Of a DNA stretch of 64,000 bases, positions 1 to 64,000 are shown piece after piece. The notes under the pieces were generated by a model, which was given only the letters and a program-made list of their open reading frames with translations, made no database searches and had not been told where the DNA came from. The number at the start of each line of letters is the position of its first letter. Within the stretch, counting starts at the first letter, position 1. Source of the DNA: Bryobacterales bacterium (lineage in GTDB: Bacteria; Acidobacteriota; Terriglobia; Bryobacterales; UBA6623); NCBI GenBank assembly GCA_022823865.1, contig JAJEHF010000140.1, positions 5,435 through 69,434 of the forward strand, in the 5' to 3' direction. The position numbers and the translations under genes were made by a program.

Positions 1-81
1 TTGCCCCCGCAAGCGCCGGGCTACAGCATTGAGATGCGGCCCGAATCGCTGGACATGTACGAGTTCCGGCCGCAGCGGTAA
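1..81 (+). CDS. 3' end of an upstream gene (partial, unnamed)
   Basis: Frame +1 is open from the window edge to TAA at 79-81 (...YSIEMRPESLDMYEFRPQR*). Third codon positions are almost all G/C, like neighbouring genes. It ends 38 nt before the DUF1501 start. It is too short to name and lacks the DEFITRE tail of the DUF1553 genes seen elsewhere in the window. Confidence 0.4.
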   Translation: MPPQAPGYSIEMRPESLDMYEFRPQR

Positions 82-119
82 TGGGGTAAGCTAGGAGCCA
101 AGCGAGGAACGCTGTCACG

Positions 120-1532
120 ATGACACCCACTGTTGCCCTGAACCGACGCGAGCTCATGAAGGTGTTGGGCGGTGGTCTCGCCAACGTCGGGCTGGCCTCG
201 GTGTTGGCCCGCGACGGCGCGCTGGGGGCCTCGGGGGGCAGCGGCGTGCCCGCGCCCCATTTCGCGCCCAAGGCGAAGAGCGTCATCTCGATCTTCTGCT
301 ACGGCGGGCCCAGCCACGTCGACACCTTCGACCCCAAGCCGGAATTGGACAAGTACGCCGGCGAGGTCATGACCGGCGTCGGCGAAGTGGTCGTCTCGCA
401 GGGCAATCCCGGAGGGCTGATGCCCTCCCCGTGGAAGTTCAAGAAGTACGGCCAGAGCGGCATCGAGGTTTCCGAGCTGTTCCCGCAGGTCGCCCAGCAT
501 GTGGACGATATCGCGGTGATCCGCTCGATGCACACCCTGTCCAACGACCACGGCCCGGCCCTGTACCAGATGAACACCGGCACCGTGCTGGCCGGCCATC
601 CCAGCGTGGGCAGCTGGCTGACCTACGGCCTGGGCTCGGAGAATCAGAACCTTCCCGGCTACGTGGTCTTCACGGATCATCGCGGCGGTCCCATCAACGG
701 CCAGCCCAACTGGGGCGCGGGCTTCATGCCGGCCGCTTTTCAGGGGACGCAGTTCCGCTCAACCGGCGATCCGATCGTCGACTTGCGACCGCCGAAGGAG
801 ATCAGCCGCGAGCGCCAGCGCAAGTGGCTTGACCTGCTGCAGGACCTCAACCGCGAGCACTTGGCCCAGAACCCGGAAGACAACGAACTCGCCGCGCGCA
901 TCCAGTCCTACGAGCTGGCCTACAACATGCAGGTGCATGCGACCGAGGCGATCGACATCTCCAAGGAGAGCGAGTCCACCCGCAAGCTGTACGGCTTGGA
1001 TGAGGAGCGCACCCGCTTCTTCGGGCGCCAGGCGCTGATGGCGCGGCGCTTGGTCGAGCGCGGCGTGCGCGTGGTGCAGCTGTATTCCGGCGGCGGCAAT
1101 CACGAGCCGACGTGGGACCAGCACTGGTCGCTGAAGCACTTCCACACCATGCATGCTGGCGAGACGGACGGCCCGATCGCGGGTTTGCTGACCGATCTCA
1201 AGCAGCGCGGGCTGCTCGATGACACGCTGGTCGTCTGGCACGGCGAGTTCGGCCGGATGCCGATCAGCCAGCGGCTGGACGGCCGCGACCACAATCCCTA
1301 CGGATTCACGGTCTGGCTGGCCGGCGGCGGCGTCAAGGGCGGCACCGTGGTGGGAGCGACGGATCAGTTCGGCTACAGGGCCGTGGAGAGCCCCAAGTCG
1401 GTCTACGACCTGCACGCCACGCTCATGCACCTGATGGGGCTGGATCACGAGCGGCTGACCTACCACCACAATGGCCGGGACATGCGCCTGACCGATGTGC
1501 ACGGCAATCTGATCAGCGAGATCTTCGCGTAG
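120..1532 (+). CDS. DUF1501 domain protein (Tat-exported, sulfatase/alkaline-phosphatase-like fold)
   Basis: 470-aa ORF with ATG preceded by GAGGAA. It has a twin-arginine signal (NRRELMKVLGG). Its body and C-terminus (...RLTDVHGNLISEIF) are colinear with the other two DUF1501 ORFs in the window (40778-42235, 49321-50754). Confidence 0.85.
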   Translation: MTPTVALNRRELMKVLGGGLANVGLASVLARDGALGASGGSGVPAPHFAPKAKSVISIFCYGGPSHVDTFDPKPELDKYAGEVMTGVGEVVVSQGNPGGLMPSPWKFKKYGQSGIEVSELFPQVAQHVDDIAVIRSMHTLSNDHGPALYQMNTGTVLAGHPSVGSWLTYGLGSENQNLPGYVVFTDHRGGPINGQPNWGAGFMPAAFQGTQFRSTGDPIVDLRPPKEISRERQRKWLDLLQDLNREHLAQNPEDNELAARIQSYELAYNMQVHATEAIDISKESESTRKLYGLDEERTRFFGRQALMARRLVERGVRVVQLYSGGGNHEPTWDQHWSLKHFHTMHAGETDGPIAGLLTDLKQRGLLDDTLVVWHGEFGRMPISQRLDGRDHNPYGFTVWLAGGGVKGGTVVGATDQFGYRAVESPKSVYDLHATLMHLMGLDHERLTYHHNGRDMRLTDVHGNLISEIFA

Positions 1533-1555
1533 CTCGTTTCGCCCCGGCCGGAAGC

Positions 1556-2329
1556 CTACTGGGCGCTGCGCTCCCGGCGTGCCTGACGGCGGCGTCGCTT
1601 CAGCTCCTTCTCGTCGATGATCGTGAGGTTGAAGTTCACCGCGACGATGGTCACGACCTCGACCACGGTCCCGTTCAAGCGGGTCGGGCGGTAGCGCCAC
1701 TGAGATACGGCGTCCATGGCCGCTGGGGCGAGCAGCGGGTGTCCGCCGATCAGTTTCAGATCGCGCACGCGGCCGTCGATGCCGATGATCGCCTCGAGCT
1801 GGACCTTCCCGGAGACGTACTGCTCGACAGCCTCGGGCGGGTAGACCGGCGGCGGCTTGTGCAGGATCCGCGCGTCTTGGATGTTGCCCCCTATGCGGAT
1901 TGGCGGAGGCAGGGCCAGATGCTGGCCTGGCGTCGGAAACATCCCGAAGACGCCTGCGGCGCTGGAATCGCCCGTGCCGCCCAGCGGTCCGCTGGGAGCG
2001 GGCATGGCCGCCAGCGGCGAGACCGGGCTGCCGATGTCGTTCAAGATCGCGACTTGGTCTGGAATGACCGACGGCGCTCGGAACTCCGTCTCGTAGCGCT
2101 GCGGGGCAGCTCGCGGGGTGGGCGCTGCCCGGGGCGGCGGCGGTGCGGGGGGCGGCGGGGGCGCGAGATAGATCGCCCGCAAGCCCCACGCCCCCAGATC
2201 GATTTCGTAGGTGTTGAGCAGCGGCAGCAGGATCATGCCGCCGAGGCCGGCCAGCTGTAGGACCACCGACCCGGCGAAGCTCCAGCCTTGGCGGGCGGGT
2301 TGGCCTGCGGTGAAGCTTTGCTCGAACAC
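1556..2329 (-). CDS. TonB-family energy transducer
   Basis: GTG start. It has an N-terminal TM helix, a proline-rich spacer (PPPPPAPPPPRAAPTPRAAP) and a TonB C-terminal domain (VYPPEAVEQYVSGKVQLEAIIGIDGRVRDLKLI...QWRYRP). Confidence 0.85.
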   Translation of the reverse strand: MFEQSFTAGQPARQGWSFAGSVVLQLAGLGGMILLPLLNTYEIDLGAWGLRAIYLAPPPPPAPPPPRAAPTPRAAPQRYETEFRAPSVIPDQVAILNDIGSPVSPLAAMPAPSGPLGGTGDSSAAGVFGMFPTPGQHLALPPPIRIGGNIQDARILHKPPPVYPPEAVEQYVSGKVQLEAIIGIDGRVRDLKLIGGHPLLAPAAMDAVSQWRYRPTRLNGTVVEVVTIVAVNFNLTIIDEKELKRRRRQARRERSAQ

Positions 2330-2400
2330 AGAATCCCTTGCTTACTCTTGGGCACGCTCCGCGCCGTTTGGTTACCGGTGCGGCGCTGCTTGCGGGACGG

Positions 2401-3189
2401 TCATGTCCCGAGCTTGCGCGCCAGATCGACGAAATCCTCGGCGCTGACGTCGAACTCGCCGTCGACGGACAGGTCGATCTGGCGATTCGGACGCTCGCGC
2501 GGGCGCGGCACGAAGGCAGTGCGCAGGCCCGCCTTGGCTGAGGCTCGCAGGTCGCCCTTGTGGGCGGCAACCATCATCACGGCGCCGGGTTCGAGCCCGA
2601 GCAAGTCGGCCGCCTTGAGGTACACCTCGCGGTCCGGCTTGTAGCGTCCGGCCAGCTCCGCGGATAGCACGGCGTCCCACGGCAGGCCGCCGTGCTTGGC
2701 CATGTTGACCAGCAGAGCGACGTTGCCGTTGGACAGGGAAGCGATGATGAAGCGGGACTTGAGCCTGGTGAGGCCCTCGACCGCGTCGGGCCAGGGGTCG
2801 AGTCGGTGCCAGACGCGGTTGAGATCGTCCTTTTCGGCCTCGTCCAAGCCCGTGATCGCGAACCGTTCCAGCAATCCGTCTAGGATCAGGCGGTGCAACT
2901 CGTCGATCGTCTTCCACTGCAGCTCGCCGGTCCGCACGCGGTTCATCGCCGGTCCGTAGCCGTCGCGCCAAGCGTCGGCGAACGCGGCCCAGTCCACTTC
3001 CAGCCCCTTGGCCCGGCCGAGCGCCCGGCCTTCGCGAATCACGGTCGAGCGCCAGTCGACCACCGTTCCGAAGACGTCGAACGCCAGGGCCTTGACCGAG
3101 TCGGGCTGGAAGGCTTGCAGCAAGGGGGCTCCGGTGGCGCAGAACATCAGCGCCCGGCGCGTGAGCGCCGGAGGGCCGCAACAGCGCAT
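2401..3189 (-). CDS. Haloacid dehalogenase type II (HAD superfamily hydrolase)
   Basis: The HAD motif I is FDVFGTVVDW. Downstream it has SNGN and a C-terminal AAHKGDL...AGLRTAFV, typical of L-2-haloacid dehalogenases. The start is ambiguous: M1 at 3189 gives an RR-containing leader, and M15 at 3147 is an alternative. Confidence 0.8.
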   Translation of the reverse strand: MRCCGPPALTRRALMFCATGAPLLQAFQPDSVKALAFDVFGTVVDWRSTVIREGRALGRAKGLEVDWAAFADAWRDGYGPAMNRVRTGELQWKTIDELHRLILDGLLERFAITGLDEAEKDDLNRVWHRLDPWPDAVEGLTRLKSRFIIASLSNGNVALLVNMAKHGGLPWDAVLSAELAGRYKPDREVYLKAADLLGLEPGAVMMVAAHKGDLRASAKAGLRTAFVPRPRERPNRQIDLSVDGEFDVSAEDFVDLARKLGT

Positions 3190-3286
3190 CGCCTTGAGTA
3201 TACGGGCAGTTGGCGGGCAACCTCAAGGGCAAGGCGAAAGCAAATCGAAGTTCGGCCAAAACGCGCTAAGCTGAGGTGAACGCCTC

Positions 3287-5212
3287 ATGGGTCGCATCCG
3301 CGTACTGACAGACAAGGTCGCCAACCAGATCGCCGCGGGCGAGGTTGTCGAGCGGCCGGCGTCGGTGTGCAAGGAATTGATCGAGAACGCACTTGACGCC
3401 GGGGCGACCCAGATCCGTGTGGAGCTGCGCGGGGGCGGTCGCAGCCTGATCAAGGTCAGCGACAACGGCTGCGGCATGCACCGCGACGATGCCCTGCTTG
3501 CCTTCGAACGGCACGCCACCAGCAAGCTGCGCACCGCCGAGGACCTGCTTTCGATCGGCACTCTCGGATTCCGCGGCGAGGCCTTGCCCTCGATTGCCAG
3601 CGTTGCCCGCGTCACCCTTTCGACGCGCGCCGAGGACGGCGATGCGGGGACTGTCGTCGAGATCAACGGCGGCACGCTGCGCAACGTGCGCGACGAGGCC
3701 CGGCCGCCCGGCACTGCCATCGCGGTGCAGAACCTGTTCTTCAACGTGCCTGCCAGGCGCAAGTTCCTCCGCACCGAGCGCACCGAGCTGTCCCACGCGC
3801 TGCGCGCGGTCACGCACTACAGCCTCGCCAATCTCGACAAGGCTTTCGATCTGCTCACCGAGCACGGCTCGCAGCTGCACGTCACTCCCGTCTCCACGCA
3901 TCGCGAGCGGGTCTACCAGATCTTCGGCGGCGAGCTGCTGGAGCAGCTCGTCCGCATCGATCCCGTCGCAGAGGGGGAGCTCGGCTTGCGACCGGATGCC
4001 GGGGAGCGGGCGTCGGGGGAGCCTCTCGGCCCGCCGCTGCGCCTCAACGGGTTCGTCTCCGAGCCCCAGCTGCATCGCTCCAACCGCAACTCCTTCTACA
4101 TCTTTGTCAACGGGCGCCTCGTCCGCGACAGCCTGGTCCAGAGGGCGATCGCCAAGGCCTACGAGAACTTGATGCCGAGCGGCGTATACCCGTTCGTGCT
4201 GCTGTTCCTTGAGATCGCTCCGGAAGAGGTGGATGTCAACGTCCACCCGGCCAAGACCGAGGTTCGGTTCCGTTCGCCCTCAAGGGTGTTCGACTTCGTG
4301 CGCGACGCGGTTCGCTCCCGGCTGATCGCCGCCAAGCCGTCCGCCGACCTGCCGCCCTCCGCCGTGATCGACCATTCCCTCGCCGGTGTGCCGGCCGCTC
4401 CGCCCCCCATGCCCGGCCCCTCAACGTTTCCGCGCGCCTTTCCCGGGGCGCGCGGCGCGGCGGCCGATACGTTGGAATTTCCGGCCCGGCCGCAGCGCCG
4501 CAGTTTCGGGCCGAGCCCGGCCTTGGAGCCGTCCGCACCGTCCCAGCCGCCGGCCGCCGGGCTGGTGCCCGAACCCGCCTCGCCGCACAGCGGCGAGCCG
4601 CTGGCCGACCTGTCGCCGAGCAACCTGGGCAAGCTCGCGGACCTGCGTTTGCTGGGCCAGCTCCTCGACAGCTTCATCGTGGCTGCCGGCGAGGATGGCG
4701 TGTGGATCATCGACCAGCACGTCGCCCACGAGCGCATCCTGTTCGAGCAGGTCCTCGCGGCCCGCTTGCACGGGCGCCCCGACGTGCAGCGGCTGCTCAC
4801 GCCCATCGTCATCACCCTGACTCCCAGCCAGTCGGCCGTGTACCAAGATCTGGCCGACGAGTTGGAAGGCAGCGGCTTCGAGATCGAACGCTTTGACGGG
4901 CGCTCGGTGGCCGTCAAGGCCGCGCCCGCCGAGCTATCGGCGAAGCAGGTGGAGACACTTCTGCGGGAGTTGCTGGACGACTCCGGCGACGGTGCCGCCT
5001 CCATGAGCCTGGGAGACCTGCGCCGCCGCATGGCCGCGACGATCGCCTGCCACGCTGCGATCAAGATCAACATGCCGCTGACCGAGGAGAAGATGCGCTG
5101 GTTGTTGGTCGAGCTGGCCAAGTCCGACTGCCCCATGGCCTGCCCTCACGGACGGCCGATCGCCCTGCGCTACGGCACGCGCGAGATCCTCAAGGCGTTC
5201 CACCGCATCTAG
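3287..5212 (+). CDS. mutL: DNA mismatch repair protein MutL
   Basis: Canonical N-terminus IRVLTDKVANQIAAGEVVERPASVCKELIENALDAGAT (GHKL ATPase). It has a Pro/Ala-rich linker and a C-terminal dimerisation domain (...CPHGRPIALRY). Confidence 0.95.
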   Translation: MGRIRVLTDKVANQIAAGEVVERPASVCKELIENALDAGATQIRVELRGGGRSLIKVSDNGCGMHRDDALLAFERHATSKLRTAEDLLSIGTLGFRGEALPSIASVARVTLSTRAEDGDAGTVVEINGGTLRNVRDEARPPGTAIAVQNLFFNVPARRKFLRTERTELSHALRAVTHYSLANLDKAFDLLTEHGSQLHVTPVSTHRERVYQIFGGELLEQLVRIDPVAEGELGLRPDAGERASGEPLGPPLRLNGFVSEPQLHRSNRNSFYIFVNGRLVRDSLVQRAIAKAYENLMPSGVYPFVLLFLEIAPEEVDVNVHPAKTEVRFRSPSRVFDFVRDAVRSRLIAAKPSADLPPSAVIDHSLAGVPAAPPPMPGPSTFPRAFPGARGAAADTLEFPARPQRRSFGPSPALEPSAPSQPPAAGLVPEPASPHSGEPLADLSPSNLGKLADLRLLGQLLDSFIVAAGEDGVWIIDQHVAHERILFEQVLAARLHGRPDVQRLLTPIVITLTPSQSAVYQDLADELEGSGFEIERFDGRSVAVKAAPAELSAKQVETLLRELLDDSGDGAASMSLGDLRRRMAATIACHAAIKINMPLTEEKMRWLLVELAKSDCPMACPHGRPIALRYGTREILKAFHRI

Positions 5213-5233
5213 GCCGGGGCGACGGGGCCAGCC

Positions 5234-6748
<1,515 letters not shown>

Positions 6749-6770
6749 AACACTCGGCTACCGCATTCGC

Positions 6771-7052
6771 TCAACGCTTGCGTGCCAGCCGCTTGGCCCG
6801 GCGGAAAGAATCGAGGCCGAACCAGACGAATACTACCGACACGACGGCCGCCACCAGCAGCCGGTCCATGCTCTCGGGCAGCCCGCGATACGCCTGGATC
6901 AATCCGAACGGACCGAACACGAAGAAGGCGGCAAAGGCCAGGAACATGAATCCCACCACTTCCAGCGCGAGTTCGCGCGCGAGCGAGATGAAACGGGGCA
7001 CCGTGCCGCGCAGGGCGTTCAATCCAGCGCTGAGCGCCTTGCCGGCATTCAT
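6771..7052 (-). CDS. Small membrane protein (hypothetical)
   Basis: The start was moved to the internal ATG at 7052 (MNAGKALS...). It has two clear hydrophobic helices (VVGFMFLAFAAFFVFGPFGLI; LLVAAVVSVVFVWFGL) and a basic tail. It ends 22 nt upstream of the mutase start on the same strand. Confidence 0.5.
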   Translation of the reverse strand: MNAGKALSAGLNALRGTVPRFISLARELALEVVGFMFLAFAAFFVFGPFGLIQAYRGLPESMDRLLVAAVVSVVFVWFGLDSFRRAKRLARKR

Positions 7053-7339
7053 ATCGAAAATGCTAGCAGTGTGGGACCTGGCATGCCGTTTCGGCACTTG
7101 GAGGTGCCGAGAAAGTCGCGGCCTGCACGAACGTCGGAGTGAGCCGTGAGATGTGCAGTACAAGGCTGCTGACGGGTGCATTTGCGATCTTGGCGGAAAG
7201 GGCAGGGAAGCCGGTTTTCGCCGAAACGGCCCGTGTCCGGCTTCGACTTGTGCCGCAAGCTGGCCTTGGCCGCCGCTGAGGCCGCAGCCCCGCGCAGGCT
7301 AAGGACTGGTCGGTTCCCTCGGCGCTGATCGCGGGCCCG

Positions 7340-9823
7340 TTAGCTCAGACGCAGCGCTTGGGACGGATTGACGCGGCCCGCCCGCAAGGCGGGAACAGCG
7401 GTCGCTATGAGCGCGGATGCCGACACGGCAAGGGCCGCGAGCGCGATGATTTGCCATTCGAAGGGGCTGACCTCGTAGAAGAACCCTGCTGCGAGCCTGC
7501 TAGCCACCACAGATGCCCCCAGTCCGACCACGATGCCGCTCGCCGTCAGCAATGCCGCGCGGCGGAAGACCATCCATCGAAGTCTGTGCTCGGATGCGCC
7601 GAGTGCCGCTAGGACTCCGATTTCCGCTGTCCTGATTCGAACCATGTAGCTGCAGACGCCGAACAGGCCCAGGCCAGACAGCAATAGCGTGACGCACGCG
7701 AAAGCACTTACCAGCTTGCCAATCATGCGCTCCAGCGCGATCGCCTCCTCCAGGTGCAGGGCGACCGTGTCGTATCCCGGCGCGATCGGCAACCCCGGAA
7801 CTTCCTCCTCAATGGCCTGACGCACGGCGGAGGCCAACGTGGCCGAGGGCATGGATGAGCGCACAGCGAGGGTTTGCAAGAATCCCTCGTAGCCCACGCT
7901 GGATTGGTAGACGAGAGCAGGAGGGTCATCGCGCGGGTTGACGTGGCGCACGTCTGCCACGACCCCCTTGATTCGCTTGTTTCCGTCGATCACAGCGCCC
8001 AGCGCGGAGGAACCGGCGAAGAACTTGTCCGCGAACGCTTGGTTCACGACCACCACGTCTCGCTCGCCCAGTCCGGGTGTGCCGCCCTGCAAGACCCTGA
8101 TGCCGAGAGTCTCGAAATAGCCCGGAGAAGACCAAACGTGTATCACGCCCGTGTCCTCGCCTTCGGCGGGAGTGTAGCCCGAGACCGAGATCGTTCTCAT
8201 CCCGTAGTTGCCGCGCAAGGGCAACGAGCCGGTGAACGATGCGGTCTCGACGCCGGGAAGGGACCGGACGCGATCTAGGATCCGCTGTCGCATGGAAGGC
8301 TGGCCCGAGGCGGGAAGGCCGCCGCCCCTTGGGTCGACGAGGATCCCGACCACGTTTTCCGCGTCCAAGCCGAAATCCGTTGCCCGCAGTTCGGCCAGTG
8401 TCTTCAATACCAAGCCGGCCGCGGTCAGAAGGACGAACGCCATGGCGCATTGCGCCGCGACGAGGAGCGCCTGTGCCCGAGTCTCGCCAATTCCGGAGGA
8501 TCCGACCGATTGACCTGCCCGAATGTGGTGCGCCAGTGTCCGGCGCGCCAGGCGTGCGGCCGGCACCAACCCGACTAGCAGCAGCGTCAGGACCCCAATT
8601 CCTGCTGCGAACGCGAGCACCGGCCATGTCAGGCTTACATCGAGTGTGTCCACCCCTCGGATCGCTCCCAGCCAGCGCACCAATACCGGGATGATCTGGA
8701 CCGCCAGCGCGCCGCCGAGCAACGTCCCGGCCGCGGCTAGCACGATGCTCTCGGCCAACAGCGTGCGCAGGATGTCGCCGCGGCTCGCCCCGAGCGCTCT
8801 CCTCAGGCCCACCTCGTCAGCCCGCTCGGAGGCACGGACCAGCAGCAGGTTGCCGAGGTTTGCGCACGCCACGAGAAGCACCAGCCCGGTGGCTGCCCAG
8901 AGCAGCCCGAGCGGCCGCTGGGCCGAGTCACGCAGCCTCGACAGGCCGCGGTCCAACGGGGTCACGGCGATCCGGACCTGGTCGAGCCGTTCCCGGCGCT
9001 CGTCCGAGATCCCATCCCCTGCTCGCTCTAGGAACACTTGCCGCAGTCGCAGGTTGACCGCCGCGCCCGCTTCGTCTAGCGACGCGCTCGGGCGAACTCG
9101 CAGCAAGACATTGAGCCAAAATGTCTCAATCGGGAAACCGGGTTCCAGCCTGGAAGGTCCCCCCGTAACGTTTTCTTGCATCGACAGGGGCACCCAGATG
9201 TCGGGGCTGGCTCCTACCACGTGACCCCGGAACGAGGGTGGTGCGATGCCAATGACGACGTACTGCCGGTCCTGCAGCCGAATGGTCGACCCGACAGCGT
9301 CGGGGTCTGAATCAAGCCGCCCGGCCCAGAACGGGTAGCTCACGACTGCCACCGGATTCCCGCCCGGCGCGGTGTCATCCTCCGGGCCGAGCATCCTGCC
9401 CAGGAACGGCCGGACGCCAAGCAGCGTGAAGTACGAGCCAGAGACCAATTGGCAAGAGGCCCTCTCCAGCTGGCTCCCGGCGACGATCCGGTCGCCTAGG
9501 TAGACAGTCTGGAAGAAGGTTGCCGCTGCCGCCACGGCTTCCAGCGCACTCGGGCTGTCTTGGCGTAACGCTTGGTATTGGTGGTAGGAAAACACCTCGG
9601 ACTGAGGCACGTCGCTGCGGCTGAAGACTCCGACAGCGCCTGGCCCGAGAATTGCCAGCTCCTGCGGGCGCTCCACGGGCAGCAGGCGCAGAAACAAGGC
9701 CTCGAACAGGCTGAATACCGCAGTGTTGGCGCCAACCCCCAAGGCAAGCGTCAGGGACGCTACTGCAAGGTAACCGGGTTTCCTCAGCAGTGACCTGAGC
9801 GCTATGCGAAGATCGGACGCCAT
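7340..9823 (-). CDS. ADOP-family duplicated ABC transporter permease (MacB/FtsX-like)
   Basis: The start was moved to ATG 9823 (MASDLRIALRSLLRKPGY..., the classic MacB-like N-terminus). There are two repeats of a MacB periplasmic domain plus FtsX 4-TM modules, with a ...RAGRVNPSQALRLS C-terminus. Confidence 0.85.
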   Translation of the reverse strand: MASDLRIALRSLLRKPGYLAVASLTLALGVGANTAVFSLFEALFLRLLPVERPQELAILGPGAVGVFSRSDVPQSEVFSYHQYQALRQDSPSALEAVAAAATFFQTVYLGDRIVAGSQLERASCQLVSGSYFTLLGVRPFLGRMLGPEDDTAPGGNPVAVVSYPFWAGRLDSDPDAVGSTIRLQDRQYVVIGIAPPSFRGHVVGASPDIWVPLSMQENVTGGPSRLEPGFPIETFWLNVLLRVRPSASLDEAGAAVNLRLRQVFLERAGDGISDERRERLDQVRIAVTPLDRGLSRLRDSAQRPLGLLWAATGLVLLVACANLGNLLLVRASERADEVGLRRALGASRGDILRTLLAESIVLAAAGTLLGGALAVQIIPVLVRWLGAIRGVDTLDVSLTWPVLAFAAGIGVLTLLLVGLVPAARLARRTLAHHIRAGQSVGSSGIGETRAQALLVAAQCAMAFVLLTAAGLVLKTLAELRATDFGLDAENVVGILVDPRGGGLPASGQPSMRQRILDRVRSLPGVETASFTGSLPLRGNYGMRTISVSGYTPAEGEDTGVIHVWSSPGYFETLGIRVLQGGTPGLGERDVVVVNQAFADKFFAGSSALGAVIDGNKRIKGVVADVRHVNPRDDPPALVYQSSVGYEGFLQTLAVRSSMPSATLASAVRQAIEEEVPGLPIAPGYDTVALHLEEAIALERMIGKLVSAFACVTLLLSGLGLFGVCSYMVRIRTAEIGVLAALGASEHRLRWMVFRRAALLTASGIVVGLGASVVASRLAAGFFYEVSPFEWQIIALAALAVSASALIATAVPALRAGRVNPSQALRLS

Positions 9824-10115
9824 GGCCGTGGGGGCTAAGCGAGGCGCGTCCAAGCGGGTCTGTTGTCCCCGTGGATGGCCTTGCCCCCTACTTTAGGTTG
9901 GACGCCTGATCGGATGCTTTGGCACATCGGGATCGGACTGTTGTTCGGATTCTAGGGATGTCTCAGCGCCGTCTCTCGGGCGAGGGGTGATGCTAGATTC
10001 GGGATCGCGTAGCGCCGTGTCGATCTCTTCCCGGACGAATCCGAAGAGCCTTCAAGGGTTGGATCGTGCTCCAAGACGCGAGGCGGTGCTGTGCCGAAGC
10101 GCGCAATTCATCCGA

Positions 10116-10170
10116 GCCCTGCGGGCGACCTGCCGCCGAGACGGAACGGCCGCGGCACCGCCCGCAGGGC
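10116..10170 (-). terminator. GC-rich stem-loop immediately downstream of the TBDR gene (putative terminator)
   Basis: There is a perfect 12-bp inverted repeat, GCCCTGCGGGCG (10116-10127) / CGCCCGCAGGGC (10159-10170). It begins 10 nt after the TAG stop at 10181-10183. The 31-nt loop can pair further. No clear U-tract follows. Confidence 0.45.
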
Positions 10171-10180
10171 GAGAGTGCCC

Positions 10181-13100
10181 CTAGAAGTAAAACTTCAGGC
10201 CCAGCTGCATTTCGCGGTGCGAGTTGCCGGCGTTGACGACGCCGAAGCCAGACTGGCCGACTTGATCCCTCGGGTTGTTGAATTCCGGGGTGTTGAAGCT
10301 GTTGAACGTCTCCAAGCGGAACTGCATGCGCAGGCGCTCGCTGATCTGGGTGTTCTTCGACAGGGCAATGTTGAAGATGTGCGGGGTTCCGGGGCCGAGC
10401 GTGCCGCGCACCTTGCGCCCAGCGTTGCCCAGCGTGAACGGCGCGGGCGCTTCGAACCCTGCTTCGTTGGTCCAGAGCACGCCCCGGCGGCCGCCGAGAG
10501 CCGGATCGCCGCGGTTCGGATGATTGGGGTCACCGATGAGATTGGCGTAGAGCGTCGCATCGGCCGCGTTGTCGCCCTTGAGGTCTCGAGCTCCGTTCAG
10601 GACCGTGACTCCGAACGGAGAGCCGCTCTGGAAGGTATAGATACCGGAGACCTGCCAGCCGCCGAGAATCACGTTCACAGGACCGCTCAGGTTGACAAAC
10701 TTGCCTCGCCCGAACGGCAGTTCGTAGACCGGGCTGAACACGATCCGGTGAGGCGCGTGGTTGCCCGAGAGCGACCACTCGGAAGCACGGTCATAGATGT
10801 TCTGAAACCAGTCGTGATCGCCGAGAGAGGCGGCGTTCTCTCCCACGAAGGGTGCGTTGTCGTACCACCTTGAGAACGTGTAGAGGAAGATGTAGCCGAC
10901 TCCCTGGTTGAATCGTCGCTCGGTCTTGAACGTGATTCCTTGATAATCCGAACTGAAGAAGTTCGGATTGTTCATTCGGATCTGTCCCGTACCGCCGTAC
11001 TGGGTGAACGGCTTGAGCAGGCGCTGGGCTTGGTTGCCAAACTCGTTGGAACCGACCCTAGGCAGGTTGAGCGGGTGGATCTGGTTGATGTTCATCCGGC
11101 GCAGGTTCACCTTCTTGGCAAACTTCGCGTAGTAGCGCACCTCGAAGAGCTGCTCGCCGACCTGGTGCTGGAATGTCAGGTTCCAGTCGAACGCATACGG
11201 AGTCCGGTGGTAGCGGTCCACGAAGTCGACGCGGCCTTGCACGAAGTTCGTGCCGCGCGTTCCGAAGTTGTGGTTCAGCTCCGAGGCATCGGGAATCTGG
11301 AGAAAAGTGGAGGGCATCCCGTCCTTGAGCAGCGGGACCTGCCCGCCGCCGATGTTGCCGGCGCCGCCAAACCCCTGGCTGCCGGTTTGCAGGACGTTGC
11401 CGTCGTAGTTGCCACCGAACATGACGGCGAAGCCCCCGCGCACCACCGTGTTGCTCGCCCCGCCGGGCTTGACAGCGAATCCGAACCGGGGGCCGAAGTT
11501 ATTCCTGTCGGCATTCACCGGGTTTCTTGGGAAGCCATCGCGGCCTGCGAAGAAGAACGCGCCTTTCTGGTCGGGGCGGATGCCGTTCGTGCCGGCGGCG
11601 GGCAGCGGCAGCTCTGGGTCCCAGCCTGCGACCCGGTCCGCCACTTCGGTGAACGGCCCTTCGTATTCATAACGCAATCCCAGATTCAGCGTCAGCTGGC
11701 CGTTGACGCGCCAATCGTCTTGGAAGAAACCCGCGACATAGGCCGACCGGCGCCCGAACGACGGGTTGGCTTGGACACGCGCCCGGTCGGCCTGGCCGAT
11801 CAGGAACGAGGCCAAGTCCGCGCCGGTCCCCGAGATCACGCTGCCGTCCGGATTGAGGCCGCGCGTGTCGGTGTTGGCGAAGTCAAAGACGCCCGAGGCC
11901 GTCTGCCGGCCCAGTTCGCTGCCCTGGTATTTCCGGTAGTCGATGCCGAACTTGAACGTTTGATTGCCAGCCACCTTCGTGAAGTGGGCCGTGTACTCGA
12001 AGTTCGTGAACGCGAACAGCCGCCGGGACAACCCCGCCCCAATGCTTGTAATGCTTGGATTGCCCCCGATGTTGAATCGCGGGAAGACGTCCGGCCCCAC
12101 GCCAGTCAGGCCGATCTGGGACGCCAGGTCCTCGTTCAGGTTGACGCCTTGGACGTCGTTGCGGTACCGGAAGAAGCCGCCGGTTGCGGTCATGAAGAAG
12201 GTCGGCGAAAACAGCTTCGTATACGAGAGCAGTATGTTCTGTTGCCGTTGAGGAAGGCTTACGGCGTTCGGGTCGGCTGGACCCCAGTCTGGCGACGGAA
12301 CCCTGCCGTCCGTCACCGGCATGAACAGGTTGTATCGGAACGTCAGCTTGTCGTTGGGATCAACTTCGTAATCTACCCGCATGGTGTGGCTGGTGCGGCG
12401 GAGCTCGCGTGGCAGGTTGGCGACCCAGTTCCCCTCATTCGAAACATCAACCTCCGTGCGGTTCGCTGTGGGCACGAACGCGATCGCCGCCTGGGCGACC
12501 GGATCCAGCCGGCTGCTGGGAATCACGTTGTTCGCGAACTGCATCTCCCCTCCGCGCCCGGTCGACGTGAGCGGATCGTATACCCTGCGGAGCACGCCGT
12601 TCGACTGCAGCATCGTCGACAGGTCGCCGGTCTTCCATTCGGGCAGGCCTACGCTGCGAACTCGCAGGTCCTCGAGGTTCTGGATCGTGATGTCGTAGTT
12701 GTAGAAGAAGAACGCCTTGTTCTTGACGATCGGGCCTCCGATCGTTCCGCCGGGCACATTGCGGCGCAGCTTCGTCCTGCTCTTCGCATCCCATCCGCGA
12801 GCGCTAAACGCGTCGTTGCGCATGAACCAATAGCCCGAGCCGTGAAACTCGTTGGTACCGGACTTGGTGGTGGCATTCATGAATCCCGCGGCCGAGCGTC
12901 CATACTCGGCGGTCGGCGCGTTCGCTTCCACTCGGACTTCGGAGATCGCGTCGACCGGCGGGCTCAGCTCGGTGATCGTCGCGCCGATGCCCGTCCGGCT
13001 ATTCACCACTCCGTCGATGAAGACGCCGGCAGATCTGGTGCGCCCTCCGGCGATCGTGACGTCGCCGCCTCCGGCGCGATTGCTGTTGCGCATCCGCTGC

Positions 13101-13591
13101 GCGCCGGGGGTCAGGTCGATCAGGTCGAAGACCTCTCGATTGACCAAGGGCAGCTCGAGAACGCGCTTGTTCTCAACCACGGCGGCGAGGGAGCCGCGAG
13201 ATGTCTCGACGAGCGGGCTCGCCGCTTCCACCGTAACCGTTTCGGTGATCGCGCCGAGCTCTAGCACGGCGTCATATGTCAGGGCGCTGCCGACTTCAAC
13301 GCGCAGGTTGCTGACCTGGTGAGGCCGGAACCCGTCCGACTCCATGCGGATCGAATACGACCCTGGCAAGACGCCGGGCAGGTAGTACGTCCCGTCCCCT
13401 TGCGTTTCCACCATGTTCGAGGTCCCCTGATCCTCGTTGGTGATTTCCACTTGGACTCCCGGGATGACCGCTCCGGTGTTGTCGGTTGCGGTGCCCAAGA
13501 TCGTGCCCAGGGTCTGGGAAGGTGCCGGGCTGGCCAGGGCAGCCAATACGGCGGTTGCGACTAGGAGCCGTGAGAGAGTGTGCAGTGACAT
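10181..13591 (-). CDS. TonB-dependent receptor with N-terminal carboxypeptidase-regulatory-like domain
   Basis: The start was moved to ATG 13591, which has GGAGG 8 nt upstream. A signal peptide is followed by ...GTATDNTGAVIPGVQVEITNE...GTYYLPGVLPGSYSIRMESDGF (CarboxypepD_reg). It has a plug region and a long beta-barrel ending ...REMQLGLKFYF (terminal aromatic residue). Confidence 0.85.
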   Translation of the reverse strand: MSLHTLSRLLVATAVLAALASPAPSQTLGTILGTATDNTGAVIPGVQVEITNEDQGTSNMVETQGDGTYYLPGVLPGSYSIRMESDGFRPHQVSNLRVEVGSALTYDAVLELGAITETVTVEAASPLVETSRGSLAAVVENKRVLELPLVNREVFDLIDLTPGAQRMRNSNRAGGGDVTIAGGRTRSAGVFIDGVVNSRTGIGATITELSPPVDAISEVRVEANAPTAEYGRSAAGFMNATTKSGTNEFHGSGYWFMRNDAFSARGWDAKSRTKLRRNVPGGTIGGPIVKNKAFFFYNYDITIQNLEDLRVRSVGLPEWKTGDLSTMLQSNGVLRRVYDPLTSTGRGGEMQFANNVIPSSRLDPVAQAAIAFVPTANRTEVDVSNEGNWVANLPRELRRTSHTMRVDYEVDPNDKLTFRYNLFMPVTDGRVPSPDWGPADPNAVSLPQRQQNILLSYTKLFSPTFFMTATGGFFRYRNDVQGVNLNEDLASQIGLTGVGPDVFPRFNIGGNPSITSIGAGLSRRLFAFTNFEYTAHFTKVAGNQTFKFGIDYRKYQGSELGRQTASGVFDFANTDTRGLNPDGSVISGTGADLASFLIGQADRARVQANPSFGRRSAYVAGFFQDDWRVNGQLTLNLGLRYEYEGPFTEVADRVAGWDPELPLPAAGTNGIRPDQKGAFFFAGRDGFPRNPVNADRNNFGPRFGFAVKPGGASNTVVRGGFAVMFGGNYDGNVLQTGSQGFGGAGNIGGGQVPLLKDGMPSTFLQIPDASELNHNFGTRGTNFVQGRVDFVDRYHRTPYAFDWNLTFQHQVGEQLFEVRYYAKFAKKVNLRRMNINQIHPLNLPRVGSNEFGNQAQRLLKPFTQYGGTGQIRMNNPNFFSSDYQGITFKTERRFNQGVGYIFLYTFSRWYDNAPFVGENAASLGDHDWFQNIYDRASEWSLSGNHAPHRIVFSPVYELPFGRGKFVNLSGPVNVILGGWQVSGIYTFQSGSPFGVTVLNGARDLKGDNAADATLYANLIGDPNHPNRGDPALGGRRGVLWTNEAGFEAPAPFTLGNAGRKVRGTLGPGTPHIFNIALSKNTQISERLRMQFRLETFNSFNTPEFNNPRDQVGQSGFGVVNAGNSHREMQLGLKFYF

Positions 13592-14084
13592 GACGGAAGC
13601 CTCCTTCGGTTTGTCAGAACTCAAGACATGGCCAATGAATGCGCCAATAGCCTAGTGCTGGTTCCGGTGGAGTTCAACCGCGTTTGGGCAAAAACCGTAC
13701 GTTTTCAGCAGAAAACACGGGAACATGGCCGGTTTTTCGCCAAGCCGACCGAATCGCGAGGCTGCGGAGCGGCCAACGGCTCGGGCTTTGCTGTGGCCGC
13801 ACGAATCGCGGAAGACGCCGCTAGGCCTGCCGCCGTCCGTCCGTTGACCACAGCCAGATCATGGCGTCTCGGGGCGGGCAATCCGACTCGGGGGACTCCC
13901 CTCGAAGCTCGGGAAGTTCAGCCCAGCGTGGACGGCTCGCAGGGAGGCGCGGGCGGTTCAGTCCTAGGGAACGCACGGGCTACCCCTGCGTCGGCCCGCC
14001 GTCCGCATAGACGCGGTTCCTGAGCTTGCCACCCCGAGAACGCGGCCCGAAAACGCCGGAGGGAGGGTTGCTAGACTGCTTGCC

Positions 14085-15578
14085 ATGCGCCGGTGGCAAG
14101 CGATCTTGGTCCTGCTAACTCTCTTTGCGGCAGTCGCCCGTGCACAGCTGCCGAACATCGTCGTCGTGTTGGCGGATGACATGGGCTGGGGCGATCCGCA
14201 GTCGTACCAGCCCGCGTCCAAGATTCCCACGCCCAACATCGACAGGCTGGCGCGCGAGGGCATGCGCTTCACCGATGCCCACAGCCCGTCGTCGGTCTGC
14301 ACGCCGACGCGTTACGGCCTGCTGACCGGGCGCTATGCGTGGCGGACGTCGCTCACCAGCGGGGTCTTGGACGGGTTCGGCCCGCCGCTGATCGACCCGC
14401 AGCAGGACGACACTGTCGCGCTGCTGCTGAAGCGTTCCGGCTACCGTACCGCGGCCGTGGGCAAGTGGCATCTCGGCATGCGCTGGTTCGACAAGCGCGG
14501 CGATCCGATGCCGCGTCGGACAGGCGGGTTTCGCCCCGGCGACGATGTGGATTATGCGGCTGAACTGCGGGGAGGGCCCTTGGACGTTGGATTCGACACG
14601 TTCTTCGGGATTTCCGCATCGCTTGACATGAGCCCGTACTGCTTCCTGCGGAATCGCTCCGTGGAGATGATTCCAGACATACCCGTTCCGGCCAGCAGGG
14701 CGGACATCTTTTCGGGCTTGGCGGCTGGCGTGCGCTCGCGAGGCTTTCGAGTGGAGGACGTGCTGCCGAGGCTGGCCGAGGAAGCCGAGCGCCTGATCGA
14801 CCAGCAGGCCGGCCGGGACGTGCCCTTCTTCCTGTACATGCCGCTGGCGTCACCACACCTGCCGGTCGCGCCGGTTAGCCCCGGCAGCAGTCGCGCCGGT
14901 CTCTACGGTGACTTTGTCTTCGAGACGGACCGGGCGCTCGGAACGGTCTTGGAAGCATTGGACCGGAACGGGTTGAGCGACGACACGCTCGTGCTCTTCA
15001 CCAGCGACAACGGCGGCTTGTGGCACTGGTGGGACTTTCGCGCCGCCGATGACGGCGGAGCCTCCCCGCGCACGGCGCGAGGGGATTATGTCCGCGGCTA
15101 CGGACACCAGAGCAACGCGGCTTTGCGCGGCACGAAGGCGGATATCTTTGAGGGTGGCCACAGGGTGCCGTTTGTAGTCCGCTGGCCGGGCCAGGTCGCG
15201 GCCGGTACCACCAGCGACGCGCTGGTCGTGCTGACCGACCTATATGCCACGGTGGCGGAGATTGCCGGTACGGAGGCGCAGGGTGCTTCGGGCCAAGACA
15301 GCCATTCGCTGGTGCCCGTGTTGCAAGGGAGCGGCAGCTCGGGGCGGACTTCGGCCATTCACCACTCTTCGCGAGGCATGTTCGCCATCCGCAAGGGTGA
15401 CTGGAAGCTGGTTGCCGGCCGCGGCTCTGGCGGGTTCACCGCCCCTCGCGAGATCGACGGGCCCGGCGGCCAGCTCTACGATTTAGCCGCCGATCCGCAA
15501 GAGACCGAGAACCTGTATGGCTCCCGGCCCGAGGTCGTGGCGGAACTTGAGGAACTGCTGCGGGCGGTCCGACAGTGA
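14085..15578 (+). CDS. Arylsulfatase (Cys-type sulfatase family)
   Basis: Signal peptide, then NIVVVLADDMGWGD and the formylglycine motif SSVCTPTRYGLLTGR (CxPxR). It also has a GKWHLG motif. Confidence 0.9.
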   Translation: MRRWQAILVLLTLFAAVARAQLPNIVVVLADDMGWGDPQSYQPASKIPTPNIDRLAREGMRFTDAHSPSSVCTPTRYGLLTGRYAWRTSLTSGVLDGFGPPLIDPQQDDTVALLLKRSGYRTAAVGKWHLGMRWFDKRGDPMPRRTGGFRPGDDVDYAAELRGGPLDVGFDTFFGISASLDMSPYCFLRNRSVEMIPDIPVPASRADIFSGLAAGVRSRGFRVEDVLPRLAEEAERLIDQQAGRDVPFFLYMPLASPHLPVAPVSPGSSRAGLYGDFVFETDRALGTVLEALDRNGLSDDTLVLFTSDNGGLWHWWDFRAADDGGASPRTARGDYVRGYGHQSNAALRGTKADIFEGGHRVPFVVRWPGQVAAGTTSDALVVLTDLYATVAEIAGTEAQGASGQDSHSLVPVLQGSGSSGRTSAIHHSSRGMFAIRKGDWKLVAGRGSGGFTAPREIDGPGGQLYDLAADPQETENLYGSRPEVVAELEELLRAVRQ

Positions 15579-15730
15579 CGCTCGCAAGTGAGATGCGGCT
15601 GTAGGAGCGGATCCTTCAACCGCTCAGGGTGCGCCGGAATCTCCGGGATTTTCTTGCCAAGATTTGCGGCGGCCGCATCGCAGAGCGCTGCACTGGCAGG
15701 CATGGCCAAGGACGCCCTCGATGAGAGCGT

Positions 15731-16612
15731 TCAGGCACCTGTCAGGTCGCGCAGAGCTTTTCGGTCCCGAACGATCGCATCCATGCACTCTCGCTGCTTC
15801 GCGGGGTCGCGATGGTCGATGTACTCCATATGTAGCGACACGGGCGTACCCGCGCTGACCTCTGCGCTCACCATTTCGAACAACTCCGGGTCGACTTGCC
15901 CGGTTCCTAGGGGCACGTTGACGGCCTTGCGGCCTTGCCAGCTGAAATCCTTCATATAGACCACGCGCACGCGACTGCGGATCACTCGCCACAGCACCGA
16001 CCACGACAGGCCAGCTTCGGCCGTGGCGTGGCGAAGATCGAAGATTGCCGATACCTGCTTCTCGGGAACTCCATCCAGAAGCCGGTGGATGTCCCAGACA
16101 GATCCGCCGACGATGCTCCTGCCGGCGTGGTTCTGATAGAGTCCCGCAATCCGAAACTCGCTCAGGTAGTCGGCGAGACGCAGCACGGTCTGGCGATGCT
16201 CTTCGAGCTGGGCAAGGATAGGGCGCTCGAAGTCGTAGCGGTAGTAGGCCATGCGGAACCACTTGATGCCGAGGCTGTCCGCGGTCTTGATCACTCGCTG
16301 CGAGAGCGGATCGTCGGCGTCCTTGATGCCGGTGGTGATCATCGTGACGCTTCGCCGGCGCTTTTCGAGGGCCCGGACCAGCAGTGGCAGATCGCGTTCG
16401 ACGTGCTCCGGCTCGACTTGGCCGCCTTTGCGGACGGTCGCTTCGATGCCGTCGAGGTCGTTTTCTTCGAGAAAGACGGCGACCTCATCGAAGGAGAGCC
16501 ACTGTAGGTGCTTGGCAAACGCGAGCACCGGCCCGAAACGCTGATCCGAAGCCGGCGCGGCGCTGGCAAGGGCGGCGCCCGCGCCCAGTTTCACGAGTTC
16601 TCTTCTGTTCAT
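15731..16612 (-). CDS. Sugar phosphate isomerase/epimerase (xylose isomerase-like TIM barrel), Tat signal
   Basis: MNRRELVKLGAGAALASAAPA Tat-type leader. Its length and sequence are typical of the AP-endonuclease-2/xylose-isomerase-like fold. A paralogue lies at 46285-47229. Confidence 0.75.
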   Translation of the reverse strand: MNRRELVKLGAGAALASAAPASDQRFGPVLAFAKHLQWLSFDEVAVFLEENDLDGIEATVRKGGQVEPEHVERDLPLLVRALEKRRRSVTMITTGIKDADDPLSQRVIKTADSLGIKWFRMAYYRYDFERPILAQLEEHRQTVLRLADYLSEFRIAGLYQNHAGRSIVGGSVWDIHRLLDGVPEKQVSAIFDLRHATAEAGLSWSVLWRVIRSRVRVVYMKDFSWQGRKAVNVPLGTGQVDPELFEMVSAEVSAGTPVSLHMEYIDHRDPAKQRECMDAIVRDRKALRDLTGA

Positions 16613-16814
16613 CCCAACATTTCCTCTGTCGGCCGGACGTTTGGTTCAGCAGCCGCTTGCCCCAAAGGGTAGCTCATGGCGCCGGCCGCGGAGATGCCCG
16701 ATTCGAAATTATCAGCGGCGCGTCCCTGCCGCCAAGCGGGTGGTGTGCTCCGAACACCGAGGCAGATGTCCGGTCGCGATGGGGGGACGAAGTCCATCCG
16801 CCCGCAGATTGGCA

Positions 16815-17597
16815 TTACACGCGTTGGCCGGGCGGGCATCCAGCAGTGGCCGATTCAGCGCTGGGGTTGCCGCTGCTTGCGGACAGGCCACCGTAGCGCC
16901 GCTCGCGGCGACGGAAGGCTTCAACCGCCCGGCGTAAGTCCTCGCCGCCAAAGTCCGGCCACAGCGTGTCGACGAACACCAGTTCCGCGTAGGCCGACTC
17001 AAACAGCAGGAAATCGCTCAGTCGCTGTTCGCCGCTCGTGCGGATGATCAGGTCGACCGGCGGTGTCTCGGGATCGGAGTGGCAGGCGCGGTTGACATGC
17101 CTCAGGAAACCGCGCTCATCGCGGCGCTCGTCCGGCCTGAACCCGGCGGCCGCGCCGAGAATGGCCGAGCGTCCGGAATAGTCGACGGCCAAGCGCAGGT
17201 ACAGCCGCGTTCCGTCTCGTGTCGCAAGCTCCGCCGCCTCGGTCTCGCGGACTAGCGCGGGCGACAGGCGGTCTCGTCGGCCGATCAACCCGAGCCGCAC
17301 CCCGCGCCGGCGACAGTTCTCTCGCTCGCGGACGAGGAACGACTCGAGCAACCCCATCAGCACCGCCACTTCGTCGGCTGGCCGTCGCCAGTTGTCGGCG
17401 GAGAATGCGTAGAGCGTCAGCGTCGTGATCCCGAGCGCAGGAGCGGCTTCCACCGCGCGTCGCACTGCGTCGGCCCCGCGCCCGTGTCCCTCCGTGCGCG
17501 GGAGCCCGCGCGCTTGGGCCCAGCGGCCGTTGCCGTCCATGATCAGGCCGACGTGCAGCCCTTCGTTAGGCGGTCTGGCCATCTTGTGCGTACTCAT
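16815..17597 (-). CDS. uppS: Isoprenyl transferase (undecaprenyl diphosphate synthase)
   Basis: HVGLIMDGNGRWAQARGLPRTEGHGRG, TLYAFSADNWRRP and IIRTSGEQRLSDFLL...AELVF are canonical cis-prenyltransferase motifs. Confidence 0.9.
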   Translation of the reverse strand: MSTHKMARPPNEGLHVGLIMDGNGRWAQARGLPRTEGHGRGADAVRRAVEAAPALGITTLTLYAFSADNWRRPADEVAVLMGLLESFLVRERENCRRRGVRLGLIGRRDRLSPALVRETEAAELATRDGTRLYLRLAVDYSGRSAILGAAAGFRPDERRDERGFLRHVNRACHSDPETPPVDLIIRTSGEQRLSDFLLFESAYAELVFVDTLWPDFGGEDLRRAVEAFRRRERRYGGLSASSGNPSAESATAGCPPGQRV

Positions 17598-17782
17598 GAG
17601 GCCCGGCGGCCCGCGCAGGATCGAGCCCCAGCGATTGACGTCGCAGTGCCATCGTTCTCGCTCCTTGCGTGGCAGCGCCGCGAAGGGAACCGCTCGAGGT
17701 CAGTATCGGCAGCGTGTCGCGCCAATACCTGAGCAAAAAGTGAGGGTTTCGTGATATTTCGCTGAAACCGGTTGAAACGGGT

Positions 17783-19159
17783 TCAGCGGGGCCGCTTGGT
17801 CAGCCCGGCAGACAGGCCTGAGCCGAACATGAGGCCTTCGAAGACGCTGATGGCGACCTTGGTCACTGTCCCTGGCTCCTGCTCCCCGAGCAAACGGGCC
17901 AATGGCCCGAGGCCGACCTGGGATCCGGGGAAACTCTGCGCCATGAAATCGAGGCTTAATGCCCCGAGGGCGCGGCCGCTCCAACCCAGTATCCCGGCCC
18001 CGAATGCGCAGGCGAGGCCGGTCAGGAGAGCCACCCGGGCCCGGTCGAGCCCATGCGGCGTGGCCATGCCACCCTCTGCGGTCGGCGTGGCCAGCCCGTA
18101 CCCTAGACCGACGGCTCCGCCGAGGACCAAGCCCTCCACCGCACCGGCCAGCGGCGAGAGATCGCGACCGAACAGACCCTCGAGCACGAGCCGTCCCACG
18201 AGATGTGCGACCGCGCCGACCGCCAGGCCGCTGGAGGCGCCCGCCACTGCGAGCGCCAGCCGGCGCTGAGCGCGAAATGCGGCTTCCGCGGCGGCGAGCC
18301 CGGCCCCGACTCCTGCGGCTGCGATACCGCCGACTGCCATTCCGAGTAGCGGGAGGACAGCCAGCACTCCGTTGTCCGCTGTCGATCCAGGCCCGAAGCG
18401 AAGGACAAGGCTGCCCACGAAACCGGCGATCGCACCAGCCGCTGCTCCACCGGCCGCCGCGGCCATCCACCGACGACGGGCCAGCCCGGCCGCGCGTCGG
18501 ATACGAAGCAAGAATAGGGTCGCCGCGGCAGTTAGCCATCCCCGCCTTCCTAACAACGGAACCGGCCCCGCCCTTGGTACGTCCCACCGGGTCTCGCGCA
18601 AATATGCGAGTGCCACGGCGTGGCCCTCTCTGCCGCCTAGCCCGTCCAGGGCCTTCGCTGTGCCGATCTCATGCAGGGTTTCGGCGGCCTGTCGCCTTCG
18701 CTCATCCCCTGATTCTCCGTTGTGGGAGTCGGCAGCGAGCAATGCTTCCAGCGCCTTGTCGAAGGAGGCGCTCGCGTCGGGTTCCTCAGGGGTGTCCCGT
18801 ACAGGCTCCAAAGGCCCCACATCCGGCTCTTCGATGACGTCGTCGCGTACAAAGCGATAGCCGTGCCGCGGCACCGTGCGAATAAAGGTCGGCTCCCGCG
18901 GGTCGTCACCGAGAGTGCGTCGGAGGGTCCGGACCGCTTGGCTCAAAGCGCCATCGCTGACCACCACGTCGCTCCAGACCGCATCGAGGATGTCGATCCG
19001 CGAGACGGCCTCGTCGCGCCGTTCGATGAGCAGGACCAGCAGGTCGAAGCAACGCGGGATCAGCGGCAGCTCTCGGCCATCGCGGACTAGCGTCCGTCGG
19101 GCGGGGGACAAGATGTGGCCTGAGAACCGGTAGCGGGGTTTGCCCGACGATGATCGCAT
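17783..19159 (-). CDS. Membrane-anchored winged-helix (OmpR/PhoB-type, CadC/ToxR-like) transcriptional regulator
   Basis: The N-terminus matches the Trans_reg_C wHTH: YRFSGHILSPARRTLVRDGRELPLIPRCFDLLVLLIERRDEAV...VRTLRRTL...FIRTVPRHGYRF. The C-terminal half has several Gly/Ala-rich hydrophobic helices. No receiver domain is present. Confidence 0.75.
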   Translation of the reverse strand: MRSSSGKPRYRFSGHILSPARRTLVRDGRELPLIPRCFDLLVLLIERRDEAVSRIDILDAVWSDVVVSDGALSQAVRTLRRTLGDDPREPTFIRTVPRHGYRFVRDDVIEEPDVGPLEPVRDTPEEPDASASFDKALEALLAADSHNGESGDERRRQAAETLHEIGTAKALDGLGGREGHAVALAYLRETRWDVPRAGPVPLLGRRGWLTAAATLFLLRIRRAAGLARRRWMAAAAGGAAAGAIAGFVGSLVLRFGPGSTADNGVLAVLPLLGMAVGGIAAAGVGAGLAAAEAAFRAQRRLALAVAGASSGLAVGAVAHLVGRLVLEGLFGRDLSPLAGAVEGLVLGGAVGLGYGLATPTAEGGMATPHGLDRARVALLTGLACAFGAGILGWSGRALGALSLDFMAQSFPGSQVGLGPLARLLGEQEPGTVTKVAISVFEGLMFGSGLSAGLTKRPR

Positions 19160-19224
19160 CGACTTCAGGCAGTATACGCGGCCAGGACAACCACCCTCTC
19201 ACTGGCAAGACGCGAAGCGTCCGG

Positions 19225-21009
19225 TCAGTCTCCTGAACGACGCAAGAGCGCAACCCAGTCCTTGGCGGCATCGCTTGGTGCCGGCCCGAGCTGGACCATT
19301 CCCGGCCCTGACACGCCGCCGCCATCGGCCAAGGGCCCGCCGTCGGACGGATCGAACCAAGATACTTCGAACTTACCCTCGTTGTCTTCTAGGTCTAGGC
19401 TTGCCCTTCCGCCTGACGGAATGTAGACGGCATAGATCTCGCCGGGCTTCGCCAGCACAAATGCCCCACTACTCGGCACGAGCTGATCGGCCGGGAGCAT
19501 CTCTTGAAACGGCAGGTGCTCGTGGAAAAACCGGAGCGCATGGCGGGTCATCGACCAGATCTGGGAGCGGGAGCGAAAGTCCTCGAGATTGAGGTCATTG
19601 TGGGGATACATGTACCCGAAGTACCATTCAATCCCCCAGCTTCCCGCCATGAGAGTCGCCCAGAGATGGTCGCGACGCTCATCGTGCCGGGACCCGTCTT
19701 CCGAGTCGGGCGCGACGCCGTCCCGTCCCGTGCGCTGCTCGTCGAAGGACACCAGCCATGGCCGGCCGGCCTCGCGGGATCTGCGCATCCATTCGATGAG
19801 CGCCGTGTGCACGACCGGGTCTTCGCGGATTTGCATTGACGCGCCTTCGAAATCCTCGAACCCGAGCAAGGGCGCGTAGTGCCTTTCGTGGTGTTCGACG
19901 GTCGCATGCGTGTGCATGACAACGGGATGGTCGTACGGGTCGAGCCGGCGCAAAGCGGCCGCATGGGCCTTGCGCTGCTCGGTGGAATTCGTGTTTTCCT
20001 CCCCGAGGTTCCAGATCAGAGCGGGATGGTGGGCGAAACGGGCGACGAGTTCTCGGTAGTAGAGCTTGCGATCAGGCCCCAGATCGCCATCGTCCAGCAG
20101 GTGGTCGTTCTCCGTCTCCGCCGTGACCACGTGCAGCAGGATTCCCAAGCGGTCGGCGTGCGAAAAGACAATCTCCCACTGCTCGAGCTTGCTCACGTCG
20201 AACCGGTCGAACGTCGCGGGGTCGATCCACGGCCAGGCGTCGTCACCGTCGCCGCCGACGTTCTGCGGCAGGAAGTAGATCGAATTCACGCCCTCCGAGG
20301 CCAGGTAATTGAGCGCCCCGACCAGCCCCTTGCCCTTGCCGTCCTGCCAAGTGGGATCGCCTTCGCGCCAGTCGCGGAGGTGCGGCTCGTAGCGGTGCAG
20401 GAACGCCTCGCGGCGGCCAGTCTCGGCATCGCGGTCGCGAGTCCCGTCGAAGTCTGCGTAGGCCAACAGGTTCTCCGGGCTGTCCGCGCCGCCCTTGAGA
20501 AAGTAGCCGCCGTCTCCCGCGAACCTCGGGTAGCGCTCTCCGGCGTATTCGAGTCGTCCGCGGGAGCGGAAGTCAGGAGGCTGCTTGTCGGACGCGGCGA
20601 CCGTGAACTCGCCCGTCGCTCCGTCGAATGCCGTCGGCTGGCCGGCTGTGTGGTCGTCGGAGAGCGCGACCCCTTGGCCCGTCCGGAACGATGCGCGGTA
20701 GCTCCACCTTCCTTCGGCGTCAGGAGCCAACCGTACAAGCCACTTGGAGCCCGACTCAGCGGATGTCTCCGCGGCCTGACCATCGGCAGCAAAAAAGCCC
20801 GGCACGACTAGCTCGCCGGCAGGTCCGGTGAACGTCACATCCAAGCGATAGTCTGTGAAGGGATTCGGCTCGCTTGTTTCGGAGGTCTCGGGCCCGTCGA
20901 ACGCGAGCGTGACCGTGTGCCAGACCTGGAGCTCGCCCGACACGTCTGCCTTTGGTCCGCCGCAACCCGCGAGGACAAGCACAAGGCAGGATAGGATCCA
21001 CGTTCGCAT
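19225..21009 (-). CDS. DUF5060-domain lipoprotein with glycoside-hydrolase-like TIM-barrel body
   Basis: Lipobox (LVLAGCGG). The N-terminal Ig-like segment ELQVWHTVTLAFDGPE...NPFTDYRLDVTFTGPAGELVVPGFF...WLVRLAPDAEGRWSYRASF matches my memory of DUF5060. The remainder is hydrolase-like. The family call is tentative. Confidence 0.6.
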   Translation of the reverse strand: MRTWILSCLVLVLAGCGGPKADVSGELQVWHTVTLAFDGPETSETSEPNPFTDYRLDVTFTGPAGELVVPGFFAADGQAAETSAESGSKWLVRLAPDAEGRWSYRASFRTGQGVALSDDHTAGQPTAFDGATGEFTVAASDKQPPDFRSRGRLEYAGERYPRFAGDGGYFLKGGADSPENLLAYADFDGTRDRDAETGRREAFLHRYEPHLRDWREGDPTWQDGKGKGLVGALNYLASEGVNSIYFLPQNVGGDGDDAWPWIDPATFDRFDVSKLEQWEIVFSHADRLGILLHVVTAETENDHLLDDGDLGPDRKLYYRELVARFAHHPALIWNLGEENTNSTEQRKAHAAALRRLDPYDHPVVMHTHATVEHHERHYAPLLGFEDFEGASMQIREDPVVHTALIEWMRRSREAGRPWLVSFDEQRTGRDGVAPDSEDGSRHDERRDHLWATLMAGSWGIEWYFGYMYPHNDLNLEDFRSRSQIWSMTRHALRFFHEHLPFQEMLPADQLVPSSGAFVLAKPGEIYAVYIPSGGRASLDLEDNEGKFEVSWFDPSDGGPLADGGGVSGPGMVQLGPAPSDAAKDWVALLRRSGD

Positions 21010-21086
21010 GCGTAGATTCTAGCCGCAGTAGAGCCGAGAACCCGTAGCCAGAGGTGACATGCCACTGGGATTGGCGTACGCCGACA

Positions 21087-22532
21087 CTAGTTCGTCAGGC
21101 GGTACATCTGTAGCCGGCTTTGGGGCTTCTCGGGCATTGTGCGTTCGATCCTTCCGTCGGCAACGAGAAGCCTGATCACCTTGTTGAGCTGGCCGGATAC
21201 CCTCTTTTGCCCTAGGCTTCTGGAGAGATCCGCTTTCGACATTGGTCCATCCGCCAGTTGCCGAAGCACTCTCTGCGCCAGTGACTCTGGCTGTGACTCT
21301 GGCTGTGACTCTGGCCGCCGCTGTTCGTCGCCCCAAGAGTCAGAAACGGGATCGCCAGGCTTCCGAGGAGCATCTCGGCGTACTCCGGCCGTCGCCTGAG
21401 CCGCGCTGTCGGGCCGGCGTTCATCACCGGCCCCGATGAACACGAACTCCAGCCGCAAGCCGCCCGGCTCCAGCCCCCATTGTGGAGCGGCCGTGCCCGT
21501 AGCTCGGCACGCTCTGACGATATCGGCGACCCCCCGTCCCCAAGCCTCGATCATGCCGGCACGAAAGAATGCGTTAGCTATGTTCGGGTTCTGCGGTGCG
21601 GAAGCGTGTGTTGCCATGAGTTCTTCAAGCGTCCAGCCAGGAGGCAATGCTCCCGGGTTCCACAGTGCGATCCGGTCGTCGTATACCCGGATCTGAATCG
21701 GTGCCGGATTGCTGTAATCGCGGTGAACGACTGCGTTCATCACGGCTTCGCGTAGCGCAGAGCCAGGCGCCGGCGGAGTCTCGCGCCGGTAGATGCCCTC
21801 GTAAGAGATTCTTGCCTTCGAGTACTTTGTTCGAAGCAGGTCCACGACGCGGTCCACCTGGACGAACAGGTTGCCCTCGATGACGTCTTGGTATGCGAGG
21901 TCGGCCTCCGCTCTGAAGTAACCGATCTTCACGAATGCGCCAGCGAAGAACCGCGCAGGGTCTGGATGAAACAGCAGGATTGCTGCCCGCCGCAGATACT
22001 CGCCCTCCCGCAGGCGGAGCATTTCGATCAGATTACTATCGGATTCGTTTAGCGCGTCGGGAGGAAGACGGCCGCTGGCGATTCCACGCCGACGATACTC
22101 GTCCAGAGTTCTGCCATCCAGATCCGTCATCCCGACCCCGGGCATCGGCGCATCGTCCCAGGTGCGGCCGTGCCTGCGGAGCAGGAACCGGTTCAGCGCG
22201 GCCCCCCGCAAGACCTGCTTGGTGCTGCCGCTGCGATAGTGGTATTCGCCCTTGTAGCTGATTGGATTGGGGTAGGGATCGACCCGGATCTCGAGGTACT
22301 CTCCGCCCTCCTCGGACTTGAGATTCACGTCCACCACAACGCCTAGCAGGGATTGCGCCTTGTTGGGTATGTCCTCCAGCAGTCTCAGCGGATCTTTCAC
22401 GCCGACGATCTCGCCCCGGTCGTCCTTGCCGATCTCCAACACACCGCCCTGAGCGTTGGCGAACCCGCATATCCACTTCAGATACTCGTCCCTCCACGAC
22501 GATTTCCACTCGAGATTCTGTGCTTCACTCAT
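21087..22532 (-). CDS. AlbA_2 (Schlafen-like, 'divergent AAA') + HATPase_c_4 + C-terminal wHTH protein (RecG-C-terminal-like putative regulator/nucleic-acid binder)
   Basis: N-terminus is EAQNLEWKSSWRDEYLKWICGFANAQGGVLEIGKDD.GEIVGV (AlbA_2). The central part has REAVMNAVVHRDY...IQIRVYDDRIALWNPG (HATPase_c_4). An acidic/(ESQP)3 linker follows, then the tail ...LSRSLGQKRVSGQLNKVIRLLVADGRIERTMPEKPQSRLQMYRLT, typical of this family. Confidence 0.75.
   Translation of the reverse strand: MSEAQNLEWKSSWRDEYLKWICGFANAQGGVLEIGKDDRGEIVGVKDPLRLLEDIPNKAQSLLGVVVDVNLKSEEGGEYLEIRVDPYPNPISYKGEYHYRSGSTKQVLRGAALNRFLLRRHGRTWDDAPMPGVGMTDLDGRTLDEYRRRGIASGRLPPDALNESDSNLIEMLRLREGEYLRRAAILLFHPDPARFFAGAFVKIGYFRAEADLAYQDVIEGNLFVQVDRVVDLLRTKYSKARISYEGIYRRETPPAPGSALREAVMNAVVHRDYSNPAPIQIRVYDDRIALWNPGALPPGWTLEELMATHASAPQNPNIANAFFRAGMIEAWGRGVADIVRACRATGTAAPQWGLEPGGLRLEFVFIGAGDERRPDSAAQATAGVRRDAPRKPGDPVSDSWGDEQRRPESQPESQPESLAQRVLRQLADGPMSKADLSRSLGQKRVSGQLNKVIRLLVADGRIERTMPEKPQSRLQMYRLTN
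21281..21316 (-). repeat. 3 x 12-bp in-frame tandem repeat (GTGACTCTGGCT/C) encoding (PESQ)3 in the linker of the AlbA_2 protein
   Basis: Read directly. Units lie at 21281-21292, 21293-21304 and 21305-21316, and the last unit differs by one base. Translated on the minus strand this gives RPESQPESQPESL. Confidence 0.9.
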
Positions 22533-22977
22533 GAGTCCTTCATCAGCTGTTTAGCTCGCCCAGAGCGGGACTGACGACATGACAAGAACTGGCGCCCATC
22601 TGCATGTTGAGTCGTGCCGTGCCGAGTTCCCGCTGGAACGGAAGCCTGATCCCATCGTACTCGTGCCCCCTTGAGGGTGAATCGGTCGGCGCGCACGCGG
22701 CTTACCTGATCAGCCGGTATAGGTCAGATCGGCATCTGTGGTTGCCAGTGCGGAGTGTACACGCTGAGCTATGCCTTAGCCCTGTGCGCCTCTGTGGACC
22801 CTAGCGTCTTCATCGGTACGATTCGGGGGCCGTGCAGGGAACTTGTGCTAGTTGAGCCCGACGAGAGATTCCGAAGGCGGCTGGTACCATGATCTTCCGC
22901 TCCCCGGGCGAGGTAGGCTCGGACACGCGGATTCTTCGGGGTACTCAACCCGTACCCTGACCGAAGCCGCCCAAGTG

Positions 22978-24465
22978 ATGTCGATCGCCCTGACCAGCCG
23001 GAGCCATCCGCTTCAGATAAAGGACGTTAGCCCAGGTGATGGCTCCGGCCGAATCGGCATCACCCTATGTCCTGGCAAGAAGGACCCTCGCGGGTGGAGC
23101 GGGGATTGGAACCGTGACCTAAGTCTGGATCTCGATGAGATTCAGCGCTGGGGAGCGACGGCAGTCATCAGCTTGATCACCGACGAGGAGATGGATTGCT
23201 TGAAGGTGGGACGGCTTCGCGACGCCGTTGAGGAACGGCACATGGAGTGGTGGCACCTACCGATCCCTGACATGAATCCGCCCAGATCTGACTTCGAGCG
23301 TGGTTGGAAGGTTGCTGGCGAGGCCATCCGTGACCGATTGCGCATGGGATTTGACATGCTTGTGCACTGCAAGGGCGGCTTGGGCCGCGCCGGCACGGTC
23401 GCAGCTCGTTTGCTCGTCGAATTGGGAGAGAGCCCCGAATACGCGATCCGCACCGTGCGAACGGCGCGACCGGGCGCCATTCAAACCAAGGGCCAGCGAC
23501 GCCACGTAGAGCACTGTGTCCCTCAGGCGTCACCTGCTCCATCGATAACCCAAGAGTGCATTCGGGATCGGGCAATGGGGGCCTTGCTTGGACTTGCGGT
23601 GGGCGATGCTCTCGGAACGACGCTCGAGTTCGAGAAGCGTGACTGTAGGCCAAGAGTCGTTGACATCACTGGGGGAGGACCCTTCGATTTGAGGCCTGGC
23701 TGCTGGACCGACGACACGGCAATGGCGCTGGCTCTCGCGGACAGCTTGCTGGCGTCGGAGAGCCTTTACTGCCGGGATCTGATGGAGCGATTCGTGGCGT
23801 GGTGGCGGACCGGCGAATACTCTCCCACCGGGAACTGCTTCGACATCGGGATCACGACTCGGAACGCGCTTGAGCGCTACCTCCACACTGGCGACCCCCT
23901 CGCCGGTTCGACCGATCCAAGCACTGCGGGCAATGGCTCGCTGATGCGGCTCGCTCCGGTGGCCCTACGCTTCTGGAACGACCGCGATAGCCTCGACCAT
24001 GCTGCTGCGCAACAGTCCCGGACGACACATGCGGCCGAAGAAGCGGTGGATGGCTGCCGGGCGTTCGCCGACCTGCTTGCAGATGCGATCTCCGGCAAGC
24101 CGCGCCGGGACATCCTCGCTCCGAGATCATTCCAAGGCGCTCCGGCCATAGCCAAAATCGTCGGCGGCAGCTGGCGCGGATGCGCAAGGAAGGAGATCCG
24201 GTCCAGTGGCTACGTCGTCCACACGCTCGAGGCCGCCATGTGGTCGGTCGCGCGCACTGGCGACTTTCGCAACGCCGTCCTGCTAGCGGCCAACTTGGCT
24301 GACGACGCCGATACGGTAGCGGCAGTGACGGGCCAATTGGCCGGTGCTATCTATGGACTGTCCGGCATTCCGACGGACTGGCTGGAGCGGATCGCGTGGA
24401 AGGACCGGCTTCTCGACACGGCAGAGCGGCTGGCGGAACTCGGCCACAAGGAAGTGCAGGCATGA
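22978..24465 (+). CDS. Fusion protein: Cys-based (CX5R) dual-specificity/KAP-like phosphatase + ADP-ribosylglycohydrolase
   Basis: The start was moved to ATG 22978 (the track ORF begins at TTG 22852). The N-domain has the P-loop HCKGGLGRAGT. The C-domain has GALLGLAVGDALGTTLEF and ANLADDADTVAAVTGQLAGAIYG (ARH/DraG-family metal-binding motifs). The reading frame is continuous, with no stop or frameshift between the domains. Confidence 0.8.
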   Translation: MSIALTSRSHPLQIKDVSPGDGSGRIGITLCPGKKDPRGWSGDWNRDLSLDLDEIQRWGATAVISLITDEEMDCLKVGRLRDAVEERHMEWWHLPIPDMNPPRSDFERGWKVAGEAIRDRLRMGFDMLVHCKGGLGRAGTVAARLLVELGESPEYAIRTVRTARPGAIQTKGQRRHVEHCVPQASPAPSITQECIRDRAMGALLGLAVGDALGTTLEFEKRDCRPRVVDITGGGPFDLRPGCWTDDTAMALALADSLLASESLYCRDLMERFVAWWRTGEYSPTGNCFDIGITTRNALERYLHTGDPLAGSTDPSTAGNGSLMRLAPVALRFWNDRDSLDHAAAQQSRTTHAAEEAVDGCRAFADLLADAISGKPRRDILAPRSFQGAPAIAKIVGGSWRGCARKEIRSSGYVVHTLEAAMWSVARTGDFRNAVLLAANLADDADTVAAVTGQLAGAIYGLSGIPTDWLERIAWKDRLLDTAERLAELGHKEVQA

Positions 24466-25359
24466 CTTCGAACGCGGGCGCATTCCAACCAGCGGATGGC
24501 TAGCCCGCCGAGAGACGAGCCGAGTCGGGAGATCCGAACGTAGCGGCCACACGCGCAGCGCTGAGCCTCTATGGGAACGACAGCACCTGGCAATCCGAAA
24601 CGGTTTGGCGAACCGTAGATCGTGCCAACCCGCCCCGGGCTGGTCGAGGAAGGTTCTTTCTCGGGACCAGCTCTTCCCGGTGCACCAGCCCCCTGTTGAC
24701 GACGCACCCCCTCAAGCGCTGGGGTCTGACGTCACACTTGCTCCCCGGATTTTTCGAGAAGCGTCAAATGCCCGTCTGGCGCTGTTCGCGGACCTCACCT
24801 CGGCACAGGCGCTGCGGGCCCAAAGTTGCGCCCGTACTTCCCCTCGTTCGCCTACGTGGTGCTGCGGACCCTGCTGCGGGGAGGCTCGCATGCGGGCGGC
24901 GGGCGAGGTCACGGTGGGTTTGGCACGATGGGTCTGGAGCTGCTTGGGATCAGTGCGCGGACCGCGCGGCTTTCGTTCGATGCGGGATTCCGGGACGCGG
25001 GTCTGTTCCTGCAGGTGCTGGCTCGCTTCCAGAGGCTTGCATTGCGCTGCTGGCTGCTACCAGTGAGATGACCGTGTCGAGTTCCGCAGGAACTCGCCGG
25101 GATTCCTGCGCCTGGCGAGCGGGTGGCCCCGCCGGACAAGCGGCAACGGCCTCGGACCCGACGGCTCTGACCAAGCGTGCCGCCGGCTCTGCGAGCCCCG
25201 TTTTCCGACGACCTCCAGTCACTGAAAGCGGATCCAACGCCTCGGAGACTACAACTCGTGAGAATCTCGGACTAGCCCCGCGTGCTGAGCAGTCTGTCAC
25301 TGATTGCTGACGTCCGCCCGTCGGCTGGAGCTGCGATTCGGAGACGCAACGAAACAGCC

Positions 25360-26307
25360 TCAGGTCCAAGAATCGGGCAGTGTCCACCGCGTAGGGCCGG
25401 GCGCTCCCGAGGCGGCAGCTGCAACGATGGGAGACAGGAACTCGCTTATCGAAACCGCGATGTCTGCCAGCGAGGCTGGCACGTGATCTTGCTGGAGGCC
25501 GTTACGGAACGCTGCCCATTGAGTCTGCTTGACATCGACAAACGGCAAGCTGAACTCCTCGATGACCACCGGAATTGCGGTCCTCCGGCGCTCGAACGTG
25601 AGCCTGATGGCCTCGGTCAGTTCGGGACCACTGAACTCGAACTGTCGAGAAAGCAGCCAGATGTCGTAGAAGTCCTTCATGCAACTGTTCAGTTGGCCCA
25701 GCCTGACGATGGCCTCGAGCTTTTCCGCGATGGTGCTCTCGCGGCTGTAGCAGAGCAATCGCGGGGCAGGGAATTCCAGCATCGTGGGGAAATCCGCGGG
25801 TTTCGGCTCGGGATACACCGCGTCGCCGAAACCCACGTCGATCTGCATATGGATTCGCGCCGTGCCGAGCGCCCCTAGGAACCGAATTCTCAGACCCTCG
25901 TGCTCGGTACTGCCGGTGATGGGCTCGGTCCGGACGGTGGTCGGATCGAAAGCCAAGCCGTCTGGTTGCACGTCCACCCGGAGAATGTCCCGGATCTGCG
26001 CGATGATGACCGCATCCTCGTTGCGCGTCTTGCCAAGCAGGTCGATATCTCCAGTCGGACGCAAGTCCCGTGCGTGCCACACCGATAGCATGAGTGCGCC
26101 TTTGAGGATGAAGCGGTCGGCATGTTCGGACTGGGACAGGCGGAAGAGGAACCGCTCCATGGCAAAGTACTGCAGCAGTTCGCTGAACGGTCGTTTCTCG
26201 CTTCTAGCCCGGTTGAGGAGACGCTGCCGGACGGACGCAGGTACGTTCCGGAGGGTCGTCAGAGGGTGGCCTCCAGATATGGGCGCATCAACTTCTCCAC
26301 CCGACAA
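25360..26307 (-). CDS. abiEii: AbiEii/AbiGii-family nucleotidyltransferase toxin (type IV TA)
   Basis: NVPASVRQRLLNRARSEKRPFSELLQYFAMERFLFRLSQSEHADRFILKGALML is the characteristic N-terminus. The Pol-beta NTase motif is RPTGDIDLLG, and MQIDVGFGD lies downstream. The start is uncertain: TTG at 26307 overlaps the upstream gene by 49 nt, and no in-frame ATG occurs before residue 50. Confidence 0.85.
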   Translation of the reverse strand: MSGGEVDAPISGGHPLTTLRNVPASVRQRLLNRARSEKRPFSELLQYFAMERFLFRLSQSEHADRFILKGALMLSVWHARDLRPTGDIDLLGKTRNEDAVIIAQIRDILRVDVQPDGLAFDPTTVRTEPITGSTEHEGLRIRFLGALGTARIHMQIDVGFGDAVYPEPKPADFPTMLEFPAPRLLCYSRESTIAEKLEAIVRLGQLNSCMKDFYDIWLLSRQFEFSGPELTEAIRLTFERRRTAIPVVIEEFSLPFVDVKQTQWAAFRNGLQQDHVPASLADIAVSISEFLSPIVAAAASGAPGPTRWTLPDSWT

Positions 26308-26852
26308 GCCTTGGCGCAGTGGAGCAGGGCGCTGACGTCAAAGCCGTTTCGTTGGCGGTGGAGCCGCAGTGCCTCCAGCACCACGTCCATGCCGATCCGG
26401 TTGCGGAACTTGAAGCAATCCGCCAAGGTCTTCTCGGGGCTGTAGACTCTGACGGTCGCCCCATCGATCTGGTGGGTTTCGATTCCGGTTTCGTAGCTCG
26501 CCTTCGAGAATCGGTGGGCTCGGACCGGCGGAAAGTCGAGCGACGGCAAGCGCGAGTCACGTGGCACTGCCAGAGCAACATGGTGTGGGACCTGGGTTGT
26601 GATGCCGTGATAGGCCAGGGCAGAGACGAGACAGATGACAGCTCTTGGAAAACGCAGGCTTGCCGTGACTAGGTCAGGCTCGCTGAGCGGCGGCAGCGCG
26701 AGCAGCCGGTAGATGCCCCGGCTGACTGGCTCGACGACACCCCGATTCCTCAGCGCATAGAGCATGTAGGGCGTGATCCCGTGAGCGACAGCCTCGCCCA
26801 TGCGAAGCTGCCCGCCGTGTTCTCGAAAGATCGCTTCGGCACGCGCTTTCAT
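26259..26852 (-). CDS. abiEi: AbiEi-family antitoxin / transcriptional regulator (type IV TA)
   Basis: The start was moved to ATG 26852 (MKARAEAIFREHGGQLRMGEAVAHGITPYMLYALRNRGVVEPVSRGIYRL, an AbiEi_4-type wHTH). At about 197 aa it has the typical length. It lies directly upstream of abiEii on the same strand. Confidence 0.8.
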   Translation of the reverse strand: MKARAEAIFREHGGQLRMGEAVAHGITPYMLYALRNRGVVEPVSRGIYRLLALPPLSEPDLVTASLRFPRAVICLVSALAYHGITTQVPHHVALAVPRDSRLPSLDFPPVRAHRFSKASYETGIETHQIDGATVRVYSPEKTLADCFKFRNRIGMDVVLEALRLHRQRNGFDVSALLHCAKACRVEKLMRPYLEATL

Positions 26853-26896
26853 TGCAGGTTTCAAAAAATCGTCACCACTTAATAACAACTAATAAT

Positions 26897-26925
26897 AATA
26901 TAGCTGAAATGTGCCGAAGTGGCAA
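26897..26925 (-). promoter_or_regulatory. Sigma70-like promoter of the abiE operon in an AT-rich patch
   Basis: On the minus strand this reads TTGCCA (26925-26920), a 17-nt spacer, then TATATT (26902-26897). It lies about 45 nt upstream of ATG 26852. The surrounding 26878-26910 is strikingly AT-rich for this genome. It contains TTATTA-N4-TTATTA direct repeats just downstream of the -10 element, which may be operators. Confidence 0.5.
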
Positions 26926-27196
26926 GACCGTGGGGCGATGGCCGCTCGGAGGTCTCGACCCCGCTTGGGAGGCGGTGAATGACTGCCCCGCAACACTCGA
27001 CCATGATCTGGCAGGCGGCGTTTAGCATTAAAGCCTCGCTGAATGCACCGCCACTTAGCACGCCAGCTGAGGTTTGCTCAGAGGGATCCGGGAAGTCCCC
27101 CGGTTTCGTTGGGTGCCGGAGTTTGCGGCGGCTGATCGGAAACGCCGCGCGAGGCCGTGCCGGTCCCGCAATGATTGAAATAGCCGTCCTACGACC

Positions 27197-27793
27197 TCAA
27201 TAGTGCAGCAGGAGCCAGACAGCGCAGGACACTAGCACGAGGCCCATCGCACAGTTGAAGGTTCGCAGGCGCCAGCCTTGCTTGAGCGCCTTGCCGATCC
27301 CTACGCCAAACACGGTCCACGTGTAAGACGAGGCCAGGCCGGAGACCAGAAAGGCGCTGGCAGCCAGCAGGGCGTTGGGAACCGCGACCTCGCCAGTCGC
27401 GTAGGCCGCTGTCAGGGAGATTGCGAGGGCCCATGCTGCGGGGTTCACCCACTGGAACAGGATCGCCTCGAAGAACGTGAGCGGTCTGCTCCGGTCGTTT
27501 CCCTCGGTTGCATGGGCTGTTGCAATACGCCACGCGAACCAAGCGAGCATGGCGCACCCGAGCCACTTGAGGATCTTGACAATGACCGGGAATGGCTCGA
27601 TCGCTGGCCCGAGGCCGAGAGCCACCAGCGTCAGCATGATCGGAAAGCCGATAGCGACCCCCATCGCATGTGGCACTGACCGGCGCCACCCATAATTGGC
27701 CCCGGAGGCGCTGAGCATGGCGTTGTTCGGGCCGGGAGTCCAGGTCATGGAGACGGCCAACCCGGCGAGTGCGGTCGCAGTTTCGAGATTCAT
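27197..27793 (-). CDS. LysE/RhtB-family amino-acid (small-molecule) exporter
   Basis: 198 aa with about six TM helices. The N-terminus ...TPGPNNAMLSASGANYGWRRSVPHAMGVAIG matches the LysE/RhtB signature (PGPN). Confidence 0.8.
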   Translation of the reverse strand: MNLETATALAGLAVSMTWTPGPNNAMLSASGANYGWRRSVPHAMGVAIGFPIMLTLVALGLGPAIEPFPVIVKILKWLGCAMLAWFAWRIATAHATEGNDRSRPLTFFEAILFQWVNPAAWALAISLTAAYATGEVAVPNALLAASAFLVSGLASSYTWTVFGVGIGKALKQGWRLRTFNCAMGLVLVSCAVWLLLHY

Positions 27794-28020
27794 GCCAGGC
27801 CCCGTGGAGACGGTCTCGACCGGCTAGAGCAGATCCGGCTCCTGGGACTGGATAGTGGGCCAGCGAAGCTTGATCTGGATCTACGCTTCCCTCAACATAC
27901 CGCCTCGAGAATCGGGCCGGCAGCTACAAGGACTGACTCCGCCATGTCGAACGGTTGCTTGGGTCCCGGTCGCACGGCTGGTCATCAAGCGCGCTCTCAG
28001 CTGCGCGGGCGAGACACCGC

Positions 28021-29874
28021 TTAGGGTGCAAGGGACACTGGAGCCGCAGTCTCAGGGGTCTCGGCGCGTTCCGGCTGGCCGCCGGAACGTACGGGACTCT
28101 CCTCTGCCATTGAGCCAGTGCCCTCGTTCACAATGACTTGGAGCGGGTTCGACGGCAGTGCATCTTCGTCGCGAACGCGGGAGGTCCCATAGATGTGGAA
28201 CGGCTGCGCATCGTTGATTCGGGCCACTTCCTCGAGCGTCTGCTTGCGATGCTTGGGGATCAGGCGAGGGGGCTCCGCCTTGGCGTTCGGCTCCCGGTCC
28301 CAGTTCAGATGCAGATGCGGCGACAGCTTCTCTTCGGGTTCGCCCGCGAAGCGCATCGCCGGCCACTTGAACGACGGCCCGTGAACGTGTTTTCCGCGAA
28401 GGTGGTAGAACACCTTGGTGCCGATCCTGAAGTACTTTCTCGACCGCTCGCGCATTTCGCCGAAATCGCGGCTCTGCTTCCAGGCGGTCATGATGAATTC
28501 CCATTGAAGCTGGGTGAGCTCGCGGGCCTTCATCGCATGCCCGGAGGCCATGCGTGTGTCCTCCAGCGGCGTGAAGATCGACGGCACGTACAGGACCTTG
28601 TTGTTCTTCAACCGATGCAGGAGCTCTAGCGACTGCTTGATGTCGTCATCGGTCTCGTTCGGCAAGCCCACGATGAACGTGTACACCGGAAACCAGTTGT
28701 TGTCGTTGAGGATGTTCGTGCCTTCGACAACGATTTCCTGCCAGTCCTGGATGTCGAACGGGAGCGCCTTGCCCGACATGGTGAGCGCCGCCAGGCGCGG
28801 CGAACCGGTCTCGATGCCGATCAGCGGGGCCAGGAATCGCTTGTCGGGATGGGTCGAGTTCCGATTCTGCAGTGCACTCTTGCCGAGCAGCACGTTCGAC
28901 AGATCGCGGACAAGGCCGGGGTTGACCACCGCGGGCGCGATCGTGGCGTGCGAGACCGGGAGATAGTCCACGCCCGGTTCCTCGGCGATCGAGCCGTAGA
29001 AATTCAGCAACTGGTTGGGATTGGGCACATAGAACGGGGCGGATGCCCCGTAGATGAAGATGTCTTCCGAGACCGGGAAAATGATGCGACCGCCGTTGGA
29101 CGTGTTCGCCCTCACGGCCGACAGGACATCGGGCATGGGCACCGAGATGCGTGTTTCCAGGGTGGGGGAGCAAAACGCGCACTGCCTGCCGCAGCCCCGG
29201 GTCATTTCGACGATGCCGTATGTGGATCGTCGCCGCGGGATGACCAAGTTCTCGATGGACGGCTCCGGCGCGCTGACGGTCGGGGGCAGGTCGCGGCCGT
29301 CCTCGGCCATCTGGAACACCTCCAAGATTCTCGATTCCGCCCGCCCATTGATCACGCAATCGATCCCGAGCCTCTCGCGGGAAGAGGTCTTGTCGATCTG
29401 CCATGCGCCGGCCCCTCCGACGATGACCTTGGGCCTGTGCCTCCGAATCGCGGGGTGCAGGTACACCCGCTCCGACTCGGCCGCGTTGATGGGGCGCGCC
29501 GAGGATCCGAAGATATTGGAGTACACGCCGGTAGAGAACGCCGTTCCGATCGGGTTGTGCGCACCGACGCCGACTGCCACGGTGCGGCGTCCGACGAAGG
29601 TATCCAGATCGTCGGGATAGCAGACCACCACATCGTCGTCCGCGTATGCCCGCCGCAGCACCTCTTCCGCGACGCGCACACCGTAGGTCATCACCTTGGC
29701 GCTGCCGTCCGGGTTGCGAGGCTGATCGAATTTGTTCTTGTAAAAGAATCGCGGAACGAATTGCGCCGGTGCAGACGCGTACATCATCTGCTTCCACGGG
29801 CTAAACGCCTGCTCCGTGCTCTCGGTATCCGGAGCCGTTAGGACGAATTTCACACCGTCGCTATGGAATGCCAT
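28021..29874 (-). CDS. Radical SAM enzyme with Rossmann/B12-binding-like N-terminal domain and long C-terminal extension
   Basis: The CX3CX2C cluster motif is MTRGCGRQCAFCSP. Upstream is a roughly 220-aa domain (VAVGVGAHNPIG...KVIVGGAGAW) resembling the cobalamin-binding-like domain of class B rSAMs. The GIETGSPR and FIVGLPNETDDD motifs belong to the rSAM barrel. The last ~50 aa of a roughly 170-aa C-terminal tail are low-complexity. The subfamily was not recognised. Confidence 0.8.
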   Translation of the reverse strand: MAFHSDGVKFVLTAPDTESTEQAFSPWKQMMYASAPAQFVPRFFYKNKFDQPRNPDGSAKVMTYGVRVAEEVLRRAYADDDVVVCYPDDLDTFVGRRTVAVGVGAHNPIGTAFSTGVYSNIFGSSARPINAAESERVYLHPAIRRHRPKVIVGGAGAWQIDKTSSRERLGIDCVINGRAESRILEVFQMAEDGRDLPPTVSAPEPSIENLVIPRRRSTYGIVEMTRGCGRQCAFCSPTLETRISVPMPDVLSAVRANTSNGGRIIFPVSEDIFIYGASAPFYVPNPNQLLNFYGSIAEEPGVDYLPVSHATIAPAVVNPGLVRDLSNVLLGKSALQNRNSTHPDKRFLAPLIGIETGSPRLAALTMSGKALPFDIQDWQEIVVEGTNILNDNNWFPVYTFIVGLPNETDDDIKQSLELLHRLKNNKVLYVPSIFTPLEDTRMASGHAMKARELTQLQWEFIMTAWKQSRDFGEMRERSRKYFRIGTKVFYHLRGKHVHGPSFKWPAMRFAGEPEEKLSPHLHLNWDREPNAKAEPPRLIPKHRKQTLEEVARINDAQPFHIYGTSRVRDEDALPSNPLQVIVNEGTGSMAEESPVRSGGQPERAETPETAAPVSLAP

Positions 29875-30141
29875 TGCTAGAAAATCACCCGTCTGGTCTT
29901 GTAATTTTTGATTGTAAAGCCCGCTCGGCGATCAAGCGGGGCGCACCGCGCTTGGGTCGCAAGGCATTGGTGCGAACAAGCTTCGCTCTGAAGTCCGGCC
30001 CGACTCATTTGAGCGGGCCCGAGGAGCCGTTCCCGGCACGCAGCCAACCTTCGAAGCGCGAAATGCCATGATGGAGGTCAAGACATGCCGGCGGGTCTCT
30101 CAAAGGGACCGGACTGGTTTCGCGAACGGGAGAAAGAGGGA

Positions 30142-30603
30142 ATGAACCTTGAATTCAGAACGACCCAGCTGCAAGCGCAGCCCTACCTAGGGATTCGTGC
30201 CAAGACAACGATAGACAAGCTTGGCGCGATCATGGGGCCGCTGTTCGGGGAGGTCTACGCCCACATCCAGCAGGGCGGGCAGAAGCCGGCCGGCATGCCG
30301 TTCTCGATCTACCACTCGATGGAGGGCGACGCCGTCGAACTCGAGTGCGGGATGCCCGTCGTGATGCAGATGGACGGCACGGCTCGCGTCCAGCCTGGCG
30401 AGCTTCCCTGCGGGACGATGGCCACCGTCACACACATGGGTCCGTACGAAGGCTTGCCGAAGACTTGGGCGGCGCTGACGGAGTGGATTCGGTCGCAGGG
30501 CCTGGAAGCTGCCGCGGCGCCTTGGGAAGTTTACGTCACCGATCCTGGCGCCGAAGCGGACCAGTCCAAGTGGCGCACTGACATCTTCTTCCCGGTTCGC
30601 TGA
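30142..30603 (+). CDS. GyrI-like (AraC effector-binding-domain-like) small-molecule binding protein
   Basis: The start was moved to ATG 30142, with AGAGGG immediately upstream. It is 153 aa. ...QAQPYLGIRAKTT...GMPFSIYH...CGMPV...YEGLPKTWAALTEWI...PWEVYVTDP is the SOUL/GyrI-like pattern. No DNA-binding domain is present. Confidence 0.7.
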   Translation: MNLEFRTTQLQAQPYLGIRAKTTIDKLGAIMGPLFGEVYAHIQQGGQKPAGMPFSIYHSMEGDAVELECGMPVVMQMDGTARVQPGELPCGTMATVTHMGPYEGLPKTWAALTEWIRSQGLEAAAAPWEVYVTDPGAEADQSKWRTDIFFPVR

Positions 30604-30845
30604 TCCGGCCTCGTTCCGGCCCGGGGCGTCTAGAGGGATCTTCGGCGATCGGCCCTTTGCAGCCCGTGGCAGAAGTCGATGGTCGTGACAGGGGACAGTC
30701 GTAGAAGCCGTCGGTTGCCGGCCTAGAGGCTCGGGTAGGGGTCAATCCGGCCGCTTACAGGATTACAGGGTCCGGACACCTGTTTCTCCTCGGAATCGCG
30801 TGGACTCGAGCCGGTCCGCTCTTTCGAGGCTCCTGCCACAGGCTG

Positions 30846-32114
30846 TCAGACTCCCTTGGGCGTACTCCAGTGCGTGCGATACCGTCGACTCACGTGAAGA
30901 TTGGCTTCTTCGTCGTTGATGGCCTGCTCAGACTCTTGATCGAAGTCCACATTGCGGCCAGTCCGCGCCACGATGTTGGCTAGGTGGCAATGTAGCGCCG
31001 ACAGATGTCCGATGGAAATGTCGGCACTGGGCAGCTTCCGTGTGCGGATGCAGTCGATGAAGTTGCGCATGTGGTCGTCCGCCTCGTCATTGGCGTCGTT
31101 GTGTTCGACGAGCTTTCCCGAGCGATCAAATAGCTTATAGCCCCATCTGCGGTTCCAGCGGCCGATCTGTATGGTGGCATCGCTGCCGTACACAGCGACC
31201 CCGTTCTCTTGGCCGTCCATCCCGTAGGGATTCCAAATTCGCATTTCCCATATCAGGGCTTTCCCGCCATAGTCGAACGTGACGTTCATCGTGTCGGGTG
31301 TCTGCTGGTCATCGTCAAAGAAGATCTTCCCGCCCATTCCCTTGGCTGACTTGGGGTAGTCCACGCCGAGCGCCCACCTAGCAATGTCGATTTGGTGTGC
31401 ACCGTCGTTGCCTGCATCGCCGGTTCCGAAGTGCCAGTGCCAGTGCCACTTGTAGTGGAAGCGATTCTCGTTGAACGGAATCCAAGGGGCCGGTCCCAGC
31501 CACGTGTCGTAGTCGACCCCGTCGGGAACAGGGGAATTCTCCTTGTGGCCGATGTCGTCGCGCAGTTGCACGTCCCACGCCTTGGCCATGATCACGTTGC
31601 CGATCTGGCCGGACTTGACGATCTCCAGCGCCTCAAGCGTTGACGGCCGGCTGCGGGACTGCGTTCCGACCTGAACGATGCGCTTGTTCCGCCGCGCGGC
31701 GTCGACCATGAGTCGGCCCTCGCGAATGTTGTGCGAAGCCGGTTTCTCAACGTAGACATCCTTTCCGGCATCGCAGGCCAGAATCGTCGCGGGCGCATGC
31801 CAGTGATCGGGCGTCGCGACGACAACAGCATCCACCGCCTTGTCGTCGAACAGATACCGCATGTCGTTCGTGGTCTGCGGCTTTCGCCCCCCTGCTTTCG
31901 CGATGACCTGATCAGCGCGTTCCAAGGATGCTTGGTCCGCGTCGCACAGATGGGTCACATTGACGTCGGGTAGACTTGCATACACCCCGAGCAGACCCCG
32001 CCCGCGGCCGCCGACGCCAATCATGCCCACGTTCACCTTGTCGGCAGCAGCCACTTGCGCCCGCGTGGCCGCCAGGCCCGCTGCGGCGGCCCCAAGAAAA
32101 CTCCTTCGGTGCAT
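30846..32114 (-). CDS. Gfo/Idh/MocA-family oxidoreductase, Tat-exported
   Basis: The start was moved to ATG 32114 (MHRRSFLGAAAAGLAATRA, a Tat leader). The Rossmann motif is VGMIGVGGRGRG, with EKP downstream. The upstream 92 codons of the track ORF are read-through. Confidence 0.85.
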   Translation of the reverse strand: MHRRSFLGAAAAGLAATRAQVAAADKVNVGMIGVGGRGRGLLGVYASLPDVNVTHLCDADQASLERADQVIAKAGGRKPQTTNDMRYLFDDKAVDAVVVATPDHWHAPATILACDAGKDVYVEKPASHNIREGRLMVDAARRNKRIVQVGTQSRSRPSTLEALEIVKSGQIGNVIMAKAWDVQLRDDIGHKENSPVPDGVDYDTWLGPAPWIPFNENRFHYKWHWHWHFGTGDAGNDGAHQIDIARWALGVDYPKSAKGMGGKIFFDDDQQTPDTMNVTFDYGGKALIWEMRIWNPYGMDGQENGVAVYGSDATIQIGRWNRRWGYKLFDRSGKLVEHNDANDEADDHMRNFIDCIRTRKLPSADISIGHLSALHCHLANIVARTGRNVDFDQESEQAINDEEANLHVSRRYRTHWSTPKGV

Positions 32115-32295
32115 GGATTCCCCCTCCGCGGCTATCGTCCACGAGCGCCGGCCGCGAGATCCCTTGGTCTGCGCTGGGCGGCGCACATCACGGTAACACA
32201 GACCATGCTCCAATTCTCTTCGGAATGGGCATGAAGAGGACCGGCCCGGAACGAGCAAGCAAGGCTGCGGGAAGCTAGCAAGACCCGGCCAGGCT

Positions 32296-33360
32296 TCACT
32301 CCTGGCGCGGCCCCGCGATTGAGCCTTCGCCGCGCTGCCTGGCGATCCCGAATAGCCGCTGGGCATTCTCGCCGAGTATTTTCCGCTCATCTGCCTCCGG
32401 CAGTTCGAGGCTTAGGAGAGCCTTCCGAGTCAGTTGCGGGTCGACCCAGGGGTGGTCACTCGCAAACAGCAGCCGGTCCGCTCCAACGAAGTCGTAGCCG
32501 TAGCGAATTGTCAAGGCCAGTACCGAAGCCGTATCCAAATACACCGTGCGCAAATACTCGCTCGGCAACTTCGTGATGGCTCCCCCTCCCCGACCGAGGA
32601 CCGCCACCTGGTAATCCAATCGACCGATCAGGTACGGAAGCGTCCCGCCCAAGTGCGGGCACACCAGTTTCAGGGCCGGACGCTCTTCCAGAATCCCCGC
32701 CATGATCATTCTCGCCAACGCTATCGTGGAGTCGAACATCCAACCCAGCCCCCCCGTCATCTGGTAGCCTCTCGTGGCCCCGTAGCACACCGGGTGCGCC
32801 GGGTGCAGCACGAGGGGAACGCCCAAATCCTCGACGCGCCGAATCAACGGGCGGAATTCAGGTTCGTCGCCGAAGCGTCCGTTCTGGTTCGAGAACAGAA
32901 GCAGGCCCCGCATGCCCAGTTCGCACACGGCTCGGTCCAGTTCCTTCAACGATGCCTCAAGGTTCTGAGTGGGCAGGACCGCCAGGCCAGCGAACCGCTG
33001 CGGGTGGCGTCGAGCGATCTCCGCAACATAGTCGTTCATCATTCGGGCGATGGCCGGTCCCTCGGCACCGAACAATTCGGGCCCGGGGAAGTTGGTGCTC
33101 AACAGCGTGACATCGATTCCATGCGTGTCCATCATCGCCAGCTTGGCTTGCACGCTGGTGTGGCCCGGGCGGAGCTTGAGGGCCCAATCTCCCACCTGAA
33201 CGTAGCGTTCGCCGCTTTGGCGATACGCCCTTGGCAGGGTGTTGCGCTTCTCTAGGAAGGCGAGAAACTCCGGAATGTAGATATGGCTCTGGCAATCCAC
33301 GCAAAGCGGCCTGGATCGGCCATCCGCAGCGAGAGAGGATTTCGATGTCGCCGGGTTCAT
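32296..33360 (-). CDS. Amidohydrolase-2 (ACMSD-like metal-dependent hydrolase/decarboxylase) family protein
   Basis: The start was moved to ATG 33360. It has VDCQSHIYIPEF (an N-terminal metal-ligand region, here QxH where many family members have HxH), ...VLHPAHP..., ...CPHLGGTLPYLIGRLD... and ...FASDHPW. By eye it is about half identical to the paralogue at 45230-46288. Confidence 0.8.
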   Translation of the reverse strand: MNPATSKSSLAADGRSRPLCVDCQSHIYIPEFLAFLEKRNTLPRAYRQSGERYVQVGDWALKLRPGHTSVQAKLAMMDTHGIDVTLLSTNFPGPELFGAEGPAIARMMNDYVAEIARRHPQRFAGLAVLPTQNLEASLKELDRAVCELGMRGLLLFSNQNGRFGDEPEFRPLIRRVEDLGVPLVLHPAHPVCYGATRGYQMTGGLGWMFDSTIALARMIMAGILEERPALKLVCPHLGGTLPYLIGRLDYQVAVLGRGGGAITKLPSEYLRTVYLDTASVLALTIRYGYDFVGADRLLFASDHPWVDPQLTRKALLSLELPEADERKILGENAQRLFGIARQRGEGSIAGPRQE

Positions 33361-33518
33361 CTCCCGTGAGCCAGACACTTCAGGACGGAGCCAGCCTCCG
33401 ACGCTGCGGCGAATCCCCAATGGCTGCGGGCGAGACCCTCACCAAGCGGGCCTCGCGCGCCGTTGTTCCTTGGCCGCGCGGGGCCTTCGGCAAAGACCCA
33501 CCTCGATTTCGGCGCCCG

Positions 33519-34310
33519 TCACGGCAGCGCAAGCTTTGACGCCTCCAGATCGGTGACGAAGCCATGCCCCGGAGAGTGGGTAATCATCACGTCGACCTTG
33601 GCTGACAGCGCAGCTTCCTGGGGAGTAACTCCGCAGGCCCAAAAAACGGGAACGATCGAGGTCGGGATTGCCTCGACTGGCGGGCCAAAGTACGGCTCCA
33701 TCAGGTCGGCGCCGATCACGGTCGGGTCGCCAATGTGCAGCGGCGCCCCGTGATTGAAGGGAAATCGCGCCGTCACCTGCGTCGCAGTAATGGCTTGGGC
33801 TGGCGAAAGCCACCGCATCGTGACGACCAAAGGGCCCTGGAAACGTCCCGCTGGGACCGTCTGCAGCGATGTTCGAAGCACCCACCTGTCCTGGGTTGTT
33901 TGCACCCCAGCTTTCTCCAACGCCTGATCGAATGAGATTCCAGAACCGATCAAGAACGACACGAAATCGTCGCGCCAGAGCTCTTTGATCGACGTAAGGT
34001 CTGGCAAGCGCCTGCCGTCGCGGTACACGGCATAGCGTGGAAGGTCCGTCCGGAGGTCAGCGCCCGGAGCCAGATGCTTCGGCTCCGGGTCGCCCGTGTC
34101 GGTGACTTCGAGCACGGGGCAGGCGCGCTGGTTCCTCTGGCAGTAGAGAAGGAATTCGTACGCATACCTTTCGCGAATCACGACGAGGTTGCATTGGACG
34201 TAACCGATAGCCAAGCCGCGCGTGGTGCCGCTGAGACGACCCTCGCGGCACGCCAAGCGCACCTCTTGCGGTGAAACCAGTCCGTCCGCAGCGATCGCGT
34301 GGGAAATCAT
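33519..34310 (-). CDS. DUF1445 / UPF0317 putative hydro-lyase (D-glutamate-cyclase-like)
   Basis: The start was moved to ATG 34310, which overlaps the TGA of the upstream permease gene (ATGA). ...GLAIGYVQCNLVVI...YAYEFLLYCQRNQRACPVLEV...PLVVTMRW...HGAPLHIGDP...VPVFWACGVTPQ...MITHSPGHGFVTD is the conserved DUF1445 pattern. Confidence 0.8.
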   Translation of the reverse strand: MISHAIAADGLVSPQEVRLACREGRLSGTTRGLAIGYVQCNLVVIRERYAYEFLLYCQRNQRACPVLEVTDTGDPEPKHLAPGADLRTDLPRYAVYRDGRRLPDLTSIKELWRDDFVSFLIGSGISFDQALEKAGVQTTQDRWVLRTSLQTVPAGRFQGPLVVTMRWLSPAQAITATQVTARFPFNHGAPLHIGDPTVIGADLMEPYFGPPVEAIPTSIVPVFWACGVTPQEAALSAKVDVMITHSPGHGFVTDLEASKLALP

Positions 34311-36289
34311 CTGTGGGTCCTCCTGGAGCCCGAGGCCGGCCCCGCCAGTGAGGCCTGAGGCCGAGAGGGGAATCTCCCGTCCCTCGCAATGAGCAGCCAA
34401 AGCCCGACGAGAGCCAAGGCGCCGAGAGACCACAACCACTCCGCCGTTCCAGTCGGCGAGCAAATCGCTCCTGCGGCGGCCGCTCCGCACCAGATTCGTT
34501 CGAAGACCCGCAACGAACGCTTGCACCAGCCAACGACCGCAACCGCCCACGCCATCGTGCCGACGACAAGCGAGATGAACGCGGCGGCCACCCAGATCAG
34601 ATCCCCGTCGCCCAGCAGCCTGGGGTCGAGGGCGAGGGCGACCGGGATCAGGAAAGAGACGAAGCTGAGGCGGAACGCGCAGACGCTGGTGCGCATGGCG
34701 CCGCCCCCCGCGATCCCGGCCGCAGCGTATGAGGCCAAAGCAACCGGCGGCGTCACCATCGATAGCACGCAGTAATACATTACGAAAAAATGGGCGGACA
34801 TCTCCGGGATTCCGAGCTTCAAGAGCGCCGGCGCAAATAGGATCGCCCCGATGATGTACGCAGCGACCGTGGGCAGTCCCATTCCCATGACCAGGCATCC
34901 CACGACAATCAGGGCCATCGCGCCCACTAGGGTGCCACCGGTGCCGGCCATCAGTTGCGTGCTGAACTTCAACGCCAAGTTGGACTGAATCGCCACAGCG
35001 ATGATGATTCCGATCGCCGCTATGGGCACGGCCACTTGACTGGCTTGCCGCGTGGAATCTGCTACGAGGCCGGCGAGACCCCGCCAATTCAACCTGCTTG
35101 CTCGGCGGAAATTGCAGACGACGAGGCAACTCAAGCTGGCGATCACAGCCGCATAGGTCGCTGAGTAACCTGCAACGAGCATGCTGACCAGGACCGCAGG
35201 CGGGGTCAGCAGATAGAGACGCGGGCCTATGGGCTGTTTTGGCTTGAGATCTTGATTGGGCAAAGCGCCCGCACCCGCCCTGCGCGCTCGCAAATCGACC
35301 GACAGAAAAATCGCCACATAGAATGCGGTCGCCGGAATCAGTCCCGCCAGTGCGATGCGCCCGTACCCGACCTGCAGCATTTCGGCCATGACGAAGGCGG
35401 CCACGCCCATGACAGGGGGCATCAACTGCCCGCCGGTGGACGCCACAGCTTCAATCGCGCCCGCCATCTCGCGCGAGTAGCCCGCTCGGCGCATCAGCGG
35501 AATCGTGAACACTCCCGTTCCTGCGACGTTCGCGACCGCGCTGCCGGTAATGCTTCCCATCAAACTGCTCGCGACCACGGCAGCCTTGGCGGAACCGCCG
35601 GCGCGCGCGCCGGCGACTCTGAGCCCGATGTCGATAAACAACTGCCCGCCACCGATCGCGGCGTATACCGCCCCGAAGAGGATGAAGTAGAAGACGAACC
35701 GCACAGACGTGTCAGTCGTGATCCCGAGTATCCCGTTCAGTGACATCGACAAGATCTCGACGGCCTCTTTCAGCCCGAAACCAGAGAACCGCAGCCAGCC
35801 GGGGGTCCATTCCCCGACCATGCCGTAGGCCAGGAATGCGATCAGCACCCCCAAGAGCGACCATCCGACGACCCGGCGAACGCCCTCCAACAGCAAGAGC
35901 ACCACAAGCGCGCCGAAGAACATGTCCACGGCAAGGACGGGATCGACGCCTTCTATGCGCTCCGTCAAGCGCCGGGCCGACAGCAGGTAATAGGCTCCCG
36001 CGCTCAGGGTGGCGGCGATGATCGCGATGTCGAGGAAGCGGGAGAGTCGGCCCAGGCGCTTTGCATCGAGCGGGAACCACAGAAAGAGCAGGGTGGCTGC
36101 TAGCGCCAAGTGGAACGGACGTTCTACGAGAGGCGCCTGGGGGCGAAAAATGATGTAGACCTGGAATGCGATCCAGAGGAAGCTCAGTCCCAGGCGCAGG
36201 GAACTGGCGAGTCGCGGGGCGTCCAGCGCAGCGTGCTCGGTCAGATCTGGGGTGCTTGCGGAGGACTCCGTGCCGCCCGCTAGAGCCAT
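34307..36289 (-). CDS. TRAP transporter fused permease (TAXI-type DctQM fusion)
   Basis: The start was moved to ATG 36289, which overlaps the binding-protein gene by 10 nt. It is about 660 aa and polytopic throughout, matching the TAXI-TRAP fused-permease architecture directly downstream of a TAXI binding protein. Confidence 0.85.
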   Translation of the reverse strand: MALAGGTESSASTPDLTEHAALDAPRLASSLRLGLSFLWIAFQVYIIFRPQAPLVERPFHLALAATLLFLWFPLDAKRLGRLSRFLDIAIIAATLSAGAYYLLSARRLTERIEGVDPVLAVDMFFGALVVLLLLEGVRRVVGWSLLGVLIAFLAYGMVGEWTPGWLRFSGFGLKEAVEILSMSLNGILGITTDTSVRFVFYFILFGAVYAAIGGGQLFIDIGLRVAGARAGGSAKAAVVASSLMGSITGSAVANVAGTGVFTIPLMRRAGYSREMAGAIEAVASTGGQLMPPVMGVAAFVMAEMLQVGYGRIALAGLIPATAFYVAIFLSVDLRARRAGAGALPNQDLKPKQPIGPRLYLLTPPAVLVSMLVAGYSATYAAVIASLSCLVVCNFRRASRLNWRGLAGLVADSTRQASQVAVPIAAIGIIIAVAIQSNLALKFSTQLMAGTGGTLVGAMALIVVGCLVMGMGLPTVAAYIIGAILFAPALLKLGIPEMSAHFFVMYYCVLSMVTPPVALASYAAAGIAGGGAMRTSVCAFRLSFVSFLIPVALALDPRLLGDGDLIWVAAAFISLVVGTMAWAVAVVGWCKRSLRVFERIWCGAAAAGAICSPTGTAEWLWSLGALALVGLWLLIARDGRFPSRPQASLAGPASGSRRTHR

Positions 36290-37284
36290 CCTCTTTCCTT
36301 GAAGTACCGCTCTGCGCCCGGATGCAGGGGTACTCCTGTCTTTTCCAGGAGGCCGCCTTTCTCGGGTTCGAAATCCTCCCAAGCGCGATGGGCCGCCGCC
36401 ATCGCGTCACTGTTCTCGCAAATGGTCTTCGTGATGAGGTAGGCCAGGTCCGGAGATACGTTCTTATGCGTGATCAGCACCGTGCCCATGTCAACTGAAT
36501 CGATGCTCCCCAGTTGTCCTTTGAACCATTGCGGCATCGGGGTTCGCGTGATGCCAGGGGCTATGAGCTTCTGGATGACCGCGTCCGGATAGTCCAGGAA
36601 CCGAACAGCGGTTGTCGTCGAGACCTCGGTCAAGGTCGGATGGCCCCGAATCGCCGTCTCCAAGTAGAGATCGGCCCGCCCGTCACGGAGAATCGTCGGA
36701 ATCTGACTGGCGCTGACTTGGATGATGTCCCCGCCGCGGGCAAGGATCTTGGCACGGCTGGTCCCGAAGGCTTCGAACAGCATTTCGGCCACTACGGGCA
36801 CGGTGCTGCCTTGCGGCTTCATGACAACCCGCAAGGGCTCGTCCGACAGCAATGCTCTTTCTAGGGTCTCGTGGCCCGTGCGTTCGATGTAGTCCTGGGT
36901 GAACATCGCCGCCATCCAGACTCGATTCAGCCCCCCAGCCAGGGCGCGGATATTTTCGTGTTTCCGCCCCTCGTAGGCGACAGGGTGGCCGCTATATGCC
37001 CAGGCCGCGGTCGCGGCTTGGGCGATGGCGATCGTTTCCTCGCCGCGGTCCACCAGGATTGGATTGCCAATGCCGCCGCCGCGCGCGATGACTTCGACCC
37101 GCGTGCCGTCGGGAACGGATTCCTGCAGCAGATTGGCCAAGGTGGCCGCGAAGACGTACCACGATGTCCCGGGTGGCATAGCGCCGATCGAGATGGTGGA
37201 GGACTCGTCCCGGCTGCAGCCGAAAACCCCGAGCGAAACGGCCGCAGCGAGGGCTCCAACCGCGATCCGCCTTCGCCACGACAT
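36280..37284 (-). CDS. TAXI-family TRAP transporter solute-binding protein (lipoprotein)
   Basis: Signal and lipobox (LGVFGCSRD). ...GTSWYVFAATLANLL...EVIARGGGIGNPILVDRGE... and ...PLHPGAERYFKERGWL C-terminus are typical of TAXI receptors. Confidence 0.85.
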   Translation of the reverse strand: MSWRRRIAVGALAAAVSLGVFGCSRDESSTISIGAMPPGTSWYVFAATLANLLQESVPDGTRVEVIARGGGIGNPILVDRGEETIAIAQAATAAWAYSGHPVAYEGRKHENIRALAGGLNRVWMAAMFTQDYIERTGHETLERALLSDEPLRVVMKPQGSTVPVVAEMLFEAFGTSRAKILARGGDIIQVSASQIPTILRDGRADLYLETAIRGHPTLTEVSTTTAVRFLDYPDAVIQKLIAPGITRTPMPQWFKGQLGSIDSVDMGTVLITHKNVSPDLAYLITKTICENSDAMAAAHRAWEDFEPEKGGLLEKTGVPLHPGAERYFKERGWL

Positions 37285-37312
37285 CGTTGATTCGGTCCCG
37301 GGGCCGGGCTGC

Positions 37313-38290
37313 CTAACTCGCGGCCATCGAAACGGCCTCGACCGGGGACGCTGCGACGCCCAACAAGCCCGCCTCTTCCAATGCTCTCTCGATTCTCTGA
37401 AGTTGCTCCGGGCTTGGCCGCCGAGTCGGCGGACGGGTCAAGTCAGACTTCAAGCGTCCCGCCAAGACCATAGCGGACTTCATTCGAGCGTGCGCGTCAC
37501 TAGAGGGTTCGTCGTTCGCGTACACCGCCTCTTTGAGGGTGTTGATCTTCGCTTGGACACCCCGCGCCCAGTTGAGATCGCCGGCGCAAACCGCTTCGTA
37601 GAGCTCGACCAGGAGTTCCGGAATGAAAGAAGCGAAACCCACGAGGGCGCCGTCCACTCCCTGCACCATCGAGGCCAGGGCATACTCGTCGTGGCACGTC
37701 AGGACCGTGCAGCGTGGATTGGCCTCTCGAATCGCCCGAATATCGCGGTCATATTTGGACATTTCCCTTGTGCCCACCTTGAATGAAGTCACTCTCGGCA
37801 ACCGCGCCAACTCGGCCAACAACTCTGACGAGTAGCTGGCTTTAGTCCAGGCCGGATAAATGTGAACGATCAGGCTGATCTTGACCGCCTCCGAAACCGC
37901 CGCGAAGTGGTCGATCACATTCTGCGGCCGCATCCCAAAACGCAGCCAATAGTGGGGAGGCATGATGAGCAATCCGCTCGCGCCCGCTTCCTCCCCGGCC
38001 AAGGCGTGCTCGACTGCCTCCGTGATCGATTCGCAGCAAATTCCCGACACGACCGGCACGCGCCGTCCAACCTCGTCCGCGACGATGCGCGTCACCTGCG
38101 CCCGCTCCTCCGCGCTCAGGGAGAAGACCTCGCCCGTATGGCCATTGGTCACGAGTCCGCCGATGCCGTCGTGACTCGCCAGCCAACCGGAAAAACGCCG
38201 GAGTTCTGCTTCGTCGACCGAATAGTCGTCGTTGAAGGGAACCTGCATCGCGGGCAAGATCCCGCGAAAGTACTCAACACGCTCCGTCAT
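37313..38290 (-). CDS. Dihydrodipicolinate synthase/N-acetylneuraminate lyase family (class I aldolase) protein
   Basis: The start was moved to ATG 38290 (MTERVEYFRGILPAMQVPFNDDYSVDEAELRRF...GGLVTNGHTGEVFSLSAEER). It has the family's GxxGE-type motif and a conserved Lys region (SFKVGT). Confidence 0.85.
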   Translation of the reverse strand: MTERVEYFRGILPAMQVPFNDDYSVDEAELRRFSGWLASHDGIGGLVTNGHTGEVFSLSAEERAQVTRIVADEVGRRVPVVSGICCESITEAVEHALAGEEAGASGLLIMPPHYWLRFGMRPQNVIDHFAAVSEAVKISLIVHIYPAWTKASYSSELLAELARLPRVTSFKVGTREMSKYDRDIRAIREANPRCTVLTCHDEYALASMVQGVDGALVGFASFIPELLVELYEAVCAGDLNWARGVQAKINTLKEAVYANDEPSSDAHARMKSAMVLAGRLKSDLTRPPTRRPSPEQLQRIERALEEAGLLGVAASPVEAVSMAAS

Positions 38291-38832
38291 TTGGCAGTAG
38301 CCCCCAGAATTTGAATCCTCCTTCTCGCGCGAAGGGTGCCGCTCTTCGCAAGAATCACAAGCGCGGAGCCAGCCTAGAGATTCGCCGCACGTCGTCTCCC
38401 GCAAACCGCATTCGGCGGCGGCGCCTTAGGGCCTTGCGGGGCTCTGGATCTCGAAGCGGTCTCCGGAATCCGCCGCCACTATAGCACGCCGCGCCCAGTT
38501 CGATCGGCTCCTTAGCTTGCCCGGCAAGCGAGGTCGCTTACGGGCTATCCGTGCCCAAAGAATGCCCGCCCCCGGCAGGTGGCGATCAGATCCCGACCGC
38601 TCTGGCGGTCCCGCGTCTCGCTCGATCCCGAACTGCGGGCGGACCACTGCCAGCTCGGGCTCAGGCAGCGTAGCATTGGGCATGCCGAGAAGGGTGCGGC
38701 CGCTCTATATCGTTATCGCCGGCTGGAAGGAACCGGGGCGAGCCTTCGCACCCCGGCGCCATCCAGCCCGGAGGCAACCCGTGTGGCCGGCCCCGCGCGC
38801 TTCGGCTACGATAAGCCTTCCTGACTAGCAAG

Positions 38833-39699
38833 GTGAGCCCCTCGTCGGCAAGAAAGATTGGCGTAATCGGCCTCGGGCTGCTCGGTTCCGCCATCGCCAA
38901 ACGGCTTCTCGCGGCCGGATTCCCAGTCTGCGGCTTCGATATTGATGCGCGTTGCCGCGCTCGCTTGGATGCTGCGGGAGGCATGGCGGTTGGCTCAGCC
39001 TCGGAGGTCGCGGCTGGTTGCCGCTCCATCGTCCTGAGCTTGCCCGACTCGGGGGTTGTCGGGTCCGTCCTCGGAGAGGTTGAGGCTGGACTAAGCGATA
39101 CAAGGCTCTTCATTGACACGACCACTGGGGACCCGGACGACACTGTAGGGTGCAGCAAGCGCTTGGCGGAAGCCGGCCACGATTTCCTGGATGCGAGCGT
39201 AGGAGGCTCGAGCAAGCTGCTTGAGTCCGGCCAGGCCATCCTGATGGTCGGCGGAGACGTGGACGCCTTCCAACGCTCGTCGAGCATTCTGCGCGCCATC
39301 GGGGAACGCGTGTTCCACGTCGGACCAGCAGGCGCGGGCATCCGCATGAAGCTCGTGTTCAACCTGGTTCTCGGCCTGAACCGAGCTGTCTTGGCGGAAG
39401 GACTCGCGTTCGCCTCACGCTACGGCCTGTCTGTCCTGCAAGCGCTCGAAATCCTCGAGGCGGGTCCGTCGTATTCGCGAGCGATGGACGCCAAGGGGCG
39501 CAAGATGATCGCGCGCGATTTCGCGCCAGAGGCACGGTTGAGCCAACACCTCAAGGACGTGGGTCTGATTCTAGCGGCTGGCGAAGGCTGTGGCGCCCAG
39601 CTACCGCTGTCGATCTTGCATCGTCAGTTGCTTGAACAAGCCGAGAGCCTAGGCTTCGGCGCAGCGGACAACAGCGCGATCATCGAGTCCTTCCGCTAA
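38833..39699 (+). CDS. NAD(P)-dependent beta-hydroxyacid dehydrogenase (3-hydroxyisobutyrate dehydrogenase-like)
   Basis: GTG start. Rossmann motif KIGVIGLGLLGSAIAKRL. ...FLDASVGGS... and ...GAGIRMKLVFNL... are motifs of the HIBADH/6PGDH-NAD-binding family. Confidence 0.8.
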   Translation: MSPSSARKIGVIGLGLLGSAIAKRLLAAGFPVCGFDIDARCRARLDAAGGMAVGSASEVAAGCRSIVLSLPDSGVVGSVLGEVEAGLSDTRLFIDTTTGDPDDTVGCSKRLAEAGHDFLDASVGGSSKLLESGQAILMVGGDVDAFQRSSSILRAIGERVFHVGPAGAGIRMKLVFNLVLGLNRAVLAEGLAFASRYGLSVLQALEILEAGPSYSRAMDAKGRKMIARDFAPEARLSQHLKDVGLILAAGEGCGAQLPLSILHRQLLEQAESLGFGAADNSAIIESFR

Positions 39700-39703
39700 C
39701 TCC

Positions 39704-40714
39704 CTATTCGGTGTCGCCGTTGGCGTACTGACCATACAGCCGCTCGATCTGTTCGGGGGCCTTGTGTCCCTCGTACAGGATCATGCGGTACTGAAACGTG
39801 ATCGTCTCGCCTTCCGGCACAGTATGGCTTCCGTCGTTGCTCTTGTCGCCTGTAAAGCTCCCTGTCGCAAACGGATTCGCGGAATACAAGCTGTACCCTC
39901 GTGCATGCCACCGTGTGGGGTGGCGCAAGTTGGAAGGATGGTCGAACATCGTGGCGCCAACGCGCTTGCCGTCCATGGTCGTGGAGTAGTCGACCCAGCG
40001 AGCGGCCTGGCCCCAGATATTCTCCGTGTCCTTCTGGCCTTCGGAATTCTGCAGAACGGCTCCGTGATCTTGGCGAAACGCATCAGCCAATCGCACGGCC
40101 AATCCTCCGTCATCGGTGTCTCCAAACCGCAGGGATTGCCCTTGATCAGCCCGGATGGCAATCGTGGCGTCAAGCACGATGGCACCGTCTGAGGTGGAAA
40201 ACCGGTAGTCTTGCCGCAGTGTTCCGATCCTTTGCCCCACCTCGGATTGCAGGCCGAGCTCCGCTGAGAGGGTGCCTTGGCCCTGTTCTGTGCGGAAAGT
40301 GGGCTCCGACGCGGGGATGATCATGCCGGTCTTGTCGCGACCCAACTCGCGCCAAAAGTCGTGCCCGTTCACATCGCCGTGTCCGTACCAGATTCCCCGG
40401 TGCCACTCGTGATCCCGCTCTTCGCCGGGCTGCGGGTCGACTGGATAGCCCCGAGAAATCACCAGTCCCGACGACGTTCTAAGGGGATGCAAGAACGGCT
40501 TGTCCCACGTGGCCGCATAGTGAAACGACGTGAGAGGCCTCCCGCCGAGATGCACGTCGATCCGATCCGTCCCTTGGCTGAAGGAAACAGCTGCAGGCCG
40601 GTCCGCAGCAGTTTCAATCGCTGCGTCCGTCGCTGGCTCCGTGGAACAGGCGATCGATGCGACAAGGCAAGCGGTCGAATAGAGTAATGCCTTGGGCATG
40701 ATTGCTCTCCTCAT
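39704..40714 (-). CDS. PmoA-family (DUF6807) protein, lipoprotein-like
   Basis: The leader contains a Cys (LVASIACS). ...WDKPFLHPLRTSSGLVISRGYP...DHEWHRGIWYGHGDVNGHDFW... matches the DUF6807/PmoA-family core as I remember it. It lies 63 nt downstream of the DUF1501 gene on the same strand. Confidence 0.65.
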   Translation of the reverse strand: MRRAIMPKALLYSTACLVASIACSTEPATDAAIETAADRPAAVSFSQGTDRIDVHLGGRPLTSFHYAATWDKPFLHPLRTSSGLVISRGYPVDPQPGEERDHEWHRGIWYGHGDVNGHDFWRELGRDKTGMIIPASEPTFRTEQGQGTLSAELGLQSEVGQRIGTLRQDYRFSTSDGAIVLDATIAIRADQGQSLRFGDTDDGGLAVRLADAFRQDHGAVLQNSEGQKDTENIWGQAARWVDYSTTMDGKRVGATMFDHPSNLRHPTRWHARGYSLYSANPFATGSFTGDKSNDGSHTVPEGETITFQYRMILYEGHKAPEQIERLYGQYANGDTE

Positions 40715-40777
40715 CCGTGAATCGATCCTTTGCGAACTTGTTGAGGGCGGCCGAATGCGAGACCCGCGCCCGTCCCT

Positions 40778-42235
40778 CTAGGCACGAAGCAGCTTCCGGA
40801 CAACGCGTCCCTGTACGTCGGTGAGCCGGAACTTCCGCCCGGCATGCTCGTATGTGAGGTGCTCGTGATCAAACCCAAGGCAGTGGAGGATCGTGGCCTG
40901 CAAGTCGTTGACGTGGATGGGGTCTCTCACGATCTCAAGGCCGAACTCGTCGGTTTCTCCGACGCTCTGTCCCCCTCGGACGCCGCCGCCGGCCATCCAC
41001 ATGCTAAACGCGTTGGGGTGGTGGTCACGGCCGGCCGCCTCATCCAGGCGATTGATCTGCCCCATCGGAGTCCGCCCGAATTCCCCTCCCCAAACCACAA
41101 GGGTCGTGTCGAGTAAACCCCTCTGCTTCAGATCCTTGATCAGCGTCGCCACGGGCTGATCCGTGATCCGGCAATTCTCGGCCAGTTGCTTGTCGAGCTT
41201 CACGTGGTCGTCCCAATCGCCGTGCGTCAGCATGATGAACCGCACGCCCCGCTCAACCATTCGACGGGCGAGAAGGCAATTGACGGCGTACGGGTGGGTC
41301 GGCTCCTGATTGACGCCGTATGCGTCGAGGATGTGCTTGGGTTCGCCGGAAAAATCAAGCAAATCGGGTGCCGCGCTCTGCAAGCGGAATGCCAGTTCGT
41401 AGGAAGCGATACGAGATGCAATCTCGTCATCACCCGTAGCGCGGCGGCGCTTCTGGTTGATCCACCGTATCGCGTCGAGCCGCGCCCTTTGCAAATCGCG
41501 ATTCATCGTGCCTTCCGGTGGCGACAGATACAGGACTGGATCGCCGCTGCCGCGAAACCGGGTCCCCTGCAATGAGGAGGGCAGGAATCCACTTGACCAA
41601 GCGTTGGAGCCCGAACTGGGCCCCTTGCCGGACCCCAGGACGATGAAACCCGGCAGATCCTGCGACTCGCTGCCCAGTCCGTACACGACCCATGACCCCA
41701 TGGAAGGACGACCCAGCAACGTAGCGCCAGTCAGCAGCAATAGCTCGCCCGGATCATGATTGAAAGCGTCCGTGTGCATCGAGTGGACCATGCAGATCTC
41801 GTCGGCGCAGGATGCGGTGTGCGGAAGCAGGTCGGAGAACTGGATGCCGGACTCGCCGTAGGGCCTGAATGTGCGGGGACTCGCCATCACGGCAGAGGTT
41901 GGCTTGACGAACGCCAGCTTGAGGTCCCTGGTCCTCGACAGGGGAAGCGGGGAGCCATCCCACCTCTGGAGTTCGGGCTTGGGGGAGAACAGGTCGAGCT
42001 GACTTGGGCCTCCAGACATCAGCAGGAAGATGATGTTGGTCGCTGAACCCGGAAAGTGGGGTGGCCTTGGCGTGAGCGGGTCGACGCGCGCCAGCGCCTG
42101 CGGCGCAGTCCGGCCCTCCGAGCGGAGGAGGTGGCCTAGAGCGGCCGCGCCCAGGCCCCATGTAGAGCGCTCCAGGAATCGGCGCCGGCCCTGGCCCTGC
42201 GCGGCTTGGTCAGACTGCGTTCCGAGAATCGTCAT
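40778..42235 (-). CDS. DUF1501 domain protein (Tat-exported)
   Basis: The start was moved to ATG 42235 (MTILGTQSDQAAQGQGRRRFLERSTWGLGAAAL, a Tat leader). It lies 14 nt after the stop of the DUF1553 gene. It is colinear with 120-1532 and 49321-50754. Confidence 0.85.
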   Translation of the reverse strand: MTILGTQSDQAAQGQGRRRFLERSTWGLGAAALGHLLRSEGRTAPQALARVDPLTPRPPHFPGSATNIIFLLMSGGPSQLDLFSPKPELQRWDGSPLPLSRTRDLKLAFVKPTSAVMASPRTFRPYGESGIQFSDLLPHTASCADEICMVHSMHTDAFNHDPGELLLLTGATLLGRPSMGSWVVYGLGSESQDLPGFIVLGSGKGPSSGSNAWSSGFLPSSLQGTRFRGSGDPVLYLSPPEGTMNRDLQRARLDAIRWINQKRRRATGDDEIASRIASYELAFRLQSAAPDLLDFSGEPKHILDAYGVNQEPTHPYAVNCLLARRMVERGVRFIMLTHGDWDDHVKLDKQLAENCRITDQPVATLIKDLKQRGLLDTTLVVWGGEFGRTPMGQINRLDEAAGRDHHPNAFSMWMAGGGVRGGQSVGETDEFGLEIVRDPIHVNDLQATILHCLGFDHEHLTYEHAGRKFRLTDVQGRVVRKLLRA

Positions 42236-42249
42236 CAGTGGCTGGTGCG

Positions 42250-44844
42250 TCACTCGCGAGTGATGAATTCGTCCGTGTTGAGCAAGACGCTGCTGAGTGT
42301 CACCCAGGCAGCCTGATCGACCCGGCTGATGCCCGCAATCTCCAGCCCCGTGAGGTTTCGCGTGGCCTGCGGGGCACCGCTGATCACGGATTTCTGGCCA
42401 TCCAAGGAACTCAGCAGGTACTCGCGCTCCTCCCGATCGGGCGTCCGTCCCAGGCAAAGCCGGTAGGCATAGTCCAACCTTCCTCCATCGTCGGAGGTTC
42501 GACTCTCCGTCAGAACACGCACCGCGAGCGCCTGTGCGGCTTGCAGGAAAACTGGGTCATTCAGCAGGTTCAGAGCCTGCAGCGGAGTATTGGAGCGGTT
42601 CCGTCGGCAGGCGGGGCCGTACGCACTCGGCATGTCGAAATTTGTCATCAGAGGGTAGGGCGACATGCGTTGGAAAACCACGTACAAGCCGCGGCGGTAT
42701 CGATCGCTGCCCTCGCTGGGCGTCCATGCCGATCCGCCGAGACGCTGCGCCCCTTCCGGTTGAGGCGGCCGGATGCTCTTCCCTCCCACCTTCGGATACA
42801 ACAGCCCGCTGACGCGCAACGTCGAGTCCCGAATCTGCTCCGCTGTCAGCCGCAGCCTTGACTGACGCGCCAGCAAGCGATTGCCGGGGTCGATCTCGTG
42901 CAGGTCGCGCCGCACCGTCGACGACTGCCTATAGGTCGCCGTCAGCACAATGCTCTTGATGAGCCTCTTCAGGCTCCACCCATCGCGCACGAATTCGCCG
43001 GCGAGCCAGTCAAGCAACTCGGGATGGGAGGGCCGTTCTCCTTGCACGCCAAAGTTCTCTGATGTTCCGACAAGGCCCGTTCCGAAGAGTTCCTGCCAGA
43101 TTCGATTGACCATCACGCGGGGAGGCAGCGGGTTCTCTCCGGATACCAGCCAGCGCGCCAAGTCGAGTCGGCTTGGGTCAGCGATGCCAAGCGGGGGAAG
43201 AACCGCGGGCGTTCCAGCTTCGACGGGAATCCCATGGAGCTTGTATTGGCCGCGCACATGGATGTGGGTCTCTCGATTCGCTCGGCTAGTCTCCATGACG
43301 GGAGCTTCCGAGAGTGCAGGAAACGTGTCGTCAAGGTCTTTCAGCTTCTGGCTCAGTTCTTCGAGCTTCAATTCTTCTGCGCGTTCTCTGGTCAATACGC
43401 GGTCGTAGTTCCGGACGAAATAGTCCGTAAAGCGTTTCTCCTCCTTCCAAGTGCGGTCTGAGGGATTGGTGCGCAGGATCCTCTCACCGTGGTCTAGGAA
43501 CGTTCGCAGGTCGTCGAACGAAATGTCCCAGTCGGGCCATTCGCCGGGACGAGCCGCGGCTTCCAGCAGGCGGGCCTCCCAGCCCCGTTTGAGTTCGGGA
43601 ACTTGGTGTTCGTCGAGCAGCCGGCGCCTAGCCTTCAGATACTTCGCGCGCTCTTGCAGGTACGGCCCCATTTCTCCTGGCAAGGGTGCGTCGATGTCGA
43701 CCTCGTCCGCGTTGTTGAAGAAGGAATAGAGCTGATAGAACTCCTTCTGCGACACAGGGTCGTACTTGTGGTCGTGGCACCGCGCGCAACCAACGGTGAG
43801 GCCGAGCCACACAATGCCCACGGTGCTGGTGCGCTCCACCACCTGTTCCACGCGGAACTCCTCGGGGTCGATTCCCCCCTCGCGGTTCGTCAGCGTGTTG
43901 CGAAGAAAGCCCGTGGCGACGATTTGCTCGGCAGTTGCGCCGGGCAGCAAGTCGCCCGCCAACTGCTGAATCGTGAATTGGTCGAAGGGCATGTCTCGAT
44001 TTATGGCGTCGATCACCCAGTGCCGGTAGCGCCATGCGTTCGGGCGGAACGAGTCCCCGCGGTAGCCGTCGCTATCGGCGTAGTGGGCCAAGTCCAGCCA
44101 ATAACGAGCCCAGCGCTCCCCGAAGTGCTTTGAGTCGAGAAGCCGCCCGACGATCTCTTCATACGCTCCCGGCCGCCGGTCTTCGACGAACGCATCCACT
44201 TCGGCGGGCGTGGGAGGCAGCCCCAGCAGATCCAGCGAGAGCCGCCGAATCAACGTCGCCCTGCCTGCTTCAGGAGAAGGTTGTGCCCCTTCTTGATCGA
44301 GTCGGGCGAGCACGAAAGAGTCGATCTCGTTGCGCGGCCACTCCCGATTCTGCGTCACGGGGGGAATTGGGCGCGCCAGGGGCTGAAGAGCCCAATGCGT
44401 CGACCGCGCTTGCGCTTCCACCTTGCCCGAGGCGCTGCTGTCCGATTCGGGCCACACCGCTCCCTGGTCGATCCAAGCGCGCAACAGGCCGATCTGCTGC
44501 GGCGTCAGGCGGTCTCCAACCGGGGGCATGCGCAAGTCTCCGTCGACACCCGCCACGAGGCGGATCAACTTGCTCTCAGCGCTGACGCCCGGAACGATGA
44601 CAGGCCCGGAATAGCCGCCTTGCAGCGCGTCCGCCTTGCGGTCGAGCCGGAGCCCGCTGGATTCCTGCTCGCCGCCGTGGCACATGGTGCAGCGATCGCG
44701 GAACAACGGTTGGATCTCAGACGAGAAATTGACGCTGCGGGAGAGCGGAGGTGGAAGCCCCTCCGCGCCGAAGGCCGCCTGCGCAGCCGCTAGGCAGAGC
44801 ACGAGCAACCCAGGGCATATCACTCCTAGCTCACGGCGCTCCAT
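42250..44844 (-). CDS. PSCyt1 (planctomycete cytochrome c) + DUF1549 + DUF1553 protein
   Basis: The start was moved to ATG 44844 (MERRELGVICPGLLVLCLAAAQA, a signal peptide). It has the heme motif CTMCH followed by ...SGLRLD, then a second cytochrome-like segment, ...WDLAHYADSDGY... (DUF1549) and ...GCARCHDHKYDP... (DUF1553). The C-terminus is ...LLNTDEFITRE. Confidence 0.85.
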   Translation of the reverse strand: MERRELGVICPGLLVLCLAAAQAAFGAEGLPPPLSRSVNFSSEIQPLFRDRCTMCHGGEQESSGLRLDRKADALQGGYSGPVIVPGVSAESKLIRLVAGVDGDLRMPPVGDRLTPQQIGLLRAWIDQGAVWPESDSSASGKVEAQARSTHWALQPLARPIPPVTQNREWPRNEIDSFVLARLDQEGAQPSPEAGRATLIRRLSLDLLGLPPTPAEVDAFVEDRRPGAYEEIVGRLLDSKHFGERWARYWLDLAHYADSDGYRGDSFRPNAWRYRHWVIDAINRDMPFDQFTIQQLAGDLLPGATAEQIVATGFLRNTLTNREGGIDPEEFRVEQVVERTSTVGIVWLGLTVGCARCHDHKYDPVSQKEFYQLYSFFNNADEVDIDAPLPGEMGPYLQERAKYLKARRRLLDEHQVPELKRGWEARLLEAAARPGEWPDWDISFDDLRTFLDHGERILRTNPSDRTWKEEKRFTDYFVRNYDRVLTRERAEELKLEELSQKLKDLDDTFPALSEAPVMETSRANRETHIHVRGQYKLHGIPVEAGTPAVLPPLGIADPSRLDLARWLVSGENPLPPRVMVNRIWQELFGTGLVGTSENFGVQGERPSHPELLDWLAGEFVRDGWSLKRLIKSIVLTATYRQSSTVRRDLHEIDPGNRLLARQSRLRLTAEQIRDSTLRVSGLLYPKVGGKSIRPPQPEGAQRLGGSAWTPSEGSDRYRRGLYVVFQRMSPYPLMTNFDMPSAYGPACRRNRSNTPLQALNLLNDPVFLQAAQALAVRVLTESRTSDDGGRLDYAYRLCLGRTPDREEREYLLSSLDGQKSVISGAPQATRNLTGLEIAGISRVDQAAWVTLSSVLLNTDEFITRE

Positions 44845-45229
44845 TGTGGCGGCGGGTCTCGCTCTTATAGCGTGCCCGATCATTGTATCGGGCGGGCAGT
44901 TTGCTGGCCGGAAATCTGCAGCGCTCTGCGGAAAGGCGCGTTGTGCCAGATATTGCGGATCGCACCCAATGGTCGCTTTCGGTTGGCAGCAGCCGTGTCG
45001 GGGGCTAGCGGCAACGAGCTGGCCTGAAGCAGTCCGGGAAGCTCCGGCCTCGGGAGATCGTGGCACTCCCGCTCCCACCGCCTCTGCCGGGGAGCCGGCG
45101 GGCTGTGCCCCTCTCACTGATATCATGCAGCCGCGGCGCTGGCATCGGTAGCGGGTTCCCCCGGCACCCGCCAACCGCACGGCGAAACCGGCAGGGGCTG
45201 ACGAGGCTGAGCAAGCGCAGGCTGGAGCG

Positions 45230-46288
45230 ATGAGCATTCTGAGCCGACGACAGTTCATGCAGTCCCAAGGGGCCGCCCTCGCGCCGGCCGTGGCGTCGGG
45301 GGCTTACGTCAAGCCCGAGCATTTCACGGTGGACTGCCAGAGCCACATTTTCGTGCCGGAACTAATCGCCTACATGGAAAAGCGCAAGGAGCCGCCCTAT
45401 GCCTACAGGCGGGACGGCGGAACCTACGTGGTCGTCGGCGAGTGGCACAGGCGCCTCAGGGAGCGGCACGCGGACATCGAAGCCAAGCTGGCAGACATGG
45501 ACGAAGCCGGGATCTCGCTGACGGCCCTCAGCATCAACGACCCGGGCCCGGAGCTGTTTGGAGCCGATGGCCCGCACGTTGCGAGGATGGTGAACGACTA
45601 CATCAGCGAACTCGCGACGAAGCACTCGGATCGGCTCTTTGGGTTGATCGTCCTGCCGCTTCAAGACGTTGACGCATCCTTGAAGGAACTTGATCGATGC
45701 GTAACTGACAAAGGGATGAAGGGCGTGCTCCTGTACTCGAATCTCGACGGATCGTTCCCCGACGAGGACCGCTACCGGCCCCTGTTCGAGCACGTCCAGC
45801 GTCTTGACATCCCGGTCCTGTTGCACCCAGCCTATCCCGTCACGTACGACGCAACCGTTGGCCGAAACCTCGTCGCCGGGCTGGGGCTGATGTTTGACAC
45901 AACCATCGCCCTGGCGCGCCTCATCCTTTCGGGGATACTCGACGAATACCCCGACCTGAAGCTGGTCTGCCCGCATGTCGGCGGAACGCTGCCGTACCTG
46001 ATCGGCCGGCTGGACCACCAAACGCAGGTGCTCAAGCGAGGCGCCGAAAACATCACGAAGCCCCCGAGCGAGTACCTCCGCAACATATACTTGGACGCGG
46101 TGTCTCCGATTCCTATGGCCATTCAGTACGGGATCGATTTCGTTGGTGCTGAACGGATGCTCTATTCGAGCGACCATCCATGGGTAGACCCCAAGGTGAT
46201 TGCGGACTGCGTGCGCAGCCTTGATCTGCCTGACGAGGACCAGCTCAGGATCTTCGGGGGGAACGCCAAGAAACTGTTCAAGCTATGA
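45230..46288 (+). CDS. Amidohydrolase-2 family protein with Tat-like leader
   Basis: MSILSRRQFMQSQGAALAPAVASGA leader, then VDCQSHIFVPEL..., ...LLHPAYP..., ...CPHVGGTLPYLIGRLD... and ...YSSDHPW. It is a paralogue of 32296-33360. Confidence 0.8.
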   Translation: MSILSRRQFMQSQGAALAPAVASGAYVKPEHFTVDCQSHIFVPELIAYMEKRKEPPYAYRRDGGTYVVVGEWHRRLRERHADIEAKLADMDEAGISLTALSINDPGPELFGADGPHVARMVNDYISELATKHSDRLFGLIVLPLQDVDASLKELDRCVTDKGMKGVLLYSNLDGSFPDEDRYRPLFEHVQRLDIPVLLHPAYPVTYDATVGRNLVAGLGLMFDTTIALARLILSGILDEYPDLKLVCPHVGGTLPYLIGRLDHQTQVLKRGAENITKPPSEYLRNIYLDAVSPIPMAIQYGIDFVGAERMLYSSDHPWVDPKVIADCVRSLDLPDEDQLRIFGGNAKKLFKL

Positions 46289-47229
46289 GGCCGGATCGTC
46301 GCGAGTTCCTAGCCCTGGTTGCGGCATCTGGGTGCGCCTGCGGGACCCGGGATGCATTGATGCCGCGGGATTCACATGCCGAGCCTTCCAGCAGATTCCA
46401 GCTGGCGATCTGCAATGAGACGTTTCAAGGCTGGGACTTTGCGGCAGCCTGCCGGGGAGCGATCGAGACCGGCTACACCGGCATCGAGATCGCGCCGTTC
46501 ACGCTGTCTGACGACCCGGCATCGATTGCCGCGGACGTGCGCCGAGAGTGTCGGGACATTCTCGGCTCGGAGGGGCTGGGGTACGTTGGGTTGCACAGCC
46601 TGTTGACCGTCCCGGCCGGGGAACTGCACATCACCACCCCGAACGGCGCAATCCGGAATCGCAGTTGGGAGTACTTCCGCAGGCTGATTGACCTGTGCGC
46701 GGATCTGGGCGATGCCGGGATGATGATCCTCGGATCCGGCAGGCAGCGTCGCGCGGTCGAGGGCTCCTCCGTCGAGGATGCGACCAAACGACTGCGGGAC
46801 GGCCTTGCATCGGTGGCCGGGCATGCGGCTGATCGGGGCGTCACGATCCTGCCCGAGACTCTCGCGCCGCATTTGTGCGACGTTCTCACGTCCCTGCACG
46901 AGACGGTGCAGCTTGTTCGGGAGATCAATCATCCCGCCGTTCAGACGATGTTCGACACTCACAACGCGGTGGCCGAGACGACGCCGCACGACCGACTGAT
47001 CGAGGACTACGCGGACTTGATCCGGCACGTCCACATCAACGAAATGGACGGCCGTCATCCGGGCACAGGGACGTACGATTTTTCTGTCCCCCTGCAGGCC
47101 CTCAAGGACATCGGCTACGACGGATGGCTCTCGCTTGAGGTGTTTCGGTTCGAACCGAGCGGCGAGGAGATTGCGAGGATTTCCAGCCGGTACCTTCGCG
47201 AAATCGAGGCCAGTTTGAGCAACTCCTGA
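46285..47229 (+). CDS. Sugar phosphate isomerase/epimerase (xylose isomerase-like TIM barrel), Tat-like leader
   Basis: The ATG overlaps the upstream stop (ATGA at 46285-46288). MRPDRREFLALVAASG leader. ...GYTGIEIAPF..., ...HINEMDGRHPGTG... and ...GYDGWLSLEVF are typical of this fold. Confidence 0.8.
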   Translation: MRPDRREFLALVAASGCACGTRDALMPRDSHAEPSSRFQLAICNETFQGWDFAAACRGAIETGYTGIEIAPFTLSDDPASIAADVRRECRDILGSEGLGYVGLHSLLTVPAGELHITTPNGAIRNRSWEYFRRLIDLCADLGDAGMMILGSGRQRRAVEGSSVEDATKRLRDGLASVAGHAADRGVTILPETLAPHLCDVLTSLHETVQLVREINHPAVQTMFDTHNAVAETTPHDRLIEDYADLIRHVHINEMDGRHPGTGTYDFSVPLQALKDIGYDGWLSLEVFRFEPSGEEIARISSRYLREIEASLSNS

Positions 47230-47574
47230 TCGCAGTGCGGGGACCCGCGCGCGGAGGTCGGTGAGCAACCCACTTGCGGGCGAGCCGGCACCGTCTCCGT
47301 GCTGGATGGCCGAATTCAGAGAAGGGGCGCGCGGGCGGCAACCGCCCCCACCCGCTGTCGGCGGCGACCCACAAGGACGAGGAAGCGTCGGAGCGCCCGG
47401 CTCCAGACGCCCCCGTGACGGCAAGCCTGACGCAGCGGCGAGTCAAGCAGCGGTTCTCCCGTGCGCTTGCCTCTTCGGGGCGACAGGAGTATGCTTGCGG
47501 TGGTTCCGGCGCTGCCTGGTGCGATTGCCGCAAGCGGGCAGTGGACGGCAGGGATCGACACGAGGAAGGAAACC

Positions 47575-48858
47575 ATGCAGGAAATGACCCGGCGGGAGGT
47601 AGTCGGAGCGACACTGACCGGCCTCGCGATCCGGTCCAGAGCCCAGTCTCCGAATGAGGAAATCGTGCTGTCCGTGATCGGCGTGGGAGGTATGGGCCAC
47701 GGCCACGTCGAGCGTGCGCTCACTAGGAGCGATGTCCGCATCGCATCGATTTGCGACGTCGACCAAGCCAATGCCGAACGGGCTGGGCAGACCGTCAACA
47801 AGAATCGAGGCAACACGCCCGAGCTCGTCGAGGACTTCCGCCAAGTCTTGGACGACAAGCAAGTCGACGCGGTTGTCGTGGCGACGCCTCACCACTGGCA
47901 TGCGCCAATCGCAGTCCGGGCAATGCAGGCGGGCAAGGACGTCTATCTTGAGAAACCCGCGAGTCATGTCTTCCGCGAGGGCAGACTGCTGGTGGACGCC
48001 GCCAAGAAGTACGGCCGGATCGTGCAGCACGGGACCCAGATGCGGTCGAGCGAGGTCACCAAGCGGGCTGACGAACTGCTTCGCCAAGGGATCATCGGCG
48101 AAGTCAAGATGTCCAAGGCTTGGAACTGCCAGCGCCACACCCACCGCCAGCCGGTTCCCGACGCGTCCGTCCCGCCAGGGGTGAACTATGACCTGTGGGT
48201 GGGGCCCGCTCCCTTCGATGGCACGTTCAATCCAAATCGGTACAACCGCAACTGGAACTGGTACCGGGCGTTCGGTAACGGCGACATAGGCGGCGACGGA
48301 CCCCACGACATCGACCTCGCCCGCTGGGGCCTCGGCGTCGAGACGCATCCCGTCCGCATCACGGCTCACGGCAGCCGGGTCGACCTGGAGGGCATCCGCG
48401 AGTTCCCGGACAACATGCTCGTTGCATACCACTACGCCGAGGGCAAGGTGCTGATGTACGAGGACCGAGGCTGGACCCCGTACGGACTCCACGGGTTTGA
48501 CAGCGGGAACGCGTTCTACGGCACTGACGGGTACATGATCTTCTCGCGCCGGGGCTATTTCCAGGTGTATCTCGGCAAGGACGAGACCAAGGGCCCGGGC
48601 ATGGCCGGCGGGCCGACTGGCCATCCGGAGCACTTCTACAACTTCCTGGACTGCGTCAAGAGTCGGGAGCAGCCGGTGGCCAATGCCGAGGTCGCCCACC
48701 TGTCGTGCGGCCTCGTGCATCTCGGAGAGATTGCCTACCGGGCCGGTCGCGTGCTTCACTTCGATCCCAATCGGGAATCGTTTGTCGATGACCCGGAAGC
48801 GGACAAACTCCTGACCAAGAGTTACAGGAGCCCTTGGGAGATCCCGGACCCGGTCTAA
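47575..48858 (+). CDS. Gfo/Idh/MocA-family oxidoreductase, Tat-exported
   Basis: The start was moved to ATG 47575, with AGGAAGGA just upstream. MQEMTRREVVGATLTGLAI leader. It has VIGVGGMGHGH and EKP motifs. It is a paralogue of 30846-32114. Confidence 0.85.
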   Translation: MQEMTRREVVGATLTGLAIRSRAQSPNEEIVLSVIGVGGMGHGHVERALTRSDVRIASICDVDQANAERAGQTVNKNRGNTPELVEDFRQVLDDKQVDAVVVATPHHWHAPIAVRAMQAGKDVYLEKPASHVFREGRLLVDAAKKYGRIVQHGTQMRSSEVTKRADELLRQGIIGEVKMSKAWNCQRHTHRQPVPDASVPPGVNYDLWVGPAPFDGTFNPNRYNRNWNWYRAFGNGDIGGDGPHDIDLARWGLGVETHPVRITAHGSRVDLEGIREFPDNMLVAYHYAEGKVLMYEDRGWTPYGLHGFDSGNAFYGTDGYMIFSRRGYFQVYLGKDETKGPGMAGGPTGHPEHFYNFLDCVKSREQPVANAEVAHLSCGLVHLGEIAYRAGRVLHFDPNRESFVDDPEADKLLTKSYRSPWEIPDPV

Positions 48859-49320
48859 CGGCCACGGACGCAGTGCTTGCCTTCGCCTCCCGGCGAGTGC
48901 ATCGCGGAGACGAGACCCGCCGCCCGTTCCTGTGTCCACTGCCCTAGACGGCCCTTGACAGCGATGCCAGCTGGGCGCCGATGGGCGGGCTCAATAGCCG
49001 TAGCCAAGGGTGCTGCGCCAAACCGGCAGGTCGAACGACTCAAGCGCGCCGATCGCGGAGCAAGGGCCCCAACCACTTCGCGCAGGTCGCTTATCGGGCC
49101 GCAACGGCGCAGCGTGCGTCATAGCTGCTACGTTCCGCGTGGCTTCCGCGGTCCCGCCGCCCGAGCGGCCGGTCCTCTCGCGGCAGGTCCGGACTCGACC
49201 GGGAGATTCAATCCCGAACGCGCCCGAGGCCCGCGTATGGCGATGCTAGGCTCGAGCACGTGACCTAGTTGGCGAGCAAGGCTGTCTGCCTGTCGCCTCC
49301 CTCCGCGCCAGCTCGAGCGG

Positions 49321-50754
49321 CTAAGCCAAGGCCTGGGATATAACCGTCCCGCCGACGTCGGTCAGCCGGAAATCCCGGCCCATGTGCCTATAGGTGAGGC
49401 GCTCATGGTCGAGCCCCAGCGCGTGCAAGATGGTCGCTTGCAGGTCATGCACATGAACGGGATGCTCCTCGATGCCCAGACCGAGCTCGTCGGTCTTGCC
49501 TATGACCTGACCGCCGCGAACTCCCCCGCCGGCCATCCAGACGCTGAAACACTTGGCATGGTGATCCCTTCCCGCCGCTTCGTCGACCCGTTCCAACTGC
49601 CCCATGGGCGTACGTCCGAATTCGCCACCCCAGACGACGAGCGTCGAGTCCAGCAAGCCGCGTTGCCTCAGATCCTTTAGCAAGGCCCCCGCCGGCTGGT
49701 CGGTGATCGCGCAGTTGTTGCCGAGTTTCCTGTCGATCTCTTGGTGATCGTCCCAGCTGGCATGCACGAGCATCACGAAGCGGACGCCCTTCTCGACCAT
49801 TCTTCTGGCCAGCAGGCAGTTTGTGGCGTATGGATGAGTGGGCTCTTTGCCGACGCCGTACATGTCCAGCGTCGATTGGGACTCCTCGCTGAAGTCGAGC
49901 AAGTCCGGGGCTGCCGCTTGCATGCGGAACGCGAGTTCATACGACTGGATCCGCGAAGCGATCTCGGAGTCGGCGGTCAGCGCATGGCGCTCTTGATTCA
50001 GCTTGCGAATGGCGTCGAGACGTGCCCGTTGCGTCCGCTCGCTGACGCCGGGAGGGTTCTCGAGGAACAGGATCGGCTCTCCGGTGTTGCGAAAGACCAC
50101 CCCTTGGTAGGTTGAGTCTAGGAATCCGTTGGACCAGTTGCTGGAACCCCCGCTCGATCCCCGCCCGGAGCTGAGCACGACGAACGCGGGCAGGCTTTCG
50201 GACTCGCTTCCCAAGCCGTAGGAAACCCACGAGCCGACGGTCGGGCGCCCGAGCTGGGTGCTTCCGCTCATCAGCAGCGACTGGCCCGGATGGTGGTTGA
50301 ACGCCTCGGTGTGCATCGAGCGCAGCAGGCAGATATCGTCGGCGCGCGAAGCAACGTGCGGAATGTAATCCGAGAACTCGGTTCCGCTCTCGCCATGGCG
50401 CCGGAACACCCGCGGGCTGGCAAGCACCTTTGCGCTCGGCTTGACGAACGCCAAGCTGAGATCCTTCGTCATGGACTCGGGCAGCGGCTGGCCATGCCAG
50501 CGCTGCAAGGCGGGCTTGGGATCGTACAGGTCGATCTGGCTGGGCGCGCCCGCCATGAGCAGGAAAATCACGTTCTTCGCGCTCGCCTCGAAGTGCGCGG
50601 CTCTCGGTGCGAGCGGACCGGCAGGGCCGGGCGCGGCGAGCGCATTGGAGTAGCCCGCCGACAAGACCGCCAAAGCGGCCGCGTCGATACCACCTGCGCA
50701 GTAGCGGAAGAAGTGTCGCCGGGTCGAAATGTCGCGGTACTCGGAGAGATCCAT
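49321..50754 (-). CDS. DUF1501 domain protein (Tat-exported)
   Basis: The start was moved to ATG 50754 (MDLSEYRDISTRRHFFRYCAGG...). It lies 20 nt after the DUF1553 stop. It aligns by eye along its whole length with 40778-42235. Confidence 0.85.
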   Translation of the reverse strand: MDLSEYRDISTRRHFFRYCAGGIDAAALAVLSAGYSNALAAPGPAGPLAPRAAHFEASAKNVIFLLMAGAPSQIDLYDPKPALQRWHGQPLPESMTKDLSLAFVKPSAKVLASPRVFRRHGESGTEFSDYIPHVASRADDICLLRSMHTEAFNHHPGQSLLMSGSTQLGRPTVGSWVSYGLGSESESLPAFVVLSSGRGSSGGSSNWSNGFLDSTYQGVVFRNTGEPILFLENPPGVSERTQRARLDAIRKLNQERHALTADSEIASRIQSYELAFRMQAAAPDLLDFSEESQSTLDMYGVGKEPTHPYATNCLLARRMVEKGVRFVMLVHASWDDHQEIDRKLGNNCAITDQPAGALLKDLRQRGLLDSTLVVWGGEFGRTPMGQLERVDEAAGRDHHAKCFSVWMAGGGVRGGQVIGKTDELGLGIEEHPVHVHDLQATILHALGLDHERLTYRHMGRDFRLTDVGGTVISQALA

Positions 50755-50774
50755 GGTTGCCCCCTCGGTCGCGG

Positions 50775-53384
50775 CTACTCGCGAGTGATGAATTCGTCCA
50801 GATTCAGCAACACGCTTGCAACGCCTGTCCATGCCGCTGCCTGGGCCGCATCCAGTCCGGGCATTTCGAGCGGCATGAATTCGGCCGCCAGCACGGGTTC
50901 CGAATCGAAAATGGCCTTCTGTTCCGAGTAGTACTGCTTCAGATGCCGCAACTCGGCGGCGGTCGGCACACGGGAGAGGCATGACCGGAAGGCCGCTCGG
51001 ATGGAGTCGTCGAAGACGTTACGACCCGCTGCCAGGCTCTGCACCGCCAGGGCCCGCGCAGCTTCGACGAACGTAGAATCGTTGAGCAGGTTCAATGCTT
51101 GAAGCGGGGTGTTGGACCTCTCGCGAGCGCAGCGGGCGGCAGTTCTGTCCGGCATGTCGAAGTTGACGAGCTGGGGATAGGGGGCCGTGCGCTGCAGGAA
51201 CGTGTACAGTCCCCGCCTGTAGCCATCCGCACCGCGGCTGGCTTCCCACTTGACGGATCCCGCGTAGGCCAAGTCCGCGACTCCCGGCGGCTGCGCGGGG
51301 CGCACGCTGGGGCCGCCGATCCTAGTGTCCAGCAGCCCGCTGGCCGCCAAGGCCACGTCGCGCACCAGTTCGGCGGGAAGGCGCAGGCGGCGTTGCCGGG
51401 CGAGCAGTTCGTTCTCCGGATCCATATCCTCGACGTCCGGCCGGCTATCCGATGATTGCCGGTAGGTGGCGGACATCACGATGGCCTTGTGCAGGCCTTT
51501 CAGGCTCCAGCCCGAGCCGATGAACTCCGCCGCCAGCCAGTCCAGCAGGGCGGGATGCGTGGGTCCGGGGCTGCGGGTTCCGAAGTCATCGGCGGTCGTC
51601 ACGATCCCGCGCCCGAAAAACTCTTGCCACACGCGGTTGGTGATGACCCGGGCGGTGAGCGGGTTCTCACGCGAGACTAGCCATTCGGCGAGCGCCAGCC
51701 GCGGGTGCTTGCCCTGCTGCGCAAGCGGCGGAAGAACGCCGGGAGTGCCGGGTTCGACTGGCACGCCGAGAGCGTCCCAGCCGCCGCGCAGGTGGATATG
51801 CGTGCGACGGGCGGGACTTGTGTCTGCGATCGCGCGGGCATAGGTGAGATCTGGCGTTTCGGCGCGCATGCGCAAGAGCTGCTCGCGCAAGCCCACCCAG
51901 TCCAGCTCCTTCCACAGCTCCTTCGAGATGACCCGGTGGTAGTTCTTGATGAAATGGTCCTCGAGCTTGAGCTGTTCTCGGTCGGTGCGCTCCGACCGCT
52001 GCTTCCTGACGATGCCCTCTCCGTTGTCCAGGTACTTTTGCACGGCGTCCAGCGCATGGTCCCAATCGGTCCACTTGCCCGGGTTATCAGCGGCCTCGAC
52101 CATCTTGGTTTCCCAAGCCGGCAGCAGCTCGTAGACGCGGTTCGCTTCGAGGAGCTCGCGACGGCGTTTCAGGTACTCCGGAAGCGCCTGCAGGTAAGGG
52201 CCGATTTCCCCCGGCATCGGAGCGGCGATCTCCGCCTCTTCGACCGAGTTGAAGAAGGCGAAGAAGCGATAGTACTCTTCTTGCGAGATGGGATCGTACT
52301 TGTGGTCGTGGCACTGGGCGCAGCCGACCGTCAGTCCGAGCCAAACCGTGCCGACCGTGTTCGCCCGGTCCACGGTCTCCTCGAACCGAAACTGCTCTAG
52401 CTTCACTCCTCCCTCGCGGTTCTTGAGGCCGTTGCGGTGGAATCCAGTCGCGACCTGCTGGTCCACGCTCGGATCCGGCAGCACGTCTCCGGCGATTTGC
52501 TCGATCGTAAACCGGTCAAAAGGCATGTCGTCATTGAGGGCGTCGATCACCCATTGACGCCAGCGCCACGCGTACGGCCTCTCGTTGTCCTTCTCATATC
52601 CATCCGAGTCGGCGTACCGGGCGAGGTCTAGCCACTGGGTCGCCCAGCGCTCGCCGTAGTGGGGCGATTCCAGGAGCTTATCCACGAAACGCTCGTACGC
52701 CGCGGGACTGGGATCGCCCAGATAGGCGTCAATAGCGCGGGGGGAAGGCGGCAGCCCGGTCAAGTCGAGGCTGACCCGCCGGATCAACGTGGCACGGCTC
52801 GCCGGCGCGGCAGGCTCGACGCCCTCCCGTTCCAGCCTGGCCAGAACGAAGCTGTCGATGGGGCTCCGCACCCACGACACGCGTCGAACGGCGGGTGGGT
52901 CTGGCTTGGCGATCGGTCGGAACGCCCAGTGGCCTGACCCCGGCGGATCCGCCCTCGCGCTCTTCGCATCAGCCTCCGTTGCGGGCCAGTGGGCACCTTC
53001 ATCGATCCAAGCGCCGATCAGTCTGACCTCATCGGAGGACAGGCGATCCCCGAACGGGGGCATGACCAGATCGCCCTCGCCGCCCGAGATCAGCCGCACG
53101 AGCCGGCTTGTCGAGCTGCTTCCGGGCACGATCACCGGGCCGGAGTAGCCCCCCTTGAGAGCCGCCGCGCCATGGTCGAGGCGCAGCCCGCTTTGCTGCT
53201 GCGCCGCACCATGGCACGCCTGGCAACGATTCTCCAAGATCGGGGCGATCTGTCGCGCGAAGTCTACGCGTGCCGGGGCGCCGGCTCGGGATCCCGTTTG
53301 CTGGGCCGATCCCAGCTGAGCTAGCAGCGACGCAATGAGCACGCCGAGGCAGCGTGCAATTCCTGGCGATGGGAGCGGAACCAT
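50775..53384 (-). CDS. PSCyt1 + DUF1549 + DUF1553 protein
   Basis: Signal peptide, then heme motif CQACH followed by ...SGLRLD, ...WLDLARYADSDGY... and ...GCAQCHDHKYDP.... The C-terminus is ...LLNLDEFITRE. It is a paralogue of 42250-44844. Confidence 0.85.
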   Translation of the reverse strand: MVPLPSPGIARCLGVLIASLLAQLGSAQQTGSRAGAPARVDFARQIAPILENRCQACHGAAQQQSGLRLDHGAAALKGGYSGPVIVPGSSSTSRLVRLISGGEGDLVMPPFGDRLSSDEVRLIGAWIDEGAHWPATEADAKSARADPPGSGHWAFRPIAKPDPPAVRRVSWVRSPIDSFVLARLEREGVEPAAPASRATLIRRVSLDLTGLPPSPRAIDAYLGDPSPAAYERFVDKLLESPHYGERWATQWLDLARYADSDGYEKDNERPYAWRWRQWVIDALNDDMPFDRFTIEQIAGDVLPDPSVDQQVATGFHRNGLKNREGGVKLEQFRFEETVDRANTVGTVWLGLTVGCAQCHDHKYDPISQEEYYRFFAFFNSVEEAEIAAPMPGEIGPYLQALPEYLKRRRELLEANRVYELLPAWETKMVEAADNPGKWTDWDHALDAVQKYLDNGEGIVRKQRSERTDREQLKLEDHFIKNYHRVISKELWKELDWVGLREQLLRMRAETPDLTYARAIADTSPARRTHIHLRGGWDALGVPVEPGTPGVLPPLAQQGKHPRLALAEWLVSRENPLTARVITNRVWQEFFGRGIVTTADDFGTRSPGPTHPALLDWLAAEFIGSGWSLKGLHKAIVMSATYRQSSDSRPDVEDMDPENELLARQRRLRLPAELVRDVALAASGLLDTRIGGPSVRPAQPPGVADLAYAGSVKWEASRGADGYRRGLYTFLQRTAPYPQLVNFDMPDRTAARCARERSNTPLQALNLLNDSTFVEAARALAVQSLAAGRNVFDDSIRAAFRSCLSRVPTAAELRHLKQYYSEQKAIFDSEPVLAAEFMPLEMPGLDAAQAAAWTGVASVLLNLDEFITRE

Positions 53385-53622
53385 CCTTCTCTGGGCTCAG
53401 GCCCCTGAGCGGGATTCGACCTCCTGCCAGAATTGCCGGAGCGTATTGTTATCGTACACTCGCAGCCCTTGCAGGCGGCAGCGTTTCTTTAGGCGAGTGT
53501 CGCTGCCGCCCGTCGGCACTTCCGCACAGCGACGCAAGCTTGGCTCGCGAACTGGCCTACTGATTAGCTCGGCCAGCCGGGAGGGAGCGGGCGAAGCCGC
53601 AGGTCACCGGCAATCAAAGTCC

Positions 53623-53646
53623 GGGGCCGGCCCGCGGGCCGGCCCC
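53623..53646 (-). terminator. Perfect GC hairpin downstream of the second TBDR gene (putative intrinsic terminator)
   Basis: GGGGCCGGCC-CGCG-GGCCGGCCCC is a 10-bp perfect stem lying 22 nt after the stop at 53668-53670. On the transcribed (minus) strand it is followed by GGACTTTGATTG, which is moderately T-rich. Confidence 0.55.
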
Positions 53647-53667
53647 ACGCGATGCTTGTCGCGAATC

Positions 53668-56600
53668 CTAGAACGAGTACCGAATCATGAGCTGCACCCG
53701 GCGCGGCGGCGCCACGCTGTTCAGGAGGCCGAACGTGCCGGAGCGAGCGTTCTGGTTCACCCTAGTGAAGTTCACGACGTCGAACAGGTTGAAGAAGTCG
53801 ATCCGGAGTTGGAGCCGCTGTCCCTCGCCCGGGGTGATGTTCTTCTGCAGCGAGAGGTCGAGGTTCCGGAACCCGGGTCCGTACAGGGCCCTTCGCGAAA
53901 GGTTGCCTGGCCGGATGTTCACGCCCTTGTCGTCGGTCGGCGGCAGGGCGAACGCTTCGCGATCCAAGTACTGGCGCTGGTTCGGGCCCCAGTTGCCCAT
54001 GATGGCCTGCGCGTGTGTGGTGAGGATGTCTGGACGAGCGCCCGGGTTCGTGCTGGTGCTGCTGCTCACCGGAATCGTGAAGCCCGAACGGAACTCGAGG
54101 ATCCCGCCGACCGTCCAGCCGCCCGCCAGGTGCTTCGCCGTGCCCTGCAGGTTCTTGCCGGGCAACTCCCAGAAGAAGTCCGTCGTCATGCGATGGCGGA
54201 TGTGGTACGACGTGGGACCGCGGTTAGGCCGCAGATTGAATTCGTCCTGCGGGTTCTCGCTGCGACCGCAGCACGTCATGTCACCCCGGAAGTGCGAGAA
54301 ATTCCAGCCGTACGTGTAGTTGATGTTGTACTGGAAGCTGTCCGCAAACCGACGCTTGAGCGATGTCTGCAGGCTGTGGTAGCCCGTCGAGTCCGCGTTC
54401 ATGTAGTGGCGGAACTGGGCGAAATTGCCCTCCAGGCCCATTACGTGGCTGCGGCGCTGCCCTCCGGTGTTGGCCACGACCCGATTGAAGTCCGGGCTGT
54501 AGATCATTCGCACGCCGTGGTTGCCCACGTAGCCGATCTCAAAGACAGTCGACCTGTCCAGCTGCTGCTGGATGCCCAGCGAGTACTGCAGGCTGTAGGG
54601 CGGACGCCGGGCGGGATCGACCGAGCTGCCCGAGATGACCCCGCTGGACTGGGCGCCCGCCAGCGCGGCCTCGTTCGGGTCTCCGTACTCCAGCCCCAAT
54701 GTCCTGACCTGGGCTTCGGAGGCCGTCAACTCGACCGGGGCGTCCGGGCCGTTCGTCAGAATCTCGATCGCGCCCGAGAACATGTTGTTCGGCATGAAGA
54801 ACACGCCCGTACCGCCCCGAATCACCGTCTTGCCGGCGTCGTCCAAGGTGTAGGCAAAGCTGAGCCTTGGCGAGAACATCCGGTTATAGGCGTCCCAAGC
54901 GCTATCGGCGGGCCGGAACAGGGCGCTCTGGTTCGCCAGAGAGGCACCCGGCTGTCCAAACGGCCCGTCCCGGTTGAAGACGTTGTTAGAGATTCCGTCC
55001 ACTTGGTTGGATCGCACGACCGAAGCGTAATCCCATCGAGCTCCGAGGTTCAGCATGAACTTCGGGGTCAGTCGAATGTCGTCCTGCACGAAGCCGCCCA
55101 CGAACCAGCGTGTCCAGAGAAACTTCTCCAGCGGGAAGACGAATCGAGCCGACGTGATGTTGTTGGCAAGGAGGTCCGCCTGGGTCTCGTACACGTAGAC
55201 GGGTGACTCCTCGTTCACTCTGGTTCCGCTCATGTAGCGGTACATCCCGCCGAACTTCAAGGAGTGCTTCCCGGCGGTCTTGGCGAAGTTTTGCGTCAGG
55301 GTCGATGTGTGGCCGTCCTTGGCAAAGACTTCGGCACCCGGCTCCGAGGGATTGCCGAAGCCCCTCAGGAACGGGATCTTGTCCGCTGCGAACGCGACAT
55401 CGAGCCTGTTGATCGCGTTGACGTTGGTGCCCCAGCGAGTCTCGGACGTCATCGTGTTGCTGATGACCCTGGTCCACGTGGCGGAACCGTTGTGATTCTG
55501 GCCGTCCCACTGGCGGCCGTTGCCGAGCATCGTGCGCGGAATCCGGCGGAGCGGCCTCCCGCCGACATAGCGGAAGGTCAGGAAGTCTTTGCCGGAGGCG
55601 TTCCAGTCGACCTTGCCGACGAAATGGTCGTCGGTGCGCCGCTCGTCCCCTTGGCCGGCCCAGAACGATGTGGGCGACAAGCACGGCGTGTTCACTGGCA
55701 GATCCCCGCACGCGGGGTCGCTCGGGTCCAGGTTGGGTCCATCCGGCTCGGTCGGCTCGGGCCAAAGCGCAAGATAGGCCCCGGCACCTGGAACTGCCTG
55801 TTGGATCCTCGCCCGCATGCCGCTCGACCATACGTCTCCGGGCACCGGAGTCTTGCCCCCGAAGCGGTAGCCCTCGAACGTGACGAAGTAGAACAGCTCG
55901 TCCTTCTTGATCGGGCCGCCCAGCGATCCCCCGTACTGGTGATACACCAAGGGAGCCTTCTGTCCGACTAGGAAGTTGTTCGCATGGAGGCCGCCGGACT
56001 GGTACATCTCGAAGAGACTGCCGTGCAAGGCGTTGGTGCCGCTCTTGCTGATCAGATTGACGTTGCCCGCGATCGTGTGGCTTGTCTCGGCTGAGAAAAT
56101 GTTCTTCGAGGTTTCGACCTCCTGCACCGCTTCGACGCTGATGCCCTTGATGAAGTTGAAGTTCTGATACAGTGCCATTCCCGCGAATTCGGCATCTGGC
56201 ACGGCGTCCACGGCGTCCACGGTCATCGTGAACCCCCGCGGCGCGAGGCCGTTGATCGACAGCGTCCAGCCCCCGTCCGTCAGCGAAGCACCCGTTCCCA
56301 ACGTCAGGATGCCAGTGATGTCCCGGTTGATCATCGGCAACTCCGAAACCTGGTTCTGGTTCAGCGAGATGTCCTGTTCCGCATTCACGGTGTTCATCAG
56401 CGGTGCCTCGGATGTCACCGTCACCGTCTCGGTTGTCGCGCCAAGTTCGAGTCCGTAGTCGCGATTGTGGCGCTGGCCGGACGCTAGTGTCAGACCGGTC
56501 TCGAGGTATGACTTGAATCCGTCAGCGGTGATGGCGAGTGAGTACCTGCCCGCGGGGAGGAATGCGATTGTGAACTCGCCGCCCGATCCGGTCACGGTGG

Positions 56601-56793
56601 AGTATTCGGCAGCGGTGGCCTCGTTCGATGCCGAGACATTTGCTCCCGGAATGATTGCCCCTGAAGGATCGACGACACGGCCGTAGACCGTGGCGGTGGT
56701 TACCTGCGCGTGAATCACTGGCTGCAATGCCAGCGAGCCTAGGCACAACGCGATCGCCGCGAATGCCCATGAACTGAGTCGAATTCCAGACAC
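53668..56793 (-). CDS. TonB-dependent receptor with N-terminal carboxypeptidase-regulatory-like domain
   Basis: The start was moved to GTG 56793, with GGGGGA 5-6 nt upstream. Signal peptide (IRLSSWAFAAIALCLGSLALQPVIHA), then TTATVYGRVVDPSGAIIPGANVSASNE...GEFTIAFLPAGRYSLAITADGF. The barrel ends ...VQLMIRYSF. It is a paralogue of 10181-13591. Confidence 0.85.
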   Translation of the reverse strand: MSGIRLSSWAFAAIALCLGSLALQPVIHAQVTTATVYGRVVDPSGAIIPGANVSASNEATAAEYSTVTGSGGEFTIAFLPAGRYSLAITADGFKSYLETGLTLASGQRHNRDYGLELGATTETVTVTSEAPLMNTVNAEQDISLNQNQVSELPMINRDITGILTLGTGASLTDGGWTLSINGLAPRGFTMTVDAVDAVPDAEFAGMALYQNFNFIKGISVEAVQEVETSKNIFSAETSHTIAGNVNLISKSGTNALHGSLFEMYQSGGLHANNFLVGQKAPLVYHQYGGSLGGPIKKDELFYFVTFEGYRFGGKTPVPGDVWSSGMRARIQQAVPGAGAYLALWPEPTEPDGPNLDPSDPACGDLPVNTPCLSPTSFWAGQGDERRTDDHFVGKVDWNASGKDFLTFRYVGGRPLRRIPRTMLGNGRQWDGQNHNGSATWTRVISNTMTSETRWGTNVNAINRLDVAFAADKIPFLRGFGNPSEPGAEVFAKDGHTSTLTQNFAKTAGKHSLKFGGMYRYMSGTRVNEESPVYVYETQADLLANNITSARFVFPLEKFLWTRWFVGGFVQDDIRLTPKFMLNLGARWDYASVVRSNQVDGISNNVFNRDGPFGQPGASLANQSALFRPADSAWDAYNRMFSPRLSFAYTLDDAGKTVIRGGTGVFFMPNNMFSGAIEILTNGPDAPVELTASEAQVRTLGLEYGDPNEAALAGAQSSGVISGSSVDPARRPPYSLQYSLGIQQQLDRSTVFEIGYVGNHGVRMIYSPDFNRVVANTGGQRRSHVMGLEGNFAQFRHYMNADSTGYHSLQTSLKRRFADSFQYNINYTYGWNFSHFRGDMTCCGRSENPQDEFNLRPNRGPTSYHIRHRMTTDFFWELPGKNLQGTAKHLAGGWTVGGILEFRSGFTIPVSSSTSTNPGARPDILTTHAQAIMGNWGPNQRQYLDREAFALPPTDDKGVNIRPGNLSRRALYGPGFRNLDLSLQKNITPGEGQRLQLRIDFFNLFDVVNFTRVNQNARSGTFGLLNSVAPPRRVQLMIRYSF

Positions 56794-56892
56794 TTGGTTC
56801 CCCCTTTCTTGCTTCTTCGATGCTTCGCGGCCCCTCGTTCCACCGGCACAGCCTGGCTGCCGGGCCGCGCGTACGCCGGTAGTGTAGACGCA

Positions 56893-57019
56893 AGTCGCAG
56901 GCCTGTCAACGGGGTAGAGGCTGCTATTTCGGACATATGCGGGCGACTGGATCGTTTGGGCCGGAGCACCGCGCGATGGGGTGTCGCGTCGCCCCTCAAT
57001 GCGGCCAGTCGCAGGCCTG
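56893..57019. repeat. Two copies of a 13-nt direct repeat AGTCGCAGGCCTG (palindromic core CAGGCCTG) in the long TBDR leader/intergenic region
   Basis: Read directly. The copies lie at 56893-56905 and 57007-57019, 114 nt apart start to start. They are 100-226 nt upstream of the TBDR start at 56793. Confidence 0.6.
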
Positions 57020-57362
57020 CCGGCGACCCCTGGCAGGGGACGGACGGCTACCGACGCACTTGCGCGGCCCTCCGCGCGGCCCATGATCGGAGAAATGCCA
57101 GCCGAGCCCGGCAGGTAGCTGGTGGCGTCGGGCTCCCGCCCTTAGAGGTAGCGGCCGGTCCTGTCCAGTTCCGCTCCCTGTGTGATCGGATTGAAGGCAC
57201 GGGAATAGCGTGCCGCCTCTGCCTCGCATACTGCCACCTCCTGCCAGTTGGCGACATTCGGAGCCTGCCCGGCATCTGCAGCCTGCCGCGTACTGGCGAG
57301 CCGGCGGCCAGACGCTGCGCTCTTGGCGCCAGGCGGCACGGCCGCCCGCCGACGCCAAGCTG

Positions 57363-59921
57363 TCACCCCTGATTGGCTGCGGCCATCCGGCGAAAGCCGG
57401 CTTCGACTCGTTCAGCAATCCGAACGTAGGTCTCACTCTTGACGGGATCGAGAGGGGCTCCGATTTCGACACGGACGGACCCACTGCGCGGCCAGGAATC
57501 ATGCATTGACATCACGTCGAACAGCCCATGCAAATGGACCGGCACGACGGGCACTTCGAGCCGTTGGGCCATTAGCCCGATTCCCGGCTGAAATGGTTGG
57601 AGGGAGCCGTTGGGGGTCAGTCTCCCCTCCGGGTAGACCAGCGGGCAGAACCCCGCTTCGACCAGCTCCCCGGTGTATCGGAGCGAATCGCGGACCTGTC
57701 CCAGGTCCTGCGACAGCGGATAGGCGTTGAACAGTCCGCAGCAGAGGAAATACAGCGCCCGCATTCCAACCCTCCGGCCAAGGCCAGGCGAGCCGCCGGA
57801 CGGGAAGAAGTGCTGCTGACGCACCGCCGGCGCCAGCTTGCCGCGCCACTCGGCTGGAAGCGCTGCCGTTAACGCGACGGTGTCGAGATGGCTGGAGTGG
57901 TTGGCGGCGAAAATGACCGGTGGCGCGACGCCATCCAGATTCGGCAGTCCCGCGACATCCAGCGCAATGTAGTGATGGAATAGCGGAAGGAACATTCCTT
58001 GGCGCAGCGCGCCTCGCGCCATCGAGGCCGGCCGGCTCCGGGCCCAGCGCGGCGGCGGGATGTGAGGCGTCTTGGATGCGGCCTGTGTCGCGCTCGCCCC
58101 GGCGGGTTCATCTGCGGGACTGGTTGCTGGGTTGGCGGCCTGGCCGGCGACCCACGCACGAACCTGGCCGACAGTCGATAGAGCCGAGAAGGCCGTCTCG
58201 CTCAGTTCGAGCCCATGCCGGTCTTCTAGCGCAGCCAGCATGTCAATCCGCTCGAGCGAGGACAGCCCTAGGTCTTCGGCCAAGCGCTGGTCGTCCGCTA
58301 GGCTCTCGGCGCTGCGGCCGGTGAGAGTCAGCAGGATTCCGTCCAGGCCGGATCCGCCGTCTGGACCCGTGGCAGGAGCCGTCGAGGAGAGGCGCTCGGC
58401 TACTTTCCGTCTCTGCGTCTTGAAGGTCGACGCTGTGCGCGGAAACTCCTCGTCCGGCCATTCGGAGGCGCTCTGGATTCTCTGGTGCGGCTCGAGCTGG
58501 CGGTTTGCTCTCTCGATGATCGCGAGAGCGTCCCCGCCGGGAGCGTGGAGAATGAGCGCGGCATGAATTCTCTGTGCGCTCGCCGGCCCGACCGGCACCA
58601 CCACCGCATCCCGCACGCCGCCCTCGAGCTTGAGAGCCCTCTCGATGTCCTCGGGATGGACGTTCATCCCGTCCGCGGTGACAATGAGGTCCTTTTTCCG
58701 CCCTCTGTAGACCAGGCTGCCCCTGGCATCGCGCTCGCCGATGTCCCCCGTGTGAAACCAGCCGTCCTCGTCCACGGCACGCGTGCGGCGGGCACCGCCT
58801 TCCAGATAGTCGCCTACGACACTACTTCCCCTGACGAGGATTTCCCCGTCATCCGCAATACGGACTTCCTGGCTGCCAACCACCTCGCCGAGCGTGCCGC
58901 GTCGCGCACGGAAGGGGTGGTTCACTGACACTACCGGGCTCGTTTCGGTGAGACCGTAGCCTTGGATCACGAGCAAGCCGACCTTGGACCAGAACTTCTC
59001 AGTCTCCGGGTCCAGCATCGCGCCACCGACGACGAATGCCCAGAATTTCAGCCCGAAGTCTCGATGGATGTCCCGGTGACGCCACCACCTGCGGAGCGGC
59101 CCGCCCGGCTTCGCCGGGACGGCCCTGGCTCGAGGGTGGTGCCGCTCGGCGTCCGCCCGCAGGCTCTCGAGAATGCGGGGCACGCAGGCCAGAACCGAAA
59201 TCCGCTCCCTGCGGACCGCCTGGCGGATCAAACCGGGGTGCAGCCCCGCCATGAACACCGCCGATCCTTCGAGCAGAAGCGGGATGAACAGGCCCATGGA
59301 CTGCCCGAACATATGGCTCAGCGGCAGAAGGTCGAGGATTCGAATCGGCTGGAACGGCGTGGCCCACTTCTTGTATCGGTCGATCTCTTCTCGAATCGGA
59401 TCCAAGTTGGCGCAGATGTTGCGATGCAGGTGGATCACGCCCTTGGGCTCGGCAGTGGTCCCGGAGGTGTACATGATCTGGACCACATCGCTTCCACTCA
59501 CAGGGCTCGGCCTGAAGCGCGGCCCGATCGTTAGCCCGTTGAGCGACTCGATCGCGAAGCACTCCGCAGCCGAGGCCGAGCTGGTCGCGGCGCCACCATG
59601 CACCAGCAGTCTCGCGCCGGTTTGATCCACGATGCGGCTGACGAAGTCCGCGGAGGATTGATGGTCGAGAGGCACGACTTGGACCCCGCGTGCCAAGCAT
59701 GCCCAGAAGATCGCGACCCACTCGGGCCGGTTCTCGGACCACAGCACCACGCGGTCGCCCGAGGCTACTCCGCAGCCGTCCATAAAAGCGACGAAGCGCC
59801 GGATCGCGGCGTCTAGGTCGGAGTAAGACCAGCGCCAAGTGCGGTATCCGTTCCAGAAGCGCAACGCCTCTCTAGATCCAAGGCGTTCGATCCGCGGCAG
59901 GAGGTCGAGCAGCGTCTCCAT
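57363..59921 (-). CDS. Tri-domain fusion: acyl-AMP/acyl-CoA ligase + phosphopantetheine carrier domain + PlsC-like (lysophospholipid) acyltransferase
   Basis: AMP-binding motifs YTSGTTAEPKG (aa 151-161), GYGLTETSP and TGDIG...GRKKDLI. The carrier motif is AEDLGLSSLERIDM (aa ~548-561). The acyltransferase has the HX4D motif AANHSSHLD (aa ~673-680) and VYPEGRLTPNG. It is a single uninterrupted 852-aa frame. Confidence 0.8.
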   Translation of the reverse strand: METLLDLLPRIERLGSREALRFWNGYRTWRWSYSDLDAAIRRFVAFMDGCGVASGDRVVLWSENRPEWVAIFWACLARGVQVVPLDHQSSADFVSRIVDQTGARLLVHGGAATSSASAAECFAIESLNGLTIGPRFRPSPVSGSDVVQIMYTSGTTAEPKGVIHLHRNICANLDPIREEIDRYKKWATPFQPIRILDLLPLSHMFGQSMGLFIPLLLEGSAVFMAGLHPGLIRQAVRRERISVLACVPRILESLRADAERHHPRARAVPAKPGGPLRRWWRHRDIHRDFGLKFWAFVVGGAMLDPETEKFWSKVGLLVIQGYGLTETSPVVSVNHPFRARRGTLGEVVGSQEVRIADDGEILVRGSSVVGDYLEGGARRTRAVDEDGWFHTGDIGERDARGSLVYRGRKKDLIVTADGMNVHPEDIERALKLEGGVRDAVVVPVGPASAQRIHAALILHAPGGDALAIIERANRQLEPHQRIQSASEWPDEEFPRTASTFKTQRRKVAERLSSTAPATGPDGGSGLDGILLTLTGRSAESLADDQRLAEDLGLSSLERIDMLAALEDRHGLELSETAFSALSTVGQVRAWVAGQAANPATSPADEPAGASATQAASKTPHIPPPRWARSRPASMARGALRQGMFLPLFHHYIALDVAGLPNLDGVAPPVIFAANHSSHLDTVALTAALPAEWRGKLAPAVRQQHFFPSGGSPGLGRRVGMRALYFLCCGLFNAYPLSQDLGQVRDSLRYTGELVEAGFCPLVYPEGRLTPNGSLQPFQPGIGLMAQRLEVPVVPVHLHGLFDVMSMHDSWPRSGSVRVEIGAPLDPVKSETYVRIAERVEAGFRRMAAANQG

Positions 59922-60152
59922 GCAAAGGTTTCAGCGCACCGCCAGGCCCGCACATCCCGGAGCGCCGCTCGGACGGACAGCCGGGCCGCAGGCTCATCCT
60001 AACCTACAGCCGATGCCCGATTGACTGCAGCGCGCGGGCATTCGCCGAGAGGGGCCGGCCGCTTGGTCTCGTCTCCGGTCGCATCTCCTGGAATGCAGCC
60101 AGCCACGGCGAGATGGCGTCGCCAAGCTCGCGAAGTCGGATATGCTCGGGGC

Positions 60153-60653
60153 ATGACTCCGGAAGCGCTGTCTGACCTGCTGAACTTTCACTATTGGGCT
60201 CGCGACAGGCTGCTCGATGCGGTCGAGCGGCTGACCCGAGAGCAGTTCCATCAGGATCTCGGGAACAGCTTCGGCTCGGTCCGCCACACCCTCGCGCACG
60301 TTGTGTCGGCGGAATCGGTGTGGTGCTCCCGTTGGGAGGGCAATCCGCCGAGCGCACATCTCGGGCCGGAGGACTTCGAGACGGTGCAGGACTTGCGTGC
60401 CCGCTGGGTCCGCGAGGAAGCTCGGATCCGGGACTTCGTGAACCGACTTGGGCCCGAGGGTATTGATCGCAAGATCGAATACAAGCACTTCAGCGGAAAA
60501 CCGATCGAATCGGTCTTCTGGCACATGCTGCAGCATGTCGTCAACCATGCGACGTATCACCGCGGACAGGTCACGTCGATGCTGCGGCAGCTCGGCGCCG
60601 AGCCGCCGAAGAACCAGGACTTGATCACGTTCTATCTCGCCTCCGGCGCTTGA
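60153..60653 (+). CDS. DinB-family (four-helix-bundle metal-binding) protein
   Basis: The start was moved to ATG 60153. LLNFHYWARDRLLDAVERLT...GSVRHTLAHVVSAESVW...MLQHVVNHATYHRGQV is the DinB/YfiT His-triad pattern. Confidence 0.8.
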   Translation: MTPEALSDLLNFHYWARDRLLDAVERLTREQFHQDLGNSFGSVRHTLAHVVSAESVWCSRWEGNPPSAHLGPEDFETVQDLRARWVREEARIRDFVNRLGPEGIDRKIEYKHFSGKPIESVFWHMLQHVVNHATYHRGQVTSMLRQLGAEPPKNQDLITFYLASGA

Positions 60654-60828
60654 AGCGCGACGTCGCAAGCAGTTGGCCGAGGATCGACCAGTCGCGAGTC
60701 GTCAGTGGGCTGGAGCCGCTTCGATACAGCAGCAGCGCAGGGTCGCGCGGCCACAGTCCTCCGCAGGCTCGACCCCCGCCAATGAGCGGATTCGCTTGAT
60801 GATCGGGGCAATGCCCTATGCTGAGTCC

Positions 60829-61599
60829 ATGGGGCGATTTGCCATCGTCGGCGTCTTCGTGACACTCCATTGGGTGGGCACGGGGAGCCACTTGTCCGCG
60901 CAACAAGTACAGGAAACGCAACAAGTAGAGCCCGCTGTCGCGACTGTCACGGTCACGAATCTGGCCAAGGGACAGATCCTCACGCCCGCGGTGTTCATCA
61001 CCCACAGCGATGCGGCCCCGCCCTTGTTCGTTCCCGGAGAGCCCTCGAGCACGGAACTTTCCGCGCTTGCCGAGCAGGGCAGCACGAGCGGCTTGGTCAA
61101 TAAGTTCAGCGCGGAGCCCGATGTGCTCGCTGTGACCGTGCTGAGCGCGTTTGTCCGTCCGACGAGGACTGCCACCGTGAACGTCGAGTTCGACTCGGAC
61201 CATCGGCTGATATCGTCCGCTTCGATGATCGAGATGACGAACGATGGATTCGTCTCGCTGCTTGGCGTCGAAGTGCCGTGCGTCGGCACGAGCACGTATT
61301 TTCTAGACGGCTGGGACGCCGGCTCGGAAGCGAACACGGAGCTTTGCTCCCAAATCCCTGCGCCTTGCCCTAGACCGCCGCGGCCGGGATCCTGTTCGGT
61401 CACGGTCGAAGGTGCCGTGCACATCCATAGTGGGATTCACGGATGCGGGGGCTTTCCGCCCGAAGTGTACGACTGGAGGAACCCGGTCGCCAAGATCACG
61501 ATTCAGGTGGCACCGGATCTGTCTCCTGCAGGTGCGCTTGAGGCAGCCTGCCCGGATGCGTACCCCGCGAGTTCCGATACCAGCGGCGACGAAAGCTGA
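60829..61599 (+). CDS. Spondin_N-like secreted protein
   Basis: Start chosen at ATG 60829 (MGRFAIVGVFVTLHWVG..., a signal-like segment); ATGs at 60799 and 60811 are alternatives. TVTVTNLAKGQILTPAVFITHS...LFVPGEPSSTELSALAEQG...ISSASMIEMTNDGFV matches the bacterial spondin-N domain pattern as I remember it. Confidence 0.6.
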   Translation: MGRFAIVGVFVTLHWVGTGSHLSAQQVQETQQVEPAVATVTVTNLAKGQILTPAVFITHSDAAPPLFVPGEPSSTELSALAEQGSTSGLVNKFSAEPDVLAVTVLSAFVRPTRTATVNVEFDSDHRLISSASMIEMTNDGFVSLLGVEVPCVGTSTYFLDGWDAGSEANTELCSQIPAPCPRPPRPGSCSVTVEGAVHIHSGIHGCGGFPPEVYDWRNPVAKITIQVAPDLSPAGALEAACPDAYPASSDTSGDES

Positions 61600-61657
61600 C
61601 GAGGCCTGCTCGGCGGCCTGCCGAGAACCAGGCTCCGATGGATCGAGCCACCCGCGA

Positions 61658-63208
61658 TTACGGGTACGTGTACGTGGACTGCAGCCCTAGTGGGATGCCC
61701 AGCGCCCAGTACAGCCCCAGAGCCAAAGACCATGTAATCAGCAGGGTGATCGAATAGGGCAGCATCAGGGAGGTGACCGTGCCGATTCCCGTGCTCTTCA
61801 CCCACCGCTGGCAGAAGGCCACCACGAGCGGGAAATACGGCATCAGGGGCGTGACGATATTCGTAGTCGAATCGCCCACGCGGTAGGCGGCCTGGGTGAG
61901 TTCCGGGGAGAGTCCCACCTGCATCAGGACCGGGACGAAGACCGGCGCCAGCAGGGCCCACTTGCCCGATGCTGACCCGACTAGCAGGTTTACGAACGCG
62001 CTCAGCACGATGATGCCGCCGATCGTCAGCATGCCCGGCAGGCCTAGCGCCTTGAGGAATTCCGCGCCTTCCACTGCGAGCAACGCGCCTAGGTTGGACT
62101 TGGCGAAAGCCGCGGTGAACTGCGCGCAGAAGAAAATCATCGTGAGGTAATAGCCCATCGTCGACATGGACTTGCTCATGCCAGTGATGATGTCGCGATG
62201 GCTCTTGACAGTGCCCGCCACGTATCCATAGATCGTGCCGGGAATCAGGAACAGCAGGAAGATCAGCGGGATCATCGACTGCATTAACGGAGCTGCGAAC
62301 GAGCTGAGCTGCCCGTTCGGTGCGCGCAGCGGGGAGTCCGCCGGCAGCACTGCCAAGAACAGCGCCAACACACCCAGCGCCATGGCTGCGAGACCGGCCC
62401 AGACCCCGGCTCGTTCCTTGCGGGAAAGCGCTTGCTCCTCGACGCTGTCGGAGCCCTCGCCATCCAGAGGGGTCCCCTTGAGCCGCGGTTCGATTACGCG
62501 GTCAGTCAAGATCCACCCGACGACGATCACAAGCGCGCTCGACACGCTCGTGAACAGCCAGTTGCACAGGGGGTTGACTTCTCGGCCCGAATCCAGGATC
62601 TGCGCGGCCGACTGAGTGAAACCTTGGAGCAGCGGATCGATAGCCGATGGAATGAAGTTGGCGCCGAAGCCGCCCGAGACCCCCGCGAATGCACAGGCGA
62701 TACCGGCGAGGGGATGGCGTCCGGCAGCGTGAAAGATGACGCCTCCCAATGGAATGACCAGCACGTAGCCGACATCCGCCGCAGTGTGGCTGATGATGGC
62801 GACCAAGAGCAGCATGGGGGACAGCAGGCTCCGCGGAGTCATCGCTACAAGGCCCTTCAGGCTTGCGCGGATGAATCCGGTGTGCTCGGCAACCCCGACG
62901 CCCAGCAGCGCCACCAAGACTACGCCCAGGGGGGCGAAGCCGGTGAAGACGGTCACCATGCTCGCCAGGAACGCCGCTAGGCTCGACCCGGAGAGCTGGT
63001 TCTGGACGACCAGTGTCCGCGCCCCGTCCTTGGCCGGAACCGTGAATTCGTGGCCGGCCAGGAGCAACGATGCGATCCAAACCGCGACGAGGGCGACTAC
63101 GAAGAGCGCGGCCGGATCGGGCAAGCGGTTGCCCACCCGCTCGACCCAATAGAGGGCACGCTCCACTGCGGTTCGGCGTGCTTGGGGAGAATCTTCTGAA
63201 GCTGTCAT
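61658..63208 (-). CDS. AbgT-family transporter (p-aminobenzoyl-glutamate/sulfonamide-efflux family)
   Basis: 516 aa and polytopic. The N-terminus ...ALYWVERVGNRLPDPAALFVVALVAVWIASLLL and the overall pattern are typical of AbgT/MtrF. Confidence 0.85.
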   Translation of the reverse strand: MTASEDSPQARRTAVERALYWVERVGNRLPDPAALFVVALVAVWIASLLLAGHEFTVPAKDGARTLVVQNQLSGSSLAAFLASMVTVFTGFAPLGVVLVALLGVGVAEHTGFIRASLKGLVAMTPRSLLSPMLLLVAIISHTAADVGYVLVIPLGGVIFHAAGRHPLAGIACAFAGVSGGFGANFIPSAIDPLLQGFTQSAAQILDSGREVNPLCNWLFTSVSSALVIVVGWILTDRVIEPRLKGTPLDGEGSDSVEEQALSRKERAGVWAGLAAMALGVLALFLAVLPADSPLRAPNGQLSSFAAPLMQSMIPLIFLLFLIPGTIYGYVAGTVKSHRDIITGMSKSMSTMGYYLTMIFFCAQFTAAFAKSNLGALLAVEGAEFLKALGLPGMLTIGGIIVLSAFVNLLVGSASGKWALLAPVFVPVLMQVGLSPELTQAAYRVGDSTTNIVTPLMPYFPLVVAFCQRWVKSTGIGTVTSLMLPYSITLLITWSLALGLYWALGIPLGLQSTYTYP

Positions 63209-63609
63209 ATCGAGATCAGAGCATCAGTATATTGGGATATTCGGGGCGGGCCGCAAGGCGAGCCAATTTCCGTTCTTCCACGTCGCAGGCTTGCCGCCGT
63301 CAATCGCCGTCAGTCCATGGTGGCGATGCCCGGCTGCTGGTGCGCCCGGTACGGCATGCGGAGGTCGTCGGCTGCCGGAGATGCTCCGTGGCCGCGTTCG
63401 CGCGCCTCGCGTCCAGGTGCCGGTTGCACCGCTGTCCCACACGTTCCGGCGGGCTGGGCGCGGAACGTCCCCCCGGTCGGCATCCAGACGGCGAACCCTG
63501 GGACTGCCGAAGCTGGCGTGGAGGCGGCGTTCCGGCCCCTGAAGCTGGTTGCGGCCGATCTCCCTCTAGCGAGGACCAGCCTACGCGCGAGGCAGGCTTC
63601 GCGAGTGAT

Positions 63610-64000
63610 CTAGTAGCGGCTCTGAATCGCCAGGCAGGCGTCTTTCACCGCGTTGCCGAGAGAGCGGGTGGAACTGCTGGCGACCATGTCGCCGTCGCGG
63701 TTGAACAGCGCCATTTTGTTGTCCTTCGCGATGATATCCCTGCCGCCAACCCGTTCGAGAAGAAGAATGTAGTCCGCTCTCTCCCGATTGATCGTGACGA
63801 TGACCCCGGCGCATTCGCGCTTCCGGCCGATCGTCTTCATGATCTCGGCGGTCTGCGGCTTGGCGCCGCCCTGCATGTGGCCGCCTCCGTCGCCTTCGAC
63901 AACCGCCTCGGTTCCCGACACCGACCAGCTAGTGCTCTCCGTCACGAAGACGCGGACCTGACCGCTTGCACCCTCCGTCCGGGGAGGCAGGGCTGGCAAC
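63610..64000 (-). CDS. Hypothetical protein (partial; probably continues beyond the window)
   Basis: The frame is open from the window edge to TAG at 63610-63612. It has strongly G/C-biased third positions and a protein-like sequence (...IMKTIGRKRECAGVIVTINRERADYILLLERVGGRDIIAKDNKMALFNRDGDMV...). No family was recognised. Confidence 0.5.
   Translation of the reverse strand, partial: LPALPPRTEGASGQVRVFVTESTSWSVSGTEAVVEGDGGGHMQGGAKPQTAEIMKTIGRKRECAGVIVTINRERADYILLLERVGGRDIIAKDNKMALFNRDGDMVASSSTRSLGNAVKDACLAIQSRY

What the first reader, a model, noticed from the sequence alone, without database searches (positions are those of the whole stretch)
21087..26925. Compact accessory or defence-like islet with four parts
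- **Seen:** a ~5.8-kb block differs in character from the flanking transport and catabolic genes.
  - It starts with a 481-aa AlbA_2 + HATPase_c_4 + wHTH protein on the minus strand.
  - A 445-bp divergent intergenic region follows, then the phosphatase-ARH fusion on the plus strand.
  - Next come about 0.9 kb with no convincing ORF.
  - An abiEi-abiEii operon on the minus strand closes the block. Its promoter lies in the only strongly AT-rich patch of the window.
- **Established:** AbiE is an abortive-infection/type IV TA system. Defence genes cluster in islands. Schlafen/AlbA_2-type and ARH domains recur in conflict systems.
- **Inference:** the AlbA_2 protein and the phosphatase-ARH fusion, transcribed divergently, may form a two-gene sensor/effector or toxin/reversal module that has not been described.
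- **Caveat:** I found no integrase, tRNA or flanking direct repeats, so mobility is unproven.
Basis: partly seen in the sequence, partly recalled or inferred. Interest (0 to 1): 0.7.

Follow-up and report, generated by a model that had tools for sequence, protein, structure and literature searches.

The report
Three unrelated accessory genes, not one islet
The four parts are real, but they are three independent units sitting in a variable spot of an acidobacterial chromosome, each from a family already described, and the proposed new two-gene module is not supported.

Summary
All four parts are in the sequence as described, and Pfam and PADLOC confirm the domain calls. The window is a Bryobacterales-type (Acidobacteriota) metagenome scaffold.

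Comparison with seven syntenic relatives shows the block is not one unit:
- **AlbA_2 block (about 21028-22847).** It is present or absent independently of the other parts.
- **AbiE cassette (about 24501-27097).** It also comes and goes independently. It includes the 0.9-kb stretch with no ORF and the AT-richer promoter patch.
- **Phosphatase-ARH gene.** It stays in place in all seven. All four presence/absence combinations of the other two blocks occur.

Three results argue against a two-gene module:
- None of 29 independent phosphatase+ARH loci has an AlbA_2-family gene next to it. The recurrent partner is an NrtR-like Nudix-wHTH regulator.
- Three of seven AlbA_2 homologue contexts lie inside restriction-modification operons, and none lies beside a phosphatase-ARH gene.
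- The "divergent intergenic region" contains a decayed AbiEii gene fragment.

The phosphatase-ARH fusion was already described computationally as the core of "ARG-centric" systems (Iyer et al. 2022). The Schlafen-ATPase-DNA-binding family linked to restriction-modification was described in 2026. AbiE is ordinary.

Verdict: a defence-flavoured variable spot made of known kinds, and the proposed module is not supported. The phosphatase-ARH gene evolves faster than its flanks, which is mildly interesting.

The parts
21028..22847 (.). Variable block 1. It holds the AlbA_2 gene, its upstream DNA and the AbiEii relic. In L003, L005 and L006 it is replaced by a homologous filler of 38-75 bp.
   Evidence: blastn of the window against relatives; junction sequences.
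21087..22532 (-). Schlafen/AlbA_2 + HATPase_c_4 (GHKL-like) + C-terminal winged-helix protein, 481 aa. It is a solitary copy of a family that often sits inside restriction-modification operons.
   Evidence: Pfam. Partial PADLOC hits to pAgo-associated models. PDB 3LMM is the only structural relative by sequence. Homologues of 55-80% identity occur across phyla. Contexts. The N-terminal motif E3-x4-E8-x-K10 is kept in 88-90% of 120 homologues.
22567..22690 (-). Decayed fragment of an AbiEii-family gene, directly upstream of the AlbA_2 gene and in the same orientation.
   Evidence: A 71-nt repeat, 22593-22663 versus 25836-25906, at 73% identity. tblastn of AbiEii residues 63-71 and 135-166 hits two different frames, E 4e-5. 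The fragment is also present in L004 and L007.
22848..22980 (+). Upstream region of the phosphatase-ARH gene, conserved in relatives with and without the AlbA_2 block. It is presumed to hold the gene's own promoter and leader.
   Evidence: The alignments resume at 22848-22882 in the relatives that lack AlbA_2. Indels there are not multiples of three.
22981..24465 (+). Phosphatase-ARH fusion protein, 494 aa. The cysteine phosphatase (PTP/DSP) domain spans about 23137-23499. The DraG/Tri1-like ADP-ribosylarginine hydrolase domain spans about 23578-24375.
   Evidence: Pfam. NCBIfam Tri1 model, E 1.3e-111, 373 bits, below the 490-bit cut-off. PDB 6DRE, E 6.8e-81. The phosphatase motif HCxGGxGRAGT with D97, and the ARH residues D209, T243-D244-D245-T246 and D442/D444/T445, are invariant in 35 homologues. 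R136 is 90% or more conserved. dN/dS.
24501..27097 (.). Variable block 2, the AbiE cassette. It is absent from L004, L005 and L007, where about 15 bp take its place. It includes the stretch with no ORF and the promoter patch.
   Evidence: blastn; junctions without a target-site duplication.
24466..25359 (.). Stretch with no conserved ORF, downstream of AbiEii. From 24501 onward it belongs to the AbiE cassette. It is probably decayed or non-coding DNA.
   Evidence: No Pfam or NCBIfam match. No Rfam match. No fold z-score signal. No plasmid match. The 145-aa minus-strand ORF is frameshifted in L003 and has only two weak hits among 1.84 billion representative proteins.
25360..26307 (-). AbiEii nucleotidyltransferase toxin. 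This is the longest ORF and the true start is uncertain. The motifs LKGA and GDIDL are present.
   Evidence: Pfam E 1e-45; PADLOC E 9e-94; plasmid homologues annotated as AbiEii with an adjacent AbiEi.
26259..26852 (-). AbiEi antitoxin and transcriptional regulator. The likely start is ATG 26852 (MKARAEA). The longest ORF runs to 26888.
   Evidence: Pfam AbiEi_4 and AbiEi_1; PADLOC E 2.4e-72, covering residues 15-208; sequence.
26897..26925 (-). Sigma-70-like promoter match, TTGCCA-17-TATATT, followed by an AT-rich leader before the AbiEi start.
   Evidence: Consensus scan, 10 of 12 matches; sequence. This is a consensus match only.

Best explanation
The interval between the DUF5060 gene and the LysE gene is a long-standing variable spot in a Bryobacterales-type chromosome. 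Three unrelated units lie side by side there.

**(1) The AlbA_2 gene.** It is an old resident: a solitary Schlafen/AlbA_2-GHKL-wHTH gene with a decayed AbiEii fragment upstream. The family is normally embedded between the methylase/specificity genes and the restriction gene of restriction-modification operons. I infer that it is a nucleic-acid-binding sensor or nuclease accessory of nuclease-based defence. Here it is orphaned, and it is being lost in some relatives.

**(2) The phosphatase-ARH fusion.** It is a stand-alone gene with its own upstream region. It is the core of the "ARG-centric" systems predicted by Iyer et al. 2022.
- Inferred mechanism of the ARH half: the DraG/Tri1-like domain removes ADP-ribose from arginine residues of host proteins modified by a foreign ADP-ribosyltransferase, from a phage or a competitor's toxin.
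- Inferred mechanism of the phosphatase half: the fused cysteine phosphatase processes the released or phosphorylated ADP-ribose moiety.

**(3) The AbiE cassette.** It is a 2.6-kb cassette that spread recently. Following the known AbiE model, AbiEi represses its own promoter and neutralises the AbiEii nucleotidyltransferase toxin.

**Shown:** the domain content, the independent presence and absence, the neighbourhoods of the homologues, and the evolutionary rates.
**Inferred:** all biochemical activities and any role in defence.
For: **Independence of the units**
- tblastn and blastn against seven syntenic relatives give all four presence/absence combinations, with sharp boundaries at 21028/22847 and 24501/27097.
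- AlbA_2 dS tracks its flanks (0.19 against 0.14 in L004; 0.33 against 0.36 in L007). This fits an old resident. L008 keeps only a 3' remnant and L121 holds a frameshifted copy.
- AbiE is found only in the window, L002 and L003. Its dS is 0.05-0.07, which is below the value for DUF5060 (0.18). It lies in a tract, 24.2-28.0 kb, that is 95-99% identical to L003.

**AlbA_2 family**
- Homologues of 64-80% identity sit inside type III-like operons (methylase-AlbA_2-Res) and a type I operon (hsdM-hsdS-AlbA_2-hsdR) with 4-48 bp spacing or overlap.
- PMC13462974 reports Schlafen-ATPase-DNA-binding proteins tightly associated with restriction-modification, BREX and type I CRISPR systems.

**Phosphatase-ARH fusion**
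- More than 8000 homologous clusters exist, typically about 493 aa.
- Catalytic residues of both domains are invariant.
- The best family and structure matches are Tri1 and DraG.
- In 4 independent loci an NrtR-like Nudix-wHTH gene ends 8-77 bp upstream. Serine recombinase/DUF2924 and ParB-methylase/DUF5681 genes are also nearby. This matches PMC9503650 section 3.8.
- dN is 0.09-0.11 against 0.01-0.05 in most flanking genes, and omega is 0.19-0.30 against 0.08-0.19. The phosphatase domain is the faster half.

**AbiE**
- Strong PADLOC and Pfam hits, the gene order AbiEi then AbiEii with an overlap, and a promoter-like site.
Against: - The seven syntenic loci were fetched through the phosphatase-ARH gene itself, so its constancy there is partly built in.
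- Three loci anchored on more distant DUF5060 orthologues (82-85% identity) do not have the phosphatase-ARH gene adjacent. It is therefore not universally fixed at this site.
- In one further genome (L028) an AlbA_2 homologue of 74% identity and a phosphatase-ARH gene lie about 7 kb apart and head to head. This could be a trace of an old linkage.
- Iyer et al. note that ARG-centric cores gain and lose variable modules between close relatives. Variable presence alone therefore does not exclude a functional link.
- No activity has been tested for any part.
- The excess of substitutions at one codon phase in 24951-25359 (11 of 15) hints at some constraint in the stretch with no ORF. This explanation does not account for it.
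Confidence: 0.75

Rival explanations
1. The divergently transcribed AlbA_2 gene and the phosphatase-ARH gene form a two-gene sensor/effector or toxin/reversal module. For example, the AlbA_2-wHTH protein could take the place of the Nudix- or WYL-HTH regulator found in other ARG-centric systems.
For: - The head-to-head adjacency is kept in the window, L002, L004 and L007.
- L028 has both genes head to head about 7 kb apart.
- The AlbA_2 protein ends in a winged helix and its homologues are annotated as transcriptional regulators.
- ARG-centric systems are reported to swap regulators and to gain or lose modules.
Against: - The four adjacent cases belong to one syntenic lineage, so they count as one event.
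- The phosphatase-ARH gene is retained under purifying selection in L003, L005, L006 and L008 without an intact AlbA_2 gene.
- None of 29 independent phosphatase+ARH loci has an adjacent AlbA_2-family gene. Twenty of them have at least 1.5 kb of upstream sequence.
- None of 7 AlbA_2 homologue contexts has an adjacent phosphatase-ARH gene.
- The DNA between the two genes carries an AbiEii relic. The phosphatase-ARH upstream 130 bp lies outside the AlbA_2 block.
Confidence: 0.07
2. The whole 5.8-kb block is one mobile defence island, acquired as a unit.
For: - It contains defence-type genes.
- GC3 is slightly lower (0.71-0.74) than in the flanking genes (0.75-0.82).
Against: - There is no tRNA, and no integrase, transposase or flanking repeat was found.
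- The parts are present and absent independently, with separate boundaries.
- The three units have different divergence histories.
- Overall GC is within the range of the window.
Confidence: 0.03
3. The phosphatase-ARH gene is not a conflict gene. It is a housekeeping regulatory enzyme that reverses endogenous arginine ADP-ribosylation in the manner of DraG, or that cleans up ADP-ribose metabolites.
For: - Its position is conserved in seven relatives and it is under purifying selection, with omega 0.19-0.30.
- Here it has no linked regulator, chaperone or nuclease.
- No PADLOC model matches it.
- It is 70-90% identical across many genomes.
Against: - No ADP-ribosyltransferase partner was found among the window's main ORFs.
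- It evolves faster than most flanking genes, about two- to eight-fold in dN by gene and relative.
- In other lineages it sits beside serine recombinases, ParB-methylases and NrtR-type regulators, that is, on mobile or conflict-type DNA.
- It is not adjacent to the DUF5060 orthologue in three more distant relatives.
Confidence: 0.15

Closest known systems
ARG-centric systems predicted to counter viral ADP-ribosylation (Iyer, Burroughs, Anantharaman, Aravind 2022, Viruses 14:1977, PMC9503650, section 3.8)
   Same: - An ADP-ribosylglycohydrolase domain with no linked ADP-ribosyltransferase.
- It is coupled in the same polypeptide to a phosphatase of the rhodanese-phosphatase superfamily.
- It evolves fast relative to its neighbours.
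- Homologous loci carry the reported Nudix-wHTH (NrtR-like) regulator.
   Different: Only the bare core is present here. There is no Nudix or WYL regulator, chaperone, nuclease, Macro or NADAR gene. The published function is itself a prediction and has not been tested.
Tri1, the ADP-ribosylarginine hydrolase immunity protein of the Serratia Tre1 type VI secretion toxin (PDB 6DRE; NCBIfam NF041672)
   Same: It is the closest characterised relative of the ARH domain (E 1.3e-111 to the model; E 6.8e-81 to 6DRE). The metal-binding residues are conserved.
   Different: - The score of 373 bits is below the 490-bit equivalog cut-off.
- The match starts at model position 54, so the N-terminal extension that occludes Tre1 is missing and a phosphatase domain takes its place.
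- No Tre1-like toxin or type VI secretion genes were found in the window.
Prokaryotic Schlafen-ATPase-DNA-binding proteins associated with restriction-modification, BREX and type I CRISPR systems (Nat Commun 2026, PMC13462974)
   Same: - AlbA_2/Schlafen N-terminal domain, an ATPase-like domain and a DNA-binding C-terminus.
- Close homologues (64-80% identity) sit inside restriction-modification operons.
- An E-x4-E-x-K motif lies where the characterised Cash protein has its E-x4-D-x-K catalytic triad.
   Different: The copy here is solitary, with no methylase or restriction gene nearby. The characterised member, Cash, uses a Csx15 sensor and cyclic tetra-adenylate, which are absent here. No function has been shown for the ATPase-containing clusters.
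AbiE type IV toxin-antitoxin / abortive infection system (AbiEi-AbiEii)
   Same: - A two-gene operon with the antitoxin gene first.
- AbiEi has a winged-helix N-terminal domain and a C-terminal domain.
- AbiEii is a DUF1814 nucleotidyltransferase.
- A promoter-like site lies upstream.
   Different: Nothing notable, apart from about 0.86 kb of DNA with no ORF that travels with the cassette downstream of AbiEii.
TrlG of the Photorhabdus temperature-restriction locus (bioRxiv 10.1101/2020.06.02.129163)
   Same: The same AlbA_2 + HATPase_c_4 architecture, and one of the few members with a phenotype.
   Different: It comes from a different lineage and locus. Sequence relatedness to the window protein was not tested.

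Membership tests
AbiE (type IV TA / abortive infection) | AbiEi antitoxin with an N-terminal winged-helix domain and a C-terminal domain | tested here: met
   Pfam AbiEi_4 E 6.4e-10 and AbiEi_1 E 7.5e-4. PADLOC AbiEi E 2.4e-72 over residues 15-208.
AbiE (type IV TA / abortive infection) | AbiEii DUF1814 nucleotidyltransferase toxin | tested here: met
   Pfam AbiEii E 1e-45. PADLOC E 9e-94, nearly full length. The sequence shows the LKGA and GDIDL motifs.
AbiE (type IV TA / abortive infection) | Bicistronic operon with the antitoxin gene first, abutting or overlapping the toxin gene | tested here: met
   26259-26888(-) precedes 25360-26307(-), and the longest ORFs overlap by 49 nt. Plasmid homologues show the same pairing.
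AbiE (type IV TA / abortive infection) | Toxicity neutralised by AbiEi; a phage-abortive phenotype | not testable with these tools
   This needs expression experiments.
ARG-centric anti-ADP-ribosylation system (PMC9503650) | ARG/ARH domain with an intact binuclear metal site | tested here: met
   ADP_ribosyl_GH E 6.1e-71. D209, T243-D244-D245-T246 and D442/D444/T445 are invariant in 35 homologues.
ARG-centric anti-ADP-ribosylation system (PMC9503650) | No genomically coupled ADP-ribosyltransferase or sirtuin | tested here: met
   Pfam scans of the window's main ORFs found none. Small ORFs were not all scanned.
ARG-centric anti-ADP-ribosylation system (PMC9503650) | Coupled phosphatase, most often of the rhodanese-phosphatase superfamily, fused or adjacent | tested here: met
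   PTP-SAK E 5.4e-10 in the same ORF. The motif HCxGGxGRAGT and D97 are invariant, with R136 at 90% or more. Twenty-five of the 29 independent loci are fused in the same domain order.
ARG-centric anti-ADP-ribosylation system (PMC9503650) | Nudix- or WYL-HTH regulator. It is reported in about 42% of systems, so it is frequent but not obligatory. | tested here: not met
   There is none in the window. An NrtR-like Nudix-wHTH gene is present directly upstream in L037, L039, L042 and L050.
ARG-centric anti-ADP-ribosylation system (PMC9503650) | Removal of virus- or toxin-made ADP-ribose from host macromolecules | not testable with these tools
   This is a prediction in the source paper as well.
Tri1 (NCBIfam NF041672 equivalog) | Score above the curated equivalog cut-off | tested here: not met
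   372.8 bits against a cut-off of 490.
Tri1 (NCBIfam NF041672 equivalog) | N-terminal extension that occludes the Tre1 active site, and an adjacent Tre1 toxin | tested here: not met
   The match covers model positions 54-358 only. The N-terminus is a phosphatase domain. No ADP-ribosyltransferase or type VI secretion genes were found in the window.
Restriction-modification-linked Schlafen-ATPase-DNA-binding family (PMC13462974) | AlbA_2/Schlafen domain + ATPase-like domain + DNA-binding domain | tested here: met
   Pfam finds three domains. 120 homologues share the architecture.
Restriction-modification-linked Schlafen-ATPase-DNA-binding family (PMC13462974) | Tight embedding in a nuclease-based defence operon (restriction-modification, BREX, type I CRISPR) | tested here: not met
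   The copy in the window is solitary, with only an AbiEii relic upstream. The feature is met for homologues in L029, L030/L031 and L116/L117.
Restriction-modification-linked Schlafen-ATPase-DNA-binding family (PMC13462974) | Schlafen catalytic triad (E-x4-D-x-K in Cash) | tested here: inconclusive
   E3-x4-E8-x-K10 is present and 88-90% conserved in the family. Equivalence to the Cash triad was judged by motif spacing only, not by a structural alignment.
Mobile genomic island | Integrase or transposase, tRNA target, flanking direct repeats | tested here: not met
   No tRNA. No flanking repeats or target-site duplication. No recombinase among the window's main ORFs.

The most novel reading that the evidence does not exclude
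In this acidobacterial lineage the Schlafen/AlbA_2-GHKL-wHTH protein has been recruited as the sensor or regulator of the phosphatase-ARH core. It would replace the Nudix- or WYL-HTH regulators seen elsewhere. That would link a Schlafen-type nucleic-acid sensor to reversal of ADP-ribosylation. The head-to-head pairing in four syntenic genomes, and the 7-kb head-to-head proximity in L028, would be traces of that link.
Probability: 0.06. Interest if true: 0.6.

Novelty: new member of a known kind. Interest (0 to 1): 0.27.

Why it matters
It corrects a tempting guilt-by-association reading. Adjacency of two conflict-type genes within one lineage is not evidence for a module.

The locus does give a clean natural experiment. 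The same chromosomal site occurs with and without the AlbA_2 gene, and with and without AbiE.

It also adds a stand-alone, fast-evolving example of the phosphatase-ARH core. The predicted role of that family, undoing ADP-ribosylation by foreign enzymes, has not been tested as far as the papers searched here show, and the family is very large (more than 8000 clusters).

One practical point: the gene calls for this same scaffold (L001) and for L002 in the public collection searched here shorten the fusion to a 296-aa ARH-only protein. Domain-based surveys that rely on such calls would miss the fused phosphatase.

Tried and rejected
- **tRNA and known RNA families.** ARAGORN found no tRNA. Rfam found nothing at gathering thresholds and only a chance H19 hit at the E-value threshold.
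- **Boundary repeats.** The repeat search and inspection of the junctions found no target-site duplication or terminal inverted repeats at either block boundary.
- **The 0.9-kb stretch.**
  - Six candidate ORFs gave no Pfam match, and the four longest of them also gave no NCBIfam match.
  - blastn against plasmids found nothing.
  - RNA-fold z-scores on both strands were unremarkable.
  - An exhaustive HMMER search with the 145-aa minus-strand ORF gave only two weak hits. One was to a junk-like predicted protein rich in Arg, Ala and Pro.
  - That ORF is frameshifted in L003.
- **Cross-referencing contig lengths.** I tried to infer co-residence from contig lengths in the homologue lists. It is unreliable, because the lists give the longest contig of each cluster.
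- **The ADP_ribosyl_GH gene near the DUF5060 orthologue in L121.** It first looked like a third AlbA_2/ARH co-location. It gives no tblastn match to the fusion at E 1e-4, so it appears to be an unrelated ARH.
- **Viral contigs.** All 80 loci kept match the ARH part of the query and none covers the fusion's N-terminal part.
- **Structure prediction.** It was not run, because sequence evidence sufficed for the verdict.

Full report
**1. What is in the sequence**

The four parts exist at the stated coordinates.

- ORF 21087-22532(-), 481 aa, carries SLFN_AlbA_2, HATPase_c_4 and a Fic-like_C winged helix.
- ORF 22852-24465(+) carries a cysteine phosphatase domain (PTP-SAK, E 5.4e-10) and an ADP-ribosylglycohydrolase domain (E 6.1e-71). 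Both are in one frame with no stop.
  - Homologues are typically about 493 aa.
  - The DNA upstream of ATG 22981 carries indels that are not multiples of three in relatives.
  - The start is therefore most likely ATG 22981, and the intergenic region is 448 bp.
- 26259-26888(-) is AbiEi and 25360-26307(-) is AbiEii by Pfam and by PADLOC (E 2.4e-72 and 9e-94).
  - The likely AbiEi start is ATG 26852.
  - It is preceded by a TTGCCA-17-TATATT match and an AT-rich leader of about 40 nt.
- The window has no tRNA and no Rfam family.
- Pfam scans of its main ORFs found transport, catabolic and repair genes. They found no integrase, transposase, ADP-ribosyltransferase or type VI secretion genes.

The claimed compositional contrast is weak.
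- GC per kb is 0.605-0.661 inside the block and 0.60-0.70 across the window.
- GC3 is 0.71-0.74 in the four genes and 0.75-0.82 in their neighbours.
- The "AT-rich patch" is 54-55% GC in 200-nt windows.

**2. Where it comes from**

The AlbA_2 protein is encoded with identical sequence on an ENA metagenome scaffold. That scaffold (locus L001) is 100% identical to window 11087-32532. It is also encoded on a 1.76-Mb contig (locus L002) that is 98% identical. The related genomes fetched are labelled Bryobacterales or Terriglobia, which are Acidobacteriota.

In the public gene calls for L001 and L002 the fusion is shortened to a 296-aa ARH-only protein that starts at the internal ATG 23575. This is an annotation artefact. 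The phosphatase domain is in frame, and dozens of homologues share it.

**3. The block is three units, not one**

I ran tblastn and blastn of the window against loci fetched through the phosphatase-ARH protein. They show the conserved order DUF5060 | [AlbA_2] | phosphatase-ARH | [AbiE] | [LysE] | [radical SAM] | GyrI-like, where the bracketed genes are variable.

| Locus | AlbA_2 block | AbiE cassette |
|---|---|---|
| Window, L002 | present | present |
| L004, L007 | present | absent |
| L003 | absent | present |
| L005, L006 | absent | absent |
| L008 | 3' remnant only | absent |

- **AlbA_2 block.** It spans about 21028-22847. In L003, L005 and L006 it is replaced by a homologous filler of 38-75 bp.
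- **AbiE block.** It spans about 24501-27097. In L004, L005 and L007 it is replaced by about 15 bp. It contains the 0.86-kb stretch with no ORF and the promoter patch.
- **Junctions.** Neither junction shows a target-site duplication.
- **Other variable genes.** LysE is missing in L006 and L008. The radical-SAM gene is missing in L007 and partly deleted in L003.

The whole interval is therefore a hotspot of gain and loss.

These loci were fetched through the phosphatase-ARH gene, so its constancy is partly built in. I therefore looked up three more distant DUF5060 orthologues (82-85% identity) as an unbiased anchor.
- None has the phosphatase-ARH gene adjacent.
- L121 has a frameshifted AlbA_2 homologue about 7 kb away. 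It also has VapBC-like and AbiEi_2 genes next to DUF5060.
- The genome of L120 has the phosphatase-ARH gene tens of kb away.

**4. Different histories for the three units**

Pairwise dN and dS were computed for each gene.

- **AlbA_2.** It has diverged in step with its flanks. dS is 0.19 against 0.14 for DUF5060 in L004, and 0.33 against 0.36 in L007. This fits an old resident that is decaying in some lineages.
- **AbiE.** dS is 0.05-0.07 against L003. That is lower than DUF5060 (0.18). AbiE lies in a tract, 24.2-28.0 kb, that is 95-99% identical to L003. This fits recent spread by recombination.
- **Phosphatase-ARH.** It is the most divergent gene of the neighbourhood.
  - dN is 0.09-0.11, against 0.01-0.05 in most flanking genes.
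  - dS is about twice the flanks in the near relatives.
  - Omega is 0.19-0.30, against 0.08-0.19.
  - The phosphatase half is faster (dN 0.11-0.17, omega about 0.3) than the ARH half (dN 0.06-0.08).
  - Identity to L003 switches sharply from 65-92% to 95-99% at about 24200, inside the gene. This looks like a recombination breakpoint.

**5. The "divergent intergenic region"**

A 71-nt repeat links 22593-22663 to the middle of the AbiEii gene at 73% identity. tblastn finds two AbiEii fragments on the minus strand at 22567-22690. They correspond to residues 63-71 and 135-166 and lie in different frames (E 4e-5). The same relic is present in L004 and L007.

A decayed AbiEii-family gene therefore lies directly upstream of the AlbA_2 gene, inside the AlbA_2 block. 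Only the last 130 bp or so before the phosphatase-ARH start (22848-22980) are shared by the genomes that lack AlbA_2. The two genes thus need not share a control region.

**6. Test of the proposed two-gene module**

*From the phosphatase-ARH side.*
- The genome and metagenome scans gave 29 independent loci with phosphatase+ARH. Twenty-five are fused in the same domain order, two have the reverse order, one has a divergent neighbouring gene and one has a split match.
- Twenty of them have at least 1.5 kb of upstream sequence.
- I built an HMM from 120 AlbA_2-family homologues. It found no adjacent family member in any of these loci.
- The only nearby cases were L028, about 7 kb away, and L096, a distant relative about 6 kb from an ARH-only gene.
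- The recurrent neighbour is an NrtR-like Nudix-wHTH gene. It ends 8-17 bp upstream and is co-oriented in L037, L039 and L050. In L042 it ends 77 bp upstream and is divergent.
- Serine recombinase/DUF2924 and ParB-methylase/DUF5681 genes are also nearby.

*From the AlbA_2 side.* Seven independent contexts of homologues of 64-80% identity were examined.
- Two lie inside type III-like operons: SNF2 helicase, (DUF4391), methylase, AlbA_2, Res.
- One lies inside a type I operon, hsdM-hsdS-AlbA_2-hsdR, with 4-bp overlaps.
- The others are solitary, some of them beside toxin-antitoxin and insertion-sequence genes.
- None is adjacent to a phosphatase-ARH gene.

It is essentially met: outside the single syntenic lineage, the only co-location found is the loose 7-kb one in L028.

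**7. What each part most likely does (inference)**

*Phosphatase-ARH.*
- The ARH domain is closest to Tri1 (NCBIfam NF041672, E 1.3e-111; PDB 6DRE, E 6.8e-81) and to DraG. Both remove ADP-ribose from arginine (PMC8120803).
- It is not a Tri1 equivalog. It scores 373 bits against a 490-bit cut-off. The match starts at model position 54, so the N-terminal extension that occludes Tre1 is replaced by the phosphatase domain.
- The residues expected for catalysis in both domains are invariant or nearly so in 35 homologues.
- Iyer et al. (PMC9503650, section 3.8) described this arrangement. They found ARG domains with no linked transferase, coupled in more than 55% of cases to a phosphatase that is fused or adjacent. 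About 42% of the systems have Nudix- or WYL-HTH regulators.
- They proposed that these systems undo virus-made ADP-ribosylation, and that the phosphatase processes the released ADP-ribose.
- The window gene is a bare core of that kind. Its faster evolution fits the conflict reading, but a housekeeping role cannot be excluded.

*AlbA_2 protein.*
- A 2026 study (PMC13462974) showed that a CRISPR-associated prokaryotic Schlafen protein cleaves tRNA through an E-x4-D-x-K triad.
- The same study noted large clusters of Schlafen-ATPase-DNA-binding proteins tightly associated with restriction-modification, BREX and type I CRISPR systems.
- The window protein has E3-x4-E8-x-K10, and this motif is conserved in 88-90% of its family.
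- I infer that it is an orphaned accessory of nuclease-based defence. Its activity is unknown.

*AbiE.* It is an ordinary pair. Plasmid homologues of 42-48% identity are annotated in the same way.

**8. The stretch with no ORF**

- 24466-25359 has no Pfam or NCBIfam match.
- It has no Rfam match.
- It has no fold-stability signal.
- It has no plasmid match.
- The 145-aa minus-strand ORF that overlaps the AbiEii stop is frameshifted in L003.
- That ORF has only two weak hits among 1.84 billion representative proteins.
- The stretch is best read as decayed or non-coding DNA carried with the cassette.

One oddity remains. In 24951-25359, 11 of 15 substitutions relative to L003 fall in one codon phase. 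That phase has the lowest GC, which is the opposite of real genes in this genome.

**9. Verdict**

- **Observation.** It is largely confirmed, with a weaker compositional contrast than stated.
- **Interpretation.** It is partly supported. This is a defence-flavoured variable spot. It is not a single islet, and the evidence is against a new AlbA_2 + phosphatase-ARH module.
- **Novelty.** Every part belongs to a family already described or predicted, so this is a new member of a known kind.
- **Interest.** It is modest. The points of interest are a natural presence/absence series at one site, a fast-evolving stand-alone phosphatase-ARH core, and an annotation pitfall.

Noticed in passing
window 22567-22690 (-): A decayed AbiEii-family gene fragment lies just upstream of the AlbA_2 gene. 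It is also present in L004 and L007, which lack the intact AbiE cassette. An AbiE-like system was therefore once linked to the AlbA_2 gene.
   Followed up: yes
window 22848-24200: The phosphatase-ARH gene is a divergence island. Identity to L003 is 65-92% here, against 95-99% from about 24200 onward and 94.6% in DUF5060. dN and dS are both raised, and the phosphatase half is faster than the ARH half. The sharp switch inside the gene looks like a recombination breakpoint.
   Followed up: partly
window 24951-25359: Eleven of 15 substitutions relative to L003 fall in one codon phase (coordinate mod 3 = 2). No ORF is conserved, and that phase has the lowest GC. This is unexplained.
   Followed up: partly
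L001 and L002 gene calls; window 23575-24465: The gene calls for this same scaffold (L001) and for L002 in the public collection shorten the fusion to a 296-aa ARH-only protein. The in-frame phosphatase domain is left uncalled.
   Followed up: yes
window 27197-29874; loci L003, L006, L007, L008: The neighbouring LysE gene is deleted in L006 and L008. The radical-SAM gene is deleted in L007 and has an internal 1-kb deletion in L003. The instability reaches beyond the flagged block.
   Followed up: partly
L002 1-1884 versus window 57305-59188: In the 98%-identical relative, the AMP-binding/PP-binding/acyltransferase gene lies next to the GyrI-like gene. In the window it lies 27 kb away. This is a rearrangement or a large deletion between very close strains.
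   Followed up: no
L121 10958-13635: A more distant relative carries a PIN-domain pair and an AbiEi_2 gene with a 194-aa partner directly beside the DUF5060 orthologue. Different toxin-antitoxin genes land at the same site.
   Followed up: no
L052, L106, L110: The two domains also occur in the reverse order (ARH then phosphatase), and as a phosphatase gene lying divergently beside an ARH gene. The domain partnership is conserved, but the fusion is not.
   Followed up: partly
L123-L202 (viral contigs): Two hundred and six viral stretches encode Tri1/DraG-like ARH homologues, many on contigs of more than 100 kb. None of the 80 loci kept covers the N-terminal part of the fusion.
   Followed up: no
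window 21212-21260 (-): The linker before the winged helix of the AlbA_2 protein holds a short tandem peptide repeat (PESQPESQPES). Identity to relatives dips there.
   Followed up: no
window 120-1532, 40778-45258, 49321-53384: The window holds three DUF1501 genes. Two of them are paired with PSCyt1/PSCyt2/PSD1 genes. It also holds two large CarboxypepD_reg/OMP beta-barrel genes. These are repeated gene families typical of this lineage.
   Followed up: no
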